In this document: in pieces, positions 1 to 64,000 of the stretch
Layout of the letters: every line of letters begins with the position of its first letter
How positions within the stretch are numbered: the stretch's first letter is position 1
Virus record (IMG/VR): IMGVR_UViG_3300027759_000046
Span: 1-64,000 of that record
Length of the DNA: 64,000 bases
Direction: 5' to 3' (one strand)
Translations under genes and position numbers: made by a program
Notes under the pieces: model-generated
Database searches by the model: none
Seen by the model: the letters and a program-made list of their open reading frames with translations, nothing else
Told to the model about the DNA's origin: nothing

Positions 1-208
1 TGTCGTAGGAGCTGCAGTGGTGGTTGTCGTAGGAGCTGCAGTGGTGGTTGTCGTAGGAGCTGCAGTGGTGGTTGTCGTAGGAGCTGCAGTGGTGGTTGTC
101 GTAGGAGCTGCCGTTGTCGTCGTTGTCGTAGGAGCTGCCGTTGTCGTCGTTGTCGTAGGAGCTGCAGTAGTGGTTGTCGTAGGAGCAGCAGTTGTAGTAG
201 TAGTAGTA
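1..208. repeat. Coding tandem repeat with 24/27-bp units (TGTCGTAGGAGCTGCAGTGGTGGT)
   Basis: Four identical 24-mers (1-96), two 27-mers (97-150), one near-identical 24-mer (151-174) and a degenerate unit. Encodes T5-6AAP on the minus strand. No spacers, so not CRISPR. Confidence 0.95.
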
Positions 209-1827
209 TTACCTGCCGTTGTAGTGGTAGTAGTGTCGTCTTGGATTGGGACAATTACTTCATACTCGCATCCACCTTTTGTAAATAAGTAAGTTCCTAC
301 AACATTTGGAATTCCTTGAAATACTGGATTTGAGACATTAAATGTCCATGGTAATTCAACCATATCTCCAATTAATCCAGTTAAAGTATGCTCTTCTGAA
401 CTTTGATCCGTAAATACGACTTCAAATGGACCAGTTGGTGTTCCATCAAAAGTTACAGAGGTTGGAAGTTCGCCAGAACCCGGTTCGTATGTGATTTGAT
501 TTGGAACGCAGGTTGTGGTTGTGGTCGTTGCCGCTGTTGTTGTAGTTGTTGTGCTTGAAGTAGTGGTTGTTACTCCAGTATTTAGAATTAAATAGAATGG
601 ACTAAACGAATCTACTTGAGCATAAATTGAACGAGTTGCATAATCTGGAATGTATAAATCTCCAGCAATATCTCCAGGATCAACAGTTTCATCGACTAAT
701 ATTCCGCTAACTTCGTGGAATATTCGGATTAGGTCAAACTCGGCCTCGCTCATGCTCTGAGGCATTGTGAATTTAATAATTGTATCAGGTGGACATACTC
801 CATCCCAGTCAGTTATCGTAAATGCATATACTGAATTTTGTAGATAAAAACCTGGAGGTAGAGAGTCTCCGCCCAAGTTATCAATTGGATTTGGTCGCTT
901 ACAGATTGTCACTGGTGCAGTACCAGACGGTGCTCCAATAATTTCAATACCGAAATTAAATGAGGTTGAGCTTGAGTCAACAATCTCAGTGCTACAAGTA
1001 TAGCCAGTTTGTGAACAGAAAGGATCTTCTGTAAAATAGTGTAATAATAATTTATCACCAGTATCTAAGTTATAACCTGCAATACTTGGGTTCCAATATA
1101 ATTGACAAGTTGAATCAGCTTCATTAAATGTAACTGCGTTTAATCCGCCGTCATTACTTAGATATGCAGGTGAAGTAATATCACCATCTCCGACCGGTAC
1201 GAGTTGACCGTTTACAAATAGCATAAATGCAGTTGCTGCAAGTGGAGCGGGTACCAAAAATATTCCATTCTCAGAAGCATTTGTATTATCTACGCTAACA
1301 TTATCTGCTGTTGCACGCATAATAACTTCTTGCATGCACTTTGCGGTTGCTGAGGCGCCATTTCCGCCTGACAGTAGAGTCCAGCCGGTTGAAACTAGCC
1401 AAACATAAACTCCTTCAATTCGATTTCCTTGAGCCGCGATATAGACAATTTCACCAGGAACGCCAGTAGTCGGTAGAGCTCCAAATACTCTTAATCTCAG
1501 ACGTAAAATCTCTGCAACATCTTCGGCTACAAAGTTTTTAGCAGTAACTGTACCACTTGGTGAAAGATTAATTACGGTTGGATAATTACCGTTCTGTAAT
1601 TGAGTGCCGTATACTGAAAGTCCTCTTCGAACTGTGACTAGATCTGACGCAACTGTGTTAATGTCTACTGAAACATCATTCGTAGATTGATTATAATTTA
1701 TTGATGATAAGAACTCCTTAATCGCAGAAGTTATTTCACCAAAATTAAAATTGGAGAGCTCAACTAGTGATGTTGTGCTAGAATTAGATAGTTTTTTAAC
1801 CGATGTTAGTTTGACTTGTACTGCCAT
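1..1827 (-). CDS. Probable virion protein with mucin-like Thr-rich repeats (3' end runs off the window; at least 609 codons)
   Basis: Missing from the ORF track. Hand translation from ATG at 1827 (MAVQVKLTSVKKLSNSS...) is open to position 1 and ends ...PIQDDTTTTTTAGNTTTTTTAAP(TTTTTAAP)n. The ATAAATAA late motif lies upstream at 1852-1859. Confidence 0.85.
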   Translation of the reverse strand, partial: MAVQVKLTSVKKLSNSSTTSLVELSNFNFGEITSAIKEFLSSINYNQSTNDVSVDINTVASDLVTVRRGLSVYGTQLQNGNYPTVINLSPSGTVTAKNFVAEDVAEILRLRLRVFGALPTTGVPGEIVYIAAQGNRIEGVYVWLVSTGWTLLSGGNGASATAKCMQEVIMRATADNVSVDNTNASENGIFLVPAPLAATAFMLFVNGQLVPVGDGDITSPAYLSNDGGLNAVTFNEADSTCQLYWNPSIAGYNLDTGDKLLLHYFTEDPFCSQTGYTCSTEIVDSSSTSFNFGIEIIGAPSGTAPVTICKRPNPIDNLGGDSLPPGFYLQNSVYAFTITDWDGVCPPDTIIKFTMPQSMSEAEFDLIRIFHEVSGILVDETVDPGDIAGDLYIPDYATRSIYAQVDSFSPFYLILNTGVTTTTSSTTTTTTAATTTTTTCVPNQITYEPGSGELPTSVTFDGTPTGPFEVVFTDQSSEEHTLTGLIGDMVELPWTFNVSNPVFQGIPNVVGTYLFTKGGCEYEVIVPIQDDTTTTTTAGNTTTTTTAAPTTTTTAAPTTTTTTAAPTTTTTTAAPTTTTTAAPTTTTTAAPTTTTTAAPTTTTTAAPTT

Positions 1828-1851
1828 TTTAATGTTGGGCTTTTTCTGCTT

Positions 1852-1859
1852 TTATTTAT
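1852..1859 (-). promoter_or_regulatory. Late promoter motif ATAAATAA (T4 TATAAATA-like)
   Basis: Exact motif about 25 nt upstream of the ATG at 1827. The same motif recurs before many virion genes. Confidence 0.65.
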
Positions 1860-3208
1860 TACTTTTCTTCAATATCTCGAGTTTTTAGCTCTTTCAAGAA
1901 CTCTGTTTTTGAGTCTACTTTGCAATTTAAGGCAACTGTACCTGATCTAATGATACATTCGTTAAGATCTCCGTAAATTACATGACCTGGTTCGCTTTTA
2001 ATGTAGCTTAGGTCAAGACGATTGCGACCGTCTCTTTCAAATGTGCAATATTTAAGGTAAGAATATCGAATATCGTTACCGGTTATGATTCGTGCCTCAC
2101 GTAGATGAGACGATCTTACTTTACAGCCGTAAAATGTGCAATTTGTTAATTCCCCTTCTACTGAACAGTTAATAAAGTCAACATCACTTACTGAAAAGCT
2201 CTCTTTTAGGCGAGCATCTTTTATTTGAATGCGTTTGGCTTGAGTATCGTAGTTAACAATGCCTTTTTTAAGATTACCGGTAGTAATCAGCTCAAATAAT
2301 TTCTCTTTTATATTAGAATAATTTGATTCAACGATTCGTGGATCATTTCTAAGGTCAATGTATAGTTCAATATCCGGATATGTATTAATAAAGCTCTCAT
2401 AAGTTTTAACTGATTGTAATAATGATTTGTGTTTAGTTAAAATCTCAGAAATTCTACGAGTTTCATTAACTGTGTATACATGATTCTCTTGTAAAGTTGA
2501 ATATAGACTCTCGGCCATGTAGTTAATTAACTCAACTGAGTCTTTTTTCTTGGTTTCGTAGCCGGCTCCTCCTGCATATCGGACTTCTAGATAATTTTGA
2601 GATAACTTTGTGAAATTTATCCCAAAATACTTTGCATGAGGTAGGTTAAAATCAGTTGGGCTTGCTGGATATGCGTAATTTAGGCTTGTTTCAGCAATAA
2701 ACTTATTTTTAGGATAGATGTTTAAGACTGAGTTTTTATAGATCTTCTGCATTCTTGATTTGGCAGATGGCCACATATCAAAAATCTTAGATTCGTCTAA
2801 ATTTAAGATGTACTTGAAAACATTTAAGTTTTGAAGACGCTCAGTTAAGTCTAGATCAATTTCATTAAATGAAATATTGACATGAACTCCAGTCCTTTCG
2901 GTTGTAAACCCGTGTTCAGCAATAAAATTATAGATTTTAAACATTACATGAACTGCTTCGTTATACGGCATAACTCCGGTTACCAGCTCGTTCATTCTAA
3001 AACCGCCTGAGAAATCCGGTTCAATTTTAAAATCGTTTTCGGCAACTGGCATGTCAGAATGGTACTGATCAGTCCATTGCACGTTCTTTTTTAGAACCTT
3101 TGTAAGTTTTTCCGAAAGTTCCTTTCTGCTTAACGGCGAAAAGAATTCAAATTCGAATCCCAAATTCACGTTATCAAATAGGCGTTTCTTGTTTATATCT
3201 TTATACAT
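1859..3208 (-). CDS. Putative amidoligase (COOH-NH2 ligase type 2) with a C-terminal beta-helix-like repeat region
   Basis: Motifs GFEFEF, IEPD..GG, ELVT, GVHVNIS, KYFGIN and EVRYAGG. The C-terminal third has short periodic I/L/F-x-x-C/S repeats. Confidence 0.7.
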   Translation of the reverse strand: MYKDINKKRLFDNVNLGFEFEFFSPLSRKELSEKLTKVLKKNVQWTDQYHSDMPVAENDFKIEPDFSGGFRMNELVTGVMPYNEAVHVMFKIYNFIAEHGFTTERTGVHVNISFNEIDLDLTERLQNLNVFKYILNLDESKIFDMWPSAKSRMQKIYKNSVLNIYPKNKFIAETSLNYAYPASPTDFNLPHAKYFGINFTKLSQNYLEVRYAGGAGYETKKKDSVELINYMAESLYSTLQENHVYTVNETRRISEILTKHKSLLQSVKTYESFINTYPDIELYIDLRNDPRIVESNYSNIKEKLFELITTGNLKKGIVNYDTQAKRIQIKDARLKESFSVSDVDFINCSVEGELTNCTFYGCKVRSSHLREARIITGNDIRYSYLKYCTFERDGRNRLDLSYIKSEPGHVIYGDLNECIIRSGTVALNCKVDSKTEFLKELKTRDIEEK

Positions 3209-3212
3209 AGAG

Positions 3213-3220
3213 TTATTTAT
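3213..3220 (-). promoter_or_regulatory. Late promoter motif ATAAATAA
   Basis: Exact motif 4 nt upstream of the amidoligase ATG. Confidence 0.6.
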
Positions 3221-3226
3221 TAAAAT

Positions 3227-5311
3227 TTATCGGTTTATTGCTATAAATGGTACATTCAATCGAGGTCTGGCATTATCAATTATGGCTAGAGTAGATTCAT
3301 CTCTAATGAATAATTGACTCACTATGAATTCATGATCTTCGCTCTGGATCATTGTATTAAATAGTCTAACATTTGCAATTGAATAATTTGCACTAGGTAA
3401 ACACCAAGTTGCAGTGGTTTCAAATTCAAAGGTTCCAGTCGTAACAATATTTGAATTGGGGTTTAGTGGCACAATCTTATTGAAGTTCTTGATATTTGCT
3501 GGATCTTGCCTAAGTTCATACACATTTATTTCAAATTGACCGAACTGAGCAGAGATTGGAATGATGATTGGATACCATTTTGCGTATTCAATTGTTCCGA
3601 TCGGCTGACTGTATTCTTGATCATTTATTGTTATCTTAATGCTTAAATTAGGCGTACCTGATGCGTCAGCTATGATTGCCTGGATGATTAATCCTTTGCG
3701 GTCATAATCATCATAACCTCTAAATAGCGTCACATCCTGATCACCTCTGTTAAAATTAACTAGTGCAGAGAAAGTCATGTTTGGAGTCTCAGCAGTTGAG
3801 GCTTGTCGCTTGTAGACAACTGCATTCTCGGCCTGTTTAAAATTAACAATTCCTGAGCCTGAAGTAGTTTCAAGAATTGGTCTGCGTTCAGATGCCTTAA
3901 GGCTTAGCGTTTTATAACCCTCAACGATTACGTACTTTTGACCAGTATGCGGCGGCGCAAAGGACTCTTTTGGGCCATTCATTTTAATTCTGGCCTTGTT
4001 AGGATTAAGATCGGCAATATTAATATCACCTGTAACCAATTGATTTTGTCTCCAAGTTTTAAAAATATTGCTATCATCGTATGCATAAATTTCTCCGTCT
4101 GGCGAAAGTTCTTGCGCATCTGCTCCATTTGATGAAGTTAATGTGTATGGAACCAATTGCGGACGAATTGCACTCATATCATAATAGTATTCAATTAATG
4201 GAGCGTAATTAAATGTGATATCTAATATTTTGCTCTTGATATCTGGATGTAGAGTCTTTCGGACCTCATCAAATCGGGTAGAAGCGGTTGAAAATTGTTG
4301 TTTATCTAATGCGTCCTGTTTTTGAACCTTAGCCTCTGCTCCAAATAACTGTTCAGAACTCATAATGATATTGTCTAAGAAAGTTCTGTCATTGGCTTTC
4401 ATTAGCATATCAATATTGGGATGGAATTTGGTTAATTGAATTTTCCAATAAATTGGCTCCATCATAAATCCTCTGTATAGGTACGAACCTTGAATCTCGT
4501 ACATACGATTAACTAGAGGAAAGAAGAGATAGTCTCTCTTTCTAGGCTGCGAGCCTTTACCGAACATCATTTGAAAATAAGTATGATCAACATGAATTTC
4601 AAATGGAACTTCAAAATCAACTCCGAACTCTGTAAAATTGGGTTTGTTATCTGGAAACTTATTATCTGGTACCATTACCTTGATACACTTACGTTCAGTT
4701 GTTTTAAATAGAGTCCATTCTTTAAAGATAAAATCGCCGCCGTCTCTATCTGGTTCTGTTTTAAAATAGACAACCTCGTGTCCAAATATTTTATTGGTCT
4801 GTAGGCTTAATTCGTGTGCAATACCGGTTGCTGTACCAACCTCATAGGGTTTAAATGAGGCTTCGCGCTCAGCAATTATTACTGGACAGCGCTCATCTGA
4901 ACAAGAAACGGACGGGGTAAATAATTGGTCTTGAGGTTTGGTGCTCTCGACTCTGATCTTAACTTCATTGACTTTTAGCTCAGTTGAGAGAGCATCGTAT
5001 GTTGTATCGTCGTACTCATACTTCACTTCAAAAAAGACATTGGATTCCGCGAAGACTAACGTAGGTAAATCGCCTAAGTCGTCTGGCGTAAATGAGTACC
5101 AAAGAGACCAGTTTGATCGGTCGTTTGAATATCTTAACTTTCTGATAATATTTGCTGGATTTGCCGAGCCTAGGTCCAGGTCCTCATCGAAAGCTGTGAT
5201 TTTTACGGCTTTCTCTAGAGGTTCACCAGTTGAAAAAATTCGATAATTTTTTGAGAAACTTATTGAATTCTTGGCTGGATCAGTTATAATTTTATAGGCT
5301 ACTACTTGCAT
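3227..5311 (-). CDS. gp14: Neck/head-completion protein gp14-like, with N-terminal extension and C-terminal LamG/ConA-like domain
   Basis: The central segment GHEVVYF..DFIFKE..TEFGVDFEVPFEIHVD..GSQPRKRDYLFFPLVNRMYEI matches the T4 gp14 pattern ([50 protein letters not shown]). Start moved from 5362 to ATG 5311, which lies downstream of the late motif at 5328-5335. Confidence 0.7.
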   Translation of the reverse strand: MQVVAYKIITDPAKNSISFSKNYRIFSTGEPLEKAVKITAFDEDLDLGSANPANIIRKLRYSNDRSNWSLWYSFTPDDLGDLPTLVFAESNVFFEVKYEYDDTTYDALSTELKVNEVKIRVESTKPQDQLFTPSVSCSDERCPVIIAEREASFKPYEVGTATGIAHELSLQTNKIFGHEVVYFKTEPDRDGGDFIFKEWTLFKTTERKCIKVMVPDNKFPDNKPNFTEFGVDFEVPFEIHVDHTYFQMMFGKGSQPRKRDYLFFPLVNRMYEIQGSYLYRGFMMEPIYWKIQLTKFHPNIDMLMKANDRTFLDNIIMSSEQLFGAEAKVQKQDALDKQQFSTASTRFDEVRKTLHPDIKSKILDITFNYAPLIEYYYDMSAIRPQLVPYTLTSSNGADAQELSPDGEIYAYDDSNIFKTWRQNQLVTGDINIADLNPNKARIKMNGPKESFAPPHTGQKYVIVEGYKTLSLKASERRPILETTSGSGIVNFKQAENAVVYKRQASTAETPNMTFSALVNFNRGDQDVTLFRGYDDYDRKGLIIQAIIADASGTPNLSIKITINDQEYSQPIGTIEYAKWYPIIIPISAQFGQFEINVYELRQDPANIKNFNKIVPLNPNSNIVTTGTFEFETTATWCLPSANYSIANVRLFNTMIQSEDHEFIVSQLFIRDESTLAIIDNARPRLNVPFIAINR

Positions 5312-5327
5312 TCGACCCTTCTTTTTG

Positions 5328-5370
5328 TTATTTATCGCAGAGTTACCTGAATTACTTCGCAAATAAATAA
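5328..5370. promoter_or_regulatory. Divergent pair of late promoter motifs (minus 5328-5335, plus 5363-5370)
   Basis: ATAAATAA on each strand, facing the gp14-like gene and ORF 5390 respectively. Confidence 0.65.
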
Positions 5371-5389
5371 TAAGAAAACGGGTTAACCT

Positions 5390-6187
5390 ATGAAATCACT
5401 TAACCCCTTGCTGGTTTTGGATCCTACATGGATCTGCCAAGCATATAAAGTTGACCTGGAGTACTACACGTACCTTTTACTTGGTGCTCAGCAGACTTAT
5501 CTTAAGGGCCTTGAATCCGGTCGATTCGATCATTTTTATGAAATTGTTTTTCATTACCTAAATCTTAATACAATTATTGCAGATAGTAAAATATACGATT
5601 CTGGTCTTAAACCGGTTACTGCTGACCATAACTTACTGTTATTAATTAGCCAGCTAGCCGAGAAAGAAGACAGTCAAGGCAAGGAGATCATTAGAGAAAC
5701 TTCAAAGATTTTTGCAGATACTATGAATACGTACTTAGATAAGCTGATAGTTAGCCTTGATAAGATTCATTTTTATTTTAATAATAACTGGATTCACAAA
5801 CAGGATTTTATCTATTTTGTGTGTAAAACAATTGAGCCAGATCATTATGAAATTGTTAAACTTGATCTAAAGGACTCTCACAATTTTGGGTACTCAGTCT
5901 GTACAGTAGCAGAGGTTGAATTGCCTGGGCTTAAAGAGAATCAGTTTAAAGATCGTCTGCTTAAAAAATTACCTGAGCTCAAGGATTTTGATCCTGAGAA
6001 AAATGTGATGGTAATTGGTGGAGGAGTCAATATTGATCCAGTTAATCGAGTTTGTCTTGCGAAGGACACAGTTCTACTTAACCGAATTATGAATCATCAA
6101 CACGGATTTGACGGTAATGTTCTACTAGACTTTCACAGGTTACTAGAAAAGCAGAAGAGCATTCCCTTTAAATTAAAGATGAATTAG
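5390..6187 (+). CDS. Hypothetical protein (265 aa)
   Basis: Long ORF filling the gap between two minus-strand genes, with its own late motif. No recognisable domain. Confidence 0.8.
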   Translation: MKSLNPLLVLDPTWICQAYKVDLEYYTYLLLGAQQTYLKGLESGRFDHFYEIVFHYLNLNTIIADSKIYDSGLKPVTADHNLLLLISQLAEKEDSQGKEIIRETSKIFADTMNTYLDKLIVSLDKIHFYFNNNWIHKQDFIYFVCKTIEPDHYEIVKLDLKDSHNFGYSVCTVAEVELPGLKENQFKDRLLKKLPELKDFDPEKNVMVIGGGVNIDPVNRVCLAKDTVLLNRIMNHQHGFDGNVLLDFHRLLEKQKSIPFKLKMN

Positions 6188-6191
6188 CGAT

Positions 6192-8600
6192 CTACAGAGC
6201 TTCTTCAAATACATTATCATTATTCTGCTGGTCCTCAACGGTATAATTTCCGCCGACTGCCTGTTGAGTAGTTTGATGATTGGTAATATATGTTCCACTG
6301 ATTGTAACCCAAGTTTTATCAGCATTAGTAGATCCACCTGTTCGTTTTAGGAAATCCCAAATTGATACGTTGCAGTTCATTGCTGTCTCTTGATGTTCGG
6401 TGCCAGTAGTTCCCTCTTTTGCAAGAGTTCGGCTGCCACGCATAACAAACTGTGGATACCGGGTAAGAGTTCCGTACGTTGCAAAGATTGCATAAAGAGA
6501 AGAAGGTTGAATTGGATAAAATGTTGATGTTCCACTAGTTCCGGCACCGGCTGCTCCCCATTTATAGATTAATGGAAATGCTCGCATTGCACCTTGCCGG
6601 GTGCTATCTGCGTGCGCTCTCACGTTAAACTTCATAGTATCAATTGCTGGCCAGTGATTTGGAATTCCACGAACGCATAATTGATACGACTCATTGCCTA
6701 TTGCAGCAGGGTCAGTTGCAGTATTTCCGATATTGCCTATGTTGAATGTAGCTAAATCATTTGGCGCATTTGCTGCAATGGCAGAAGGGGCAGTTGAGGT
6801 TGCCCAACCTGTAATTGAGAATCTAAGCTGGATAGTAACTGTATTTCCAATTTTTGTGTAAACACCGGTTTTGTCTCCAATGGTTGGCTGTAGATTTGAA
6901 ACGTTTGTGTAGCCGTTCACGGTTGGCAGAGTTTGAGTTGCAGTATACCAGATATCTGGAGTAAAGGTTCCTTCTTGGTATTCGTCTAATACGTTAACAT
7001 CTGTGCTGCTGGCAGTAGGCAAAGTTCCAGTTGAAACCGGAAAAGGTATTGCACTATTTAATCGATTATTCTTGATTTTTAGGGCGTAGGTACTTGAGGT
7101 TGACCAGTTTATTCCAACGTTTGATGTGCCTGCTCCTAATATGATCTCTTTTGCGGTATTTGGCGCAAGTAACATTAGATTTCCACCGCCTGCTCCTCCG
7201 CTCTTAACCGTCATATCACCAGCTGCTCCGCTACCAGTTGAGGTAACTGTGAACGCTCCATTTGCAGTTAAGCTTGCAGGAAGAAGAGTTGCAGTTGATG
7301 TACTATTTTTAACAACAACGGCAATTTTATCGTAAATCATTGTGTCGACCGATTGCGATGAATCTGATCGCATAATGACGTTCTTCGTAGAATTGGTGTA
7401 GTTATCTGGATCAAATCCAAATCCAAATTTTTGAATTGAATCAAAATTGAAATGTATACCATCGACTAGCGCTCCAGTTATCTTAGCTTCAGTATTTGCG
7501 CTATTTTCTAAAATACTGTTTGAGATTCCAAATTTAATTATGCGATTATTTGGTGGAGATGAGGCTGTTGCGCCTGCTGCAGTTTTCTTGTTAATTGTCC
7601 ATGTGAATCTAGAGTTAAGAGCAGGTTGAGTAACTGAATCGGTTGCATGTAGATTAAAATCTGCACGGATTAGAGATTTGCCCGGAATAGTTGAATCGCT
7701 AATTCTAAATTTGCGAACTCTAAGATTTTGATATGTTGGACTTATTACATATTTTTGAGTAACCGTATTAGTTAAGTGTTCTTCAACTAGATCGTCAACT
7801 GATCCTAATTCAAGTTGATGACGATAACCGGTTGACCCAGTTAAATGATCGGCTTCGGTTGCAGCATCGGACGCAGAATAGAATGAGTATAGCGATAGTA
7901 AAGCTGAATACGGGAATGCCTCCTCGTTTATATCAACACCAGGTAAATTACCGAGTCTATTGTCACTTGGTGTAACGCTATAGCCGTTTAGGTCGCTTGA
8001 GCCTGAAACAATATTTCTGGCTGTCTTTGCATCAAAATTAAAGAGAACAACTTGCGAATTTTGAGTAGTTCCGCTCGAATCTCTCCAGTTAGGAGCATTG
8101 GTTGACCATGCACCGCCTGACGTTGAACCGACCGTTGTTATTCGGTCAAGACCTGATTTATTTTTAACCGGTAAAATTATCTTAGCCGTAGCTGAGACGC
8201 CGATTCCCAGCTGCCAAGTTGAATCGTTAACTTGGGAAATTGAGTTAAACAGATCGTAAAAATCTGAAACTTTATTCCATGTGCTTGTGCCGGATTTTTG
8301 ATAGATTGCATCTTCGCTTATGTAATAATCGTCAATTGCAGCAGATGTTGATGCTGGATAAGTAGTTGGACTTAGAGTTACACCAGTAACAATTGAATCT
8401 GAGTAAATTTGGGTGCCAGCGGCTCCTTCTGGTCCAATTGGACCTTCTGGGCCAGGTGAACCTGTTGTACCAGTTGCTCCAGTTTGGCCAGGTTGACCTA
8501 CTCCGAGCGCAAGAAATTGGTTAAAATTATAATTAAGTTTGCTAGCGAGATCTGCCGGATTGTCTACGGAAAAAACTTCTTTTAGGTTAATGTTTATCAT
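6192..8600 (-). CDS. Tail fibre-like virion protein with a short collagen (Gly-X-Y) segment
   Basis: GQPGQTGATGTTGSPGPEGPIGPEGAAG near the N-terminus, an LDEYQEGTFTP motif typical of phage fibre C-terminal modules, and S/T/G-rich composition. Confidence 0.65.
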   Translation of the reverse strand: MININLKEVFSVDNPADLASKLNYNFNQFLALGVGQPGQTGATGTTGSPGPEGPIGPEGAAGTQIYSDSIVTGVTLSPTTYPASTSAAIDDYYISEDAIYQKSGTSTWNKVSDFYDLFNSISQVNDSTWQLGIGVSATAKIILPVKNKSGLDRITTVGSTSGGAWSTNAPNWRDSSGTTQNSQVVLFNFDAKTARNIVSGSSDLNGYSVTPSDNRLGNLPGVDINEEAFPYSALLSLYSFYSASDAATEADHLTGSTGYRHQLELGSVDDLVEEHLTNTVTQKYVISPTYQNLRVRKFRISDSTIPGKSLIRADFNLHATDSVTQPALNSRFTWTINKKTAAGATASSPPNNRIIKFGISNSILENSANTEAKITGALVDGIHFNFDSIQKFGFGFDPDNYTNSTKNVIMRSDSSQSVDTMIYDKIAVVVKNSTSTATLLPASLTANGAFTVTSTGSGAAGDMTVKSGGAGGGNLMLLAPNTAKEIILGAGTSNVGINWSTSSTYALKIKNNRLNSAIPFPVSTGTLPTASSTDVNVLDEYQEGTFTPDIWYTATQTLPTVNGYTNVSNLQPTIGDKTGVYTKIGNTVTIQLRFSITGWATSTAPSAIAANAPNDLATFNIGNIGNTATDPAAIGNESYQLCVRGIPNHWPAIDTMKFNVRAHADSTRQGAMRAFPLIYKWGAAGAGTSGTSTFYPIQPSSLYAIFATYGTLTRYPQFVMRGSRTLAKEGTTGTEHQETAMNCNVSIWDFLKRTGGSTNADKTWVTISGTYITNHQTTQQAVGGNYTVEDQQNNDNVFEEAL

Positions 8601-11600
8601 TAAATGTATTTAATTTTTAATTTTGGAACCAAGCTTACTCCTGTACTTGACTTTTTGTAAATAGATCCGGACAAGATGGCTGATTTAGGGTTATTTATTT
8701 TAACCTCCTTTATTAACGAGTAATCTAGGTCATCCAGTTGCGAATATGGAACTTGCGCAATACTTAGTGAGTTATCGACAAGTGTATGGTCAGGTTTTTC
8801 ATAGAAGTCAATGACCTCTAATTCATAGAGTTTTACTAGGTTTGCTTTACAGTAAGCCGTTAAGTATTGATCAAGAGTTAATTCGCCAATTAGGGCAAGG
8901 TCGGTCACTAGCGGATTGCCAAGACCGTCAACAAAGAACTTTTCAAATTCAGCACGAAGGCCTGCTTCAATTAAGGTCTTTGCAATAATATTTGCTAAGT
9001 TTATTTTTAACTTAATCTCAGTCTTATACACAGAATACGCAATGTCAATGATTGATCCGTTTGCTTCGAGTTTTGCAAAGGCTGAATCAGTTATCTCAAA
9101 TTGAGAGTTTGTTAGCTGCTGAGTGTTAAATGACTCTGCTGTAAATTCAGTCGGTACATTTAGTAATTTTGAAGCAAATGAATAATCCTCGGTTACTCTA
9201 TTTGTACCAGCTATTTTAACCCGTTGAGATTTAGTTAAGTACTTATAATGATAGCCGAAATCCCAACTACTTGATAAACAATTATATGGCGCTGTGTCAA
9301 CTGGCGATTCGCCAATTAATGGATATTCTGCCTTGTATTTAGTCGATGATTCTAGGTCTAGAATTTGAGTGTCAGAGTATTTAACAAATGAAAACTCTGG
9401 CATAATAAAGAAGTCCTTAATGCTTGGATTTAGCAAGCAATTTGAACCAGTTAGATCAAAATTTCCTAACTGAGAAGTGTACTTGAATCCAGCAATTGGT
9501 CGATATAACACATCATACTCTCCAGAATATCTAAATACTTCGTATTTTTGACTTTTTGATTCAATATGAGTAAATCCGCCAACTACTGCGGTTGAAGCAG
9601 TTTCAATTTGTTCAGGGACCGCTGTAACAATGGTACTCTTCTCAATACGATCAGCCGTTTCAACGGAAAGTTTAATTTTTTGACCTGGAATAAGAGCTCC
9701 ATTTTGATAGGTTTCAAACTTAACTAGCGATGAATTGTTATCTAATAACGATATGAAATTTGCAAAAGAAATATTTTCAAATAGGTTTGTAAAATAGCTC
9801 TTTCCGCCAAACAATTGGAATTGTTGGCTTAAATTTAACCAATCGCTAGTTGATCCGCCTGGAAAAGCAGAGGCAGAGAGGCTAAGGGTTGGACCGGCAG
9901 CCGATGCTTCTAATTTAGGTCTTAGGATAAGAGTATCACGCTTACAGCTAATTAGCCAATCATTTGAATTGGATCCTGCACCGGTTTGATATCTAACTAA
10001 GAATGTTATTAGTAAGTTAGAGCCGGTTGCTGACAACTGAATTGCAGTTATTTGCGCTCTTAGGTATTGAGCTGAATTTGCGCTATCTTCAATTTTTACA
10101 ACGTCTCCAACTTTTAATTTAGTAGAGTCTATGCCAACTAGGGTTGCTGTGATATATTGACCAACGTAATTCGTTGATAAATTTATTCCTGGGAAGGCTG
10201 TTGTTGTAGTGGTAGTTGTACCGGAACTCGTTGTTGTAGTAGTTGTTCCTGAAATAGTTGTAGTAGTCGTTGTCGGTAAATACGCTGGATCAAGGATTAT
10301 GAAATCTGAGAATTCATAAATAATTTCTGGCGTTTCAAATATTAATAAATTCTCCTGTACCGATTTTAATAAATGAGTCGTTACCGTTGGATTAGATAAA
10401 TCATGTCTTAGCGTAGCAAGCGACGTATTTCCAGAAAAGTCAGCACTAGTTTTTAGTGGGATTGAGGCAATTCCGGTTTGGTTAATGAATAGTAATGGCG
10501 AAAATGCAGGCAATGGGCTTTCTGCGCCAATGCTAGGATTTATCAAAGTATCAAATGATGCACTAATTGGATTAATAAAATCTTCTAGTACAAATGCGTT
10601 AGTTGGAATTTGTGAAAGATTTTGAGAAACAGTTGACACCTGTTCAGGAGTTACGTATACTGAGCTTCCGCTAATATCAACACCAGCCGCAAGTTTTACA
10701 GTTGAAAATGCAGATTTGGTTGAATTATATTTTTTATCTTTGACTGAGTATATGAAATTATAGGTTAGATTACTTACGCCTGCTGGATTAAATGATATTC
10801 TATAATCTCCAAACGCTCCAAGGAAACTTGGCTTTGCTCCAACCACGCTAAATTTACTTAACGTTGTTAATGGGATTGGCGTTAATTGGGATGGATCGGT
10901 GCTATTATCAAATATTCTAATTAGGTCTGAGCCAGTTGATCCTAGTATAACGTGAACTGGGTTTGAGAATGTTAAATATTGGGATGGGTTCTCACTGTTA
11001 TATGAGCCGCTTAATAATTCTTGGTTTGTTGCGTTTACAAATAATTCGCTATTACTAAATGCTAAAATAAATTCTTCGCCGCTAGTCGGTTCAATAACTA
11101 ATATTACTGGATAATTATCAGCATCGTATTCGGTGCCGCCAATTAGCAAATTGACTGGTTGTGTTGACACTGGGTCAATTGCGGTTCCAGGTGTTGAACT
11201 GCCAATTGCTATTCCAGCTAAGCCTGAAACATTTGGGTATATTCCGTTCTTTAGCGAATTAAATTCGGTGCTTGAAGCTGCTGTGTAAATTGCAGATACA
11301 GTAAATTCGGTTGGCGCTAGATTATAAATTATCTTTGAGTTTAAAAATAATTTAGTTTGATCAAGCCTAAGGTCTTCAAATTCTTGACCTGCACTAATCA
11401 TCTCTGGAGAAGACTCGGCTAATAGCGCTGGATTTATTCTGGAAATATCACTAAGAGCTATCTCAATTAAAATTAGAATTGACTTTGCATCCATGTTTTC
11501 AATTACTCTAAATAAAACAGGGGATTGGGGTTTTTCTAGATCTTCTTTTACTGGTTTTAATAGAATACTGAAATTATAGTCTTCAAATCTATTCGTAACT

Positions 11601-14600
11601 GGTAAAATATCGCCATTGTCTTTTAATTCTGAAAATATGAATTTTGCACCGTTAAAAACAGTGTTATATTGATTTGTAAATTCGTCTTTAACGGTTTTAG
11701 AATATCTAAATTGAGGATGATCTAGCTCTACTCCGTTTATTGTTGGAATGTACGTAAAATACTTTTCAAAATAATCTGCCTCAGTAATTAACAAGTCAAC
11801 ATTGATTGGTGAATTGAAATAGTAGTAATTTTTTCTCAATAAAGTTTCATCTAACGAATAGTTAAAATCGGATTCAATATAGAACCATTCGTGTGTTAGT
11901 TTCTCAGCAGTTGGAGTATTTTCCCTATGCGATGGTCCAAAATTATCTTTACCGAATGCAATATCTGAATTTAATCGATATACATTACCCCTAGCGTCAG
12001 TTGAGTTAACAATTCCCCATTTTGAGATGTATGGAATAACTCTACCATCTATTGCAAAGGTCTTTGAAAAATTTTCCAAGTATATGTTATATTCACTTGC
12101 TAAATTATTGGTTTTAAATTTATCTCTATACTGGTAAGTAGGCAGAGCTGGATCAGGTGCACTATGGTCTGCTCCTAATGAAAAGAATCCTGTAAAGTTT
12201 TGAAGATTTTCATCCTCGTCGTATATTCCAATATCGGTTCGAATCGTACTTGCTGAATACGGTTTAATATTGGATTGAACTAGGGTAACATCTCCAGATA
12301 ATACTGAGTATGAGTGTAAACCTTCTCGGTCTTGCCAAACAGTATCGATTGATTCGCTATCATAAACAATTTCGTTAACTTGAATACTACCGATTCCAAT
12401 TAATGAATATTTGTATTTAGTAAAGTCTAGAATTTTAACATTTGCTGGCACCCAATAGTATTGGTATAGATCTACTTCTGGTATTTTTGAATATTCTGAG
12501 CTAAATACATTGAAATCGATGTCCCGGATTTCAAACAAAGACAGAACTCCAATTTTTGGTTTAAATAGTTTTCGAATTTCAATTTTATCGTATTGAACGA
12601 TTATTGGCTCGTCATCTTCTAGCATTAGGGTTGCATTTGAATTAAATGCTGAAATTGAGGCTTGCGATAATTCGCTGGTTTCGTTATTTAAACCTGCAGT
12701 TGATCTACATACTCTAAGAATTTTAGACCAATCTTTTTGAGTTTTTACAACAAGATCATCTAATAATGGAGTAAGTCTTTCAATGTTACCAATTGGTATG
12801 ATTGCTTGTTGCGATTCTAAAAATCCGCCGTCCGCATAAACAACTAAATTGGTTACACTCGCGTTTAATTTAATAGCTGAACTGCTTTGCAAGGTCTTAG
12901 CTGCAAGCATTCCATACTTATTTCCGTATGCTCGAGTTTGAATAATTGCGGTGTTTTTAAAAGAAGCACCTATCAAAAAACTATCAACGAGTTTTTCAAT
13001 TATTTTAACTACTGTTTGGGCTAATTTCGTAGTATCGGTACTTGCAACTGCATTAATTGTTGCATTCTCAATATTCACGTAAATTCTAGAACCTATTGTC
13101 TTAACCACATACTGTGAACCGTTCCAAATCCAGTTTATACCAGTTTGTGAAGATGTGTATTGTGTGCCAATAACTCCAGGTAGATTAGGAGTAAATATTG
13201 CAGCTGGGTCGTTTGGATCAGCTGTATCAAAATTTACAACTGAGAAAGTTGGGTAATTCAGAGAATATTCTTCTCCAGTTAAAAAGTATCCACTAACGAA
13301 TACAATATCATCGTATCTTCCGTTACTATCGGTTTTGTCAAAGGTTGAGCCGTTTTGATGATATACTCGCAGCGTATCTAAATTAGATGGAGCGGACTCA
13401 ATTGTAACTGATAATGAAGTTCGAGTATTTGCAGAGTATGCCTTTGCTCTTTCTTGTGAAAATAATTCGTCTGGTCCAAAGGTTAGGCCTAGATCGAACT
13501 CTGAATCGTCAATCGCAAAGGTTGCATTAGATCCAATTTGAGAAAATGTGGTTGCATTTGTGCTGTACTCGGTTTTTAGAAAGTGTAGATCATTGTTCTT
13601 TGTTTTTAAATATGGAAAGAATAATGACTCCTCAGTATCTAGCGCTGAATTAATAAAAGATAAGTCTTCTGTTAAATTTTCAGCACGTAAAACTACGCCG
13701 TTTGGATTTGAAATAGTTAAATTAATTTCGTCTGATGCCTTAAATTTATTCGGTAATGGATTATCATTATCCTCGTTTTCGTACATTTGATTTAGGTCAA
13801 TATCAAATGATGCAAGGTCTATTGAGTTACAGTAGAAACCAAAATATCGATTAAATTCGTATGGGTTTGAAGTATCATCATTGAATAAAAATTCCAGATT
13901 TAAAATCTTTGGATAGATTACATTATTTCTCTCAAATCCGCCGGTAATATATTTCTCAAGAGTTAGTTGAGGAACTGATTTAGTTAGAGTCGATGAAATT
14001 ATTTCTGGAATTTCAACGTATGTGCCTGAATTAATTGAAGCACCACGGTATAGAGAATATTTGTCTTTCTTAACATTAACGTACAACGGATTCTCCGGAT
14101 ACATTGGATTTGCAAAAATACGACGAACGTAGGTTCCAATATTAGAAGATTCGGTTAATGGGATTGCCTTTACTATTGTTGAATTTCTAAATAGATCTCT
14201 AGCAAAAGTTTTTTGGTCAACTGAGCCGTTGTGCTGATACCAGTCGGCTGCTGTATAGTTAGATGCCCCAGCTGCTTTAAAAATAACAAAATACTCCGGT
14301 AAAACTTTGTCTAGATATAACGGTGCAAGGTAACTAAATTTTTCAGAATAATTCTTGGAAGTTAGGTATTTTGCGCCGCTTGTGTATAGGTCAAAGTCGT
14401 ATTGATCCTTAAGATCTTTTGCAATAACATCAGTTCGAATAGATGAGCCTACTGCATAAGATATTTTGCTAGGAGTTGCCCCCATATCATAGAACCTAAA
14501 AATATTAACCTCATGATTTGATTCTGGATTAACTGCAAATTTTTTGTATTTCTGTTGAGCAAGTTGCTCGTTTGCATTAATTGAATTAAACCACAGATCT

Positions 14601-14716
14601 CCACTTGAGTCAACTGTCAATTTAAGATTTGAAGTTAACTTAGGATTTGTTCTAAGCAGCCCGAAACTTACATTCCTATCGGCTAATTTAGTATATGTTA
14701 GATTTTGACTAGGCAA
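8600..14716 (-). CDS. Very large virion structural protein (2038 aa; baseplate/tail-associated)
   Basis: Uninterrupted ORF in the late structural operon, translationally coupled at 8600, with a Thr-rich linker near 10200-10273. Function inferred from context. Confidence 0.7.
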   Translation of the reverse strand: MPSQNLTYTKLADRNVSFGLLRTNPKLTSNLKLTVDSSGDLWFNSINANEQLAQQKYKKFAVNPESNHEVNIFRFYDMGATPSKISYAVGSSIRTDVIAKDLKDQYDFDLYTSGAKYLTSKNYSEKFSYLAPLYLDKVLPEYFVIFKAAGASNYTAADWYQHNGSVDQKTFARDLFRNSTIVKAIPLTESSNIGTYVRRIFANPMYPENPLYVNVKKDKYSLYRGASINSGTYVEIPEIISSTLTKSVPQLTLEKYITGGFERNNVIYPKILNLEFLFNDDTSNPYEFNRYFGFYCNSIDLASFDIDLNQMYENEDNDNPLPNKFKASDEINLTISNPNGVVLRAENLTEDLSFINSALDTEESLFFPYLKTKNNDLHFLKTEYSTNATTFSQIGSNATFAIDDSEFDLGLTFGPDELFSQERAKAYSANTRTSLSVTIESAPSNLDTLRVYHQNGSTFDKTDSNGRYDDIVFVSGYFLTGEEYSLNYPTFSVVNFDTADPNDPAAIFTPNLPGVIGTQYTSSQTGINWIWNGSQYVVKTIGSRIYVNIENATINAVASTDTTKLAQTVVKIIEKLVDSFLIGASFKNTAIIQTRAYGNKYGMLAAKTLQSSSAIKLNASVTNLVVYADGGFLESQQAIIPIGNIERLTPLLDDLVVKTQKDWSKILRVCRSTAGLNNETSELSQASISAFNSNATLMLEDDEPIIVQYDKIEIRKLFKPKIGVLSLFEIRDIDFNVFSSEYSKIPEVDLYQYYWVPANVKILDFTKYKYSLIGIGSIQVNEIVYDSESIDTVWQDREGLHSYSVLSGDVTLVQSNIKPYSASTIRTDIGIYDEDENLQNFTGFFSLGADHSAPDPALPTYQYRDKFKTNNLASEYNIYLENFSKTFAIDGRVIPYISKWGIVNSTDARGNVYRLNSDIAFGKDNFGPSHRENTPTAEKLTHEWFYIESDFNYSLDETLLRKNYYYFNSPINVDLLITEADYFEKYFTYIPTINGVELDHPQFRYSKTVKDEFTNQYNTVFNGAKFIFSELKDNGDILPVTNRFEDYNFSILLKPVKEDLEKPQSPVLFRVIENMDAKSILILIEIALSDISRINPALLAESSPEMISAGQEFEDLRLDQTKLFLNSKIIYNLAPTEFTVSAIYTAASSTEFNSLKNGIYPNVSGLAGIAIGSSTPGTAIDPVSTQPVNLLIGGTEYDADNYPVILVIEPTSGEEFILAFSNSELFVNATNQELLSGSYNSENPSQYLTFSNPVHVILGSTGSDLIRIFDNSTDPSQLTPIPLTTLSKFSVVGAKPSFLGAFGDYRISFNPAGVSNLTYNFIYSVKDKKYNSTKSAFSTVKLAAGVDISGSSVYVTPEQVSTVSQNLSQIPTNAFVLEDFINPISASFDTLINPSIGAESPLPAFSPLLFINQTGIASIPLKTSADFSGNTSLATLRHDLSNPTVTTHLLKSVQENLLIFETPEIIYEFSDFIILDPAYLPTTTTTTISGTTTTTTSSGTTTTTTTAFPGINLSTNYVGQYITATLVGIDSTKLKVGDVVKIEDSANSAQYLRAQITAIQLSATGSNLLITFLVRYQTGAGSNSNDWLISCKRDTLILRPKLEASAAGPTLSLSASAFPGGSTSDWLNLSQQFQLFGGKSYFTNLFENISFANFISLLDNNSSLVKFETYQNGALIPGQKIKLSVETADRIEKSTIVTAVPEQIETASTAVVGGFTHIESKSQKYEVFRYSGEYDVLYRPIAGFKYTSQLGNFDLTGSNCLLNPSIKDFFIMPEFSFVKYSDTQILDLESSTKYKAEYPLIGESPVDTAPYNCLSSSWDFGYHYKYLTKSQRVKIAGTNRVTEDYSFASKLLNVPTEFTAESFNTQQLTNSQFEITDSAFAKLEANGSIIDIAYSVYKTEIKLKINLANIIAKTLIEAGLRAEFEKFFVDGLGNPLVTDLALIGELTLDQYLTAYCKANLVKLYELEVIDFYEKPDHTLVDNSLSIAQVPYSQLDDLDYSLIKEVKINNPKSAILSGSIYKKSSTGVSLVPKLKIKYI

Positions 14717-14731
14717 ATCTTATTTGTTATT

Positions 14732-17700
14732 TTATGCGTTTAGAGCAGCAGATGAAACTGTTGCGGTCTGCGCAATTGCAGTTGCTGGTGTAATTACAGC
14801 TGTTTCTTTTTCAAATTGTGCACTAACTAGGACGTCAAACGAGAACACTTCAGTTGATAAGTTAATATCAAATCCTATTTTCTTTGAGTATTTTACATTT
14901 CGTAAACCGGTTGTAGCATTTCCTCGATATCCTCCAACGTATTTTAAATAGTCGGCGCAGCGATATTGGAAAGTTAAAGGTATTTTAATTGAAGATTCAG
15001 TTCCGTAATTAACTGCACGTTTAGCAGCCGTTGGACTAAATGAAGTTGATCCAATACTATCGTATGAAGCTGGTGCAATGTATAAGTAGGCGCCGCACGT
15101 ATATTTTCCAATTAAGTACTTATCATTTTCGGAGAAGCCTAATTTAATTGGATAATTTTGCTCTCGCATGGCTGATGATGTTGTAACTAGAGCGCTTGGC
15201 GAAGTTGGTGTATTGTATGCAGCTTGTTGTGTATACTTTGCACCAAATGGGTTAGTTGCCTCAGCTGCAGAGATTTCGCAGTGGATTGCTTGACTAAACG
15301 GTAGGGTTATTTGCTTGGTCGCGCCAGTTGTATAAACTGGACGGTATACGCTTCCCCATGCTGCATTATATTTACCACCAGCTTTAATGTCTGGATGATC
15401 AATTGATATACAGAATTCAGATAGAAGACCATTACCTTTAGGAGCAGAGTTTGCGTCAATTTGACCGTTCCATACTGTTGCATTTGGAGAGAAAGAGATA
15501 GACACTCCGTTAATTAATATACTTAAACCGCCGACTGTTGGATTATATGGAACATAATGACCAGCTACATACGGCATGGTTGTGTTGCCAATTACAGCTC
15601 CTTGATAATTGTAGTTTCCGCTGCTTAGAGTTAAATCGTATGAAATATTTTCCGGATCAAGGCCGGTGATTTGTCTACGATCACCTTCTACTAGTTTCTC
15701 AGCTAAATTTACTGATTTAGTTCTGCGATATACGATTTGGCCCTGTACTTGAGATGATTGGTAACCGTCAGTTTGTCTAACGTCACCAATTAAACCAGCG
15801 CTAACGTCGGCTATTCCAATTGGAGCAGCATCGTAGCGTAAACTTGTGTGATACACCTCAGTTGGAGAAACTGCCGGGTTTGAAACTGGCGCTTTTTGGC
15901 CAAGACCACCAGTTAAGGCAGAGATGATTTGTAAAGGAGTTTGTGAAGTGTTTTCAACTTGAATGTAGTATTGATTTGTAATTACTTTACCCCAATCGTA
16001 TGAAACACTTGATCCAGAACTATTTTTAATTTGATCTTTATAATAACCTGCAAAGATTTGTACAGTTTGACCGTTTGAGACAGACACTTGATTACCGGTT
16101 TGATCAATGATACTAACTTTTAATTGGCCAGTACCGCTGGCTATTGAAGTTTGAACCGCGGTTAGTGAATCTGAGATTGTTTTAAGCTTTGTGAATAGGT
16201 CTACAATACTGCCGTCTGATGAAAAGAAGCCACTAGCCACATCTTCTGCTCTATGGGCAAAGTACTTATCACGGCTGGTGAATGATGTGCCTAGGTGAAT
16301 ATCTAACCCCTTAGAGTTAAGTTCATCTTGGAAATTTATCTTTGCTTCTTCAGCAAAGGCTTGTTGAGAAACAACTGAAATATCTTCAATTGTTTGAATA
16401 TTTGCTGGAAATTCAATTAAGATTAGGTTAGACCAGTCAGATTCAGCTGGCGTATCAGGCCAACCTGCTTCAGATAAACTCTTTACTCTGATCTCGAGAA
16501 CTTCACCTTTATTAATAGGTAGTTCAAGTTGATTTGAGTTAACTTCGTTTGGATCTGCGATCTTCTCCTCCTGCCATTCGTAAAAACCGGTAAGAGCATT
16601 GTACTTCTTAACTCTAGGTTTTGTGATAATTTCTTTCCATGGAGAGAATGACCCGGTTATCTTATTTCCTTTGGCATCAGTGAATGTGATTTGCTCAGCA
16701 GGCTCGCTTGTTCCAGTTTTACTTAGAACACGATATGCAATTTTAAATTGAACAACTTCTTGTAAACCATGAGCAGCTTCCTTTGGTTCAGGAACTGCCC
16801 AGAAACCTTTAACTTTGTAAGTTGGGACTTTAATTAATTGAGGCGTTGCTTTAACGGCAGTTGTCACTGAGCTAATTTTACTCGCATGTTGGCTACTTAA
16901 TGTTTTACGGTCATCTGCTAATCCGGATAAATCCTTAGTTAATCTTAGCGCTTGAGCTTCGCTTAGAGCGGAGTTTGTATTTAACTCTGCACGCTTTTCG
17001 CTAATTTGCTTGTCAACTTCTCGTATTTGAGACTTTACTGCTTCAATTGAAGAAATATTTTGCTTAATCTCTTTAATGTCATTGTCTGCTTGAATATGTA
17101 GGTCAGTTTGAACAACTTTAAAGTTTGCAGTATCTAGAGAAACTGCATTTGGAGTTTCACCAAGAGAAGAAGGTAATTTCTTTTCTTTTGCGTAATTTAA
17201 AAATAATAAGCCAAAATCAGATACAAACTTTTTATAGAAATTTGCAAGCGTCATTGATGTACCATTGTTCATGGTAATCGTTAATTCATTAGAGAATATG
17301 CCAATTCCTTGAGAGTACTTATCCGTTGTTACTTTTAATCTAGTGCTTGAAGGTTTAAGGAATAATACTTGGCGTTCGTTGTAGCCTAAATTAATTGGAA
17401 GGCTAGTAGATGGAGTGAGTTCTGGTTTTACTCTTAGAATATTTGCACCTTTCTTAAGTTCACCAATTCCGAATGTTCTAGTTACAGTAATGCTGCGTTG
17501 ATTTACGTCGATGTTTGTTACTTGATATTCAGAGTTATCAGAAGTTAACAAATAATCTCCAGCTTTTAGAGTTTTTTGAACTACGCCGTTTGGCGAAGCT
17601 GAAGATTTTTCAGTATACAATACTGAACTAAGAATGTATTTTGTAACATTAGTTACAACGGCAACTCCTGCAACAACCTTTGATTCAGAGTCACTTAATA

Positions 17701-18367
17701 TGTTAGTAATATCAAATGAACCGTATTTTGTGTTTTGCGCTGGCGGTAATGATACTTCATTTGTATCTTCAAAATAAGAAATGTCACGGGTTCCTAAATC
17801 TTTGATTAGATCTGCATATACGATTGCATTTTTACCTTTATAAGTTGAATCAAAATATGTTATGTCTGCTGCAACTTGTGAGGTCATGATTACTCGTAAA
17901 ACCTCAAATTTATCAATATCTGAAGTTACGATTGAATCGACTGGCAATTCAATATAGATTAGCGGATTTAAGAATGATTCAAAAAACCAGTTTGTCTTGT
18001 AATTAAAAGCAACTGGAGATTCAATTGTTTTTGAAGCAACTGCATCTAGGTCTGAAATTACTGCAGATAAATCCTGTAACTCAAATGTTTTAAGCTGACC
18101 GGCTGCGTCTTTTACACCGATTCTATTTTCATTACCTGAAAGTAATGAGTTAAATTTTGTATCTAACGCGTTTACTTTATTGCTTAAATACGCAAATGAT
18201 GGAACATTAAAAGTCTTAGAAGTTCCATCTTGTAAAGTTTGGTTAATAGCGACTGTGTCCGAATTTGTGGTTAACATTTGCGAGAGCTTATTTAAAAACT
18301 CTTGCATATTATTTACGTCAACACCAAGTTCGGCTAGGTAATCGGCTAATGTAGTTTTGTCGGCCAT
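14732..18367 (-). CDS. Large virion structural protein with a central coiled coil (1211 aa)
   Basis: Long ORF with a heptad segment (IKEIKQNISSIEAVKSQIREVDKQISEK) and a fibronectin-III-like stretch (EIRVKSLSEAGWPDTPAESDWS). Confidence 0.7.
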   Translation of the reverse strand: MADKTTLADYLAELGVDVNNMQEFLNKLSQMLTTNSDTVAINQTLQDGTSKTFNVPSFAYLSNKVNALDTKFNSLLSGNENRIGVKDAAGQLKTFELQDLSAVISDLDAVASKTIESPVAFNYKTNWFFESFLNPLIYIELPVDSIVTSDIDKFEVLRVIMTSQVAADITYFDSTYKGKNAIVYADLIKDLGTRDISYFEDTNEVSLPPAQNTKYGSFDITNILSDSESKVVAGVAVVTNVTKYILSSVLYTEKSSASPNGVVQKTLKAGDYLLTSDNSEYQVTNIDVNQRSITVTRTFGIGELKKGANILRVKPELTPSTSLPINLGYNERQVLFLKPSSTRLKVTTDKYSQGIGIFSNELTITMNNGTSMTLANFYKKFVSDFGLLFLNYAKEKKLPSSLGETPNAVSLDTANFKVVQTDLHIQADNDIKEIKQNISSIEAVKSQIREVDKQISEKRAELNTNSALSEAQALRLTKDLSGLADDRKTLSSQHASKISSVTTAVKATPQLIKVPTYKVKGFWAVPEPKEAAHGLQEVVQFKIAYRVLSKTGTSEPAEQITFTDAKGNKITGSFSPWKEIITKPRVKKYNALTGFYEWQEEKIADPNEVNSNQLELPINKGEVLEIRVKSLSEAGWPDTPAESDWSNLILIEFPANIQTIEDISVVSQQAFAEEAKINFQDELNSKGLDIHLGTSFTSRDKYFAHRAEDVASGFFSSDGSIVDLFTKLKTISDSLTAVQTSIASGTGQLKVSIIDQTGNQVSVSNGQTVQIFAGYYKDQIKNSSGSSVSYDWGKVITNQYYIQVENTSQTPLQIISALTGGLGQKAPVSNPAVSPTEVYHTSLRYDAAPIGIADVSAGLIGDVRQTDGYQSSQVQGQIVYRRTKSVNLAEKLVEGDRRQITGLDPENISYDLTLSSGNYNYQGAVIGNTTMPYVAGHYVPYNPTVGGLSILINGVSISFSPNATVWNGQIDANSAPKGNGLLSEFCISIDHPDIKAGGKYNAAWGSVYRPVYTTGATKQITLPFSQAIHCEISAAEATNPFGAKYTQQAAYNTPTSPSALVTTSSAMREQNYPIKLGFSENDKYLIGKYTCGAYLYIAPASYDSIGSTSFSPTAAKRAVNYGTESSIKIPLTFQYRCADYLKYVGGYRGNATTGLRNVKYSKKIGFDINLSTEVFSFDVLVSAQFEKETAVITPATAIAQTATVSSAALNA

Positions 18368-18371
18368 TTAG

Positions 18372-20612
18372 TTATCTTATTATTTTATCAACTTGGAACG
18401 TAAAGTTTACCGGATCGGTGCAAGTAATTTCAACAATTGGGCGACCAGTTCTTCCATAATTTATTGGAAAATCTGCTTGCGTTAATGTATCAATTATTAC
18501 GCTGTATGCTGATACTTGATTTGATGCATTTAATGCATCGGTTTTTATGGTAATGTTATACGAATTTGTTACAATTTGAGTGTCAATTACAAGTCTAAGA
18601 GTTTGACCCTTTCTCCAATTAAACACAGAATCATCAATTTTAATCTCTTGATCTGATGTAATTGTCCAAGTTGCCGGATTTGAATTACTTGGCGAAATTG
18701 GTTTGTAGTGCTTGTAATAAGTATTTGAAATTCCAAGAGGTAAGGTTATTACGTTTAACACGTTAACCGTAGTATCAGATAAGTTAACTTGATTCATGTT
18801 TGAATAGGCTTGAACATCTGATGCAATTGTCATTTGACCTGGAACGTGTTTGTCGAGCACAATACCGTAACCTTTTCTAAATGGAGCAAGGTTATACTCT
18901 AACTGTAGAGAACTTCTATTATTAAATAGATCATCCATTCTGCTATTTAAACTGTCAATTAGGTCCATGATTGAGCTGGCTTCATCGAATGCAGCAGTTG
19001 ATGCAGAAACGGTTGTTTCTAGAGTTGCGACTCTTGTGGCTAGCGAATCAAGTCCACTTGTATTAACTAGGGCCTGCTTAGCCGAGTCTAGATCAATTCT
19101 TAGATTTTCTAACTCTGCTAATTTATCATTAAATTTGGTCTGTAATCTTCTAAACTCGGTTAGGACATCTAGGAATAGATCAAGACCAAATGTTGTATAA
19201 TCATTTACTGATTTTTCAACGGCAACATCCTCAATCGAAGTATCAAACTTAAGATTGATTTTAAATGCAAATGCATTACCGTTGGTTTTATTAATTGGAT
19301 CAGGTTTTTCCTTTGTGATTGTTGGAATAACAAAATCGATTCCGCTTTGTTCTGCTTTATTTAAGAAATAAACTCCGTATAGGTTTGTTGCAACCGCTGG
19401 CTCAGAAGAACCTGCTACTGGAATTGGATCATATACATCATAGTAAACTAGGATTGCATTAAATTCAAAATCCGCATTACCTACTGAATCATTCAATTGA
19501 GCAAGACTTTTTATGTTGGTATTTTGAGCAGCCACTTGATAGTTAGCAAGATCAAAATCAACAGTTACACCGTCTAGCGTTGAACGTAAATATTCGACTG
19601 CTCGAGTTGGTGAAGGGTTTTTCTTGTAAAGTTTTTGGCTTTTTATTTGAGATGAACCGTTTGATGAGGTTCCGGTAAGCGCTCCATAATATGCAGCTTG
19701 ATCTGTGTGATATGAATTTTGTAATTGATTTGCTCCCCACCAAAAACCAATACCGGTTGGGTTTGAAATTGCATTATACGGTGTAGTGATACTTGTCCAG
19801 TTAATTACAGTATTTGTTACGTCAGAAATCTTCTGAGTTGAATTATCTGAATCTAAATCGTAGATTGCATGTAAATCCATACCGGCAAATGGGTGAGTCT
19901 CATTATAATGACGACCTGCTAAAAATTCAATATCAAGAGGATCTCCAGGAGAATTTGTGATTAACATATCTGGATGGTAGTTAACATCTGCGATTGAATT
20001 AAATAGGACAGTTGGAGTTGTTCCAACGCTAGTCGGCACGTGAATGTAGATTTCGCTATATGAATTATCTTTATTTCTAACTGAGTTAATTACATCAATA
20101 TCGCCTAAGTATTTTACAACTCGATTGTATGAAGTAGTGGACTCATCTCCCCAATCTTCGGCCCAACGCTTTTCTCCTGTAGGTAGAGTTTGAATTACTT
20201 CGGAATTATTGGCATCTCTCCAACGAATTGCGCCAGATTCTTTTAACCATTTCCAAAAAACTCTTTCGCTAACGTTTAATTTCTTTTCACGCTGATAGGC
20301 TTCTTGCGAAATTAATAGGGTCTCCAAGTTAAGAGCATAGTTTTGAAAACTATTTGCCAGGTTTAGATTTTGGTTTGCGCTTAATCCATCTAATACTGGG
20401 CTCTCCCCAACTGCTAGAAACTGAGTTCGGTTATCGGTAGCCATTGTGGTTGGAATCCCAATTTCTGGAATTCTCAATAGCGCAAATTTTGAAAATCTAA
20501 ACTTATTTGTATTGTTATTAAACGTTAAAGTTAGATCTTCAAGCGAACTCTGGAATGTGTAAAACATCCCCTTTTGAGTCTGAATAGGTTTTATTAGTGG
20601 AGCTACTGCCAT
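18372..20612 (-). CDS. Virion structural protein with coiled coil (746 aa)
   Basis: Long ORF in the late operon with a coiled-coil segment (LQTKFNDKLAELENLRIDLDSAKQAL). Confidence 0.7.
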   Translation of the reverse strand: MAVAPLIKPIQTQKGMFYTFQSSLEDLTLTFNNNTNKFRFSKFALLRIPEIGIPTTMATDNRTQFLAVGESPVLDGLSANQNLNLANSFQNYALNLETLLISQEAYQREKKLNVSERVFWKWLKESGAIRWRDANNSEVIQTLPTGEKRWAEDWGDESTTSYNRVVKYLGDIDVINSVRNKDNSYSEIYIHVPTSVGTTPTVLFNSIADVNYHPDMLITNSPGDPLDIEFLAGRHYNETHPFAGMDLHAIYDLDSDNSTQKISDVTNTVINWTSITTPYNAISNPTGIGFWWGANQLQNSYHTDQAAYYGALTGTSSNGSSQIKSQKLYKKNPSPTRAVEYLRSTLDGVTVDFDLANYQVAAQNTNIKSLAQLNDSVGNADFEFNAILVYYDVYDPIPVAGSSEPAVATNLYGVYFLNKAEQSGIDFVIPTITKEKPDPINKTNGNAFAFKINLKFDTSIEDVAVEKSVNDYTTFGLDLFLDVLTEFRRLQTKFNDKLAELENLRIDLDSAKQALVNTSGLDSLATRVATLETTVSASTAAFDEASSIMDLIDSLNSRMDDLFNNRSSLQLEYNLAPFRKGYGIVLDKHVPGQMTIASDVQAYSNMNQVNLSDTTVNVLNVITLPLGISNTYYKHYKPISPSNSNPATWTITSDQEIKIDDSVFNWRKGQTLRLVIDTQIVTNSYNITIKTDALNASNQVSAYSVIIDTLTQADFPINYGRTGRPIVEITCTDPVNFTFQVDKIIR

Positions 20613-20623
20613 TTATGGTTAAA

Positions 20624-21772
20624 TTAGTTTATAACAGTAATGTTGTGACTGTTAGTGATTGTAAAATATGATGAATTGGTCTCGTGTTGAGTTTTTGTTA
20701 AACTTACGCTTGAACCTCTTTTACTAGGAACAGTTCCGCTTTGCACGTTTGTGTTAAACAACTTGATATAGGCTTTGTTGGTAAGAGTTGAACCAGATGT
20801 AGTTGCTGTAACGGTCGCGGTTCCACTACCAGGTAAGGTATTCCAGAGAGCACTATTAATGTATCCAGTTTTTAATTTACCTGCACCAACTGATGCATCT
20901 TGAACGTATCCTGATATAATATTGATTCCTAGCGTAGCTGTTCCGCTTGGGTTTTGAGGAGTTGGCCAGTCCGTAACGGCAACTTCAGTTGTTCCATTAG
21001 ATTGAAAAATCTTATTGATTATAAATGTAAAGGTTTGGCCAACTGCTGGGCGATTATCAGTTGTTGTATAATCTTCATGTAATAGCAACCAGATTGGCTT
21101 ACTAGCTGATTGAGTATAGCCTGAAGGTAAAATAAGGTCTAAATAGATGAATTGTGGGTCAGTCTTAGCTAGTTTCAAGTTAGCATAAGAATATAGTCCG
21201 CCATTGTCAACTAGTTGAACTGTTCTTGAAAATACTGAGCTTTGTTGAATTGCCTGTTTTGCAAAATTAGCTTCTCCGTAAAATCTTGATGGAATTGCTG
21301 TACTGCTATCTGGATCTCCAACGTATAATCCCTTGTCTGCAATACCTGCTCCACCTGAAGTTGGGTATCCGATTGCTGCGCCGCCAGTAGTTGTTCCAAT
21401 AACAACAGTTGGAGTTGCAACTTTTGAACCGGTCGCGGTTGACTGCATCGTCTTAGTAAAAGAGATATTATCTGCTAAGAAAGTTGATACTCCTGCACTC
21501 TGGGTTAAAGAGGCAATCGTTGCAGCAGCTCCGCTTGTTCCATTTTTGAATAGAATTTGACTGCTTACTACTACATTTTCAGTATAAACTTTTCCAATTG
21601 GTGAATCGACACCAATGTACTTGTTTACCAAGTCAATTTGTAGCTCATTAATAACGTCCTCAATTTGAGTTCTCAAAAGAGTAACGTTTGCATTAACGAT
21701 TAATCTCATATCTGAGATAAAGGTTGTCTCCAATAGTGGAGTAGTTGATAGGTTTGTTGGAGTAAATGCCAT
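20624..21772 (-). CDS. Putative virion structural protein (382 aa)
   Basis: S/T/G-rich ORF; first gene after the late motif at 21797-21804. Confidence 0.7.
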   Translation of the reverse strand: MAFTPTNLSTTPLLETTFISDMRLIVNANVTLLRTQIEDVINELQIDLVNKYIGVDSPIGKVYTENVVVSSQILFKNGTSGAAATIASLTQSAGVSTFLADNISFTKTMQSTATGSKVATPTVVIGTTTGGAAIGYPTSGGAGIADKGLYVGDPDSSTAIPSRFYGEANFAKQAIQQSSVFSRTVQLVDNGGLYSYANLKLAKTDPQFIYLDLILPSGYTQSASKPIWLLLHEDYTTTDNRPAVGQTFTFIINKIFQSNGTTEVAVTDWPTPQNPSGTATLGINIISGYVQDASVGAGKLKTGYINSALWNTLPGSGTATVTATTSGSTLTNKAYIKLFNTNVQSGTVPSKRGSSVSLTKTQHETNSSYFTITNSHNITVIN

Positions 21773-21796
21773 TTTACTAGTTTCTTTTTTTCTTTT

Positions 21797-21804
21797 TTAT
21801 TTAT
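21797..21804 (-). promoter_or_regulatory. Late promoter motif ATAAATAA
   Basis: Exact motif about 25 nt upstream of the ATG at 21772. Confidence 0.65.
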
Positions 21805-21813
21805 CAAAACCCC

Positions 21814-24800
21814 TTAACGGTGGGTCATCCGGTGTTTTCGGTCGTTTAATTGTTTCTCAATATTTCTAAAGTAGTCATCTGCTGATAACACATTACATAT
21901 TGAAGTTGTATATGCCGTTTCAGATACGTTATTTCGAGTATCTGTTGATTTTGCAGTTAGTCGATACTGGCCAGGTTCAGGAAATCTCCAAATAAAATAA
22001 GATGGAGATTTAACGGTAATGATCTCAGTATCAGTCTGATCATATAGAGTCCATTCGGTCTCAGTATTGGAAACAAGGTTTGAGATGTTTACAATGACCG
22101 GATGGAATACTGGAACAGTTAGAGTATCGCTAGTAGATTTTATATTAACTAAGTTAAATGAGTTTTCGTCGTAGTAAGACGGTAGAAAGCCAGTCTGTTC
22201 CCCAGTAGCATCGTCGAATTTAACATAACCTGCATCAATCCAGAATTGAATATTTGAAGCTGGCGCGGGTTTTCCCTGATCAATGTCTTTAACGATATTA
22301 TCAAATTCACAAGCTAGGAAGAGTAGATCTTCATCAACCTGGCGATTGACCTGAGAAAGGGTTTGTTGGATACTAGTAAAAGTATCGTCATCAAAAATAT
22401 TTCTAGGGTTATTAAATGTGTAAACTGGAAGGACTTGCCTAACTGTAAAGCTAGATAAATCTATACCGACTGTGGTTGACGCAATCATTTTAAAACTGTT
22501 AACTGTAACTTCGGTAACTAGTCCTTCTGCGTAATTAGCCGAACCATTAAACAGCTGAACTTGATCTCCGATTGATAAAATTAAATGAATATTTGGATCA
22601 GGACCGCCTGAGTATACAATTTCGTAAGTTTCGCCTAAGTTAATTACTGAGTTTGAAGCACCTGAGTTACTATCATCAATTTGATATGCTGATCCAATTG
22701 AGTCTATTCCAGTAACTAATTTTACTAATCTGATAATTGCATTATTTGTTTTTTGGAAAAACTTTGAGGTTGCTTTAATTGTTGAACCGACTATTTGATA
22801 TCTAAAATTATCCCAACCTGGATAAGAGGTAGTTGATAAGAAAGTTACAAGATCTGTGATTCTAATGCTTGAGCCTAATTCTGCGACAAGATCGATTTCA
22901 TGGAATCCACTGTATTGTATGCTTAGCACATTTAGGAATGGATCATTTGTTAAATCTGTTAAATCGGTTAGAGTGTAACCATTTAAGGTATCGCCAATGT
23001 AGCCAAAATCACTAAAGTCTAGATGATATAAGTCTTTAAATTTAGCAGTATCATAATCTTGAATTGTTGCCTGGCCATTTTTTGTACCTGTACCCCAATG
23101 TAGTTTGTCTGGGTGATTTGAATTAGCAAATGCCTCAAAGCCGTTTGCGACTGGGTTAAAGATTTGAATTTGGTCTTGATGACCTCCAATACTGTAATAA
23201 TTTGAATATGTGTACCAGTCTAGATAGTGACTGTTAATATCTGTAATTGCTCCATTTGGTCCATTTGGATTTATGACATTCGCAAATGGATCATATAGTG
23301 GACTGTTTGAAAGATCTCCAATTGTAACATTATGCAGGTTTCGGAAATTGTAACGGAATTTATCTTGCATCTTCATGAACGCTTGCAGAACTGGTGTATC
23401 CTTTTGAACTGTGATTCTTTGATAATCAACTGAAGTTCCGCCTTGCATGTCAAATGCCTTTATCTGAATTAAGTATTCTCCAGTGTGAGGTAGCATGTGA
23501 GGAATTTGTGCAAGCTCCGTGATTTTACCTCGGCGTTGGAAGAAATAACTTTGTGGACCTGTGATAGTCCATTCTAATTCATAACTATTTCTGTACTTAA
23601 TATTTGAGATTGTAAAATGTGAATCTATAATATGCAGTGTCCATGAAGTATTTGAAGTTAGGTAACCATTATAGTTTGTGATAGATATCGCTAAGGTATT
23701 GATTGGATATCCGATTGGATTTATCTCAGTTACGGTACCTTCCATCCATTGAGAATGGTCAGTTGTAACGTAAATTTTTAACTCCATGCCAACTGTAAAA
23801 GGTTGGACTGTTACGCACGTAAAATACTTGGTTCCAGTACCGATACTATTATTTGAAGAAGATGTTGTTGGAGAAATTGTAATAAAATCTCTAAATGTAA
23901 TGCTGTCTAGTTCTTGTAAAGTTAAGTCTGGAATATTTGCCTCTAATACGACTGGGCAGCCAATACTATCTAGCACATCATCACCTGAGTTTAACGGAGA
24001 AGACTCTCCGATATGTTTAAATTCATAATCTTTTAGTGCAGCATAATAGTCGCTGACCGCATTGATTAGGTATTGTGTTTGATTGAGCGGATACGCTTGC
24101 GAATCTTGATATGGGTTAACTTGGCCGTAATTAAAGGTTAGCGCTGGAAATGCGGTGATTCCATTTAATTTTGGATATAGGGTTTTTAGGTCCCTAATCT
24201 TTAACTCGGTTGAGGTTACGTCTGGGTAGATCAACTTTATTTTGTAGGTATCATTGATTTGTAAAGCCTCAATTTGAGTTAGGTCTAACCAGTTTCTAAG
24301 GTTAAATTTCTCAAAATAGATGAATTCTCCAATAATGTCTTTGATGATTACATTAATGGGGATAATTTCATTCTTTAGTTTTCTGGCAAGCCCATGTAAT
24401 TTAAAGAAGATCTCGTCTACTGTAAAATCAGTAGTTGAGACTACTTCAGGTAATCCATCATCGTCGTAAGTATCGCCAGCTATTGTGAACTCGTATGCAA
24501 GTGCAAGAAATTCAGTTTTTCTAAATTTGCCGCCTTTTTTAATTTGGCCGTTTTCGTCAACTAAGTTTATCTTGCTAGAGTCTCCGATCTGCATTAGGTC
24601 AGTGACATCAACCATTGCAAACTTTTTAAAATAAGTTGAATTTGGGTCAGCATCTCGCCAGTATTCTTTCACTCGAAGAATATCACGATAGCCCATTAAG
24701 TCAATTAGGTTAAGTAGACCTTTATAAGTACCGACGTACGGATAAACTTGATCAACGTTAACAAGTAATTGTTTTCTGGCTTGATTAATTTGGGCCCAAT

Positions 24801-25398
24801 CCGGTAAACCTTCTTTTAGATCGTAGTCTTTAAGTAATAGAGCATCTTCTCTATTAAACTTAACTCCAAAATTACTTAGCCAAACTCTAAAGCGTTCGTC
24901 TTCATCTTCGCCTTCTCCGTAAAAATTCATCTCTAAGACTAGAGTTGACTCAGTTAAGGTTGTGTAATGGATTTGAAGAGTGCGAGCATAGCTCTTTTCT
25001 TCAATTGGAGAAAATCCAATATTTAGTTGAAGCGGATATGTTAAGTCTAGTTGAGTTTGTGATTGACTAAAATCGCTGTGATTAATGGTTAGAGACTCTT
25101 CTCGATTTAAAAAAACGTTTGAGTCAGCGTGTAGACCTTCTCGAGTTACTGTGAAAATGAAAAAATTATCCTTGGCCTCAGCTGTTTTCCAGGTAACCTC
25201 AAATTTAGAGCCTGCATCCATCTTTGGAAATGAATAGACGCCGTTTGTATTTTCTAAGATAAAGAGGTTTGAGCAGTCATATAGGGCAACTGATATTGGT
25301 AAAAAATAGTCTGCCCCCTCCCAAAATCCATCAGTTGATTGACTTAGGTTATAGGATTCTCCGTTCTTATCGAAAAATACGAGGTTATTAATATTCAT
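21814..25398 (-). CDS. Large virion protein, baseplate-wedge-like, with PKD/Ig-like domains (1194 aa)
   Basis: The YPYVGTYKGLLNLIDLMGY..LRVKEYW segment resembles baseplate wedge proteins. PKD-like motifs (PHTGEYLIQIKAFD; FPEPGQYRLTAKSTD). Late motif at 25419-25426. Confidence 0.6.
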   Translation of the reverse strand: MNINNLVFFDKNGESYNLSQSTDGFWEGADYFLPISVALYDCSNLFILENTNGVYSFPKMDAGSKFEVTWKTAEAKDNFFIFTVTREGLHADSNVFLNREESLTINHSDFSQSQTQLDLTYPLQLNIGFSPIEEKSYARTLQIHYTTLTESTLVLEMNFYGEGEDEDERFRVWLSNFGVKFNREDALLLKDYDLKEGLPDWAQINQARKQLLVNVDQVYPYVGTYKGLLNLIDLMGYRDILRVKEYWRDADPNSTYFKKFAMVDVTDLMQIGDSSKINLVDENGQIKKGGKFRKTEFLALAYEFTIAGDTYDDDGLPEVVSTTDFTVDEIFFKLHGLARKLKNEIIPINVIIKDIIGEFIYFEKFNLRNWLDLTQIEALQINDTYKIKLIYPDVTSTELKIRDLKTLYPKLNGITAFPALTFNYGQVNPYQDSQAYPLNQTQYLINAVSDYYAALKDYEFKHIGESSPLNSGDDVLDSIGCPVVLEANIPDLTLQELDSITFRDFITISPTTSSSNNSIGTGTKYFTCVTVQPFTVGMELKIYVTTDHSQWMEGTVTEINPIGYPINTLAISITNYNGYLTSNTSWTLHIIDSHFTISNIKYRNSYELEWTITGPQSYFFQRRGKITELAQIPHMLPHTGEYLIQIKAFDMQGGTSVDYQRITVQKDTPVLQAFMKMQDKFRYNFRNLHNVTIGDLSNSPLYDPFANVINPNGPNGAITDINSHYLDWYTYSNYYSIGGHQDQIQIFNPVANGFEAFANSNHPDKLHWGTGTKNGQATIQDYDTAKFKDLYHLDFSDFGYIGDTLNGYTLTDLTDLTNDPFLNVLSIQYSGFHEIDLVAELGSSIRITDLVTFLSTTSYPGWDNFRYQIVGSTIKATSKFFQKTNNAIIRLVKLVTGIDSIGSAYQIDDSNSGASNSVINLGETYEIVYSGGPDPNIHLILSIGDQVQLFNGSANYAEGLVTEVTVNSFKMIASTTVGIDLSSFTVRQVLPVYTFNNPRNIFDDDTFTSIQQTLSQVNRQVDEDLLFLACEFDNIVKDIDQGKPAPASNIQFWIDAGYVKFDDATGEQTGFLPSYYDENSFNLVNIKSTSDTLTVPVFHPVIVNISNLVSNTETEWTLYDQTDTEIITVKSPSYFIWRFPEPGQYRLTAKSTDTRNNVSETAYTTSICNVLSADDYFRNIEKQLNDRKHRMTHR

Positions 25399-25418
25399 GC
25401 AAGCTAGCCACCTTTCAA

Positions 25419-25426
25419 TTATTTAT
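25419..25426 (-). promoter_or_regulatory. Late promoter motif ATAAATAA
   Basis: Exact motif about 20 nt upstream of the ATG at 25398. Confidence 0.65.
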
Positions 25427-25443
25427 TAAGGGTAGGACTGGAG

Positions 25444-25887
25444 TTAAATAGTGTAGATCTCGCTCTCACCTGTAAAGCTCAACGAAACAAATTCAACTTT
25501 TTCACCCTTACCGATATGTTTGTAAATTTTCTTGTATTCTTTAGCGTATCCATTCTTTGCAATTTGTGTGAAATATGCAAAAGCGTTGTTGGATTTCTCT
25601 TCGTTAAAATTTCTCCAATATCTCAGTAGATCAAGTAGCGCCGACTGAATACAATCTTCTTTGTCTAGCGGATTTGAGAAAGTTAGTTTTAGGATAGCTC
25701 GATTTGCTAGTAGTATAAAGTACTCTACTGCTCTCGGTGAAAGCTCACCAGCTGTGTGTTGGTAGCCAGTTTCTTCGTTTAAGTGCCCGTGTTTACATCG
25801 AATGATCTCATTTGTGAAATCTCGATTATTTATGTAGTACTTGCTCTGTTTTGCTTTACTTAGTGGTTTAACTACTTCAGTTGACAT
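25444..25887 (-). CDS. gp55: Late-transcription sigma factor (T4 gp55-like)
   Basis: YINNRDF..YFILLANR..DKEDCIQSALLDLLRYWRNFNEEKSNNAFAYFTQIAKNGY matches the gp55 family signature. Confidence 0.85.
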   Translation of the reverse strand: MSTEVVKPLSKAKQSKYYINNRDFTNEIIRCKHGHLNEETGYQHTAGELSPRAVEYFILLANRAILKLTFSNPLDKEDCIQSALLDLLRYWRNFNEEKSNNAFAYFTQIAKNGYAKEYKKIYKHIGKGEKVEFVSLSFTGESEIYTI

Positions 25888-25888
25888 G

Positions 25889-26557
25889 TTAATTTGGTTC
25901 TTTTAGGGACTCGTGTATTTTTAAAACAGCTAAGTAGGAGTCAATCATGTCCATAAATGGTGATTTGACCTCTTGTTTTTTAAGTATTAGATCTTCATAC
26001 TTATTTATTGCATTGTGTAGATCGCTGTTGATTGCGAGTCTTGGGTTTTCTTTAAAAGTTTGGTATACGTCATACTTACCGGCATTACCTTTAGCGCCAA
26101 TTGCATTCTTTAGCTCTCCTGGTGAAAAAATGAATAGCTTTTCGCTATGGCCATTTAGTAATCTGTCTAATAAGGCTTTTCTCATCATACCGGTTGACTG
26201 TGCAATATCTAATAGGGCATTACCTTGGGCGCCGTACGCAATTCCTTCAATAGAAACTATGACACGGTCATCATTTTTCACATGCGCTAATATCTGAGTG
26301 ACGAATGTATCGACTAGAGTTGAATAGTTAGAAAGCTTTGACCTTTCAATTGCTGAATAGGTATCTTGGCCTTTCTCTCTAGCTGGTAAATGAACAAATT
26401 TTAGATTTTTGAACTCAAGTTCAGTATCATCTAGGAACTTTTTATGGATTTTAGTGGTATTAGTATTAACACAGGCCACCCAGTTGAAACTTTTAAAGTC
26501 TCTACTGATGCATGCTGCAGGATACTGTATCGAAAAATCTATTCCAATGATGATCAA
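25889..26557 (-). CDS. RuvC-like Holliday junction resolvase / RNase H-fold nuclease
   Basis: N-terminal IIGIDFS.QYPAAC, central SIEG..YGAQG, AGKYDV and C-terminal DMIDSY acidic residues. TTG start. Confidence 0.7.
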   Translation of the reverse strand: MIIIGIDFSIQYPAACISRDFKSFNWVACVNTNTTKIHKKFLDDTELEFKNLKFVHLPAREKGQDTYSAIERSKLSNYSTLVDTFVTQILAHVKNDDRVIVSIEGIAYGAQGNALLDIAQSTGMMRKALLDRLLNGHSEKLFIFSPGELKNAIGAKGNAGKYDVYQTFKENPRLAINSDLHNAINKYEDLILKKQEVKSPFMDMIDSYLAVLKIHESLKEPN

Positions 26558-26580
26558 GGTTCATAAATGTCATTTTGTCT

Positions 26581-26608
26581 ATTCTACTCATAAAAAAAAT
26601 TTAGTTTT
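26581..26608 (-). promoter_or_regulatory. Putative phage early/middle promoter AAAACT-N16-TAGAAT
   Basis: Same 16-nt-spaced bipartite motif as at six other intergenic sites. Faces the RuvC-like/gp55 genes. Confidence 0.6.
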
Positions 26609-26613
26609 TATTC

Positions 26614-26641
26614 AAAACCTTTTGAATGCATACTGTAAAAA
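26614..26641 (+). promoter_or_regulatory. Putative phage early/middle promoter AAAACC-N16-TAAAAA
   Basis: Motif match, back-to-back with the minus-strand copy. Faces the exonuclease-groEL genes. Confidence 0.5.
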
Positions 26642-26763
26642 AAGGGTGTTGGGAGGGTATAGTCTCTTAGGTTCTTAGTTACTTAGTCTACTTATTTTAT
26701 TAATAATAAAGATTAGAGATTCTAAGTATCTAGGCTCTTAGCAGCCAAATCTCAACACTCTTT
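26641..26763 (+). other. Long imperfect inverted repeat (rod-like hairpin; candidate structured RNA or origin element)
   Basis: 26641-26654 pairs with 26750-26763 (14 bp, 2 G-U). Inner stems: TACTTAG/CTAAGTA, CTTAG/CTAGG, TCTA/TAGA and TTTATT/AATAAA. Confidence 0.55.
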
Positions 26764-26796
26764 AGTACATTGTGATTAACTTCTAAATATAAATTC

Positions 26797-27540
26797 ATGT
26801 TCGATCAACACCAAACTGAGAAATTCCTATTTTTTGACATTGAAACTGCGGGCATTGAGGCCGATTTTTCAAACCTGTCGCCCAGACTACAAGAGCAATG
26901 GCAGCATCGCGCTGAGTTCTTAAGAAATCAACTTGCACAAAAGTATCCGGACAATGCAGGTAAAGAAACTGCTGAGCTTTTTGCTGAAAAGGCAGCATTG
27001 CAGGCTGAATTCGGTAGAATTGTTTGTATTTCATTTGGAAAAATTAAGTTTAATGAAGATCTTGAGCCAGTTGCTCAATTAGTTTCATATACTGGAACAG
27101 AAGAAGAGATCTTAACCAATTCTTTTAAATTAATAAGCGGCTTAACTAAACAAGGTGTCAAGCTAGTCGGTCACAATATTAAAAGATTCGATATTCCGTT
27201 CTTATGTAAAAGAGCTTTCATCAATCATATAGAAGTCCCAACAGCCCTTCAAGTCTGGGATCGTAAACCTTGGGAAATTCCAGTAGTCGATACTTCAGAA
27301 CTTTGGAGTTTTGGCGCATGGCAAGAAGGATTCACCTCACTTGATCTGCTTTCTGCCGTTTTAGGATTGCCTTCACCAAAAGATGAGATGAAAGGCTCAG
27401 AGGTTCATAGCGAATTTTATTCTGGCAACATCTTAGAGATTCAAAAATACTGTCAAAAAGACGTAGTTTCCTTAATAAAGATAATTCTTTCTCTTTCAAA
27501 CCTAAACCAATTGGAAGATTCGAATATAATAATCAAGTAA
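26797..27540 (+). CDS. Stand-alone DEDD 3'-5' exonuclease (PolB exonuclease-like family)
   Basis: FFDIETA (ExoI), AEFGRIVCIS, VGHNIKRFDIPFL (ExoII) and YCQKDV (ExoIII). Confidence 0.85.
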   Translation: MFDQHQTEKFLFFDIETAGIEADFSNLSPRLQEQWQHRAEFLRNQLAQKYPDNAGKETAELFAEKAALQAEFGRIVCISFGKIKFNEDLEPVAQLVSYTGTEEEILTNSFKLISGLTKQGVKLVGHNIKRFDIPFLCKRAFINHIEVPTALQVWDRKPWEIPVVDTSELWSFGAWQEGFTSLDLLSAVLGLPSPKDEMKGSEVHSEFYSGNILEIQKYCQKDVVSLIKIILSLSNLNQLEDSNIIIK

Positions 27541-27554
27541 AATAACACAATTAG

Positions 27555-29135
27555 ATGAAAGAAATCATTTTTAAGACTGACGCTAGGACTCAGTTAGGTA
27601 ATGGAATTAATGCTCTAGCTGAAGCCGTTAAAGTGACGTTAGGCCCTCGCGGTCGTAATGTTGTTATCTCTAGGGATAATAGTGTTGCTATAACTAAAGA
27701 CGGTGTAACAGTTGCTAGAGAAGTACATTTAGAAAATCATTTGGAAAACGTTGGAGCCCAAATGGTAAAACAAGTTGCAAATAAAGTAGCACTTGAAGCC
27801 GGAGATGGAACAACCACCGCAACAGTATTAGCGCATGCTATCTTTACTGAAGGTAATCGTCTTGTTGTTGCAGGAACCCATCCAATGGAATTAAAAAAGG
27901 GTATTGAGCTTGCATCCAAGCAAATCATTGAAAATCTTCGTTCACAAGCAATTAAGGTCGAAGATTTTGAACAGATTAAACAGGTTGCAACAATCTCTGC
28001 AAATAACGATGAGGAAATTGGCCAAATTATCGCGGACGCAATGGAAGCGGTAGGATTCGATGGAATTATCACAACCGGTGAAAGTAAAACTGGCGAAACC
28101 TACGTTGAAATTGTTGAAGGAATGCAATTCGCTAACGGCTACTTATCTCCGTATTTTATTAATACAGATAAGTCAACGGTTGAGTTTGAAAAACCTTTAA
28201 TTCTATTGTACGATGGTCGTATTTCAAACTTACAAGACTGCTTACAATACTTAGAGCACTCAAACAAGTCAATGAGACCTCTACTTATTATTGCTGAAAG
28301 TGTTGATGGCGAGGCCTTAAATACTCTTCTAGTCAATAAGATTAAGGGAACCCTCAGAGTTGCTGCAATTAAATCTCCAGGATTTGGCGAGCAACGCAAA
28401 TTAAAATTAGATGATATTGCGATCTTAACTGGTGCAAAAACCATCTCAGAAATTGAGGGCCAAACCTTAAAAGAGTCAATTGCTGCAAATTTCGTAGGTA
28501 GCTGTGATCGAGTTGTAATCTCAAATGATTCAACCATGATTATTGGTGGACACGGAAGCAGTTCTGCAATTGAGACACACGTTGCGGACCTAAAATCTCA
28601 AATTGATAATTTAGATGACGAATCCAAAAAGTTAATTCTTAAAGAACGCCTTTCTAAATTCCAAGGCGGAGTTGCTATCATTAAAATTGGTGCAACTTCC
28701 GAGATTGAAGCTAGAGAAAAATTTGATCGTATTGATGATGCCCTTGGTGCAACTAGATCAGCTGTTTCTGAAGGAATTATCCCAGGAGGCGGTATTACAC
28801 TAGCCCTAACGGCTGACTCATTAACTCTATCATTACCGAATCGTGATCAACAATTGGGTGTTGAGCTTTTAAAGAAAGCATGCTCCCAACCATTCCGCGT
28901 AATCTTAGAAAACGCAGGCCTTAGTCCAGACGTTATCTGGAATGAAATTAAATCAAAGGGTCTAGGCTTTAACGTTAAAACTGAAGAATATGTTGACATG
29001 ATTAAGGCTGGAATTATTGATCCAGTTAAAGTTACAAAAACTGCCCTAGAGAACGCTGTATCAATTTCAGCTCTTCTATTGACAACTGACTGCCTAATGG
29101 TACAAAAACCCCAAGTGAACTCACAAGTTCAATAG
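27555..29135 (+). CDS. groEL: Chaperonin GroEL
   Basis: [47 protein letters not shown] and [16 protein letters not shown]. No GGM tail. Confidence 0.97.
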
Positions 29136-29156
29136 TCAAATAGCCATCGACGAGTA

Positions 29157-29197
29157 AAACGCCTGGGACAGTAACTATCCTGGGCGTTTGCTTTTTT
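29157..29197 (+). terminator. Rho-independent terminator after groEL
   Basis: AAACGCCTGGGA...TCCTGGGCGTTT stem (2 G-U) followed by GCTTTTTT. Confidence 0.7.
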
Positions 29198-29235
29198 AGT
29201 GGCCTCAATAGATAAAATAAAATCAAATCACGTTA

Positions 29236-32200
29236 ATGGCGACCAATACGCTATTTAAAGAATTACTAAAACAGGTTAAGTGCGAAGAGATCTCAAGCAC
29301 AGGATTTAGTCAGGCTGACCTAGATGCGGTCAAGGCGTGTATTCAAAACGTAAAACCACCAGACACACCAGTTTCAATAAAATTACCAGCTCAGCCGTCA
29401 CCAGATTGTGTTCCAGCTGCAAACGAACAGGTTAAAAAGATAATAGCTGATGAACAACGTAAGTTACCCATTGCAATTCGTAAATCAATCCTAAAAGCAA
29501 AAGTCCAAGAGTTAAGAGATAATTTAACACCAATCAAGGAATATTACAACGCTCGCTATGATTTTTACACAGCAACTGTCAAAAAAGTCGAGCCAAGTAC
29601 CTCTCAATATTTGTATTGGGAAGATGAGTATAACCGGCTAACTAACTTAACCAAGTCACTATACACCATATTATCCAACGATTCTGAACTGTATTTTAGT
29701 TGGGGCTATACTGTTATTTACGTAATTAATAGAGCAAATGAAGATTTTGATAATTCAGAGGTTAGACAGTTTTTTAAAAAATTACCAGATGACCTAAATA
29801 GCTCAAGCTCAATTAGCTCAATTATCAACACAATTCCTTCCAACCCATATAATGATGAATACTTTGCAACAGTAGTCAACAATATATTAGGCACTCTACT
29901 TAAAGCTCCAAAATTTATTGAATGGCTTGTTGCCAGCAGAGCTAGAGCATACGCTTACGAAAGCCGTGAAATTGCAATTGGAAACGCCACAAATTCTCAA
30001 AATACTCAAATACAAAATATAGAGGCACTGCCTTCACAGGCATCAGCGCAAGCGTTAATTCAAAACACGTTTAGGAAAATATCCAGACAATTACTTGTAA
30101 CCTTTCAATCGAATACTGGTACGCAAAACGGATTAACCGTTCCATCTAAAACAGCCGGCTTAACTCTTACACTAATCGGTAAAAACGGAGTATCCGCAAA
30201 GTTACCAGTAATTCATGATGATGGTACAACTGAGCAAATTGATACAATTATTCCAATCAACGGAAGTGCTGATCTAATTAAACCAATTTTTTCAACCAAA
30301 ACCTCTTTTTCAACTCAGCATATCAATCAATACGACCCAGAAAGCTCAACAAATCCACCTAGGTCAGATTCAGATTACACTATCCTAAGCGGTCTATTGT
30401 ATAATGGCGGAGTTCAATATAATTCGTATATTGGCCTCTATAATAAAGTCTCAAATCCAATTTCAAAATTATTCACATTAGAAGAGAGAGGCTTAACCAT
30501 TAATGAATCACAAATTGATCCAAAATTAAAAGAGGCTAAGGACGCGCCAACTTCAATTAAACAGGACAATATAACTCTATATGTTGCCAATCAAACAAAA
30601 TACGAAGACTTTTATACAAACTTAGATAAATCCTATCCAGTTAAGATAAAAGAAGAATACTCAAACGTTTATCCAGCAGCAATCAAGTCAACTCTTGCTG
30701 ACCTAAGAATTCTTGCTCAACGCGAAGCAGCTGACCAATTCAGAAAAGTCCCTAATTCATTTTTAAAATTAGCCAGACCAACAAGCTACACAGCCTCACC
30801 AGGATCCACAGTATTTAATAGCGGAACATTTACGTATAGCTCAGTCGATTCAACTCTATCTCAGGTGCTAGCATATTACAAAAAAGCAAACGAAGAAATA
30901 GATCAATTAATCAAAGACTGTGATGATCAAATTTCCCAACTGGAAAAGGATATTAAAGCAAACTTAATGGATCAAGATATAATCTCAAAAAAGATTCTAG
31001 GCATTCCATGTTTTGCAAAAACTCCAACAATTCCGTCTGACCCAAATTGTGAAGCTGCTGCACTTGCTAAACTTGGAACAGATCCATTATACATTCATAC
31101 GTTAGGCGGAACCGATAGCTCATTACCTGATTTTACAACCCAATGTTACTGGAAAAAATTTACAGATGCCTTAAATAAGGTCTCGTTATTGCCATTTCCA
31201 GACATAAGCGGCCCACCGCCAGCAAACACAGTATTTAGATATTGGCCAATCAACTGTATTATTCCAGCCGGCCCAGCTCTAGTTCTTTTACCAATTCCAC
31301 CAAAGTGGTCCCCGTTATTTGTCTTACCGACACCTCTTGGAACCCTAGTGTGTTTATTAACAATGCCAATTGCTCCAGTTGGAATACCTCTACCTTCAGT
31401 CTCGCTATTCTATTTTGCTCCAGATTCAAATAAGTATCTAGTTGCAAGTACAAATATTCCATTGCTATTCTCTGATCCAACGTTTACAACTCTTAAATTT
31501 GGATTTGAACTAGACAACTCACCAACCTCAATTAACCCGTTAGGTCTTCATCCAACTAATCCATATAAAGGCCAAATGGTTAAGGGCTCAATTCAAGTGC
31601 CAGTTGCAGTCTCCGCTGCAATTGCTAAAGCCAAGCGTCTTGCTGAAATTGCAGCACTTATTGCTCAAGGTAAAATTCCAAATCTGCCGTTAAGTATGAT
31701 TGAGGATCTGCTGAACTTATTAAATGAATCGCCTGATTCAGATTTTGCTAGACAGGTCAAGAAATTTAGAGGAACAGTTAACACCCAGCTTAATAAACTT
31801 GGTGAAATGCAAACCAACGCAATCGAAGACCTAAAGAATAAATTAAAGGACGCTAGAGATGCCGCTCTCGATAAAACATTTGGTGAAAAGGATCCAGCGA
31901 AACGTCGCAAAAGCAGAAAGAACGCTAGGGACTTACAAATTCTGGAATTACAGGAAAAAATAGACGCAACGCTAAACTGCTTTGATCCATGGATTGATAA
32001 TATAAAATTTGGAACAATCTCATATCCAAAGGACGCAACGAAACATAATCCACAGTTGCCCAAAGCCGCTCAAACCGTTATTGAACTATTGGAGCTAGCA
32101 TCACGTGGAGATCTTATGCTTAAATCAATGAGCCTTAATAAAAAATTAATTAAGATCATTAACAAAGTAAATATCAAGAAATTTATCAAAAAGACCGAAT

Positions 32201-33717
32201 TTACAATAGACACAGAAGCTGGCGTAAATGAAGTTAAAGATACTCTTAGTAAACTATTCGAAGGTATGCTAGACTATCTAAAGGGCAAACCTTCTGAACC
32301 TGATACAACTGGGCTATCTAAGGAGGAAGCTGCACGTCGAGCTAAAGCCGAAAAGGCCGTACAGGACGTAATTGCCAAAGCTCTAGCATTAACTGCCTTT
32401 GCAACCTCTGTCCCTATCCCAATCGTTACGTTTGACCTAAGTAAAAAATGTTGTAAAACCGAGCCGGTCAGTTTTCCAACAATTGATCCAGCCCTTGCTG
32501 CCGCCTTTTCAATAATACTTGCACTAGTTAACGCCGTGATTGGTGGTCTAAAGGCCGAAGATTTTATGGCCGCTCTCGGAATACCCGATATAAAACAAAA
32601 AATTAGCATACAATTAATTTTTGACATGCTAATTGCAATAATTGAATCAATTCCAGAAGTTCCACTGCCAGATCCATCAAGTATCGTTAACTTATTTAAG
32701 TCAACAATCATTCCAATGTTTACTTCAACCTCATTACCTGGTGCTCCAAACCCATTACACCCGCCAATGTTCCCAATTGTAATTCCGTTAGATCCAATTT
32801 TAAAACCTCTAATTAAAATTGCATTAGGTTTATTAATCGAAGCTATCTTAAAGCTCTTATCTAGAGCTGATGCTAATTTAAAAGCAGCGTCTGGTGCTGA
32901 TCAGAAAGGTGGGCTATATAATTCAGATCAACTACTTAATCAGGTTTTAACTGAGGCATGTGGCAATACTGGAATCTCAGCAAATCTAACATTTGATCAA
33001 GTTGGATCAAATCTAAATTCTTCAAATGTTAGTATCACAGTAACTCTGCCAAACGGTAAGAAATTTAAGTTGCCTAAAATACCAGCATTTCCAGTTGATG
33101 TAATTGCATACTTCCAATTGTTAACTGGTCCAGACATCATTGAATTAGTTAGAAGCCTGTTCAACGGCATATTTGATCAAATAATGGATCCAATTGTCCA
33201 AATCGTTAATATAGTTTCAGCCATTGCTAAATCACTAGACACTTACGAGTTTAATCTAATCGAAGCCGGTATTCCGCAAGTCACCATAATCAAGTTACTC
33301 ATAATGAAGCTTGATTCCATGATTCCAAAGGGTATCAAAACCAAAATAATTAGTCCTGAAGTAATGGCAATAATTCAAGCAGCAACCATTCCAGCTCTAA
33401 AATTTGCAGAACCGGTAGTTAAAGAAGTTGCATGGATCGGCGTTCTTGCACTATGCGCGGCCGCTTCACCAGCCACTGCATATAAAACTGTATCGATTGC
33501 GCGTATGTTTCATCCAATAGTGAATCAAGACGATCTACCACCATGGGAAAGGTTAACTCATAAGAATCCATTATTCGCGATTTTCCTTGACGAGATAGCC
33601 TGGAGAGGATCAATCTATTCAACCGGTTCACTAATATTTCAGACGAAAACTCCAGCAGTTTTACCGTACACACCAATTTTTCCGATCATCCACATTTCGC
33701 CACATACTCTCGGTTAA
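29236..33717 (+). CDS. Large hypothetical protein (1493 aa) with coiled coils and Pro-rich hydrophobic segments
   Basis: Uninterrupted ORF; no domain recognised. Confidence 0.85.
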   Translation: MATNTLFKELLKQVKCEEISSTGFSQADLDAVKACIQNVKPPDTPVSIKLPAQPSPDCVPAANEQVKKIIADEQRKLPIAIRKSILKAKVQELRDNLTPIKEYYNARYDFYTATVKKVEPSTSQYLYWEDEYNRLTNLTKSLYTILSNDSELYFSWGYTVIYVINRANEDFDNSEVRQFFKKLPDDLNSSSSISSIINTIPSNPYNDEYFATVVNNILGTLLKAPKFIEWLVASRARAYAYESREIAIGNATNSQNTQIQNIEALPSQASAQALIQNTFRKISRQLLVTFQSNTGTQNGLTVPSKTAGLTLTLIGKNGVSAKLPVIHDDGTTEQIDTIIPINGSADLIKPIFSTKTSFSTQHINQYDPESSTNPPRSDSDYTILSGLLYNGGVQYNSYIGLYNKVSNPISKLFTLEERGLTINESQIDPKLKEAKDAPTSIKQDNITLYVANQTKYEDFYTNLDKSYPVKIKEEYSNVYPAAIKSTLADLRILAQREAADQFRKVPNSFLKLARPTSYTASPGSTVFNSGTFTYSSVDSTLSQVLAYYKKANEEIDQLIKDCDDQISQLEKDIKANLMDQDIISKKILGIPCFAKTPTIPSDPNCEAAALAKLGTDPLYIHTLGGTDSSLPDFTTQCYWKKFTDALNKVSLLPFPDISGPPPANTVFRYWPINCIIPAGPALVLLPIPPKWSPLFVLPTPLGTLVCLLTMPIAPVGIPLPSVSLFYFAPDSNKYLVASTNIPLLFSDPTFTTLKFGFELDNSPTSINPLGLHPTNPYKGQMVKGSIQVPVAVSAAIAKAKRLAEIAALIAQGKIPNLPLSMIEDLLNLLNESPDSDFARQVKKFRGTVNTQLNKLGEMQTNAIEDLKNKLKDARDAALDKTFGEKDPAKRRKSRKNARDLQILELQEKIDATLNCFDPWIDNIKFGTISYPKDATKHNPQLPKAAQTVIELLELASRGDLMLKSMSLNKKLIKIINKVNIKKFIKKTEFTIDTEAGVNEVKDTLSKLFEGMLDYLKGKPSEPDTTGLSKEEAARRAKAEKAVQDVIAKALALTAFATSVPIPIVTFDLSKKCCKTEPVSFPTIDPALAAAFSIILALVNAVIGGLKAEDFMAALGIPDIKQKISIQLIFDMLIAIIESIPEVPLPDPSSIVNLFKSTIIPMFTSTSLPGAPNPLHPPMFPIVIPLDPILKPLIKIALGLLIEAILKLLSRADANLKAASGADQKGGLYNSDQLLNQVLTEACGNTGISANLTFDQVGSNLNSSNVSITVTLPNGKKFKLPKIPAFPVDVIAYFQLLTGPDIIELVRSLFNGIFDQIMDPIVQIVNIVSAIAKSLDTYEFNLIEAGIPQVTIIKLLIMKLDSMIPKGIKTKIISPEVMAIIQAATIPALKFAEPVVKEVAWIGVLALCAAASPATAYKTVSIARMFHPIVNQDDLPPWERLTHKNPLFAIFLDEIAWRGSIYSTGSLIFQTKTPAVLPYTPIFPIIHISPHTLG

Positions 33718-33732
33718 TAATCTATATTTTCT

Positions 33733-33760
33733 AAAACCTGTGGTGAAATCTCTGTATAAT
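33733..33760 (+). promoter_or_regulatory. Putative phage early/middle promoter AAAACC-N16-TATAAT
   Basis: Intergenic motif upstream of the S1-like gene. Confidence 0.65.
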
Positions 33761-33787
33761 TTATTACTTAACTTTAAAAAATAGTAA

Positions 33788-34969
33788 ATGGAAAACAACC
33801 AATTCACGACCGAAGAACTTGATGCTCTATTCAGTCAATCGACATCGAAGTACAACACTACAATCAAATTAACTGAAGCTGACCGTAGAGCTGGCGTAAA
33901 GATTTTATGTAAAGAGCCCTATGCTCAAGAATTATATGATCTCTATTCTAGATTCGAATCAGGTTCACCAATTACATCAAAAGACTTTACCGAAGGTCAA
34001 TTATGTACAGTTATCGCAAAGAGTATTGATTTTGACGGTAAGATGATTATTGCAGATGAGAAATTCTCAAAATCAACAGTTTACATTCCATTTAGAGAAT
34101 TTACAGAAGAGCCATCATTATTACTTAATGACGGAGACCTACGAGAATTTAAAGTAGTTATTACTAAAGCAACTGCTGGAGACTATGTTGGATCTGAGAA
34201 GAAATGCGCAGCGTTTACTTATCGTGAAAACTTAAATAGCTTCATGAAGGACGAAAAATGGTTCTACGTAAAAGTTGTTAGCTTAGTAAAAGGCGGATAC
34301 CTTGCTCTATATAAAGGAACCGTTAAATGTTTCTTACCTGGATCTCATGCAGCAGCCAACGTAATTAGAGACTTTAATGAGTACTTAAACACTGAAATTC
34401 CAGTTATGATTGAGAATTTTGATGCAACAAATGACCTGTTCATTGTTTCTTACAAGAAGTACATCAAACACACATTACCTCAAAAAGTATACGAATTGGA
34501 ATTCGGTAAAGAGTACAAAGGTATCTTAACCAATAAACCATACGATTTCGGTATCTTTGTTGAATTCCAAAATTACTACACAGGTTTAATCCATAAGAGC
34601 GAATTTGAAAATTATGCAGAATTTGCAGAAGGTCGTAAATCAGGCGATGAGATTTCATTCTACATCAAGGATATTATCATCAAGAAAGGAGAACCTCGTA
34701 TTGTGTTAACCGACACACTTGATAAAGTAGATTACGAAAAAATTCAATGGCAAAGTCTAAAAGATAGAGTTGAAGGTCACACCCTAAACTTTACGTTAGA
34801 CAAAGAAGACTTTTCAATTGAATTGGAGATGCCAGACGAAGATATTGTCTTCAGAACTGACGTAAGTCACCTTAAGGGCCGAATCCGAATACCTAATGAA
34901 GGCCAGGTGAAAATCCTACGAGTTGATACCTTTAGAAAAAATTTAAAATTTGATTTCTTACAAGCTTAG
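33788..34969 (+). CDS. rpsA: Ribosomal protein S1 (bS1)-like protein with about 3-4 S1/OB domains
   Basis: VKVVSLVKGGY..KCFLPGSH..IPVMIENFD..FIVSYK (D2-like) and YKGILTNKPYDFGIFVEF..YTGLIHKSEF (D3-like), plus degenerate flanking repeats. Confidence 0.8.
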   Translation: MENNQFTTEELDALFSQSTSKYNTTIKLTEADRRAGVKILCKEPYAQELYDLYSRFESGSPITSKDFTEGQLCTVIAKSIDFDGKMIIADEKFSKSTVYIPFREFTEEPSLLLNDGDLREFKVVITKATAGDYVGSEKKCAAFTYRENLNSFMKDEKWFYVKVVSLVKGGYLALYKGTVKCFLPGSHAAANVIRDFNEYLNTEIPVMIENFDATNDLFIVSYKKYIKHTLPQKVYELEFGKEYKGILTNKPYDFGIFVEFQNYYTGLIHKSEFENYAEFAEGRKSGDEISFYIKDIIIKKGEPRIVLTDTLDKVDYEKIQWQSLKDRVEGHTLNFTLDKEDFSIELEMPDEDIVFRTDVSHLKGRIRIPNEGQVKILRVDTFRKNLKFDFLQA

Positions 34970-35000
34970 TAGTTATTTGGTACTTTAATAAATAACTAAG

Positions 35001-35144
35001 ATGTATAAGTCAAACTTTAAAAACACGCAATTCGGTTCACAGGTTAGTAAATTTTACTCAAACCACTTATTAGCTAACCGCCGATCAAGCGCCAGTACTT
35101 ATACACACAATACCAGTATTAACCGTAAAATTTACTTAAACTAA
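35001..35144 (+). CDS. Possible 47-aa basic small protein ([14 protein letters not shown]...RKIYLN)
   Basis: ATG 5 nt after an exact ATAAATAA motif (34988-34995). Fills the rpsA-nrdB gap and ends 7 nt before nrdB. Below the ORF-track size cut-off. Confidence 0.4.
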
Positions 35145-35151
35145 AAAATTA

Positions 35152-36111
35152 ATGGAACCTATCCTAGTAGAGAATCCCAATCGATTCGTTGTCTTCCCAA
35201 TCCAGCATCATGACTTGTGGGAATATTATAAAAAAGCGGAAGCTAGTTTTTGGACAGCTGAGGAAATTGACCTTGCTGCCGACCTAGTCGACTGGCGAAC
35301 TAAATTAAATGATGACGAGAGACACTTTATCAAGCATGTATTAGCATTCTTTGCAGCGAGTGATGGAATAGTTAACGAGAATTTAGCTGAGAATTTTGTT
35401 AAAGAAGTTCAATACCCAGAGGCTAAATTTTTCTATGGATTCCAAATTATGATGGAAAATATCCACTCTGAGACCTACTCATTGCTTATTGATACCTATA
35501 TTGCTGATCCGGAAGAGAAAATGAAATTGTTTAGAGCAATCGATACTATTCCAGCAGTTGCTAAAAAGGCAGAGTGGGCATTACGTTGGATCAAGAATTC
35601 AACTTTCCAAGAAAGACTTGTTGCGTTTGCAGCAGTCGAAGGAATCTTCTTCTCAGGATCGTTCTGTTCTATTTTTTGGTTGAAAAAACGGGGCCTTATG
35701 CCAGGATTAAGTTTCTCAAATGAACTTATTTCAAGAGACGAAGGCTCGCATACAGATTTTGCAGTTCACCTACACAATAATCATATCAACAATAAAGTTT
35801 CTCCAGAGAGAATCAAAGAGATCTTATTATCTGCTCTAGAAATTGAAAAAGAATTTATCATTGATGCATTACCAGTCAAAGTAATCGGTATGAATTCTGA
35901 CTTAATGTCTCAATACTTAGAGTTTGTAACAGATCGACTATTACAAGATTTAGGTTGTGAAAAGGTCTTCAATGTGCAAAATCCGTTTGATTTTATGGTA
36001 AACATCGCGTTAAATGGAAAAACTAATTTCTTCGAGAAGAGAGTTGGCGAATATCAGAAAGCGGGAGTAAAATCCGGAGATACAGGTTTTTCAATGGATG
36101 CAGATTTTTAA
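35152..36111 (+). CDS. nrdB: Ribonucleotide reductase class Ia beta subunit
   Basis: [50 protein letters not shown] and FFEKRVGEY. Confidence 0.97.
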
Positions 36112-36135
36112 CAATAAAAAACAAGGATTTAAGAA

Positions 36136-38544
36136 ATGAAAGTAATAAAAAGAGATGGCCACGCAGAAACTCTGCGCCTTGATAAAATAACTAACCGTAT
36201 CAAGAAACAAACTTACGGATTAGACACAGACCATGTAGATGCCCTTGAGGTTGCAACGAAAGTTGTATCAGGCCTATATGACGGAATTAGCACAGAAAAA
36301 CTTGATAGCCTTGCGGCCGAGACATCGGCTGCACTAGCCTACATTCACCCAGACTATTCAATCTTAGCTGCACGAATAGCAATCACCAGATTACATAAAA
36401 CAACTACTAAATCGTTTAGTGATACGATTGAACACCTTTACACCTACATCGATCCAAAGACTGGCCAGAATGCCGGCTTAATTTCAGACGAAACGTATGC
36501 AGCAGTTAAGAAGAATGCAAGTACTTTAAATGAGGCAATCATTCATGATAGAGATCTTAATTTCGACTATTTTGGTTTCAAGACCCTCGAGAGAAGTTAC
36601 CTATTAAAAACTAACGGTCAGCCTGCTGAATCCCCACAACATCTTTACATGAGAGTTGCGGTTGGAATTTGGGGCACAGACGTTCAAAATGTCCTAAAGA
36701 CATACGAACTCTTGTCAACTCATCAAATGACTCACGCAACACCTACTCTATTTAATGCAGGTACAAAACGTCCACAATTATCTTCATGCTTCTTATTAAC
36801 AATGCAAGAAGATTCAATCTCTGGAATTTACAAGACCTTAACTGACGTTGCTGCAATTTCGCAAAACGCTGGAGGAATAGGTTTAGCCATTTCAAATATC
36901 CGAGCAACAGGTTCTTACATTAAAGGAACTAACGGTACATCAAATGGTATTGTGCCAATGCTTAAAGTATTCAATGAAACAGCTAGATACGTTGATCAAG
37001 GCGGCGGAAAGCGTAAAGGTTCATTTGCAATCTATTTAGAGCCATGGCATGCCGATATTGAAGACTTCTTGGAATTAAGAAAGAATCACGGTAAAGAAGA
37101 ACGTCGTGCAAGAGATTTATTCTTGGCGTTATGGACACCAGATCTTTTCATGAAACGTGTTGAAGAAGATGCAGATTGGACTCTATTCTGTCCTGCTGAA
37201 ATCAATTGCGAACTTTGGGAAATGTACGGCGAAGAATTTGAAAAGAATTACATTCGTCTTGAACAAGAAGGAAAAGGACGCCACACAGTTAAGGCCAGAG
37301 TTCTTTGGCAAAAGGTGCTAGAGGCTCAAGTTGAAACCGGTACACCATACATCCTATTTAAAGATGCAGCAAACATCAAATCAAATCAAAAAAATCTAGG
37401 TACAATCAAGTCATCAAACTTATGTACTGAAATTATTGAATACACGTCAAAGGATGAGCAAGCTGTATGTAACTTAGCGTCAATTCCAGTAAATCAATTT
37501 ATCAATATTGGAAAACGTTCAGGTAAATTAAGAAAACCTCAATGCGATTATAATTTTACAGAATTGTATGAAGTTGCATATCAAACTACTCTAAACCTAA
37601 ATAAGGTAATTGATGTAAACTACTATCCAACTGTTGAAACTAAAAATTCAAATGTAAAGCATCGACCTATCGGGATCGGAATCCAAGGATTAGCCGATAC
37701 ATTTGCAATCATGGGTTACGAATTCAGTAATGATGAGGCTAAGAAATTAAATAGCGATATTTTTGAGACTATTTACTTCGCGGCAATGGAAGCATCAATT
37801 GACCTTGCTAAAAAAGAAGGATCATACGAGTCATATCAAGGTTCTCCATTAAGCCAAGGCCAATTTCAGTTTAATCTATGGGGAGTAAACGAATCTGAAC
37901 TATCTGGACTTTGGGATTGGACCGCTCTTCGCAAGAAATTAATGAAGTGGGGAGCTCGTAACTCTCTATTGCTTGCTCCGATGCCAACCGCTTCAACTGC
38001 TCAAATTATGGGTAATAATGAAGCCTTTGAACCATTCACTTCAAATATTGGAACTCGTAGAACTCTTGCTGGCGAATTTATAGTAGTTAACAAACATCTA
38101 GTTAAAGATCTAGTTGAATTGGATCTATGGAACGAATCTATGCGAAACCGAATTATCAGCGAAAAGGGCTCTGTCCAAAATATTCCAGAAATTCCAACTG
38201 AAATTAAAGCAATCTATAAAACCGTTTGGGAGATCAAGCAGAAAGATCTAATTGATATGGCAGCTGACCGTGGCAGATTCATCTGTCAATCACAGTCTCT
38301 AAATATCTTTATTAGAGATGTTAATACTGCAAAGCTTACATCAGCGCACTTCCATGCATGGAGAAAAGGCCTAAAAACCGGTATGTATTACTTACGAACA
38401 GAAGCTGCTTCTTCAGCAATTGCCTCGCTTGGATTAGATTTTAACGCAAAACCCGAAATAAAGCCTGTCGATATATTGGAAAACCTGGATGACATTACCT
38501 GTTCTCTAGATAACCCAGAGGATTGCATTGCATGTAGTTCATAA
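36136..38544 (+). CDS. nrdA: Ribonucleotide reductase class Ia alpha subunit with N-terminal ATP cone
   Basis: VIKRDG ATP cone, [40 protein letters not shown] and C-terminal CIAC. Confidence 0.97.
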
Positions 38545-38574
38545 CCCTGGACTCAAATTTATTAAACCAAGTAC

Positions 38575-38601
38575 AAGGGAGGATTTTATCCTCCCTTTTT
38601 T
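38575..38601 (+). terminator. Rho-independent terminator after nrdA
   Basis: Perfect stem AAGGGAGGAT/ATCCTCCCTT followed by a T tract. Confidence 0.8.
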
Positions 38602-38602
38602 A

Positions 38603-38610
38603 ATAAATAA
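38603..38610 (+). promoter_or_regulatory. Late promoter motif ATAAATAA
   Basis: Immediately after the terminator and 24 nt upstream of the ATG at 38635. Confidence 0.65.
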
Positions 38611-38634
38611 CCCTAGTAAAAAAGCTATAAACTC

Positions 38635-39183
38635 ATGAGAATATTAGAATTTAAAGAATTCAGAAGACTATTATTGGAGGACGATCCTGCTCCAGCGCCA
38701 GATGCAGCAGCAGCTCCACCTCCACCGCCGCCGGCTGACCCAGCCGCAGCAATGCCACCTCCACCAATGGATATGGGCATGCCAGGCGCATTACCGCCTG
38801 ACCCAAACGCAGCACCAGCTGGTCCAACTGCTCCAACTGGCCTAAAATTCATTTTTATCCAGGATGCAGAGAATAAAAAATGGCACGGGTCTCACAACGA
38901 AGATGGCGGAACCAAAAGATTTACTCAATACGAAGTAACTCCAGACGAGCTAACTAAATGGTTAGAAGCTCACAAACTTGACAAAGATAAGGATCTAGTC
39001 TTAGCTGCATTAGCCGGAAGACGCCCAATGCCCGAAACAGTTTACTCAACTTTTAAGAAAGAGGTAATTGATGGCGATTTGGGATCTGATAAAGGAACTC
39101 TAGACATTAAATTTGATTCAGGTGATAATTTCAGCCACCCATCAACGTCTGATCTAGAAGTAGTATTTTTAAAATCTAAATAA
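38635..39183 (+). CDS. Hypothetical protein with Pro/Ala-rich linker; candidate capsid-internal protein
   Basis: N-terminus MRILEFKEFRRLLLE followed by a low-complexity PAPAPDAAAAPPPPPP segment. Confidence 0.8.
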   Translation: MRILEFKEFRRLLLEDDPAPAPDAAAAPPPPPPADPAAAMPPPPMDMGMPGALPPDPNAAPAGPTAPTGLKFIFIQDAENKKWHGSHNEDGGTKRFTQYEVTPDELTKWLEAHKLDKDKDLVLAALAGRRPMPETVYSTFKKEVIDGDLGSDKGTLDIKFDSGDNFSHPSTSDLEVVFLKSK

Positions 39184-39887
39184 TGCAAAAGTTTAAGCAT
39201 TTCATATACGAGTCAAAGTTTGATTCGTTTTCAAATATTATTGCCGAAGAGATCCTTGAGATTGTCAAAGGCAGTACTACGAGCAAACGAACAATAACCC
39301 GTGATTTGAATTACGATGAGCCGGTCTCATTCTTCTTAACCTTAAGTATTACCCGATCAAAAACATTTTCTCCAGCCAAGAGCAAGAATTTCAAGAGTCT
39401 TCCTTGGGAAACTATCAATTTTGAAAGACGCGGCTTTGTAATAGATGCAAACTCCTACATTCCAGGAAATGATGAAGAACCTGAGATTGAAATGTTTATC
39501 GTAATTAGCCCAGAGGCTGAGCCGACCTGCTATCAAACTCTATATTTTAAAATCTTAGATATTATTCGCCACGAGATGGAGCACCTACTTCAAAAAGGCG
39601 CAAACCGACAAGCAGGTCATGCTGTTACAACAAGACAAAAGACTCGCACTGCCGCTGAAGAATCTTACGAATATTTTTTGCTACCTGATGAAATTCCATC
39701 AATGGTCTCGGGTATGCATTTAGCCGCGGCAAAAAAGAGAATTCCAATCGACGCAGAATTTGAGGACTACTTATTACCATTTATTAAATCCGGTTTTATA
39801 ACTCAAGCAGAAGCGGATAAAGTTATTAGTGTATGGTTAGACTTTGCAAGAAAGCACTTTCCAAATACAAAAGTAGGAATTAATTGA
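39183..39887 (+). CDS. Zincin-like (HEXXH) protein; candidate capsid-internal protein
   Basis: IIRHEMEHLLQ with a downstream YFLLPDEI glutamate. N-terminus MQKFKHFIYES. Confidence 0.7.
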   Translation: MQKFKHFIYESKFDSFSNIIAEEILEIVKGSTTSKRTITRDLNYDEPVSFFLTLSITRSKTFSPAKSKNFKSLPWETINFERRGFVIDANSYIPGNDEEPEIEMFIVISPEAEPTCYQTLYFKILDIIRHEMEHLLQKGANRQAGHAVTTRQKTRTAAEESYEYFLLPDEIPSMVSGMHLAAAKKRIPIDAEFEDYLLPFIKSGFITQAEADKVISVWLDFARKHFPNTKVGIN

Positions 39888-39916
39888 TATTCTGAATAAT
39901 ATTTACCACATTATTT

Positions 39917-39944
39917 AAAACCGGGTGAGACTCGGTAATATAAG
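39917..39944 (+). promoter_or_regulatory. Putative phage early/middle promoter AAAACC-N16-TATAAG
   Basis: Intergenic motif upstream of the Hc1-like gene. Confidence 0.6.
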
Positions 39945-39965
39945 ATACAAAAAACTGATTAAATT

Positions 39966-40157
39966 ATGAATCCACAATGGTTAGAAGATCTTAAAGCTGC
40001 AATGAGTCAGTTAGAAGCTGAAACAAGCAAATTCTACGAAAAGGGTAACAAATCAGCAGGAACACGCGCTCGTAAATCTTTACAAGATATCAAAGCTTTG
40101 TGTCAAGCAGGTCGTACTCACATTCAAGAGTCTAAAGTTGAAGCTCCTAAAGCTTAA
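39966..40157 (+). CDS. Histone H1-like (Hc1 family) small DNA-binding protein
   Basis: KFYEKGNKSAGTRARKSL matches the KGNKAAGTRARK signature of Hc1-family proteins. Confidence 0.8.
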   Translation: MNPQWLEDLKAAMSQLEAETSKFYEKGNKSAGTRARKSLQDIKALCQAGRTHIQESKVEAPKA

Positions 40158-40181
40158 TACAAGATCACACGAATTATCATT

Positions 40182-40214
40182 AAGGGCAAAGTTTTTAAAA
40201 CTTTGCCCTTTTTT
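40182..40214 (+). terminator. Rho-independent terminator
   Basis: 14-bp inverted repeat AAGGGCAAAGTTTT/AAAACTTTGCCCTT plus a T tract. Confidence 0.8.
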
Positions 40215-40217
40215 ATT

Positions 40218-40245
40218 GAAACTCCACCAACTTTTTTAGTACAAT
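40218..40245 (+). promoter_or_regulatory. Putative phage early/middle promoter GAAACT-N16-TACAAT
   Basis: Motif directly after the terminator and upstream of the gp32-like gene. Confidence 0.65.
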
Positions 40246-40277
40246 TTATAAGTAAACATTAAAAATCATAAAGAACA

Positions 40278-41321
40278 ATGGAAGATCTATTCAATCTCAA
40301 TCCAGATGATTTCTCAGGTAAATCATCTTCTGCCGCCCGCAAGACGGACGACAACATCTACAATCCAGGCCCAGACCAAGGCCAAAATGGAATCTACAAA
40401 TCGGTAATCCGTTTTATTCCATGGGTAGGAGACCCATCAAAGAGCAAGTACAAAAAGTACGCTGCTAAATTAGTTAACCCATTAACGAATGAGCGTCTAA
40501 TCGTAGACTGTCCATCAACTAATGGAGGACCTTCAATTCTTTGGTCTCTTGACTTAGAATTGAAAAAATTAGCAAACGAAGAGCCAACTGTAGTTGAAGA
40601 AATTCGCAAGTATTTCAATCGTTACTACAATTACTACTCTTGCGTTTACATCAAGAAAGATCCTCAATTCCCAGCGAATGAAGGCAAAATCAAAGTTTAT
40701 TCTTACGGATACACTATTGACAACTTGATCCAACAAGAGATCAATCCAGAAGCAGAGTTAGTTACGACTCAGAAAATCAATCCATTCTCTTTGACGCAAG
40801 GAAAAGATTTCGTATTGGTGATCAAGCGTAAAACAAAAGCATGGAGAGATTTTAGCTCAAGCAAATTCATGAGCGAAGTAAGTCCATTAATCATCACTCA
40901 CAATGGCAAAGAAATCCCAGTATCAAATGATCCAAAAGTAATGGGATTTGTGTCTGAATATTTCAAAAAGAATTCACCAGACTTAAGTCAATACTTCTAC
41001 AAAGAATGGACAGATGCAGAATACGAAAAAGTTGCAGAGTTTATCAAAGCAATCGTTCCGTACAAGCAAATCATTGATAACTTGGTTAGCAACTTGAAAG
41101 ATGAGAAAATGAAGAAATACTTCACTAACTCTAAACCAGTTTCTCGCACAGTTGCACCGGCCGGCGAAGACTTAGAGTTTACTCCAGCTCCAGCTCAAAC
41201 CAAAAGTGCAAGCGTATCAGTTGACTTAGACATGGATTTCGATTCTACGCCAGCTCCTGCTCCAGCTAAGGCTGCTGCAAAACCGGCTGATGACTTAGAC
41301 GATCTTTTTGCAGACCTTTAA
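40278..41321 (+). CDS. gp32: Single-stranded DNA-binding protein (T4 gp32-like)
   Basis: SVIRFIPW, YYSCVYIKKDPQFPANEGKIKVYSYG, INPFSLTQGKDFVL and an acidic tail ending DDLDDLFADL. Confidence 0.88.
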   Translation: MEDLFNLNPDDFSGKSSSAARKTDDNIYNPGPDQGQNGIYKSVIRFIPWVGDPSKSKYKKYAAKLVNPLTNERLIVDCPSTNGGPSILWSLDLELKKLANEEPTVVEEIRKYFNRYYNYYSCVYIKKDPQFPANEGKIKVYSYGYTIDNLIQQEINPEAELVTTQKINPFSLTQGKDFVLVIKRKTKAWRDFSSSKFMSEVSPLIITHNGKEIPVSNDPKVMGFVSEYFKKNSPDLSQYFYKEWTDAEYEKVAEFIKAIVPYKQIIDNLVSNLKDEKMKKYFTNSKPVSRTVAPAGEDLEFTPAPAQTKSASVSVDLDMDFDSTPAPAPAKAAAKPADDLDDLFADL

Positions 41322-41336
41322 AAATAACTGAATATC

Positions 41337-41651
41337 ATGTCAGAAAACACAGAACAAATAACCGAGATTGAAGACGTTGCTCAACAAGAGGCAATCGCTG
41401 AACCGAAACCGCCAATGGCAACATTGTTAGGCTCAATCAGCTACGAGAACCATAAAGATTACGAAAATTTTCTTAATGGCTTAACTCTTGAGCACGCTGC
41501 AATCGTGCTAATCTCAGCGGCAAATTACGCTCACACAAAGGGTGCATTTTCGCTGGATGAGTCTGAGCTAATTGCGAAAGCAATCAAGCGAATGACAACG
41601 AAGCCTGAGAACGACTCAGCTTCGAATACTGAACCTCAAACTGAGCAATAA
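41337..41651 (+). CDS. Hypothetical protein (104 aa)
   Basis: ORF tightly packed between gp32 and the RNase H gene. Confidence 0.75.
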   Translation: MSENTEQITEIEDVAQQEAIAEPKPPMATLLGSISYENHKDYENFLNGLTLEHAAIVLISAANYAHTKGAFSLDESELIAKAIKRMTTKPENDSASNTEPQTEQ

Positions 41652-41653
41652 AA

Positions 41654-42766
41654 ATGAATATAGTAATCGACGGTAATGCTTTTCTAAACGTTGCGACAAG
41701 TATCGTTAAGAACATCCTCTCTGCAGATAAGCGTATCGGCGAGAAATACTATGTGTCAGATTTATTATCAGATGAAGAATTCATTCTCAAACAGGCAAGC
41801 AAAGATGCTTTTAGATCGTTCTCTCTGAATTATTTAGGAAGCATCTTTGCACCGTTTAAGGATAACATTACGTCAGTATTTTTTGTATTCGACTCTAAGA
41901 GCTGGAGAAAGAAATTTATCAAAGAACATTTTGCGGAGCACGGTGAAGGCGACTTCAGCTACAAAGGCCAACGTAAGTATGATGACAAAATCTATCTGTT
42001 TTTTGATTATTTCCAAAATGATATTCTTCCCACTCTAACTGACGAATACGGTATTCTAGCAAACCGAGTACAAGGAGCCGAGGGCGATGACCTAATTGCT
42101 TACATCTGCGAAAATCTTAAAGAAGATATCTGCATCTGGTCAGTTGATAAAGATTTAACTCAATTACTAGAGAGCCGTGACCGTAAAGTTATTCTGCTAA
42201 TGCCTAAACAGCAAACCAAATTTAAAAAGGTTTACACAACAGAAGATTTCGATTCTCAGCCAGTTCAACCGGATATTGACCTATTTAATTTTGAAATGGG
42301 ATCGATAGACAACTCAACGGTTGCAAATGTTATCAATGATCTAGTTAAAAAAGACTATCAACATTTTAAGATAGATCCAGCACTAGACGTCTTAACTAAA
42401 GTAATTGCAGGTGATCAATCTGACAATATTCCAAGATCTCATCCTAAACTAACTGCATCAAAGGTAACTAGAGTAATTGAGTTAATGAGAGAACGTGCAG
42501 ACTGGCCGTCTATTAAATATCTAATAGACCAGAATGATTCTGGGTTCATGGAAGCATTGAATGATGTAATATGTGAAGTGCTAAAGATAAGTGATTCTGG
42601 TGAAAGCCTGACGATCAGAAACAACCTAAGCCGTAATCGTACAATAATTCGATTAAGCACAGCGGTATTTCCACAGGAAATCACAGAGGCTATTGCAAAC
42701 TCCGTTAAACTTGAAAACCGTAGACGTTTTAACTATTTTAAATTTAAAAAAACATATAAGAGCTAA
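41654..42766 (+). CDS. rnh: 5'-3' exonuclease / RNase H (T4 rnh, FEN-like)
   Basis: IVIDGN, FVFDSKSWRK, YKGQRK, EGDDLIA, SVDKDLTQL and GDQSDNIP. Confidence 0.88.
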   Translation: MNIVIDGNAFLNVATSIVKNILSADKRIGEKYYVSDLLSDEEFILKQASKDAFRSFSLNYLGSIFAPFKDNITSVFFVFDSKSWRKKFIKEHFAEHGEGDFSYKGQRKYDDKIYLFFDYFQNDILPTLTDEYGILANRVQGAEGDDLIAYICENLKEDICIWSVDKDLTQLLESRDRKVILLMPKQQTKFKKVYTTEDFDSQPVQPDIDLFNFEMGSIDNSTVANVINDLVKKDYQHFKIDPALDVLTKVIAGDQSDNIPRSHPKLTASKVTRVIELMRERADWPSIKYLIDQNDSGFMEALNDVICEVLKISDSGESLTIRNNLSRNRTIIRLSTAVFPQEITEAIANSVKLENRRRFNYFKFKKTYKS

Positions 42767-43092
42767 TGAGCGAAAATAAAGAATTTACACCGTTATTCGA
42801 AAGAGTCCTAATTAAGCCGGACAGTGTCGAAACCAAAACAGAGACAGGCATCATCTTACCAGTTGAGTCCCGTAAACGTCCAAATACAGGCATTGTTATT
42901 TCGCTAGGTCACCTAGTTTCAGATAACTCAAAATGCCCAGTAAAAGAAGGCGACCGCGTTTTATACCAGAGATACTCTGGCTTAGATGTGAAAGTAAATG
43001 GCGAAGCGCATCATTTAGTTATGGCCAACGATTTAGTTGGAATTATAAATAATAATGCAAATAGCACAATTGAAATCGCAGACTATGCTTAA
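42766..43092 (+). CDS. groES: Co-chaperonin GroES
   Basis: PLFERVLIK, mobile loop KTETGIILP, VKEGDRVLY..YSG and DLVGII. Confidence 0.92.
   Translation: MSENKEFTPLFERVLIKPDSVETKTETGIILPVESRKRPNTGIVISLGHLVSDNSKCPVKEGDRVLYQRYSGLDVKVNGEAHHLVMANDLVGIINNNANSTIEIADYA
43045..43052 (+). promoter_or_regulatory. Late promoter motif (T)ATAAATAA embedded in the groES 3' end
   Basis: TATAAATAA about 33 nt upstream of the HAD-gene ATG at 43085. Confidence 0.55.
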
Positions 43093-43660
43093 GAAATTCT
43101 CACAATTCATTAATGAAAAACGCGGCGGAACTAAACAGATCTTCTGTGATCTAGACGGAGTTATCGTTGATTTCAATCGAGGTTTTAAAAACATTGAAGC
43201 AAACGACGATAAGCTGACTCCTGAAAAATACAATGACAAGCACGGTAAGCATTCCATGTGGAAAATTGTAGATCCGGAAGGCGAAAAGTTTTGGGCAAGA
43301 TTAAAGTGGATGAAAGATGGTAGAGAGTTATGGGATTACCTATCTCAATATGACCCAATCATTCTGTCTTCACCTAGTCGTAGCAAACACTCAATTCCAG
43401 GTAAAATGGAATGGATTAAGAGAAATCTTGGAATAAATCAAGCCAAACCAACTACATCAGCATCAGATTGGGATCCAGCTAGTCGAATCATCTTAAGTTC
43501 AGACAAATTCAAATTTGCAAGATCCAAAGACGATATCCTAATTGACGATACTCGTGCTAAGTTGGACAAATGGACAGCCGCTGGTGGAACAGGTATATTC
43601 CACAACGATGCAACTGATACAATTCGAGTTCTCGAGGAAATCTTTACGAAAAACGATTAA
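43085..43660 (+). CDS. HAD-superfamily 5'(3')-deoxyribonucleotidase-like protein
   Basis: IFCDLDGVIVDF (motif I), ILSSP, K..W and ILIDD (motif IV). Start moved from 43055 to ATG 43085 (MLKKFSQFINE), overlapping the groES stop. Confidence 0.85.
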   Translation: MLKKFSQFINEKRGGTKQIFCDLDGVIVDFNRGFKNIEANDDKLTPEKYNDKHGKHSMWKIVDPEGEKFWARLKWMKDGRELWDYLSQYDPIILSSPSRSKHSIPGKMEWIKRNLGINQAKPTTSASDWDPASRIILSSDKFKFARSKDDILIDDTRAKLDKWTAAGGTGIFHNDATDTIRVLEEIFTKND

Positions 43661-43718
43661 AAAGTTCTTGGACTTAAACCAAGTGGTGGATCTCTGACCA
43701 ATTCCGGTCGGCCCTAAC

Positions 43719-43750
43719 AAAAAAAGGACTCTTTCGAGTCCTTTTTTTTT
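43719..43750. terminator. Bidirectional Rho-independent terminator
   Basis: A7-GGACTC-TTTC-GAGTCC-T9 between convergent genes. Confidence 0.88.
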
Positions 43751-43781
43751 GTCTTAATTCAAACCGTTAAAAAGCAAGAGT

Positions 43782-43943
43782 TTACTTATTTTTAACGATT
43801 GACCAAATACCGCCTGCTAGTGTTAAAACCGCACCAGTTAGTTCAGCATTTAAAGCGTCTGTAAGAATGCCTCTCATAATGAGAATACCGCCAACAAAGG
43901 TAAGTGTGTGTCTAACGATTCCTAGAAATTGTTCTTTTGTCAT
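43782..43943 (-). CDS. Small two-TM membrane protein, putative holin (53 aa)
   Basis: Missing from the ORF track. Hand translation: MTKEQFLGIVRHTLTFVGGILIMRGILTDALNAELTGAVLTLAGGIWSIVKNK, with two hydrophobic helices and a basic C-terminus. Confidence 0.75.
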   Translation of the reverse strand: MTKEQFLGIVRHTLTFVGGILIMRGILTDALNAELTGAVLTLAGGIWSIVKNK

Positions 43944-44000
43944 GTTTTTGTTGTTTTTTTTATTACAAAGGCCCTGTTAAGCTGAGTCCTAATTTTTTTC

Positions 44001-47000
44001 TTAGAAAGAAGGCGTAAATCCAGTTGAGTTAGAAGCAAGTTGACCTCCAGCTCTTGTGATTGTAATACGGTTGATAAATTTGTGGATTCCACGTGGGAAG
44101 TCTACAATAATATCGATGATACCTGCATTATTCTCAAGAACTTCTGATCCATTGTTTGAATCATCAAAGATAACTTCAGCGCTTGCAATACCTCTAGCGT
44201 CTTGAACAGCTGCTAAGTAATTCTTAACTAGAGTTTTAACTCTCATACGAGTAGTTACATCATTAAAGTCAAATAAGAAGTTCAATAAGATTCTTTCAAT
44301 ATCTCTTTCAATTGTAACTAGAGCCTCTCTAACGTGGATGTTATTAAGAGCAGATTTTACTCTTTGGTAACCTGTGTTGTTTGAGAATACCATTACTCCG
44401 AAACCTCTACGTCTAACGATCAAGTTGAAACCAACTGGCTCTAAGAAATCACGATCTTCATTTGTTAAATCATATTCTAATCCAGAGATTTCTCCATCAG
44501 TTAAAATACCGCGTTTACCGCCTACAATTGAGAAAGTATTTCCGCTTGTGTATTTTTTCATGAACGCATTTGCAACGTACATTGCCGGTGGAATTGATTT
44601 GTTCTTACCGCTTTCAAAGATTACAACGTTTGGCATGAAATATGAAGAGTAAGAAGAGATTGGAATACCATTCTTATCTCCACTTGCAAATCCCATTGTA
44701 AACGCTGGATTTGAGTTTAAGTCTCCACCTGTTGCAATTGCTGCAGGCGAAACTAATCTAGTTGTTAGATCGATAAAGCTTGGATCAGCAGATCTTTCAT
44801 ATTGAGCAAATGATGGTGCATTACAGATAGCTAGTGCTTTTCCGTGATTTGCAGCAAGTTGAACAATTTGTTGTTTTGAGCTTGGTGAAATTTGACCTTC
44901 GAATGAATCGATAATATAACGGAAATCAACGGTCTCATTGTCAGCCAATGTCATTCCTAAGTTACTACCTTCCATTACGAAATCTAAGATCTTATCTTGA
45001 CGATCAGAAGTTCCATTTGGATAAAGGTCTACATCTGCTAATTTAAGAGCAGGAAGTATTGCACCTTTTAAGCTCTTAACGTAGTTTTTAATTCCTTTAA
45101 ATACTCTGATTGTAGAACCGTCAAAGTTAATTCCTAAGTTATTTCCATCAACTGATGATTCAGTTGTGATTGTGTACTTAAGAGTAGTTACTGTGCTGCT
45201 TGATGGCCCAAACGCAGTTTTTTGTATTTTTTGAGCGTATACTGATTTAATACGTAGTGCACGGCCTCTTTCAAGAGGATCGCCATTACTGTCAGTTTTG
45301 ATTTTTGCTTTGATGTATTGACCCGGTTTAAAGAAGTTATCTACAGTAAGTCTTTTTGATGAACTGTAAGAGTATCCAGCTGCAGCATTTGCAGTAGCAC
45401 TTTCATTTTTTGCAGGGTTTCCATAAAGAGTTGGATCAACTTCAAAAACAATTTTGTTTGGAGCAAAATAGCTAAAGTTAATAAACATGTCAGTGTCGCT
45501 TAGATCAAAATCATGTTTAAATGAATCAGCTGTCGCATTTACAATCCATAAGTATTCATCACCACCATCTAAAATAGTTTCAATATCTACTTGATTTGTT
45601 CTTGTGATGTCTGCGTAAACCGAGAATACTAAGTATTTTACTGAGTTTTGAGTTTTAAATTCTCCGTCAGTTCCAATGTATAAAGTTTGAACATTACTTG
45701 AAGCATCTGTGTACTTCAATAAGTCTCCGCTTTTAACGAATCCATTAGAGTATGCATTGTACAATTTGCTACCTTCAACTGCAATAATATTTGTAGTTGC
45801 GTTTAGATCAACGTAAGTTTCTCCGTTTGCGTAAGTTGAAGAATATGTGTCAACTGCAAAATAGAAAGTCGAATCAGTTGGCTTAGTGTAAGATAGTGTA
45901 TCAATAAGAGCAACTGGATCAATTCCAGTAATACCATTATCTACAGTGTATAGAGTTTTAGCAGTGTCTGTCGTATTTAATTCATCAACACCATAACCAA
46001 CTAAGTCAATACGTTGTTCAGCCATAGGCTCAGTAGAAGATCCACTATCAAATGTTGCATTAGTTAAGTCAATTAAGTCTACTTTTCTTGAATCAAGAGC
46101 GCAATAGATTCCAATTTGAGGAAATAATCTGTTGAAATTTGTATCTAATGAAACAAATGTACCAGTTAAATCTCTAAAGTCTGGAATAATACAACCTTGA
46201 GTTTTTGCAAGTAACTTAACCTCTTTTAGAGAAACGAAATCTCCGAGTTTAGAATCAATAATACCTGCTGCTGTGAAGTACTGTTTGTAAACTGGATCAG
46301 TTGACAATTTCAAGTAATCATTCCAATTACCTTCAACCACTACTAATTCAACAAAATAGTCAGCAACAATATCATCTGGATTTAAAAATTCCGGAATTTC
46401 AACCTTATCTCCTAACAAACGATAGTAATCCTTAACGCTAATATCATAACCGTTAGTATCAGCTACTCTAACCCAAGCAGTTACGTCTTTTCTAGATAAA
46501 TTAACTAACGTTAAAATTTTGTTAGCATCCTTATCAGCTTCACCGTATGTGCCTGGACTAAGAATATAATCATCTCCTAGTTTAATGTTCTTGTACTTAT
46601 TAATTTGAGCAGCGTCAGCAAACCATAACTTTTGAGTGTTATAGAAATGAGACATTGCGTCAGAATTTGAGTTAGCTGACCAAGTTGAGTTATTCGAAGC
46701 AGCTTCGGAGTTAAAGGTCTTAAAGTAAGCAATATCACTATCACTAACTGGTAAAACGTTCAATGCATAAACTGGTCCTTGTCTTAACCCTACGTCTATC
46801 GTACGATGAAAATAGCTACCATTTTTTTCTAATTTAGTATCGATTTCGCCGTATACTGCGTTTAGTGTTCGAGAGTCGTTTACGAGTACTACTGAATTGA
46901 TTGGTCCTTTTTTGCTAGAGCCAATCACAAGTCTACCGGTTGAAATCGGAAGACTTAGGTTAGTGCTTTCGTCAATTTCAATTGTGTATACACCACTGGA

Positions 47001-47033
47001 CTTGAACCTGTTCAGATTTAATTTTTCTGCCAT
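44001..47033 (-). CDS. gp18: Contractile tail sheath protein (T4 gp18-like)
   Basis: N-terminal FKSSGVYTIEIDES..GSSKKGPIN. C-terminal IPPAMYVA, NLIVRRRGFGVMVFSNNT, ALNNIHVREAL and NDVTTRMRV. Late motifs at 47059-47070. Confidence 0.93.
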   Translation of the reverse strand: MAEKLNLNRFKSSGVYTIEIDESTNLSLPISTGRLVIGSSKKGPINSVVLVNDSRTLNAVYGEIDTKLEKNGSYFHRTIDVGLRQGPVYALNVLPVSDSDIAYFKTFNSEAASNNSTWSANSNSDAMSHFYNTQKLWFADAAQINKYKNIKLGDDYILSPGTYGEADKDANKILTLVNLSRKDVTAWVRVADTNGYDISVKDYYRLLGDKVEIPEFLNPDDIVADYFVELVVVEGNWNDYLKLSTDPVYKQYFTAAGIIDSKLGDFVSLKEVKLLAKTQGCIIPDFRDLTGTFVSLDTNFNRLFPQIGIYCALDSRKVDLIDLTNATFDSGSSTEPMAEQRIDLVGYGVDELNTTDTAKTLYTVDNGITGIDPVALIDTLSYTKPTDSTFYFAVDTYSSTYANGETYVDLNATTNIIAVEGSKLYNAYSNGFVKSGDLLKYTDASSNVQTLYIGTDGEFKTQNSVKYLVFSVYADITRTNQVDIETILDGGDEYLWIVNATADSFKHDFDLSDTDMFINFSYFAPNKIVFEVDPTLYGNPAKNESATANAAAGYSYSSSKRLTVDNFFKPGQYIKAKIKTDSNGDPLERGRALRIKSVYAQKIQKTAFGPSSSTVTTLKYTITTESSVDGNNLGINFDGSTIRVFKGIKNYVKSLKGAILPALKLADVDLYPNGTSDRQDKILDFVMEGSNLGMTLADNETVDFRYIIDSFEGQISPSSKQQIVQLAANHGKALAICNAPSFAQYERSADPSFIDLTTRLVSPAAIATGGDLNSNPAFTMGFASGDKNGIPISSYSSYFMPNVVIFESGKNKSIPPAMYVANAFMKKYTSGNTFSIVGGKRGILTDGEISGLEYDLTNEDRDFLEPVGFNLIVRRRGFGVMVFSNNTGYQRVKSALNNIHVREALVTIERDIERILLNFLFDFNDVTTRMRVKTLVKNYLAAVQDARGIASAEVIFDDSNNGSEVLENNAGIIDIIVDFPRGIHKFINRITITRAGGQLASNSTGFTPSF

Positions 47034-47058
47034 CGCGTGCTATTGTTATTTTTTAAAG

Positions 47059-47070
47059 TTATTTATTTAT
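47059..47070 (-). promoter_or_regulatory. Overlapping late promoter motifs ATAAATAAATAA
   Basis: Upstream of the sheath ATG at 47033. A further copy lies at 47123-47130. Confidence 0.65.
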
Positions 47071-47201
47071 CAATCTATTCCCAAAATTGAGCTATTTTAA
47101 GTCTAGTTTGCTATTGCTAGAGTTATTTATCAGCAACCAAGGTGCTAAACTTAAACCCTTTTTCATTTATCGAATAAAAGAAACTATAAAACTGTACAAA
47201 T

Positions 47202-47669
47202 ATGGCAAATACTGACAATTCTTGCGCGAATTTAGAAATTGAAAACCTTTACTCAGCTAGCAAAGATACGCTAGGTGACATCATGACAATCCAGGCCGAG
47301 ACTCAAAAAAATGTTTACGGCTATAACTTCCAAGACATGACATTACGTGATTTAATGACCTTTTGGCACATGAATAATCATGCAATGATCGACGAGATCC
47401 ACGAGGCAACTGATGCTCTTGGCGGAATCAAAGACGGTGCAGGCAATGCAATCTGGAAGCGTTGGAAACAGGCTCACGAGAGCTTCTCTGACAAGAGATT
47501 CTCTGATCTATCTGAATCTGATCAACTTGAATGCAAATTTGAGATTGTGGACATACTGCACTTCTTTATGAATTATGCAATCTCAGTCGGAATGACTCCT
47601 CAGGAAATGTACAATATGTACATGTCAAAGAATGAAGAAAACCGAGCTCGTCAACAGAGAGGCTATTAA
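47202..47669 (+). CDS. gp56: dCTP/dUTP pyrophosphatase (T4 gp56-like, all-alpha NTP-PPase)
   Basis: NSCANL, IDEIHE, AIWKRWK, SDQLECKFEIVDILHFFMN and KNEENRARQQRGY parallel T4 gp56 (NECAHL, AVWKKWK, EDQLEIKFELVDIFHFVLN, KNKHNFERQDNGY). Confidence 0.85.
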   Translation: MANTDNSCANLEIENLYSASKDTLGDIMTIQAETQKNVYGYNFQDMTLRDLMTFWHMNNHAMIDEIHEATDALGGIKDGAGNAIWKRWKQAHESFSDKRFSDLSESDQLECKFEIVDILHFFMNYAISVGMTPQEMYNMYMSKNEENRARQQRGY

Positions 47670-47686
47670 TTTAGTATAATAATTTC

Positions 47687-48049
47687 ATGACACTATTAAT
47701 TGAACAGCTCAATACAGCTTTGGGGTATCCAGGGCGTATGATATCCGGTAGTAAAAGCGGTTACCGTGACCGTCATCCAGATAACTTTGCAATTTTTAAC
47801 TCAAATATCTGCACAGAGTCCGGCAAAGTCTGGTTCGGCGATATTGATTTAACCTTGCAAAAAGAAGCTCTTTGCGAATTAGCGAAGGCTCATAATGAAA
47901 CAATATACGTCCTATATGAAATGGACGCGCGTTTTGAAAACGAGGAAACTCCTCTATTGGGAAAAGCCCCAATCAAATTTTTACCAGATGGCACGTTTAA
48001 AGTTGCCGATCGTTTAGTACAATATATTTCTAAATCCTTTTTTGAATGA
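47687..48049 (+). CDS. Hypothetical protein (120 aa)
   Basis: ORF overlapping the polymerase start by 4 nt (ATGA). Confidence 0.75.
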   Translation: MTLLIEQLNTALGYPGRMISGSKSGYRDRHPDNFAIFNSNICTESGKVWFGDIDLTLQKEALCELAKAHNETIYVLYEMDARFENEETPLLGKAPIKFLPDGTFKVADRLVQYISKSFFE

Positions 48050-49437
48050 TAGTAAGCACAGAATTTAATAGTGACGACTCTACGTTAGTCATCTCGTATT
48101 ATGACGAGACTGGCAATATTGCGTTTGTAAAAAAACCAATCCAACAAACCGATCTTTTTAACTGGGCAACTACTCCAACTCCAACTGAGTTTAGAAATTG
48201 GGATAATCGCTTTCTTAAAAAGGCTCCAAACAAGTGGTTAAGTCGTTTTCGTCTTGAGGAGTTAACTCAAAGCCGTTTACACCAATCTGAACTTGATCTA
48301 ATCTATTCAGACCTTAGCCCCAAGAAATACTATCTCGATATTGAGATTCAATTGACTTCACAAGATTTCCCAGATCCAGCAAAAGCCTTGATGCCAGTTA
48401 ACTTAATTACGTTTGTTAACGAAGATAACGTGTGTTTCATTATGTCAACCATGAAAGACTTAGCACCAGACGTAATGCAACAAATGGAATTAGAGGTAAA
48501 TGATTACTTTAAAGCCCATAAACAAACATTCACGTTAAAATACTTGTTCTTTGAGAAAGAAGAAGATTTAATGGCAACATTTTTTCATAAAGTCCTTCCG
48601 AAAATTCCATTCTTAACTGGCTGGAACGTAATAGGATTTGACTGGATTTATCTTATTAATCGCTGCAAGCGTTTAAATATTGATCCAATGGAAACTATGC
48701 CATGTAAAAAAATGATTGGTCAAGCAAAAATGCCAATTCACTTAGGTCTTCTCGATTACATGGAAGTTTTCATGAATACTAAGCCATACAAAGTTGTTGA
48801 GAATTATAAACTAGACTACATTGCAAATCTAGTGTTAGGTACCACTAAATTGCATAGTGAATACGCAACTATGATGGAAGCTCAGCAAGATATTGAGAAT
48901 TTCGTTAAGTATAACGTGATTGATACGATTCTAGTCAAACTTCTTGAAGATAAACTTGGTCTACTTGACGTAGCTTTTGCGATTTCAAAATTTGCGAAGG
49001 TTGACGTATCTAAAGTATTCTCAGCAGTATTCATCACTGAAGCCTTAATGTGCCGTGAATTCTTAGAGCGTGGCCGTTACATGGCAAATGATAAACGTGA
49101 TATTGAGAGCGAAGCGACATACGATGGAGCATTCGTTGCAAAACCTGATCCAGGCTATTACAAGTACGTTTCATGTTTTGACTTTGCGTCCATGTATCCA
49201 AATATCCAAATCCAGTTTAATATTTCGCCAGATGCTTACATGGGTAAAAAGAAATCAGATTCTCAACTTACTCCTGAAACTATCTTAACTAAGAACGATA
49301 CAATATTTACCAAGAAATTCGATTCAGCCGCTCGAACTATATTAACTCGATTGTATAATGGTCGTGTCGATACGAAAAACGAAATGAAAAAACTAGAAGA
49401 ACAACTTCAAAGTGAAAAAACTACTAAAAATACTTAA
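48046..49437 (+). CDS. gp43: Family-B DNA polymerase, N-terminal subunit only (exonuclease + motif A)
   Basis: YLDIE (ExoI), GWNVIGFDW (ExoII), YKLDYIA..YNVIDT (ExoIII) and CFDFASMYPNIQIQFNISPD (motif A). Stops at TAA in the fingers helix; no KxxxNSxYG or YGDTDS motif. Confidence 0.85.
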   Translation: MIVSTEFNSDDSTLVISYYDETGNIAFVKKPIQQTDLFNWATTPTPTEFRNWDNRFLKKAPNKWLSRFRLEELTQSRLHQSELDLIYSDLSPKKYYLDIEIQLTSQDFPDPAKALMPVNLITFVNEDNVCFIMSTMKDLAPDVMQQMELEVNDYFKAHKQTFTLKYLFFEKEEDLMATFFHKVLPKIPFLTGWNVIGFDWIYLINRCKRLNIDPMETMPCKKMIGQAKMPIHLGLLDYMEVFMNTKPYKVVENYKLDYIANLVLGTTKLHSEYATMMEAQQDIENFVKYNVIDTILVKLLEDKLGLLDVAFAISKFAKVDVSKVFSAVFITEALMCREFLERGRYMANDKRDIESEATYDGAFVAKPDPGYYKYVSCFDFASMYPNIQIQFNISPDAYMGKKKSDSQLTPETILTKNDTIFTKKFDSAARTILTRLYNGRVDTKNEMKKLEEQLQSEKTTKNT

Positions 49438-49447
49438 GAAAATTATT

Positions 49448-50092
49448 ATGGGATACGATATTGATGCACTAATGGCTGTAAAAGACAGCTTTCAGAACCA
49501 AAACTTTCAATGGGTTAAAACTAAAGACCGTTCTAAATTAGGAAAGGTCGTTAAAGTAACCGACATTGCTCCAGGTAGAAATGGATACGTTGCTCAGTTG
49601 TCAGACGGTTCAACCATTCCAACTGACCGTCTAACTAGCGATCTATTAATGCTAATGGACGAACAACCTGCCTTATCAATGGAAGAGATCATGTCAATAA
49701 ATTACGTACCGGGACTATCAGACGCTGAAATTCAAGTAGCAGATACTATTCCAGCAGATTTTAAGCAGGAAATCTTGTCTCAGCCAAAGCCTCAAGTTCA
49801 AATAGAACAAGCTTCACCTCAAGTTCAGGTCAGGACACCGAATTCTGAACCTGGTGATCTGTTTGGCATGTTTTCGCTAGAAGAGACTGACCTAAGCCTA
49901 ATTGTATCAGTCAAGTTGCCGGCTAAGAACTTGCTAAAGATGATGTATTCAAATTCACAAGATCAGGAACAATTCTTAAATAGGTTGGCCGGCTATATAA
50001 ATAATAGTGTAACACCTGATTCAATTAAAGACTCATTAAGAAAGTCATTGGGTCAAGATAAAAAGAAGAAAATGGATGCAACTTCAGCCTAA
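49448..50092 (+). CDS. Hypothetical protein
   Basis: ATG 49448 preferred (the track uses GTG 49412). No polymerase motifs. Confidence 0.75.
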   Translation: MGYDIDALMAVKDSFQNQNFQWVKTKDRSKLGKVVKVTDIAPGRNGYVAQLSDGSTIPTDRLTSDLLMLMDEQPALSMEEIMSINYVPGLSDAEIQVADTIPADFKQEILSQPKPQVQIEQASPQVQVRTPNSEPGDLFGMFSLEETDLSLIVSVKLPAKNLLKMMYSNSQDQEQFLNRLAGYINNSVTPDSIKDSLRKSLGQDKKKKMDATSA

Positions 50093-50663
50093 CAAAATAA
50101 ACAAAAGCACTTCCCAAATTTTAGGTGGGGCATTTGATGTAGTTTCTTTGACTCGAGACACCGATAAAGCGGATCGTCTTATGTGCAAGGTAAACTACAT
50201 TGCTGTTTTACCTTTTGAGAGAACAGCAGACGATCGTATTAAAGCAATTTACGGTCTAAAATTTGAAAATCATGCAACTGGCCAATCTGATACTAGTTTA
50301 TTAGTTGACACGGTTGATCCATCCAAAGACCAAACTCCATTCGACACAGTTTGTCGTGCTCTACTTGAAGAGGCTGGAGTAAATATTGAAGAGCTTGGAG
50401 TAGACGAGAACGATATTTACTATTTAGGTAATATTTCAACCTCAATTCCAGTTAATTCTAAGTTTAAGTGTTATGCAGTTGACTTAACTAAAGCTGCAAA
50501 CCCAGAATCACCAATCGAGTTCGCTCGAACCCTTTCCAAATCAAAATTCGACAAAGATTCTTCTGAAATTGTTAAACTTGGGTTTCACCAAGTTGTAAAT
50601 GGCGATTTTACTGATTCAACTATCCTAGCCGGCTCATTTTTATTAGTTTCATACTTTAATTGA
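50076..50663 (+). CDS. Degenerate Nudix-fold protein
   Basis: IAVLPF..DQTPFDTVCRALLEEAGV..YYLG resembles a Nudix box, with substitutions at the conserved G, E and RE positions. Confidence 0.6.
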   Translation: MQLQPNKINKSTSQILGGAFDVVSLTRDTDKADRLMCKVNYIAVLPFERTADDRIKAIYGLKFENHATGQSDTSLLVDTVDPSKDQTPFDTVCRALLEEAGVNIEELGVDENDIYYLGNISTSIPVNSKFKCYAVDLTKAANPESPIEFARTLSKSKFDKDSSEIVKLGFHQVVNGDFTDSTILAGSFLLVSYFN

Positions 50664-50689
50664 AACTAGAGTGAATCTCAGTGTACAAG
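50662..50689 (+). promoter_or_regulatory. Putative phage early/middle promoter GAAACT-N16-TACAAG
   Basis: Intergenic motif upstream of uvsX. Confidence 0.65.
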
Positions 50690-50715
50690 AATACTGAAAT
50701 TAAACTCTAAATAAA

Positions 50716-51909
50716 ATGGCAAAAACTACAATGGACGCTTTCGCAAAGTTTAACGACTTGCTAGAGAAAAAGGTAAAATCTAAAATTGAAATCCGTGGAT
50801 TCTCCGATATCGAAGAGTACATCCCAACCGGAAACTACTTATTAAATGCACAAATGTCTGGCTCAGTATTTGGCGGATATCCAAACACTAGAAGTATTGG
50901 AATCGCTGGAGACTCTGGCGCTGGTAAAACATTCCTCTGCCTGAATGCAGTTCGCGAATTACAGAAGAAAGATTACATGGTTATCTACATTGATACCGAA
51001 GGTGCAATCGATTCGACTGATTACGTAAAATTTGGAGTAGATCTTACTAAACTAAAGTACTTACGCATGGGTCTAATTAGCGAAGTTAAATTCTACGTTA
51101 ATGACCTAATTGACACAATCAAAGAGAACCCAGGCCTTAAAATTGCTCTATTCGTTGACTCAGTCGGAATGTTAGACACAGATAAGAGTAAACGTGACAT
51201 GGATGCAGGTAAAAATGCGGCAGATATGGGTCTTCGTGCAAAAGAGATGAGATCGTTATTTAAGTCTCTAACTCTAGACCTTTCAAATTACAAAATCCCA
51301 TTCATCTTTACAAACCACACCTATGCCTCTATGGATCAATACACTCCAAAGGGAATGTCTGGAGGTGGAGGTCCTGAGTTCTCAGCTTCAATTATCTTGA
51401 TGTTGAGTAAAGGAACTCTTCGTGATGAGGCTAAGACCACAACCGGAATCATTGTTAGATCCAAGACAAAAAAGAATCGTCTTGCTAAACCAATCGATAT
51501 TGAATTCCATATCTCATTCCATAAGGGTATGAATCCGTTCGTTGGTCTTGAACAATACGTAAATTGGGAAAATTGCGGAGTAGGTCGCGGCAATAAGTTG
51601 ACAGAAAAAGAATTTTCAAAACTTAAACCAGACGAAGCTGACCTATGTTCAAAATTTGAACTTGGCGGTGAAACTTTCTACTTTTTACCTAAGAAATTAG
51701 GAAAAACATATATTGTCAGACATAACGGTGATGCAGTTCCAGTTAAGGAATTCTTTTCAAATAGACTTTTCACAAATGAAGTTTTAACAGAACTCGATGA
51801 GAAGGTTATTAAGCCAACGTTTAAATTCCCTGAAACTCAGGATGGAATTGATACAATGGAAATTGATGAATTAGAAGACTTAACTCCAACTGAAGAGCAT
51901 GACCTTTAA
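50716..51909 (+). CDS. uvsX: RecA-like recombinase UvsX
   Basis: IPTGNYLLN, Walker A GDSGAGKT, YIDTEGA, LFVDSVG, FTNHTY and SGGGG..FSASII. Confidence 0.93.
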   Translation: MAKTTMDAFAKFNDLLEKKVKSKIEIRGFSDIEEYIPTGNYLLNAQMSGSVFGGYPNTRSIGIAGDSGAGKTFLCLNAVRELQKKDYMVIYIDTEGAIDSTDYVKFGVDLTKLKYLRMGLISEVKFYVNDLIDTIKENPGLKIALFVDSVGMLDTDKSKRDMDAGKNAADMGLRAKEMRSLFKSLTLDLSNYKIPFIFTNHTYASMDQYTPKGMSGGGGPEFSASIILMLSKGTLRDEAKTTTGIIVRSKTKKNRLAKPIDIEFHISFHKGMNPFVGLEQYVNWENCGVGRGNKLTEKEFSKLKPDEADLCSKFELGGETFYFLPKKLGKTYIVRHNGDAVPVKEFFSNRLFTNEVLTELDEKVIKPTFKFPETQDGIDTMEIDELEDLTPTEEHDL

Positions 51910-52237
51910 GATACAAACAGGGCTACCGATTAAATACTCGCTAGCCCTTCATTCAGCTTTACCGAGCTACCCCAATTCATCTGACTTTTTATTTGACGTT
52001 GCCTCCCATATTATTAGAGTAACTGAACTAAAGTCTAAAGAGTGGGATTCAGCCGATATTAAATTCTCAACCAAAACTTTAAAATATGTTTTTGGCGAGC
52101 ACATGGCATCCGAGCAGTTTAAGGATAAGATTAGAAATATCTTAAAGGATCTCATTGCTAGTGGAACGCTAACCAAAAAAGGCGAATTTATTTTTATACC
52201 CGAAACGGAATTTTCTAAGTACTATATAATAGCATAA
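51899..52237 (+). CDS. Hypothetical protein, possible winged-helix fold
   Basis: 112-aa ORF coupled to uvsX; C-terminal helix-beta pattern (LKDLIASGTLTKKGEFIFI). Confidence 0.65.
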   Translation: MTFKIQTGLPIKYSLALHSALPSYPNSSDFLFDVASHIIRVTELKSKEWDSADIKFSTKTLKYVFGEHMASEQFKDKIRNILKDLIASGTLTKKGEFIFIPETEFSKYYIIA

Positions 52238-52257
52238 TAAGTGCTCACCAACAACCT

Positions 52258-53802
52258 ATGATGATTGATTTTAAAGAAAATATTGAATTATTAGAAAAGA
52301 TAATTTTCAATTTTATTTTAACCGAAGAAGATAATGAAGTAGTAATCAAGCCCAAGAATTACGATTCATTGGACATGAGAGAGATCATTCCAATGGTTAA
52401 ACCACATTACTTCAACGATGACAATCTTCAGAGATTATATCGTGAAGCCAAAAAGTTCTTTCTAGAATACAAGAAGATTCCAACTCGAAATGAATTAAAG
52501 CAATTAGCTAATCTTTCAAACATGGATTTGCCCGATGCAAAATTCAATAGCTATTTTGAAGTTGATCTCGGCAGCTATAATTACGATTTTCTATTTAAGT
52601 ACACAAAGGCCTTTATTTTCTACAAGAATCTTAATGAGTCTGTTATTGATGTCTTATCGTTTATCAAAACGACTGACGTAAATCCAGAAAACGTGGAGAT
52701 CATTACCAATCAGGTTAGAGAAAAGTTTAATGAAAAGCTTAATGTATCTTTTACGAGTGCTGAGTCTGGCCTAAACTTCTTTAATGCAGTGGATCACGTT
52801 CAGCTGAGTAAAATCGGTAATCCAACTGGATTCAAATTCTTTGATAAAACGCTAGGCGGCGGTTGGAATCCAAAAACACTTGTTGTTTTCCAAGGTCGAC
52901 CTAAAGTCGGTAAGTCGATGGTGCTTTCTAATATTGCAGGTCGAGCATTTATATCTGGCTGTAATGTTGGTATTGCAACTCTTGAATTATCTGATCGTAA
53001 GTACATGAAACGACTAGGATCCATGATCTTAGATATTCCATTTAAGGATTATGATTCAATGTTAAATCCTGGCCAAGTTTCAGCAGTGGATGCTCGAATG
53101 AAAAACTTAAAAGAGACGGTGTCTACTCTTGGCGAATTGCAAGTAAAAGAATTTCCAACTGGAACAGCTACCGCAATTGACGTTGAAAACTATTTCTTAA
53201 AGGTTCAGCAAAATACTGGCAAGAAGTTCACCGTAATTGTTGTCGATTATATTAACTTAATGAGACCTATGCGAGAGCAAGGAAATACTTATGAAAAGAT
53301 CAAAGTAATCTCAGAAGAGTTAAGAGCAGTTGCTATTCGAAATGAATGGTGTATTATTACCGCAACTCAAATCAAAAGAGACGCAGTAGACGATCAAGAC
53401 TTAAGTATGTCAGATATCGCTGAATCGTTCGGTTTGGTACACACAGTAGATTCTCTATTCGGCCTAATGAGAGGCCCGATGGAGAAACGTATGAAGATTA
53501 AATTGATTGCAAACCGAGATGGTGGATACAACGAAAGTTTTAAAATGTATAGAATGAGTTATGAATTTGCTAAATTAGTTGAAGAAACTGATCCAGCTTC
53601 AGAATTCTATTCAGATGACGATGATACTCAATCATTGGAGAATCAAATGCGAAACCAGTATCAAACTGCCGCAACCACAACACTACCTCCAAATTTGATA
53701 CCGTACGATTTAGCAATAAGCCCAGACTATCAGCCTAAGCATGCAAGTCCGGAGCCACCTAAATCCTCTAATTACGACGATATCTTAAATATGATTAACT
53801 AA
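52258..53802 (+). CDS. gp41: Replicative DnaB-like helicase (T4 gp41-like)
   Basis: LDKTLGGG-type segment, Walker A GRPKVGKS, ATLELS, VKEFPTG, IVVDYINLM, TATQIKR and IAESFGLVHTVD. Confidence 0.93.
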   Translation: MMIDFKENIELLEKIIFNFILTEEDNEVVIKPKNYDSLDMREIIPMVKPHYFNDDNLQRLYREAKKFFLEYKKIPTRNELKQLANLSNMDLPDAKFNSYFEVDLGSYNYDFLFKYTKAFIFYKNLNESVIDVLSFIKTTDVNPENVEIITNQVREKFNEKLNVSFTSAESGLNFFNAVDHVQLSKIGNPTGFKFFDKTLGGGWNPKTLVVFQGRPKVGKSMVLSNIAGRAFISGCNVGIATLELSDRKYMKRLGSMILDIPFKDYDSMLNPGQVSAVDARMKNLKETVSTLGELQVKEFPTGTATAIDVENYFLKVQQNTGKKFTVIVVDYINLMRPMREQGNTYEKIKVISEELRAVAIRNEWCIITATQIKRDAVDDQDLSMSDIAESFGLVHTVDSLFGLMRGPMEKRMKIKLIANRDGGYNESFKMYRMSYEFAKLVEETDPASEFYSDDDDTQSLENQMRNQYQTAATTTLPPNLIPYDLAISPDYQPKHASPEPPKSSNYDDILNMIN

Positions 53803-53817
53803 AAAAACCTAAACGTT

Positions 53818-54471
53818 TTGGCAAAAAGAAAAAAAGAAGAACTGTTCGAAGATCTAGGATTTGAAGAACAAGATGATTTATCATACGAATCGGGGTTTGA
53901 CGATATTAGTGTAGTCGATGAGACTGATGGAGAAGATCCAGTTGAGCTTGAAAGACGTCGTACTGAATATGCTCGACTTAGAAAAAATGATAAGATTTTT
54001 AATAACTCATACAATATGGGTCAAAACTTATCAGAAGAAGACGAGGGCGAAGCCCGATCTCATTCGGAAATTAAATTAGATTCAAGCTCACCAGACTACC
54101 ATCTATACGATCGAGACCAATACTCAGATCACATTGACAACAAGATAACTCAATACGATATAGATCAATTCGTATCAGTATCTACTGACATCCAGGCGAT
54201 CCTAGGTGATCAACCTGATAAGCGTAAATTTACAAAGCCTGAGATAAATGAACTGTTCCAATTAATAACAGTTGGCGTAAGCAAAGGCGAAGATACAAGC
54301 GTATTCGTTAGTCCAATCCATATTCTTGATGCAATCTCGTCTTTGACCTGCATGGAATATAAGAAATTGTTTGACATGTTAACTTACGAACACAAGGAGA
54401 TTCTTCTATTGGAACTAAACAAGAAATACGGCTTTCTAGACAAGCCCTCCAAAAACCTTAAAATGTTTTAA
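53818..54471 (+). CDS. Acidic hypothetical protein (217 aa)
   Basis: TTG start; ORF fills the helicase-gp47 gap. Confidence 0.75.
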   Translation: MAKRKKEELFEDLGFEEQDDLSYESGFDDISVVDETDGEDPVELERRRTEYARLRKNDKIFNNSYNMGQNLSEEDEGEARSHSEIKLDSSSPDYHLYDRDQYSDHIDNKITQYDIDQFVSVSTDIQAILGDQPDKRKFTKPEINELFQLITVGVSKGEDTSVFVSPIHILDAISSLTCMEYKKLFDMLTYEHKEILLLELNKKYGFLDKPSKNLKMF

Positions 54472-54474
54472 TTA

Positions 54475-55590
54475 ATGAAACTATCAAATATTAGAAAAAT
54501 TAACCTAGTTGGAGATCTTCACCTAGGTATCAGAAATAACTCAGTTGAATGGTTAGAGATCCAAAAAGATTTTCTAACCGACTTTTTATTTAAGACGATT
54601 GACCAAGATTTTGATGAAGACCGAGATATTCTAATATTGGAAGGCGACATATTTCATTCAAGAGAATCAATTAACGTCAGAATCCAAAATGAAGCATTCG
54701 ATATCTTTAAGAAACTTTCAGCAAAGTTTAAAAGAGGAGTCTACATCATTATCGGAAACCACGACGTTTATTACAAAGACAAAAATGAAGTTCACTCGCT
54801 AAAGTCGTTAAACTACTTAGCTGAGAATATTCACGTATTCGAAACTCCAGAAATTCTAACAATTAATGGATCCCATAACTTCTTAATGTTACCTTGGATC
54901 GAAGACGTTTCGAGACTTTCAAATGTTGTAAACGATCACCGTAATATTTGCCAGTACATTGTATGTCATGCAGATATCAAAGGTCTAAAATTTAATAAGT
55001 GGACTCATGTTGAGCACGGTATTGAAATTGATGCACTTGATACCTATAAGAGAGTTTACGGCGGTCATATCCACCACAGACAAGAGAGCCGTAACGTTCT
55101 CTATACCGGAACTCCTTATCAAATGGATCGAGGTGACATGGGTAATGCCAAAGGATTCTATCAGCTAACGGTTGATACTCCTGAATTAAAAGAAGTGTTT
55201 GTTGAAAATACACAGTCTCCAACCTTTGTTAAGTTCGATATCATGAATGTTTTGGAATTAACGCATGCTGAAATTGAGGAAAGGTTCAGAAATAATTTTG
55301 TAGACTTAATGATCAATGTTAATTTTGCAAATAGGTTCTCAGTAACTCGTTTTCTTGAAGAGATCTCAGCAGTACCTCACCGTAAAATTGAATTTTTTAC
55401 TTACGTTGATCAGACTCAAGCTGATGCTGAAATGAATTCCGAATTTAATCCAGAAGAGGGCTTTAATATAACTGATATTTTTAAAATGTATGTAAAGTCA
55501 AGAGACTACTCACAAGACTTTAAATCTGACTTAGCTAGAAAATTCATTGAAATACATCAAGCCGTAAAAGAAGACAATACTTATGCCTAA
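54475..55590 (+). CDS. gp47: Recombination nuclease, Mre11/SbcD-like (T4 gp47)
   Basis: Metallophosphoesterase motifs GDLHLG, GDIFH, GNHD and GHIH, plus YTGTPYQ. Confidence 0.92.
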   Translation: MKLSNIRKINLVGDLHLGIRNNSVEWLEIQKDFLTDFLFKTIDQDFDEDRDILILEGDIFHSRESINVRIQNEAFDIFKKLSAKFKRGVYIIIGNHDVYYKDKNEVHSLKSLNYLAENIHVFETPEILTINGSHNFLMLPWIEDVSRLSNVVNDHRNICQYIVCHADIKGLKFNKWTHVEHGIEIDALDTYKRVYGGHIHHRQESRNVLYTGTPYQMDRGDMGNAKGFYQLTVDTPELKEVFVENTQSPTFVKFDIMNVLELTHAEIEERFRNNFVDLMINVNFANRFSVTRFLEEISAVPHRKIEFFTYVDQTQADAEMNSEFNPEEGFNITDIFKMYVKSRDYSQDFKSDLARKFIEIHQAVKEDNTYA

Positions 55591-56071
55591 TCCATCAATT
55601 AGTAAATACGTTCGAATTATTGAAATGAATCGGGAATTTAAAGCGATTGCTGCAATGGATGTTCCGGAAAACACAATAATTGAAATTTGCCCAGTTCTAA
55701 TTAGTAGCGCTAAAGCAATCATGTCATTAACTAATTCAGATTCTAAACTTGCAAGCAAAATCATAATTGACGAGGCTGCCATTGACAGGGAATATCAAGT
55801 GTTTGCTGAGCTTGGTGAAATGGAATTGGAAAGAAGGCTTGATTCAGGCCAAATTACACCAGCTGAGTATACTCAAATACTAAGATCTAAGGTCAACATA
55901 AACTCTCTACTAAATGCTAAAACTCACGGTCTGCCATTAGGAAACGGATTAATTTATGGAATAAGTGATTTTCCAAATATGGTCAGAGAATATCATTCAA
56001 GTAGTAAACTTTGCGTGTTTAGATCAGTACAATACATAATAGAAGGCAGTGAACTAACTTACTCCAAATAA
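55583..56071 (+). CDS. Degenerate SET-domain-like protein
   Basis: KAIAAMDVPENTIIEICPVL...LPLGNGLIYGISDFPN...VFRSVQYIIEGSELTY follows the bacterial SET pattern (VFA.RDI..GEIIE.CPV...LALGYGSLYNHS..PN...F.A.RDI..GEEIT.NY), but NHS is replaced by GIS. Confidence 0.55.
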   Translation: MPNPSISKYVRIIEMNREFKAIAAMDVPENTIIEICPVLISSAKAIMSLTNSDSKLASKIIIDEAAIDREYQVFAELGEMELERRLDSGQITPAEYTQILRSKVNINSLLNAKTHGLPLGNGLIYGISDFPNMVREYHSSSKLCVFRSVQYIIEGSELTYSK

Positions 56072-56077
56072 TATTAA

Positions 56078-57751
56078 ATGAAGATAACTCAATTCTCTTT
56101 TAAGAACATTTGTTCTTATGGCAATAAATTACAGACTTTTAAATTCTCAGAAGATCCTCAATTAGTATTGGTTCAGGGTAAGAATGGCAGCGGTAAATCT
56201 TCAATTTCCGATGCTCTAACTGTTGCACTATATGGCAAATCATCAATTCGTAAAACAAAAGAGATTCCAAATCGAATCAATAAAAATGCATACACGCATG
56301 TAGAGTTTTTAACCGGATCCGGCGATACGATTGAAATTGAAAGAGGCCTAGAGCCTAACTTTTCAAAATTATTAATCAATGGAACTGAGCATAATTTGCC
56401 AGATAAACGCCGAGTAGACGATTTTATCGAAGAAGAACTTACAAAGATCCCATTCAACGTATTCTCAAACACAATCAGTCTATCAGTTAATGATTTCAAG
56501 AGCTTTGTTAAGTTAAGCCCTCATGACAAGCGCCAAATTATTGATAAAATCTTTGGTTTAGATATTGTAAATGACATGTCTAAAATTGCCAAGGAAGAAG
56601 TTCGTGAATTAAAAGTATCAATACAAACAATTGACTCAACTGTTCTTAATAATGAAGCTCTGCTCCAAAATTCACAAGATCAGCTAACGAATCTTAAGCA
56701 AGATCTATCGTCGGCTAAAGATTCTAGGATTTTAGAGTTAACAACCGAAATTTCTGAGCTAAATAAAACTAAAGAGATTTATAAAGCCGAATACACAGGC
56801 TTTCAAGCCGAGTTAAAGAAATTAGAATCAGCAGTAACAGACGCTAGAGAAAAGAAGTCAAATATTCAATTAACTATTTCTGAAATTCAGAAAAAACTTG
56901 ACCTGTACTCCAAGAATAAGTGTCCACACTGTCTATCTGATCTTACTGACGCTGCACATTTAGGCATAAAGGATAAGCTAGTTGCTAAGAAACAGGAGCA
57001 AACTGACCTGATTCCAACTGCTAACTCTCAAATTACTGAAGCGAATCAATTACTTGAAGATCTAAAGGCTGCTCAAAGTTCTGCTCGAGATAAATTTTAT
57101 CAAGTGGATGGAGTTCTTGCTCCGCTAAAGAAAGAACTTTCTGAACTAAATGATACACCTGAGTCGACTGATAAGAAGTCTGGCACAACATACATAAATG
57201 GAGTAATTTCAAATATTGAATCTGAGATTTCAAAATTATCAGAAGAAAGAGCTAAATTAAGTTCACAATTATCAATTTCTCAAGAGATGGAAGACATTCT
57301 ATCAGATAATGGAATGAAGCGTGTTCTAATGAGTCAAATTATTCCAATGCTAAATAAGAAAATCTTGAAGACTTCAAAGCTTCTTGAATTTAAGTTTGCA
57401 TTTGAATTTGATTTAGAATTTAATCCAATAATTACTCACTTAGGAATGCAAATTTCTCCAGACTCGTTATCTGCTGGAGAACAAAAGAAGATGAACTTAA
57501 TCGTTCTATTGTGTATTTTGGAGCTCTTAAAATTAAAACATCACAAGGTTAATCTATTATTCCTAGATGAAGTATTCTCATCATTAGATGTTGAATCAAT
57601 CTATAGAGTAGTTGACCTATTGAAAACTTTTGCAAAAAAGTACAACATGACAGTATTCGTAATCTCTCATGATCCTTTACCTGAGGAGTTTTTCGACACA
57701 AAGTTAATGGTTGAAAACACCGACCACTTCTCAGACATCAAGTTCTTGTAA
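56078..57751 (+). CDS. gp46: Recombination ATPase, Rad50/SbcC-like (T4 gp46)
   Basis: GKNGSGKS, coiled coil with CPHC zinc hook, LSAGEQKK signature, LFLDE and ISH. Confidence 0.93.
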   Translation: MKITQFSFKNICSYGNKLQTFKFSEDPQLVLVQGKNGSGKSSISDALTVALYGKSSIRKTKEIPNRINKNAYTHVEFLTGSGDTIEIERGLEPNFSKLLINGTEHNLPDKRRVDDFIEEELTKIPFNVFSNTISLSVNDFKSFVKLSPHDKRQIIDKIFGLDIVNDMSKIAKEEVRELKVSIQTIDSTVLNNEALLQNSQDQLTNLKQDLSSAKDSRILELTTEISELNKTKEIYKAEYTGFQAELKKLESAVTDAREKKSNIQLTISEIQKKLDLYSKNKCPHCLSDLTDAAHLGIKDKLVAKKQEQTDLIPTANSQITEANQLLEDLKAAQSSARDKFYQVDGVLAPLKKELSELNDTPESTDKKSGTTYINGVISNIESEISKLSEERAKLSSQLSISQEMEDILSDNGMKRVLMSQIIPMLNKKILKTSKLLEFKFAFEFDLEFNPIITHLGMQISPDSLSAGEQKKMNLIVLLCILELLKLKHHKVNLLFLDEVFSSLDVESIYRVVDLLKTFAKKYNMTVFVISHDPLPEEFFDTKLMVENTDHFSDIKFL

Positions 57752-57776
57752 ACTATTCACGTTTTTTTAGTATATT
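57749..57776 (+). promoter_or_regulatory. Putative phage early/middle promoter TAAACT-N16-TATATT
   Basis: Motif spans the gp46 stop and the short intergenic region before the gp42-like gene. Confidence 0.55.
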
Positions 57777-57782
57777 TTATTT

Positions 57783-58664
57783 ATGATAGTATTTAAAGGC
57801 CAGACTTTTGCCGAGTGTTACCGTGACTCGCTAATCAATCTTTTCGAAGATGGTATTGAAAATAATGCCAGAGGCACCGTGAGCAAGGAGTTGCTTGACG
57901 TTGCGTTAGTTGTCGAAGATCCAACTCAATGCCTATATCAAAACGATAGGCGAGGTTCTCAAAAGAAGTATATTGCGGCTGAATTTTTGTGGTATTACTC
58001 AGGGCGTAATGACGTTAAGTTTATTGCGAATTGGGCTAAGTTTTGGGAATCAATCCAAAACGAAGACGGTTCAGCTAACTCAGCTTACGGCAACCTAATC
58101 TTTAAGGTTAGAAATCAGCACAATCTCTCCCAATACCAGTGGGCAATGCAAAGCTTAATCAGCGATCCTAACACGAGACAAGCTGTAATGCATTTCAATA
58201 TGCCGACTCACCAGTACAATGGAAACAAGGATTTTGTTTGTACAATGTACGCAAACTGCCATATCCGAAACAATAAGTTCTATATGTCAGTTTACATGAG
58301 AAGCAATGACGCTGTTTGGGGTACACCAACTGACGTAGCTTTCTTCTGTTCTTTACAGATGCAAATGTATTCTCAATTAAAAAACTTCTATCCAGAGTTA
58401 GAGCTTGGTTCGTATACTCACGTTGCAAATTCATACCACGTTTACGATAGACATTATGAATTAGGAACAGCAATGCTAGAGACAGCATTCAAACCAGAAG
58501 CACTTCCACACGTTGTCGCAGATCTAGTCGATATCGATGGAGAGCCTAGCCGTAATTTATTAATCTTAATGGATGCGTTATTTGCAAACGATGAGCCGTA
58601 TCTAATTTTTCAAGATGGTCCAGATATGTTAAAATGGATTCATACAAATGTTTCAAAGAAATAA
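57783..58664 (+). CDS. gp42: Thymidylate-synthase-superfamily enzyme, most like dCMP hydroxymethylase (T4 gp42)
   Basis: NSAYG, DPNTRQA, DFVCT (catalytic Cys), MRSNDAVWGTPTD and SYHVYDRH align with T4 gp42 (NSNYG, NPDSRRG, DFMCT, MRSNDVVFGFRND, SLHVYSRH). Asp sits where dUMP-specific ThyA has Asn. Confidence 0.75.
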   Translation: MIVFKGQTFAECYRDSLINLFEDGIENNARGTVSKELLDVALVVEDPTQCLYQNDRRGSQKKYIAAEFLWYYSGRNDVKFIANWAKFWESIQNEDGSANSAYGNLIFKVRNQHNLSQYQWAMQSLISDPNTRQAVMHFNMPTHQYNGNKDFVCTMYANCHIRNNKFYMSVYMRSNDAVWGTPTDVAFFCSLQMQMYSQLKNFYPELELGSYTHVANSYHVYDRHYELGTAMLETAFKPEALPHVVADLVDIDGEPSRNLLILMDALFANDEPYLIFQDGPDMLKWIHTNVSKK

Positions 58665-58666
58665 TC

Positions 58667-59122
58667 ATGACGCCAAAGCAACATAAAATAGACCTCGCTT
58701 ACATTAAGATGGCCCAAGTCTGGGCAGATCTATCTCATGCCACTCGTAAAAAAGTTGGAGCTCTAATTGTTAAAAATAACACAATCATCTCTGATGGGTT
58801 CAACGGAACTCCGTCTGGTTTTGAAAATGAATGTGAAGAAGCTATCCATAATGAAGACGGTTCATTTAAAGAATATAAAACCAAATGGTATGTTTTACAT
58901 GCCGAATCAAATGCATTAGCTAAAGTTGCCAAATCAACACAAAGTAGCGATGGCGCAACCCTCTATATTACATATTCCCCATGCACAGATTGTAGTAAAT
59001 TAATTCTACAGGCTGGTATTAAACGCGTTGTTTACTTGGAAGAGTATCGTGATACAAACGGCTTGGACTTTTTACGAAGAGCCGGTGTTGAGGTTAAAAA
59101 AATCAACATACAAAATGATTGA
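58667..59122 (+). CDS. cd: dCMP deaminase
   Basis: KVGALIVK, GFNGTPSG, HAESNAL and SPCTDC zinc motifs. Start moved from 58634 to ATG 58667, just after the upstream stop. Confidence 0.93.
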   Translation: MTPKQHKIDLAYIKMAQVWADLSHATRKKVGALIVKNNTIISDGFNGTPSGFENECEEAIHNEDGSFKEYKTKWYVLHAESNALAKVAKSTQSSDGATLYITYSPCTDCSKLILQAGIKRVVYLEEYRDTNGLDFLRRAGVEVKKINIQND

Positions 59123-59516
59123 TACTACAAATCGCGTACTTGAAATAGTCTTCGTTAAAGATCTAAAACAATTCGTTCAAGTCCTGCACAAAAAATGCAA
59201 ATCCGACTATCTTTTAAATGTCAATAAGATAATTAGGGAGAAATTTGAACAAGATATTCTTGTACCAAATAAAATTCAATCTTTCTTAATTAATTACGAA
59301 ATCAAGAAATTAATTGATAAAGCAGTCAATGTTAGAAACCGCAAATACAGTCGAATAATCTACGTTAACTCAAGTCTGTCAAAGAATACTGTGTTAAACA
59401 CAATCGACTTTCTATCGAATGCTTATGAAGAGGTTAAATTTGAACCTCTAATAATTGATTTAGAAGAGGACTTTTGCACAGAGCTAAAGATTAAAACAAT
59501 AAAAAAGGGACGATAA
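59115..59516 (+). CDS. Hypothetical protein (about 133 aa)
   Basis: ATG 59115 overlaps the deaminase stop; the longer 59028 start is unlikely. Confidence 0.7.
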   Translation: MIDTTNRVLEIVFVKDLKQFVQVLHKKCKSDYLLNVNKIIREKFEQDILVPNKIQSFLINYEIKKLIDKAVNVRNRKYSRIIYVNSSLSKNTVLNTIDFLSNAYEEVKFEPLIIDLEEDFCTELKIKTIKKGR

Positions 59517-59526
59517 ACGTCCCTTT
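59501..59526. terminator. Terminator hairpin between convergent genes
   Basis: AAAGGGACG-ATAAA-CGTCCCTTT, with an A tract on the left giving a U tract on the minus strand. Confidence 0.75.
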
Positions 59527-59551
59527 CTAGTATTCAATAAGTTTTAAAAGA

Positions 59552-60157
59552 TTAAGCTCCTTCTTCAGTATTCTCTTCTTCACCTTCTTCGCCTTCTTCC
59601 TCTTCTTTGCACATTTTTTCAATTGCTGCACATAATAGGTCGCAAACTTCTTCTTTTTCGATTTCCATTTTCTCGCAAATGTCATCAATTAAATCTTGAA
59701 GATCGTCTCCGAATTCTTCCATTAATTTTTCCAATTGCTCCTCGTCTACTTCGTATCCAAGGTCTACATTTTCATCATCTTCTAAAGGTTCTTCAGCTTC
59801 GTTAAATTCATAGTTTTCATTTACGAATTCTTGGTATCTTGCGATCTTTCCTTCTTCAACTGCATCAGTTGTTGCGATAGTTGGTTTAGCGTACATTTGT
59901 GTATAAGGTTTTTTCTTTGCTGTTTTATAAACGATATCGCTGGAAAATCCTTTCCAAGCAGAATCATAATTTGGGTTGAATCGGCCTCCTTCAGCATTAG
60001 GATCGCGCTCAACAACTCTTTGATATCCATCTAGAGATTTTCTCTTTGATTTATCGAAATCTTCTTTTTCAGAAGGACCACCGAACGCAGGTTTCTTTGG
60101 GTTTGTCCATCTTTCTAGAGAAGGATTATCTCTGCGTTTTACGTTAAACATGTCCAT
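59552..60157 (-). CDS. Hypothetical protein with basic N-terminal half and very acidic C-terminal half; candidate head-core protein
   Basis: Contains KIARYQEFVNE followed by E/D-rich helices. Confidence 0.78.
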   Translation of the reverse strand: MDMFNVKRRDNPSLERWTNPKKPAFGGPSEKEDFDKSKRKSLDGYQRVVERDPNAEGGRFNPNYDSAWKGFSSDIVYKTAKKKPYTQMYAKPTIATTDAVEEGKIARYQEFVNENYEFNEAEEPLEDDENVDLGYEVDEEQLEKLMEEFGDDLQDLIDDICEKMEIEKEEVCDLLCAAIEKMCKEEEEGEEGEEENTEEGA

Positions 60158-60174
60158 GTCTTACTTTAGTATTT

Positions 60175-60777
60175 TTATTGACCAATACGAGTTTCAACGT
60201 AACGATCCGCTACGAATCCAATTGTAAGATCGGCAATTTTATCGTCTGCATAACTTAAGGTTTGCTCTGTAAATTTCTCAGTATCTATGAAAACTGGAGA
60301 GAAAACAAACTCTCTAAAGATTACACCAGAACGGTTGAATTGAGTTACTTGAATTACTGCTGGACTAGCAACAGTACCTGCGTAATCTTTTTTCAATCCT
60401 TGCGCACCAGTCATTGGATCATAGATCAAATTAGACCAAGCGCGGAATGCGTTATAAATGTAATTATCGTTATCGTCATTTAAGTTCAATTCAAATGCAA
60501 TCTTGAATTTAGCTAACGTTGTTGTAGGTTTAGCAGCAGCGTAAGCTCTTTCAGAGAATTTGAATCTCTGTGTTTGCAAAGCACCACCGGCGTTACCGTG
60601 AAGTTCTGGAAGTCCAGTAACCGTCTTAACGTGTTCTAGAGTTAGATTATTGTTAAATCCAATTTTTGCAGAGACAGCAGGTGGAGGCGTAATAATTACT
60701 TCAAACTGATTTAAGTAAATCGGTTCATATCTTCCTGGACCTGCGGTTGAGTTTTTAAAATGTGGTAGACCAGCCAT
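60175..60777 (-). CDS. gp19: Tail tube protein (T4 gp19-like)
   Basis: EPIYLNQFEV, FRAWSNLIYDPMTG..GLKKDYAG, VTQFNRSG..REF and LSY..LTIGFVADRY. Late motif at 60797-60804. Confidence 0.85.
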   Translation of the reverse strand: MAGLPHFKNSTAGPGRYEPIYLNQFEVIITPPPAVSAKIGFNNNLTLEHVKTVTGLPELHGNAGGALQTQRFKFSERAYAAAKPTTTLAKFKIAFELNLNDDNDNYIYNAFRAWSNLIYDPMTGAQGLKKDYAGTVASPAVIQVTQFNRSGVIFREFVFSPVFIDTEKFTEQTLSYADDKIADLTIGFVADRYVETRIGQ

Positions 60778-60796
60778 CTTGTCTTATTTTTTTAAT

Positions 60797-60804
60797 TTAT
60801 TTAT
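60797..60804 (-). promoter_or_regulatory. Late promoter motif ATAAATAA
   Basis: Exact motif about 20 nt upstream of the tail-tube ATG. Confidence 0.65.
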
Positions 60805-60820
60805 TCGAGAGTTTCGCAGT

Positions 60821-61726
60821 TTATCGCGGACCGACCGGAGTTGGGTCAGCTTTTTTGTTAACCTCATTCTTAATTTCGGTGAATTCGCGCTCCTTTGCGC
60901 CGGAACCCTTTAAGCTTTTAAGTGCTTTAAACACCCAGTCTTCGTCTTCTGCATCCTTTCCTTTTGGAACAACTGAATTTTCGCCAACGGTAAATGATAA
61001 TTCAATCGAAGGCAATACTTCAGCTAAGAGATTCTTTTGAACTCCACCGCCTTCGCCTTCAACTGTAAAATCTGAATAACTGAATTCAATTGTGTCTCCC
61101 ATAATACCGCCAAATTTAACTATTGCTTTAATTTTGCTAGAGTTGTCAAGATTTTCATCTCCGACCATCTTAGTTATATTATTGGTTGCACGATACTGAA
61201 TAGTTACTCCGCTTCCGCCTTTTTCCTGAACATCAATGAATCTCATTCTATCAGCAATCACATGAACAGAATAACTTCCATTAAATGCAGGAGTCTTCTC
61301 TGGATCCTTAGGCTCATCTTTCTTTGGCTCGTCATTAGTTATCTCATCTTCAGGTTCTAGTGAATCCTGATCATCCTGAGTTTTATCTATGACAGCTGGC
61401 AGTCCAGGCTTTTGGAAAACTGCTGGTAAATTCTTATCATTACCGGCAGGCAATGCTAGAGTTTCGTTTGTCTTCTTTGTTAGCTTAGAATCAATTACTG
61501 CATTAATCTCTTTAAGTAGATTAATTAACTTATCGGCGCTTGTGTACTTGTAATAAGTTGCAAGAGCAGAAGCCTTTGTAAACAATAAGTCCGGATAAAT
61601 GTCAGTAGTATGCAGTTCAATATCTTGAGCATTCTGATCCCAATGAGGCTGTCCGCCGTTTCCGGGATTGGTCCACTTAATATTAAAGCTTATGTATGAC
61701 TCTGCAATTACGCCGTTTCCTATCAT
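60821..61726 (-). CDS. Hypothetical protein (301 aa)
   Basis: ORF in the late operon between the capsid and tube genes. Confidence 0.78.
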   Translation of the reverse strand: MIGNGVIAESYISFNIKWTNPGNGGQPHWDQNAQDIELHTTDIYPDLLFTKASALATYYKYTSADKLINLLKEINAVIDSKLTKKTNETLALPAGNDKNLPAVFQKPGLPAVIDKTQDDQDSLEPEDEITNDEPKKDEPKDPEKTPAFNGSYSVHVIADRMRFIDVQEKGGSGVTIQYRATNNITKMVGDENLDNSSKIKAIVKFGGIMGDTIEFSYSDFTVEGEGGGVQKNLLAEVLPSIELSFTVGENSVVPKGKDAEDEDWVFKALKSLKGSGAKEREFTEIKNEVNKKADPTPVGPR

Positions 61727-61729
61727 TTA

Positions 61730-62233
61730 TTAGCCGATTTCTTTATCTCCGCGGAATTCTTTTCCACGATTTGCTTTTTTCTTATCTGGATCAACTGTTT
61801 TATAGTTAGCCCAAATTTCGTTGTAAATACGGCAAGATGCTCCCATGAAATTAACGATACCTACATATTTCTTGCGATCATCACCTTTCATTTTTGAAAT
61901 CTTCTTACCGATTGAACGAGCATCATCTAAATCAAGTTCTTCCTCGTCAGATTTTCCAACCAAGTCCTTAAGCGAATTTGCTTCGTACATATACGATTCA
62001 AACGTTGGATGCACGTGTGGTCCTCGTGGGCCCATTGGATCCAGGTCAATATCTTCTGATTCAATATCAGCAGATCCACCCATTCTTTTTATTTGAGCAA
62101 GGCCTTCTTCCTGAGAGTTTACTGGAATCAAAGTGTTTTGACCAACTACATAGTAGCCGTCTTCGCGCTCTTCAATTCTCAATGGTCCAGACAGATCGAA
62201 TTCCATGCCATCACTAAATTTAAGTTTTGACAT
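61730..62233 (-). CDS. Hypothetical protein (167 aa)
   Basis: ORF in the late operon; internal PTFESYMYEA motif. Confidence 0.75.
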   Translation of the reverse strand: MSKLKFSDGMEFDLSGPLRIEEREDGYYVVGQNTLIPVNSQEEGLAQIKRMGGSADIESEDIDLDPMGPRGPHVHPTFESYMYEANSLKDLVGKSDEEELDLDDARSIGKKISKMKGDDRKKYVGIVNFMGASCRIYNEIWANYKTVDPDKKKANRGKEFRGDKEIG

Positions 62234-62244
62234 AGTTAACTGAT

Positions 62245-62604
62245 TTATTTAGGCATCTTTGCCATAGCTGGATCAACTTTCTTGTTGATAGCTTTACCTT
62301 TGATAACAAGCTTAGAGATCTTAGGATCAACTTCTTTCTTAGAAGCAGTTCCACGACCCTTAGGCATATCGGCCATTTCAGGTTTCACCATTTTATTAGA
62401 AGCAGAACCACGACCCTTAGGCATATCAGCCATTTCAGGTTTTACAGTTTTACTGATTGCTCTACCTTTTCCAACAGGAAGTGCAGACATCTCATCATCA
62501 ACTTGTTTTGTAATTCTTTTGCCTTTAGCTGGAGCGCCTTTAGCAAGATCTTGATTCGTTTTCTTTTCAAAAAGATACTCTTCGTAGCTTAAAACTGATT
62601 TCAT
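62245..62604 (-). CDS. Small basic repeat protein; candidate capsid-internal DNA-binding protein
   Basis: N-terminus MKSVLSYEEYLFE, then Lys-rich repeats of about 19 aa (VKPEMADMPKGRG twice, with degenerate flanks). Confidence 0.78.
   Translation of the reverse strand: MKSVLSYEEYLFEKKTNQDLAKGAPAKGKRITKQVDDEMSALPVGKGRAISKTVKPEMADMPKGRGSASNKMVKPEMADMPKGRGTASKKEVDPKISKLVIKGKAINKKVDPAMAKMPK
62341..62443. repeat. 57-bp-period coding tandem repeat
   Basis: AGAAGCAG..CCACGACCCTTAGGCATATC.GCCATTTCAGGTTT starting at 62341 and 62398. Confidence 0.85.
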
Positions 62605-62651
62605 GTGAATTTTGTTTTTTTGTAATTTCTTTTTTGCTAATCCTAGCTAGG

Positions 62652-62659
62652 TTATTTAT
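62652..62659 (-). promoter_or_regulatory. Late promoter motif ATAAATAA
   Basis: Just downstream of the capsid terminator and upstream of the ATG at 62604. Confidence 0.65.
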
Positions 62660-62674
62660 TAGTGAAAGTCGGCT

Positions 62675-62708
62675 AAAAAAGAAAAGGCTCCCTTTTGAGG
62701 AGCCTTTT
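62675..62708 (-). terminator. Rho-independent terminator after the major capsid gene
   Basis: Stem AAAAGGCTCC/GGAGCCTTTT; on the minus strand it is followed by TCTTTTTT. Confidence 0.8.
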
Positions 62709-62730
62709 ACTATGAATAATCTAGTTAAGA

Positions 62731-64000
62731 TTAAGCTGCGTATCCAGTTGAAGGAGCAACAGAACCAGTCAATACTCCTAGGCCAGTTACTTCCATAGTG
62801 ATGTATTGTGTTTCTGGGTGCCATCCAGCTTCCGTGATAGCATAACGAGATTTCATACCAATTTTCGGAGAGAAAGTACCCTCTGCAATTGTTTGAAGAC
62901 TCTCAGCCATGATATATGGAAGGAATTTAACACCTGGCTCTTCGTCAGCGCCTTTACGTCCGATGTGGATGCGGTTGTCGCTGAATTTCAAGTTAGGATC
63001 TACGTATACAGTTAAACCGTGTACTTTACCAGCTGGGTAAAGTTGACCAGGTCCTGAAGGAAGATCGTTATTGAATGGAGCAAAAGAGTAACCAGCAACG
63101 TCAGCAAGAGCTGAAGCTACACGGCCGTTAGTAACGATGTATGTACCAGCACCGAAACGACCTCTGTGATAAATCAAGTTAGCCATTTCAAGGATTTTAG
63201 TAACAACACGACGTTGTAGAGTTGAGATGTTTTCGAAACCTGAACCGATCGTAAGATCTAAGTTAACGATTCCAGCGCCTTCAACTGCTTCTAACGTAGT
63301 TTTATGAGTTTTACCTAAGTTAAATACTCTGTCAACTAATTTTTTGTTGATACCTTGTGCAAGTTCATTAACTGCTACGTTCTCTAACATAGAGATTACG
63401 TCGAAATTCCAAACTCGGTTAAGATCTTGGATTTGCTCAACAGTTGCAGAGATTGCTACTTGGTCTCCTTTTGCCTCAATGAATTTCGTAAACATACGAA
63501 GACCCATTTGACGGAATTTAGAAGCTTCAGCAACTTCACGAGTCATACCGTCGTAGTTAACTTGAGAACCAGTAGAACCTAAGAAAGGACCATCGAAATC
63601 AACGTCAGCTTCAGTTGTAGTTGAAGTGAAACCTGAAATGTGGTTTTCTAAAGCAGATACTAGAGCTGCAGTTTGAGTAGTCAAAGACTTAGTGTAAGCG
63701 TGAGAAGCACCATTAACTGTAATAGTTGTGAAAGTTTCACCGTTAGTTACGAAATCATTGATTGTCTTAGTCTCATCGCCAGTTGTGTTAACTACTTTAA
63801 ACATAGCTACTCCATCAATACGTGAGAATCCGATGAATGATAAGTTCAATACGTCTCCACCACCTAAATCGATCTTAGAAGTATCACCAGCTACGAAAGA
63901 AGCTAGAGTACCTGTAGAAAGAGTAGTAGTTTTAACGAAACCGTTGATTTTGATTACGAAAGGCTCGTATTGTTTGTCAACGTTACCACCTTGGTATACG
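62731..64000 (-). CDS. gp23: Major capsid protein (T4 gp23-like), 5' end outside the window
   Basis: QIQDLNRVWNFD..NELAQGINKKLV, GAGTYIVTNGRVASAL and FSPKIGMKSRY. The frame stays open from the track start (63849) to the window edge (VYQGGNVDKQYEP...). Confidence 0.92.
   Translation of the reverse strand, partial: VYQGGNVDKQYEPFVIKINGFVKTTTLSTGTLASFVAGDTSKIDLGGGDVLNLSFIGFSRIDGVAMFKVVNTTGDETKTINDFVTNGETFTTITVNGASHAYTKSLTTQTAALVSALENHISGFTSTTTEADVDFDGPFLGSTGSQVNYDGMTREVAEASKFRQMGLRMFTKFIEAKGDQVAISATVEQIQDLNRVWNFDVISMLENVAVNELAQGINKKLVDRVFNLGKTHKTTLEAVEGAGIVNLDLTIGSGFENISTLQRRVVTKILEMANLIYHRGRFGAGTYIVTNGRVASALADVAGYSFAPFNNDLPSGPGQLYPAGKVHGLTVYVDPNLKFSDNRIHIGRKGADEEPGVKFLPYIMAESLQTIAEGTFSPKIGMKSRYAITEAGWHPETQYITMEVTGLGVLTGSVAPSTGYAA

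Follow-up and report, generated by a model that had tools for sequence, protein, structure and literature searches.

The window analyzed here, a stretch of 64,000 nucleotides, covers positions 1 to 64,000 of a 253,137-bp IMG/VR record (IMGVR_UViG_3300027759_000046; 94% complete according to CheckV), and it was read with the standard genetic code, with no alternative code applied to the source genome. On the plus strand at 48046..49437 lies a gene for a 463-aa protein, hereafter the N-half, that is matched by two Pfam families [DNA_pol_B_exo1 (PF03104): 38.9 bits; DNA_pol_B (PF00136): 55.4 bits; cut-off of 23 for each] and by two PHROG families, phrog_2062 and phrog_262. In the DNA_pol_B profile of 453 positions, the N-half covers no more than positions 17-145. 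The phrog_2062 family, which consists of N-halves only and has a 502-position profile, matched it at 1e-69, and phrog_262, the full-length T4-type family of 856 positions, matched it nearly as well over positions 71-499. The N-half comprises an N-terminal domain, a 3'-5' exonuclease, the initial portion of the palm, including motif A, and the first finger helix of a family-B DNA polymerase (PolB), and its residues 97-404 align to residues 111-436 of RB69 gp43. All three exonuclease motifs of the T4 gp43-type family-B enzymes are present: Exo I (D98-I-E100; 48337..48345) aligns to RB69 D114/E116, Exo II (NVIGFD, residues 194-199; 48625..48642) to D222, and Exo III (YNVID, residues 289-293; 48910..48924) to D327. 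Motif A (DFASMYP, residues 379-385; 49180..49200), placed by the same RB69 alignment, supplies the first catalytic aspartate. Further along the plus strand, R440 and K444 of the first finger helix (49363..49377) correspond in a multiple alignment to RB69 R482 and K486, which are the triphosphate-binding residues of that helix (PMC3061061).

The reading frame then ends with a TAA stop (49435..49437), the break point, at approximately RB69 residue 505 by alignment, 19 residues past K444. At this position the hairpin of the fingers domain reaches its tip, one finger helix lying on either side. A sequence-only reading of the window had described the exonuclease and motif A as intact, which the alignment of Exo I-III and DFASMYP to RB69 confirms, and had placed the stop just after the first finger helix, which is approximately right, as the stop lies 15 codons past "...EMKKL." That reading had also found neither motif B nor motif C in the window, and our scans agree: a six-frame scan of the 64 kb for K...NS.YG, K...N[ST].[YF]G, [YF].DTDS or DTD[SG] returned no match, and profile searches of the same 64 kb returned, besides the N-half, only one stand-alone exonuclease-like ORF (26797-27540). 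The ORF that follows the N-half, with a likely start at 49448, is without polymerase similarity in Pfam and PHROGs.

The N-half sits in a block of genes on the same strand. Upstream lie a gene for a MazG/dUTPase_2-like NTP pyrophosphohydrolase (47202-47669, plus strand), of a kind that is found directly upstream of the N-half in many of 49 related loci, and a 120-aa ORF (47687-48049, plus strand) whose stop overlaps the start codon of the N-half (ATGA). Directly 3' of the N-half, here as in every related locus, are two conserved plus-strand ORFs of unassigned function (49448..50663), for which no family match was found. The first of them also gave no atlas hit. We considered this ORF after the N-half as a possible relic of an ancestral intervening gene and rejected this idea, as it is unlike the ORF that lies between the polymerase halves of Vibrio phage henriette 12B8 (E values of 7-12).

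The search for motifs B and C that the sequence-only reading had proposed for the rest of the genome found both of them 46 kb downstream. When the whole record was searched with PF00136 and phrog_262, a second match appeared at 94345-95439 on the strand of the N-half. It belongs to an ORF of 485 aa (94354-95811, plus strand), hereafter the C-half, which lies outside the window on the same contig. The C-half comprises the second finger helix with motif B (KILINSFYG, K20-G28; 94411-94437), motif C (YTDTDS, with DTDS at 94645-94656), a KKKY motif (residue 172; 94867-94878), the thumb and a C-terminal tail; all three motifs are on the plus strand. Its PF00136 score was 50.1 bits (55.7 bits with neighbors in frame) against the cut-off of 23, phrog_1918, a family of C-halves only, matched it at 8e-61, and its residues 19-222 align to RB69 559-752. 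The last ~120 aa, forming the tail, matched no family. Across both halves, motifs A, B and C and the KKRY-type motif (here KKKY) each occur in one copy in the 253-kb genome.

The two genes complement one another closely. Of the 856 positions of phrog_262, the N-half takes 71-499 and the C-half 495-838 in the genome search (499-838 by hmmscan), and the profile is tiled without a gap. The C-half starts 19 residues ahead of the motif B lysine, K20 (equivalent to RB69 K560), and the N-half, as noted above, runs 19 residues beyond the equivalent of RB69 K486. When the unsplit gp43 of cyanophage ACG-2014a (KJ019116) was used for comparison, the tblastn matches of the two halves ended at 132986 and started at 132984, respectively, an overlap of one codon. 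Together the halves amount to 948 aa, an ordinary polymerase size. Judged by these alignments, the two ORFs add up to one whole polymerase, with nothing absent and no surplus.

Since the record is a metagenome assembly, the TAA could in principle have arisen in assembly or sequencing, or through a recent mutation that inactivated the gene and left the N-half as a decaying pseudogene, and the sole run that carries the whole stretch at identity was left out of the support as it may be the source sample of the record itself. Logan contigs from two metagenomes of other studies, one riverine (49102-49642) and a second (49050-49488), span the stop with no gap and with the stop codon unchanged. Among 479 homologues of the N-half that were retrieved in a word search at E ≤ 1e-10, the best 120 were 456-478 aa long except for a dozen shorter ones, mostly from contigs of 1-2 kb; the length-conserved homologues (>100), on contigs of up to 293 kb, have the same end point from 97% down to 49% identity. 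In 49 of 49 related IMG/VR loci the same unrelated ORF follows the N-half, 17-90 nt on, and the C-half is never found there. Five related records (64-94% identity; 131-270 kb) carry the two halves on one strand at a start-to-start distance of 44.6-51.4 kb, compared to 46.3 kb in the source genome. Comparison with the closest genome gave a dN of 0.037 and a dS of ~1.24 for the N-half (dN/dS ~0.03), and a pN of 0.075 and a pS of 0.745 (saturated) for the C-half.

We also looked for another polymerase that could have made a broken gene dispensable. Neither PolA (PF00476) nor PolIII-alpha (PF07733) was matched in the 253-kb record (94% complete by CheckV), and PF00136 and phrog_262 returned no further PolB over the same record, only the two halves and the exonuclease-like ORF. 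A separate intact polB, which the sequence-only reading had raised as a sign that this copy is decaying, is therefore missing from the record as far as the Pfam models reach, and the misassembly or indel that it had also considered is ruled out by the independent bridging contigs and the conserved homologue lengths. Both genes are intact, unique in the genome, under strong purifying selection and arranged in the same layout in relatives. Because of the bridging contigs, the homologue lengths, the gene order, the layout, the selection and the lack of another polymerase by the PolA, PolIII-alpha and PolB models, we consider the artefact and pseudogene explanations effectively refuted, with a vanishingly small probability left to them.

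At least 45 predicted ORFs, on both strands, separate the halves. They include genes for a UvsX-like recombinase, a DnaB-type helicase, SbcD, SbcC, a thymidylate-synthase-superfamily protein, a prohead protease, baseplate proteins, glycosyltransferases and a UvsW-like helicase. The C-half is the first gene of a plus-strand block that begins after a divergent intergenic region and continues with a primase, a head-closure protein and the portal. With this many ORFs on both strands between them, the halves belong to separate transcription units, which rules out co-translation and ribosomal bypass. Such a layout would not by itself secure equal amounts of the two chains, a point that counts against a two-chain enzyme. 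Scans for sigma-70 promoters gave counts at or below the shuffle expectation, leaving a common promoter for the halves unsupported. One word, TTATTTATTT, stands upstream of both operons; it has 11 copies in this AT-rich genome and was not counted as evidence of a promoter. In a separate search, no match to the T4-type sliding clamp (PF02916) was obtained, which is not evidence of absence; the clamp of phage PAU was found only with more sensitive searches (PMC4889955).

Two genes so far apart could still yield a single chain, either if intron halves were trans-spliced or if a split intein joined the proteins, and the sequence-only reading had named a trans-spliced product as one of its two options. 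Introns and inteins do interrupt polymerase genes of related phages: gene 43B of Aeromonas phage 25 is annotated with a group IA2 intron, in Jug phages, endonuclease inserts often break up the polymerase genes (PMC12880540), and in both Lak-A2 and LR756500 the C-half is itself interrupted. Against joining in the source phage, Rfam searches at E ≤ 1 revealed no intron family within 47000-51000 nor around the C-half. Because the halves tile the unsplit gp43 without surplus residues, down to the overlap of one codon, there is no room for split-intein pieces, which would add fragments of ~100 and 35 aa. Contigs of a lake metatranscriptome library, in which DNA carry-over is possible, lie on the N-half region at ≥99% identity and contain no joints. 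The trans-spliced product is thus left unsupported, and we consider joining by either route extremely unlikely. Non-covalent assembly is, in comparison to joining, the best reading of the locus.

The only recognizable replicative polymerase of this phage is very probably a T4-type family-B enzyme made from two separately translated polypeptides that would assemble without a covalent link. The N-half would contribute the N-terminal domain, the proofreading exonuclease, the palm strand with motif A and the first finger helix, and the C-half would contribute the other finger helix, which bears motif B, together with motif C, KKKY and the thumb. After translation, both chains would come together non-covalently into one active site through two contacts, one within the palm sheet, where the strands of motifs A and C would pair, and one between the two finger helices, packed antiparallel. 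Assembly of this kind has been demonstrated biochemically for the gp43 of Aeromonas phage 25, also split at the finger tip (PMC2988022), and for an engineered split Pfu polymerase (PMC3061061). We infer from this arrangement that the halves form a heterodimer and are active as a polymerase.

Co-folding of the two halves is consistent with such an assembly. The halves reached an ipSAE of 0.85 in three runs, a value that a model's memory of single-chain PolB could also give, compared to 0.00 for the best of three controls; at the ipSAE mark that we applied, 51 of 78 solved complexes pass, as do 2 of 108 mismatched pairs. Contact agreement among the runs was at least 96%, and the partner pLDDT was at least 75. 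The predicted contacts bring residues 359-391 of the N-half (the motif A strand) against residues 95-107 of the C-half (the motif C hairpin), with N-half strand residues 371-378 paired with the motif C strand of the C-half, and residues 429-457 of the N-half against residues 2-30 of the C-half, which are the two finger helices. Because such models are familiar with PolB structures of a single chain, this result would speak for the likeness of the pair to an intact polymerase and not for binding. The distant partner gene that the sequence-only reading had postulated for a heterodimer is represented by the C-half at 94354-95811, with motifs B and C and KKKY, in a conserved layout and with a co-fold that clears its controls.

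The halves might instead work apart, the N-half as a stand-alone proofreading exonuclease or primer-binding factor and the C-half with some other partner, so that no obligate heterodimer would exist. Their separate transcription units and the 46 kb between the genes would fit such an arrangement, and the PolB-exo-like ORF at 26797-27540 indicates that stand-alone exonucleases do occur in this genome. What speaks against it is the distribution of residues: the active site needs the motif A aspartate of the N-half together with the motif C aspartates of the C-half, triphosphate binding needs R440 and K444 of the N-half together with K20 of the C-half (residue roles from PMC3061061), and, as far as the motifs tell, neither half would be able to polymerise alone. 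Both halves also occur together in 6 of the 6 genomes examined, and the co-fold clears its controls. We consider it very unlikely that the halves work apart.

The two-chain polymerase has relatives of the same build. In the phage collection, the nearest relatives are the huge phages LR756500-504 and LR745206, the Lak megaphages, Sphingomonas phage PAU and Chryseobacterium phage MA9V-2, and identity to PAU, MA9V-2, Lak, LR756500, LR756501 and LR756504 is 24-34%. In these six, which were the relatives examined for their end points, the frame of the N-half stops at the same finger tip. Reading TAG as a non-stop codon in five huge-phage and Lak loci caused a slight change in two Lak loci only and left the end of the N-half unaltered. 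The distance between the halves varies widely: 2.4 kb in PAU (gp105/gp110), 3.6 kb in MA9V-2, ~10 kb in LR756500, and, with the halves on opposite strands, 221 kb in Lak-A2 and 281 kb in LR756504. Vibrio phages henriette 12B8 and 2.058.O also have split polymerases, with one or two ORFs between the halves.

We used the N-half region (23 rows and 438 columns) to place these proteins in a maximum-likelihood tree, which is unrooted and thinly sampled and in which PAU, MA9V-2 and Lak have long branches. A branch supported at 100/100 brought together the source phage, its freshwater relatives, LR7565xx, Lak-A2, PAU and MA9V-2, and 15 of the 15 rows on this side are split. On the other side were gp43A of phage 25, which is sister to the unsplit gp43 of RB69 (100/100), four unsplit Kyanoviridae and the split henriette pair. 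The N-half was not found to descend from the T4/RB69-type gp43 lineage. This pattern suggests that one old split in the large clade, with separate events elsewhere, is likely. A stronger proposal, which we regard as plausible and somewhat short of probable, is that the fingertip split is both ancestral and obligate in a whole deep branch of large phages, comprising PAU-like phages, the freshwater group of 250-270 kb, Lak megaphages and other huge phages. It would then not be a sporadic accident of mobile-element insertion, as described for T4-like phages, and after one ancient break the genes would have drifted from 2 kb to 281 kb apart.

In the literature that we covered, which left many subscription journals outside, there was no description of an unlinked fingertip split in PAU-like, Lak or huge phages, and the huge-phage and Lak records are unannotated. 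What appears to be new, going by the tree, is the membership of the source phage in a deep clade that includes PAU, Lak and huge phages, in which all polymerases would be split and the halves are 2 kb to 281 kb apart. This has practical consequences for annotation. Pipelines name each half "DNA polymerase" or miss one of them, and a reader of a single window such as this one would wrongly infer that the phage has no catalytic polymerase. Knowing that the partner may lie tens to hundreds of kb away guards against false calls of pseudogenes or missing replicases in the genomes of large phages and megaphages. If the clade from PAU-like phages to Lak is indeed split throughout, a heterodimeric PolB would have been stable for a very long time without linkage of its genes, and if the split is ancestral, the usual replicase across much of the huge-phage world would have two chains encoded by unlinked genes. 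One could then ask if the finger tip has stayed open for some benefit, for example with modified nucleotides, as an engineered split of the Pfu polymerase suggests. Natural, conserved fingertip splits provide material on how an open finger tip bears on nucleotide selection, a question raised by that same engineered enzyme (PMC3061061).

Several split family-B polymerases are available for comparison. A gp43 split at the finger tip into 43A and 43B is known in the T4-related phages 44RR, 25, 31, 65 and 133, according to the accounts of Petrov et al. (2006, 2010) given in PMC2988022 and PMC3061061, and the cistrons are 2 bp to 3 kb apart as summarized in PMC3061061. The gp43A and gp43B proteins of phage 25 co-purify and are active (PMC2988022). 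As in these phages, the break in the source phage lies in the loop between the finger helices, with two separately translated chains, motif A on one chain and motifs B and C on the other, and gp43A of phage 25 and the N-half end within ~15 alignment columns of each other. The sequence-only reading was correct on this part of the background, namely that T4-like phages have the split at the finger tip with the genes close together. Unlike the T4-like 43A and 43B, which belong to one gene cluster (in the record of phage 25, one homing-endonuclease gene lies between them), the halves in the source phage lie at a distance of 46 kb, and at least 45 genes, on both strands, intervene. Furthermore, unlike gp43A of phage 25, the sister of unsplit RB69 gp43, the N-half falls in the other clade across the 100/100 branch, and the two splits therefore probably arose separately.

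Unlinked genes, in turn, have been described in a jumbo phage and in an archaeon. The family-B polymerase of the jumbo phage PhiKZ consists of DNAP-N (gp82) and DNAP-C (gp50), which are encoded by unlinked genes and for which a cryo-EM structure is available (Basu et al. 2026 preprint, PMC13648687). As in the source phage, the N subunit has motif A and the C subunit has motif C, and in PhiKZ the two form a stable 1:1 complex. The break in PhiKZ, however, falls within a large insertion of the palm that follows directly on motif A, the C subunit carries both finger helices, and the enzyme, from a very divergent PolB clade, has ~470 extra residues in palm-insertion and little-finger domains. The polymerase of the source phage is not split in this manner: its first finger helix (R440/K444) is on the N-half, and a total of 948 aa has no room for a 350-aa palm insertion. 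In Methanothermobacter thermautotrophicus, the PolB comes from two unlinked genes at a distance of 85 kb from each other (Kelman et al. 1999, as cited in PMC3061061). That enzyme is archaeal and not viral and, by the account in PMC3061061, its split is in the palm, ~83 residues C-terminal of the finger-tip position, so that the placement of the methanogen split at the finger tip in the sequence-only reading does not hold.

An engineered enzyme provides a further parallel in the position of the break. A Pfu polymerase split at or near the finger tip could be reconstituted from its fragments and behaved like the wild type (Hansen et al. 2011, PMC3061061). Unlike the natural split, that of Pfu is artificial, bicistronic and translationally coupled (PMC3061061), and the relaxed acceptance of gamma-phosphate analogues by split Pfu also required the Q484R substitution (PMC3061061). 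The source phage combines a fingertip break with unlinked genes, and the described phage cases differ from it only in linkage and lineage. The fingertip-split family-B polymerase is a kind that was already known, and the source phage is a further, fairly ordinary example of it.

We examined the genes around the 463-aa N-terminal half of the family-B polymerase (N-half; 48046-49437, + strand). The two ORFs that come after it on the same strand (49448-50092 and 50076-50663) occupy this position in all 49 related IMG/VR loci with an N-half homologue, at 30-87% identity, and neither has a match in Pfam, PHROGs, or NCBIfam. We noticed a Nudix-like '...LLEEAG...' stretch in the second of them. Directly upstream of the operon that holds the N-half, and divergent from it, lies a very long gene (44001-47033, - strand; 1010 aa), whose product we judged by eye to be putatively tail-sheath-like.

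A stand-alone 247-aa ORF (26797-27540, + strand) resembles a PolB/DnaQ-type 3'-5' exonuclease domain: it matched positions 102-218 of phrog_262, the full-length T4-type polymerase family (E 1.3e-6), and carries the motifs FFDIET, HNIKRFD, and YCQKD, while an NCBIfam search returned no match. By this match and these motifs, its product is a second proofreading-type nuclease, encoded apart from the polymerase. Two genes upstream of the N-half is a MazG/dUTPase_2-like NTP pyrophosphohydrolase (47202-47669, + strand), and a thymidylate-synthase (TS)-superfamily protein is encoded at 57783-58664 (+ strand); the latter scored 61.8 bits against a TS equivalog cut-off of 327, and missed every TS equivalog cut-off by far. 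Together, the two could indicate a modified-pyrimidine pathway, for example a predicted hydroxymethylase with an enzyme that clears canonical dNTPs. Elsewhere on the contig, a 983-aa protein (85209-88160, - strand; 1212-4160 of record stretch L064) has an RNA-ligase-like N-terminal region, with the phrog_548 match (E 5e-7) confined to residues 24-255 and about 700 residues lying beyond it.

Matching the T4-type late-promoter word TATAAATA across the whole 253-kb genome revealed 12 copies (e.g., at 43044, 49996, 66439 on the - strand, and 96918). Since 10 of these lie within 150 nt upstream of an ORF start on the same strand, the placement suggests gp55-type late transcription; the genes preceded by the word include those for the prohead protease and head closure.

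Runs X3 and X8-X16 place the stretch, or close relatives of it, in metagenomes of 13 studies, sampled from lakes, rivers, and in some cases marine or aquatic sites, as well as in lake metatranscriptome libraries. This group of phages seems to be found mostly in fresh water.

K444 of the N-half is the counterpart of RB69 K486, a triphosphate-contacting residue that adjoins the split. Unexpectedly, P0096 and P0108, homologues of about 50% identity from a more distant subclade, have glutamine there (R-I-N-T-Q and R-I-K-T-Q, respectively). In Lak-A2 and LR756500, megaphages of the same all-split clade, the C-half is itself in pieces that lie 1-2 kb apart, the interruption falling after motif B and before motif C (Lak-A2: MK250019.1 345517-345759, L085, and 346772-347575, L083; LR756500.1 251758-252414, L084, and 248813-249598, L081). 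This break may be an intron, intein, or endonuclease insert, or these phages may have a three-piece polymerase.

What the first reader, a model, noticed from the sequence alone, without database searches (positions are those of the whole stretch)
57749..59122. Probable cytosine-modified genome: gp42-like dCMP hydroxymethylase plus dCMP deaminase, with a gp56-like dCTPase elsewhere in the window
Seen: this TS-family enzyme reads RSNDAVWGTPTD, with Asp at the position of E. coli ThyA Asn177 (RSCDVFLGLPFN) and T4 gp42 Asp179 (RSNDVVFGFRND), and has DFVCT rather than PPCH. Established: Asn versus Asp at this site sets dUMP versus dCMP specificity, and gp42 + gp56 + cd form the T4 hmC pathway. No glucosyltransferase or other hypermodifying gene is visible here. 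Inference: a non-enterobacterial jumbo phage that replaces C with 5hmC, 5mC or an unknown derivative, evading restriction and CRISPR. Automated annotation would probably mislabel the gene thyA.
Basis: partly seen in the sequence, partly recalled or inferred. Interest (0 to 1): 0.8.

Follow-up and report, generated by a model that had tools for sequence, protein, structure and literature searches.

The report
Phage dCMP hydroxymethylase pathway (hmC DNA)
An uncultured 253-kb freshwater phage carries, beside a normal thymidylate synthase elsewhere in its genome, a second thymidylate-synthase-like enzyme whose active-site residues match the T4 enzyme that makes 5-hydroxymethyl-dCMP, plus a dCTPase and a dCMP deaminase, so its DNA very probably contains 5-hydroxymethylcytosine instead of cytosine, a known phage trick found here in a new lineage.

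Summary
ORF 57783-58664 is a divergent thymidylate-synthase (TS) homolog. ORF 58634-59122 is a dCMP deaminase. ORF 47202-47669 is a full-length T4 gp56 (dCTPase) homolog.

At every published diagnostic position the TS homolog matches T4 gp42:
- Asp at E. coli ThyA position 177 (dCMP, not dUMP)
- Asp three residues before the catalytic Cys (hydroxymethyl, not methyl)
- Asp169 kept (not a flavin-dependent 5-hydroxy-dCMP synthase)
- Ser167 and Arg126 (deoxyribo, not ribo)

The window is bases 1-64000 of a 253,137-bp IMG/VR contig, of which I read 88%. It also encodes a canonical ThyA at 206,229-207,371 and a guanylate-kinase-family NMP kinase, so the focal gene is not the phage's dTMP synthase.

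The order gp47-orf-gp46-TS homolog-deaminase is conserved in all 25 related contigs. Of the 142 nearest cluster representatives, 134 share the signature.

The enzyme is not close kin of gp42. It lies in a separate clade that has a MilA-like C-terminal extension.

No chemical evidence exists. There is no T4-type glucosyltransferase, but many glycosyltransferase and NDP-sugar genes lie outside the window. CATATG, one of the few sites still cut in fully modified T4 DNA, is absent from the genome.

Verdict: new member of a known kind, of moderate interest.

The parts
57783..58664 (+). TS-superfamily enzyme predicted to be a dCMP hydroxymethylase (5hm-dCMP synthase). Key residues in its own numbering: Glu67, Ser100-x-Tyr102, Arg132, Asp150, Cys153, Thr154, Ser174, Asp176, Asp184, His219, Tyr221.
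   Evidence: PF00303 71 bits. Best PDB sequence hits are MilA 1e-18 and T4 gp42 1.3e-17, with true TS at 1e-11 or worse. Signature D-C-T-D-D equals gp42. AF2 pLDDT 96.7; Foldseek top hit MilA at TM 0.78, T4 dCH at TMt 0.77.
58634..59122 (+). dCMP deaminase (zinc motifs HAE and PCxxC present). It overlaps or directly abuts the TS homolog. The probable true start is 58667.
   Evidence: PF00383 79 bits, phrog_174 3e-52. PDB 4p9c 1.4e-40 and T4 cd 1vq2 1.5e-23. Adjacency conserved in all related loci that extend downstream of the TS homolog (23 of 25).
47202..47669 (+). gp56-like all-alpha NTP pyrophosphohydrolase, predicted dCTPase/dUTPase
   Evidence: 33% identity to T4 gp56 over the whole length, E = 7e-26. 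phrog_173 2.8e-18. Weak dimeric-dUTPase matches.
59115..59516 (+). Conserved 133-aa ORF of unknown function directly downstream of the deaminase (start overlaps its stop by 8 nt)
   Evidence: JGI gene call. Found after the deaminase in most relatives at 36-100% identity. No Pfam, PHROG or Atlas lead.
54475..57751 (+). gp47-like Mre11 nuclease (54475-55590), a 162-aa ORF (55583-56071) and gp46-like Rad50 ATPase (56078-57751). They lie upstream in the same close-packed gene string.
   Evidence: Pfam Metallophos, SMC_N and SbcC_Walker_B. Order conserved in the 25 relatives. 31-nt spacer before the TS homolog.
35152..38544 (+). Class Ia ribonucleotide reductase small (35152-36111) and large (36136-38544) subunits; supply of dNDPs
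   Evidence: phrog_86 1.8e-63 and phrog_84 1e-204
43055..43660 (+). 5'(3')-deoxyribonucleotidase-like protein. Possible pool-editing enzyme; its role in this pathway is not established.
   Evidence: phrog_2643 4.7e-24; no Pfam hit

Best explanation
The focal gene encodes a folate-dependent dCMP hydroxymethylase that works like T4 gp42.

Proposed mechanism:
1. Cys153 attacks C6 of dCMP. Asp184 reads the N3/N4 face of cytosine.
2. Methylene-tetrahydrofolate donates one carbon.
3. Asp150 (three residues before the Cys), together with Ser100/Tyr102, activates water to hydrate the exocyclic methylene. The product is 5-hydroxymethyl-dCMP.

Proposed T4-style nucleotide pathway around it:
- The gp56 homolog hydrolyses dCTP (and dUTP) to the monophosphate. 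This keeps canonical C out of DNA and feeds the hydroxymethylase.
- The adjacent dCMP deaminase diverts part of the dCMP to dUMP.
- The phage's own canonical ThyA (contig 206,229-207,371) turns that dUMP into dTMP.
- A phage guanylate-kinase-family NMP kinase (217,346-217,825), or a host kinase, raises 5hm-dCMP to the diphosphate. A nucleoside diphosphate kinase, presumably the host's, then makes the triphosphate.
- The split family-B polymerase incorporates it.

The virion DNA would therefore carry 5hmC in place of C, possibly decorated further after replication.

What is shown: the homologies, the residue signature, the presence of both TS types, and the conserved synteny.
What is inferred: catalysis, kinase specificity, full replacement of C, and any later decoration.
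For: - Diagnostic residues relative to E. coli ThyA are 143 D, 146 C, 147 T, 169 D, 177 D. These are identical to T4 gp42. They differ from ThyA (L,C,H,D,N), RB69 gp48 (E,C,T,N,D), SPO1 gp29 (D,C,N,D,N) and the Xp12 homolog (N,C,P,D,D).
- The rules come from the literature. N177D gives dCMP specificity and L143D/E gives a hydroxymethyl product; D169N marks 5-hydroxy-dCMP synthases (PMC13326640). T4 D145N is inactive, and Asp at Cys-3 plus Ser-x-Tyr was proposed as the hydroxymethylation signature (PMC6400193). Ser/Arg versus Ala/Lys sets deoxy versus ribo specificity (PMC5175136).
- A second, canonical ThyA is present: 50% identical to E. coli ThyA, PF00303 306 bits, signature L,C,H,D,N.
- The gp56 homolog scores E = 7e-26. 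The deaminase is confirmed.
- The gene order is conserved in 25 of 25 related loci. Asp150 is invariant and Asp184 is at least 90% conserved across 79 homologs down to about 28% identity. 134 of 142 nearest cluster representatives share the signature.
- In metagenomes, Asp177 TS homologs are enriched on cytosine-modified contigs. They co-occur there with dCMP deaminase and a MazG-type pyrophosphohydrolase (PMC8670742).
- Indirect evidence: C/G-containing 4-mer palindromes are not avoided overall (mean O/E 1.0) and GATC, GGCC, CCGG and CCWGG sites are numerous, but CATATG is absent, 0 against about 29 expected. NdeI (CATATG) is one of the few enzymes that still cut fully modified T4 DNA (PMC7653180).
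Against: - There is no chemical or read-level evidence. Only assembled contigs were available, so no modification signal could be examined.
- No homolog of T4 gp1 dNMP kinase, Alc, DenA, DHFR or the alpha/beta-glucosyltransferases was found in the 88% of the genome read. The only candidate kinase looks like an ordinary guanylate kinase.
- The enzyme is only 28% identical to gp42 and falls in a different clade that also contains dUMP-specific enzymes. Function therefore rests on a handful of residues.
- The residue rules for methyl versus hydroxymethyl products rest on few characterised enzymes.
- 11.7% of the contig was not read.
Confidence: 0.72

Rival explanations
1. The enzyme is a dCMP methyltransferase, so the phage DNA carries 5-methylcytosine as in Xanthomonas phage Xp12.
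For: Asp at position 177 is shared with the Xp12 TS homolog. Xp12 has the same TS homolog followed by dCMP deaminase, and it also has Ser-x-Tyr. The N177D mutant of ordinary TS makes 5-methyl-dCMP (PMC8670742).
Against: The residue three before the catalytic Cys is Asp, and it is invariant in 79 homologs. That matches the hydroxymethylases T4 gp42, SPO1 gp29 and MilA. The Xp12 homolog has Asn there and ThyA has Leu. T4 D145N loses activity. The best sequence and fold matches are hydroxymethylases.
Confidence: 0.07
2. The enzyme is a flavin-dependent 5-hydroxy-dCMP synthase like RB69 gp48 or DLP3 gp80. The resulting 5-hydroxycytosine would then be glycosylated by the phage's many glycosyltransferases.
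For: Such enzymes are TS homologs with Asp177 and an acidic residue at 143. They sit in phages that encode NDP-sugar synthesis and glycosyltransferases, and this genome is rich in both.
Against: The diagnostic D169N change is absent. The window has RSND where RB69 gp48 has RSQN, and Asp176 is invariant in the family. In the tree RB69 gp48 lies outside the window's clade.
Confidence: 0.05
3. 5hm-dCMP is an intermediate. The translationally coupled deaminase converts it to 5hm-dUMP, so the modified base in the DNA is 5-hydroxymethyluracil or a derivative of it.
For: The two genes are tightly and universally adjacent. From memory, T-even dCMP deaminase also accepts 5hm-dCMP.
Against: The phage keeps a canonical ThyA. 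No dTTPase or dTMPase homolog was recognised. The same TS homolog plus deaminase adjacency occurs in Xp12, whose DNA has 5mC and normal T. In T4 the deaminase simply feeds the TS.
Confidence: 0.05
4. It is an ordinary, merely divergent thymidylate synthase and the DNA is unmodified.
For: Pfam and all automatic annotations call it thymidylate synthase.
Against: Its scores of 26-62 bits lie far below every ThyA equivalog cut-off, which range from 108 to 405 bits. It has Asp instead of Asn177, Asp instead of Leu143 and Thr instead of His147. The same genome has a bona fide ThyA scoring 306 bits.
Confidence: 0.02

Closest known systems
T4 gp42 deoxycytidylate hydroxymethylase (PDB 1B5D/1B5E/6A9A) and the T4 hmC pathway (gp56, cd, td, gp1, alpha/beta-gt)
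   Same: The residues are identical at all five diagnostic active-site positions, and the Ser-x-Tyr, Glu, Arg, His and Tyr substrate residues are also shared. The genome has full-length homologs of gp56 and cd, and a td-like ThyA. The gene sits next to gp46/gp47 in a T4-like replication module.
   Different: Identity is only 28%. The enzyme is about 50 residues longer, with a C-terminal helical extension, and it lies in a different clade. There is no homolog of gp1, alpha-gt, beta-gt, Alc or DenA. The deaminase is adjacent to the hydroxymethylase, which is not the case in T4.
MilA, CMP 5-hydroxymethylase of mildiomycin biosynthesis (PDB 5JNH, 5B6D)
   Same: It is the best sequence match (1e-18) and the best fold match (TM 0.78 over about 305 columns, C-terminal extension included). 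It shares Asp at the 143 and 177 positions.
   Different: MilA's ribose-selecting Ala176 and Lys133 are Ser174 and Arg132 here, as in the deoxy-specific enzymes. The context is a phage replication module, not an antibiotic gene cluster.
SPO1 gp29 dUMP hydroxymethylase
   Same: It is placed, on a long and uncertain branch, in the same broad clade. It has Asp at position 143 and a long C-terminal extension.
   Different: gp29 has Asn at 177 (dUMP), whereas the window enzyme has Asp (dCMP).
Asp177 TS homologs of cytosine-modified metagenomic phage contigs (MetaGPA study, eLife 2021)
   Same: It shares the defining residue and the same co-occurring partners, namely dCMP deaminase and a MazG-type pyrophosphohydrolase.
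   Different: No carbamoyltransferase was seen in the 88% of this genome that was read. Instead the genome carries many glycosyltransferase, FkbM methyltransferase and NDP-sugar genes.
Xp12 TS homolog (presumed dCMP methylase) with adjacent dCMP deaminase
   Same: Both have Asp177. Both show the order TS homolog then deaminase on one strand.
   Different: Xp12 has Asn and Pro at positions 143 and 147, against Asp and Thr here. Xp12 DNA carries 5mC.

Membership tests
Thymidylate synthase superfamily (PF00303) | Significant match to the family profile, and the TS fold | tested here: met
   PF00303 71.2 bits against a cut-off of 24.3. AF2 model with pLDDT 96.7 matches TS-fold structures at probability 1.0.
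Canonical ThyA (dUMP to dTMP) | Reaches the NCBIfam ThyA equivalog cut-offs | tested here: not met
   Best score is 61.8 bits against a cut-off of 327; all six models are far below threshold.
Canonical ThyA (dUMP to dTMP) | Asn177, Leu143 and His147 (E. coli numbering) | tested here: not met
   The window enzyme has Asp, Asp and Thr. The phage's other TS gene, at 206,229-207,371, has Asn, Leu and His.
dCMP hydroxymethylase (T4 gp42 type, 5hm-dCMP synthase) | Asp at the ThyA-177 position (gp42 Asp179), which selects cytosine | tested here: met
   Asp184 aligns with gp42 Asp179 in HMMER and MAFFT alignments. It is at least 90% conserved in 79 homologs.
dCMP hydroxymethylase (T4 gp42 type, 5hm-dCMP synthase) | Catalytic Cys, with an acidic residue three positions upstream (gp42 Asp145) | tested here: met
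   The motif KDFVCT gives Asp150 and Cys153. Asp150 is invariant.
dCMP hydroxymethylase (T4 gp42 type, 5hm-dCMP synthase) | Ser-x-Tyr water-holding pair (gp42 Ser94/Tyr96) | tested here: met
   NSAYG aligns with gp42 NSNYG. The Xp12 homolog has the pair too, so it is not discriminating on its own.
dCMP hydroxymethylase (T4 gp42 type, 5hm-dCMP synthase) | Deoxyribose-selecting Ser167 and Arg126 equivalents | tested here: met
   Ser174 (in RSND) and Arg132 (in NTRQ) are present, against Ala176 and Lys133 in MilA.
dCMP hydroxymethylase (T4 gp42 type, 5hm-dCMP synthase) | Common descent with T4 gp42, forming one clade | tested here: not met
   In a quick ML tree, gp42 falls outside the 57-row clade (SH-aLRT 97) that holds the window enzyme. 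The branches are long, so the placement is tentative.
dCMP hydroxymethylase (T4 gp42 type, 5hm-dCMP synthase) | Makes 5hm-dCMP from dCMP and CH2-THF | not testable with these tools
   This needs an enzyme assay or in vivo LC-MS.
5-hydroxy-dCMP synthase (RB69 gp48 / DLP3 gp80) | Asn replacing Asp169 | tested here: not met
   The window has Asp176 and RB69 gp48 has Asn.
CMP hydroxymethylase (MilA/BcmA) | Ala and Lys at the MilA 176 and 133 positions | tested here: not met
   The window has Ser and Arg there.
T4-type hmC nucleotide pathway (system) | dCTPase (gp56), dCMP deaminase (cd) and a separate dTMP synthase (td) | tested here: met
T4-type hmC nucleotide pathway (system) | A dNMP kinase that accepts 5hm-dCMP (gp1) | tested here: inconclusive
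   There is no gp1 homolog. A 159-aa guanylate-kinase-family protein lies at 217,346-217,825, but its specificity is unknown.
T4-type hmC nucleotide pathway (system) | hmC glucosyltransferases (alpha-gt, beta-gt) | tested here: not met
   phmmer finds no hit better than E = 0.02. Unrelated GT2, GT4 and GT-D-like genes are present.

The most novel reading that the evidence does not exclude
The 5hmC is only the handle. This lineage may use its unusually large sugar toolkit to build a new methylated and/or N-acetylated amino-sugar or heptose-type hypermodification on cytosine. That would be a glyco-hmC chemistry not yet described.

The toolkit includes:
- at least four GT2/GT4 glycosyltransferases and two GT-D-like proteins
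- three or four FkbM methyltransferases
- a PfkB kinase with a cytidylyltransferase-like protein
- an NTP-transferase fused to a HAD phosphatase
- an epimerase/dehydratase
- a DegT aminotransferase and two hexapeptide acyltransferases

The total loss of CATATG would then mark the rare restriction specificity that this modification fails to block.
Probability: 0.2. Interest if true: 0.7.

Novelty: new member of a known kind. Interest (0 to 1): 0.4.

Why it matters
If correct, this is a widespread lineage: more than 700 close homologs on freshwater, riverine and other metagenome contigs of up to 295 kb. These roughly 250-kb T4-like phages, probably infecting Bacteroidota-like hosts, would replace cytosine with 5hmC.

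Consequences:
- Restriction and CRISPR outcomes, and sequencing and assembly behaviour, would differ for these phages.
- Automatic annotation as 'thymidylate synthase' hides the trait.
- The enzyme clade is distinct from T4 gp42. It mixes Asp (dCMP) and Asn (dUMP) members, which makes it useful for studying how pyrimidine specificity switches.

The concept itself is already established: an Asp177 TS homolog with a dCTPase and a deaminase marks modified C. The gain is therefore in extent and taxonomy rather than in principle.

Tried and rejected
- Megablast of 50000-64000 against 50,697 phage genomes found no match. The best protein relative there is only 44% identical (LR756500.1).
- Sequencing runs: only assembled contigs were served, so no base-level modification signal could be read. 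A metatranscriptome holds identical pieces of the genes, but that does not prove transcription.
- No homologs were found by phmmer for T4 gp1, Alc, DenA, Frd, alpha-gt or beta-gt.
- The ThyX motif screen gave one hit, at 193,468-194,025, which Pfam shows is a CAP-domain protein.
- A thymidine-kinase-like P-loop in a 97-aa ORF (197,099-197,392) has no Pfam match.
- The AAA_33 P-loop protein beside Rnl1 looks like a polynucleotide kinase, not a dNMP kinase.
- The Atlas search gave nothing for the 133-aa downstream ORF. For the 596-aa glycosyltransferase it returned only 'generic GT4'.
I rebuilt the alignment without that row.
- The first metagenome scan, with a 105-aa query, found nothing.
- One family search failed on a coordinate slip and was resent.
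Contig bases 86,443-93,630 and 230,741-253,137 were not read. The first gap was seen only in relatives.
Full report
**What is there**

The stretch holds two close-packed genes on the + strand:
- a 293-aa thymidylate-synthase (TS) superfamily protein at 57783-58664
- a 162-aa zinc deaminase at 58634-59122

An internal ATG at 58667, two bases after the TS stop, fits the 149-151 aa deaminases of relatives better than the called start.

The TS protein matches Pfam PF00303 at 71 bits. It misses every NCBIfam ThyA equivalog cut-off by a wide margin. PHROGs and JGI call the family 'thymidylate synthase'.

The deaminase is a dCMP deaminase:
- PF00383 at 79 bits
- best solved relative is deoxycytidylate deaminase 4p9c (from cyanophage S-TIM5, from memory), at 1.4e-40
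- T4 cd scores 1.5e-23, and the HAE and PCxxC zinc motifs are aligned

The 'gp56-like' gene is 47202-47669. It is 33% identical to T4 gp56 from end to end, E = 7e-26.

**Where the window comes from**

The window is bases 1-64000, in the same coordinates, of IMG/VR contig IMGVR_UViG_3300027759_000046. This is the same as JGI Ga0209296_1000013, 253,137 bp, from a freshwater metagenome.

Near-identical contigs occur in several lake and river samples from 2017 to 2022. A relative of almost the same length (252,618 bp) starts at a different point of the same gene order. That suggests complete, circularly permuted genomes.

The core genes are T4-like: gp23, gp20, gp13, gp46/47, UvsX, gp41-type helicase, gp32, gp55, tail sheath and topoisomerase II. 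The major capsid protein is nearest to uncultured huge phages, to the Lak phages and to Tenacibaculum phages, at 28-38% identity. So 'non-enterobacterial jumbo phage' is right. The host is unknown.

**What the TS homolog is**

The closest solved proteins by sequence are the two cytosine hydroxymethylases, MilA (1e-18) and T4 gp42 (1.3e-17). Genuine thymidylate synthases start at 1e-11.

I aligned it with reference sequences fetched from annotated records: E. coli ThyA, T4 gp42, RB69 gp48, SPO1 gp29 and the Xp12 homolog. I then read the positions that the literature uses as diagnostics.

| ThyA position | Window residue | What the position indicates | Comparison | Source |
|---|---|---|---|---|
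| 177 | Asp184 | Asn selects dUMP, Asp selects dCMP | gp42 Asp179; SPO1 gp29 (dUMP enzyme) has Asn | |
| 169 | Asp176 | Every tested flavin-dependent 5-hydroxy-dCMP synthase has Asn | RB69 gp48 has Asn | |
| 167 and 126 | Ser174 and Arg132 | Ser/Arg in deoxy enzymes; Ala/Lys in ribo-specific MilA and BcmA | As in the deoxy enzymes | |

Cys153, Glu67, Tyr102, His219 and Tyr221 are also in place.

The five-position signature D-C-T-D-D is the same as that of T4 gp42. It differs from every other characterised class.

An AlphaFold2 model built from 79 homologs is confident, with pLDDT 96.7 and pTM 0.94. Its best fold match is MilA, at TM 0.78 with the C-terminal helical extension included. T4 dCH matches at TMt 0.77, and ordinary TSs score much the same.

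**Is it the phage's only TS?**

No. I walked along the contig with gene look-ups and locus scans. I read 1-86,442 and 93,631-230,740, which is 88.3% of the contig, with zero mismatches between overlapping pieces.

A second TS-family gene lies at 206,229-207,371 on the minus strand:
- 380 aa, 50% identical to E. coli ThyA
- PF00303 at 306 bits
- Leu143, Cys146, His147, Asp169 and Asn177, plus two insertions

So this phage, like T4 with td and gene 42, has one real dTMP synthase and one Asp-type homolog.

Nearby, at 217,346-217,825, is a 159-aa guanylate-kinase-family NMP kinase, beside an ATP-dependent DNA ligase. It is the only candidate for phosphorylating 5hm-dCMP.

There is no homolog of T4 gp1. 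I also found no ThyX, DHFR, Alc or DenA, and no T4 alpha- or beta-glucosyltransferase.

**Conservation**

- The protein has more than 700 close homologs (55-89% identical) on metagenome contigs of up to 295 kb.
- A library-wide HMMER search returned 6086 relatives. Of the 142 nearest 50%-cluster representatives of full length, 134 carry D-C-T-D-D and four carry D-C-T-D-N.
- In an alignment of 79 homologs down to about 28% identity, Asp150 and Asp176 are invariant and Asp184 is at least 90% conserved.
- All 25 related IMG/VR loci (62-100% identity) keep the order gp47, 162-aa ORF, gp46, TS homolog, deaminase, wherever the locus reaches that far. Most also keep the 133-aa ORF that follows. None has a second TS within 10 kb.
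- The same TS homolog followed by dCMP deaminase is found in Xp12, whose DNA carries 5mC. The two Pfam families also co-occur on cytosine-modified metagenomic contigs.

**Phylogeny**

In a quick maximum-likelihood tree the window enzyme sits inside a 57-row clade (SH-aLRT 97). The rows are almost all D-C-T-D-D. The clade also takes in SPO1 gp29 and a few Asn-type rows.

T4 gp42, RB69 gp48, E. coli ThyA and the phage's own ThyA lie on the other side. Branches are long and the root is arbitrary, so I claim only this: the enzyme is gp42-like in its active site but is not a close relative of gp42. Within its own clade, cytosine and uracil specificity appear to have switched more than once.

**Mechanism proposed**

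Each step below is marked as shown or inferred.
1. The gp56 homolog converts dCTP and dUTP to monophosphates. Homology is shown; activity is inferred.
2. The focal enzyme converts dCMP to 5hm-dCMP. The residue signature is shown; catalysis is inferred.
3. The deaminase sends part of the dCMP to dUMP, and the phage ThyA makes dTMP. Homology is shown.
4. The Gmk-family kinase or a host kinase makes the diphosphate, and a nucleoside diphosphate kinase (presumably the host's) the triphosphate. This is inferred and is the weakest link.
5. The phage polymerase incorporates the modified nucleotide, so virion DNA has 5hmC in place of C. This is inferred.

**Indirect support from the DNA itself**

Across the 223.5 kb read, C/G-containing 4-mer palindromes are not avoided overall: their mean observed/expected ratio is 1.0. 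Sites with internal cytosines are numerous: GATC 1084, GGCC 420, CCGG 372, CCWGG 249.

CATATG, however, is completely absent. A maximal-order Markov model expects 28.8 occurrences. In the window alone there are 0, against 16 ± 4.7 in shuffles.

The site is also missing from 84 kb of the 87%-identity relative and from several other relatives. Relatives at about 70% identity have it at normal frequency. Two others lack GATATC and TTTAAA as well.

NdeI (CATATG) is one of the very few type II enzymes that cut fully glucosyl-hmC T4 DNA to completion. T4 resists 94% of the enzymes tested and T4gt resists 82%.

This pattern is what a cytosine-modified genome facing an NdeI-like enzyme would show. It is suggestive, not proof.

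**Further modification**

No hypermodifying gene is visible inside the window. Just beyond it the genome is rich in sugar genes.

| Contig position | Genes |
|---|---|
| 67,444-72,163 | GT4-family protein (596 aa), GT2, FkbM methyltransferase, GT-D-like protein |
| 101,358-104,527 | NTP-transferase/HAD fusion, second FkbM methyltransferase, epimerase/dehydratase |
| 108,537-111,018 | PfkB kinase, cytidylyltransferase-like protein, cupin |
| about 119.7, 123.8 and 158.7-160.7 kb | further GT-D-like, GT2 and TOD1-like genes |
| 141,596-144,064 | DegT aminotransferase, short-chain dehydrogenase, two hexapeptide acyltransferases |

Glycosyltransferases of both folds are known to decorate 5hmC in phage DNA and often accompany TS homologs. 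Phage genes of this kind could equally serve virion or host glycans. None of these genes adjoins the TS homolog, and none resembles the T4 enzymes. I treat glycosylated hmC as an open, more novel possibility at about 0.2.

**Comparison and novelty**

Functionally this is the T4 gene 42/56/cd/td scheme. By family it is a TS-superfamily pyrimidine hydroxymethylase of a clade other than gp42's.

The idea that Asp177 TS homologs with a deaminase and a MazG-type pyrophosphohydrolase mark cytosine-modified phage DNA in metagenomes is already published. The residue rules are published too.

A paper on boreal freshwater jumbo phages that I checked does not mention thymidylate synthase or DNA modification.

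The finding is therefore a new member of a known kind, in an abundant and uncultured jumbo-phage lineage. It has good bioinformatic support and no chemistry.

**Limits**

- No enzyme or nucleoside data exist.
- 11.7% of the contig was not read.
- Kinase specificity is unknown.
- The methyl-versus-hydroxymethyl rule rests on few enzymes.
- The tree has long branches.

Noticed in passing
whole window; contig 1-86,442 and 93,631-230,740: The palindrome CATATG (NdeI site) is entirely absent. There are 0 copies in the window against 16 ± 4.7 in shuffles, and 0 in 223.5 kb against 28.8 expected. It is also absent from close relatives, but present at normal frequency in relatives at about 70% identity. 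Two other relatives (L026, L027) also lack GATATC and TTTAAA.
   Followed up: partly
window 26797-27540 and 48046-49437; contig 94,354-95,811 (L044 724-2181): The family-B DNA polymerase appears to be split into three separately encoded pieces tens of kb apart: a 3'-5' exonuclease, an N-terminal exo/pol part and a C-terminal PF00136 part.
   Followed up: no
contig 67,444-72,163; 101,358-104,527; 108,537-111,018; about 119.7 kb; 123,793-124,506; 141,596-146,189; 158,688-160,694 (L003, L044, L046-L051): The genome carries an unusually large glycan toolkit. It includes GT4, three GT2, two GT-D-like and a TOD1-like glycosyltransferase, and three or four FkbM methyltransferases. It also includes a PfkB kinase with a cytidylyltransferase, an NTP-transferase/HAD fusion, an epimerase/dehydratase, a DegT aminotransferase, an SDR and two hexapeptide acyltransferases. 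The target (DNA, virion or host glycan) is unknown.
   Followed up: partly
window 27555-29135 and 42766-43092; contig 66,478-67,356, 111,018-112,994 and 133,021-133,692: The phage encodes its own chaperone and protease set: GroEL, GroES, a DnaJ-domain protein, a ClpB-like double AAA+ protein and ClpP.
   Followed up: no
L049 5961-8360 (contig about 135.3-137.7 kb): An array of 17 tRNA genes, including three tRNA-Met, lies in a 2.9-kb stretch with no called protein genes.
   Followed up: partly
contig 127,693-132,835 (L048) and about 86-89 kb (seen in relatives L039/L040): There is a set of RNA-repair genes: a T4 Rnl1-like ligase, an Rnl2-like ligase, a 137-aa AAA_33 kinase (weakly PseT-like), a HAD phosphatase and a 982-aa protein with an RNA-ligase domain.
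   Followed up: no
contig 139,518-140,171 (L049 3522-4175); 198,164-199,192; 215,245-216,234: Pfam finds a Tad6 family protein (I recall this as an anti-defence family; not checked), a histone-deacetylase-domain protein and a UvdE UV endonuclease.
   Followed up: no
window 8600-14716 (-), 14732-18367 (-), 21814-25398 (-), 29236-33717 (+): Very large ORFs (2038, 1211, 1194 and 1493 aa) have no Pfam match, and the one tested against PHROGs (the 1493-aa ORF) has none either. The first three sit in a presumed tail or baseplate block. The fourth sits inside the replication block.
   Followed up: no
window 38635-39183 (+): A 182-aa ORF has a proline/alanine-rich low-complexity N-terminal third and no family match. 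It lies directly after the ribonucleotide reductase genes.
   Followed up: no
window 57998-58597, 58682-58856 and 59017-59279: A lake metatranscriptome run (X3) holds 100%-identical contigs over the TS homolog and the deaminase, with higher depth over the structural gene at 59.6-60.5 kb. This is compatible with active infection in situ. DNA carry-over is not excluded.
   Followed up: partly
L179 44377-46195 (Xanthomonas phage Xp12, MT664984): The 5mC phage Xp12 encodes an Asp177 TS homolog, a dCMP deaminase and a DHFR as three consecutive genes. The TS homolog is annotated simply as 'thymidylate synthase'.
   Followed up: partly
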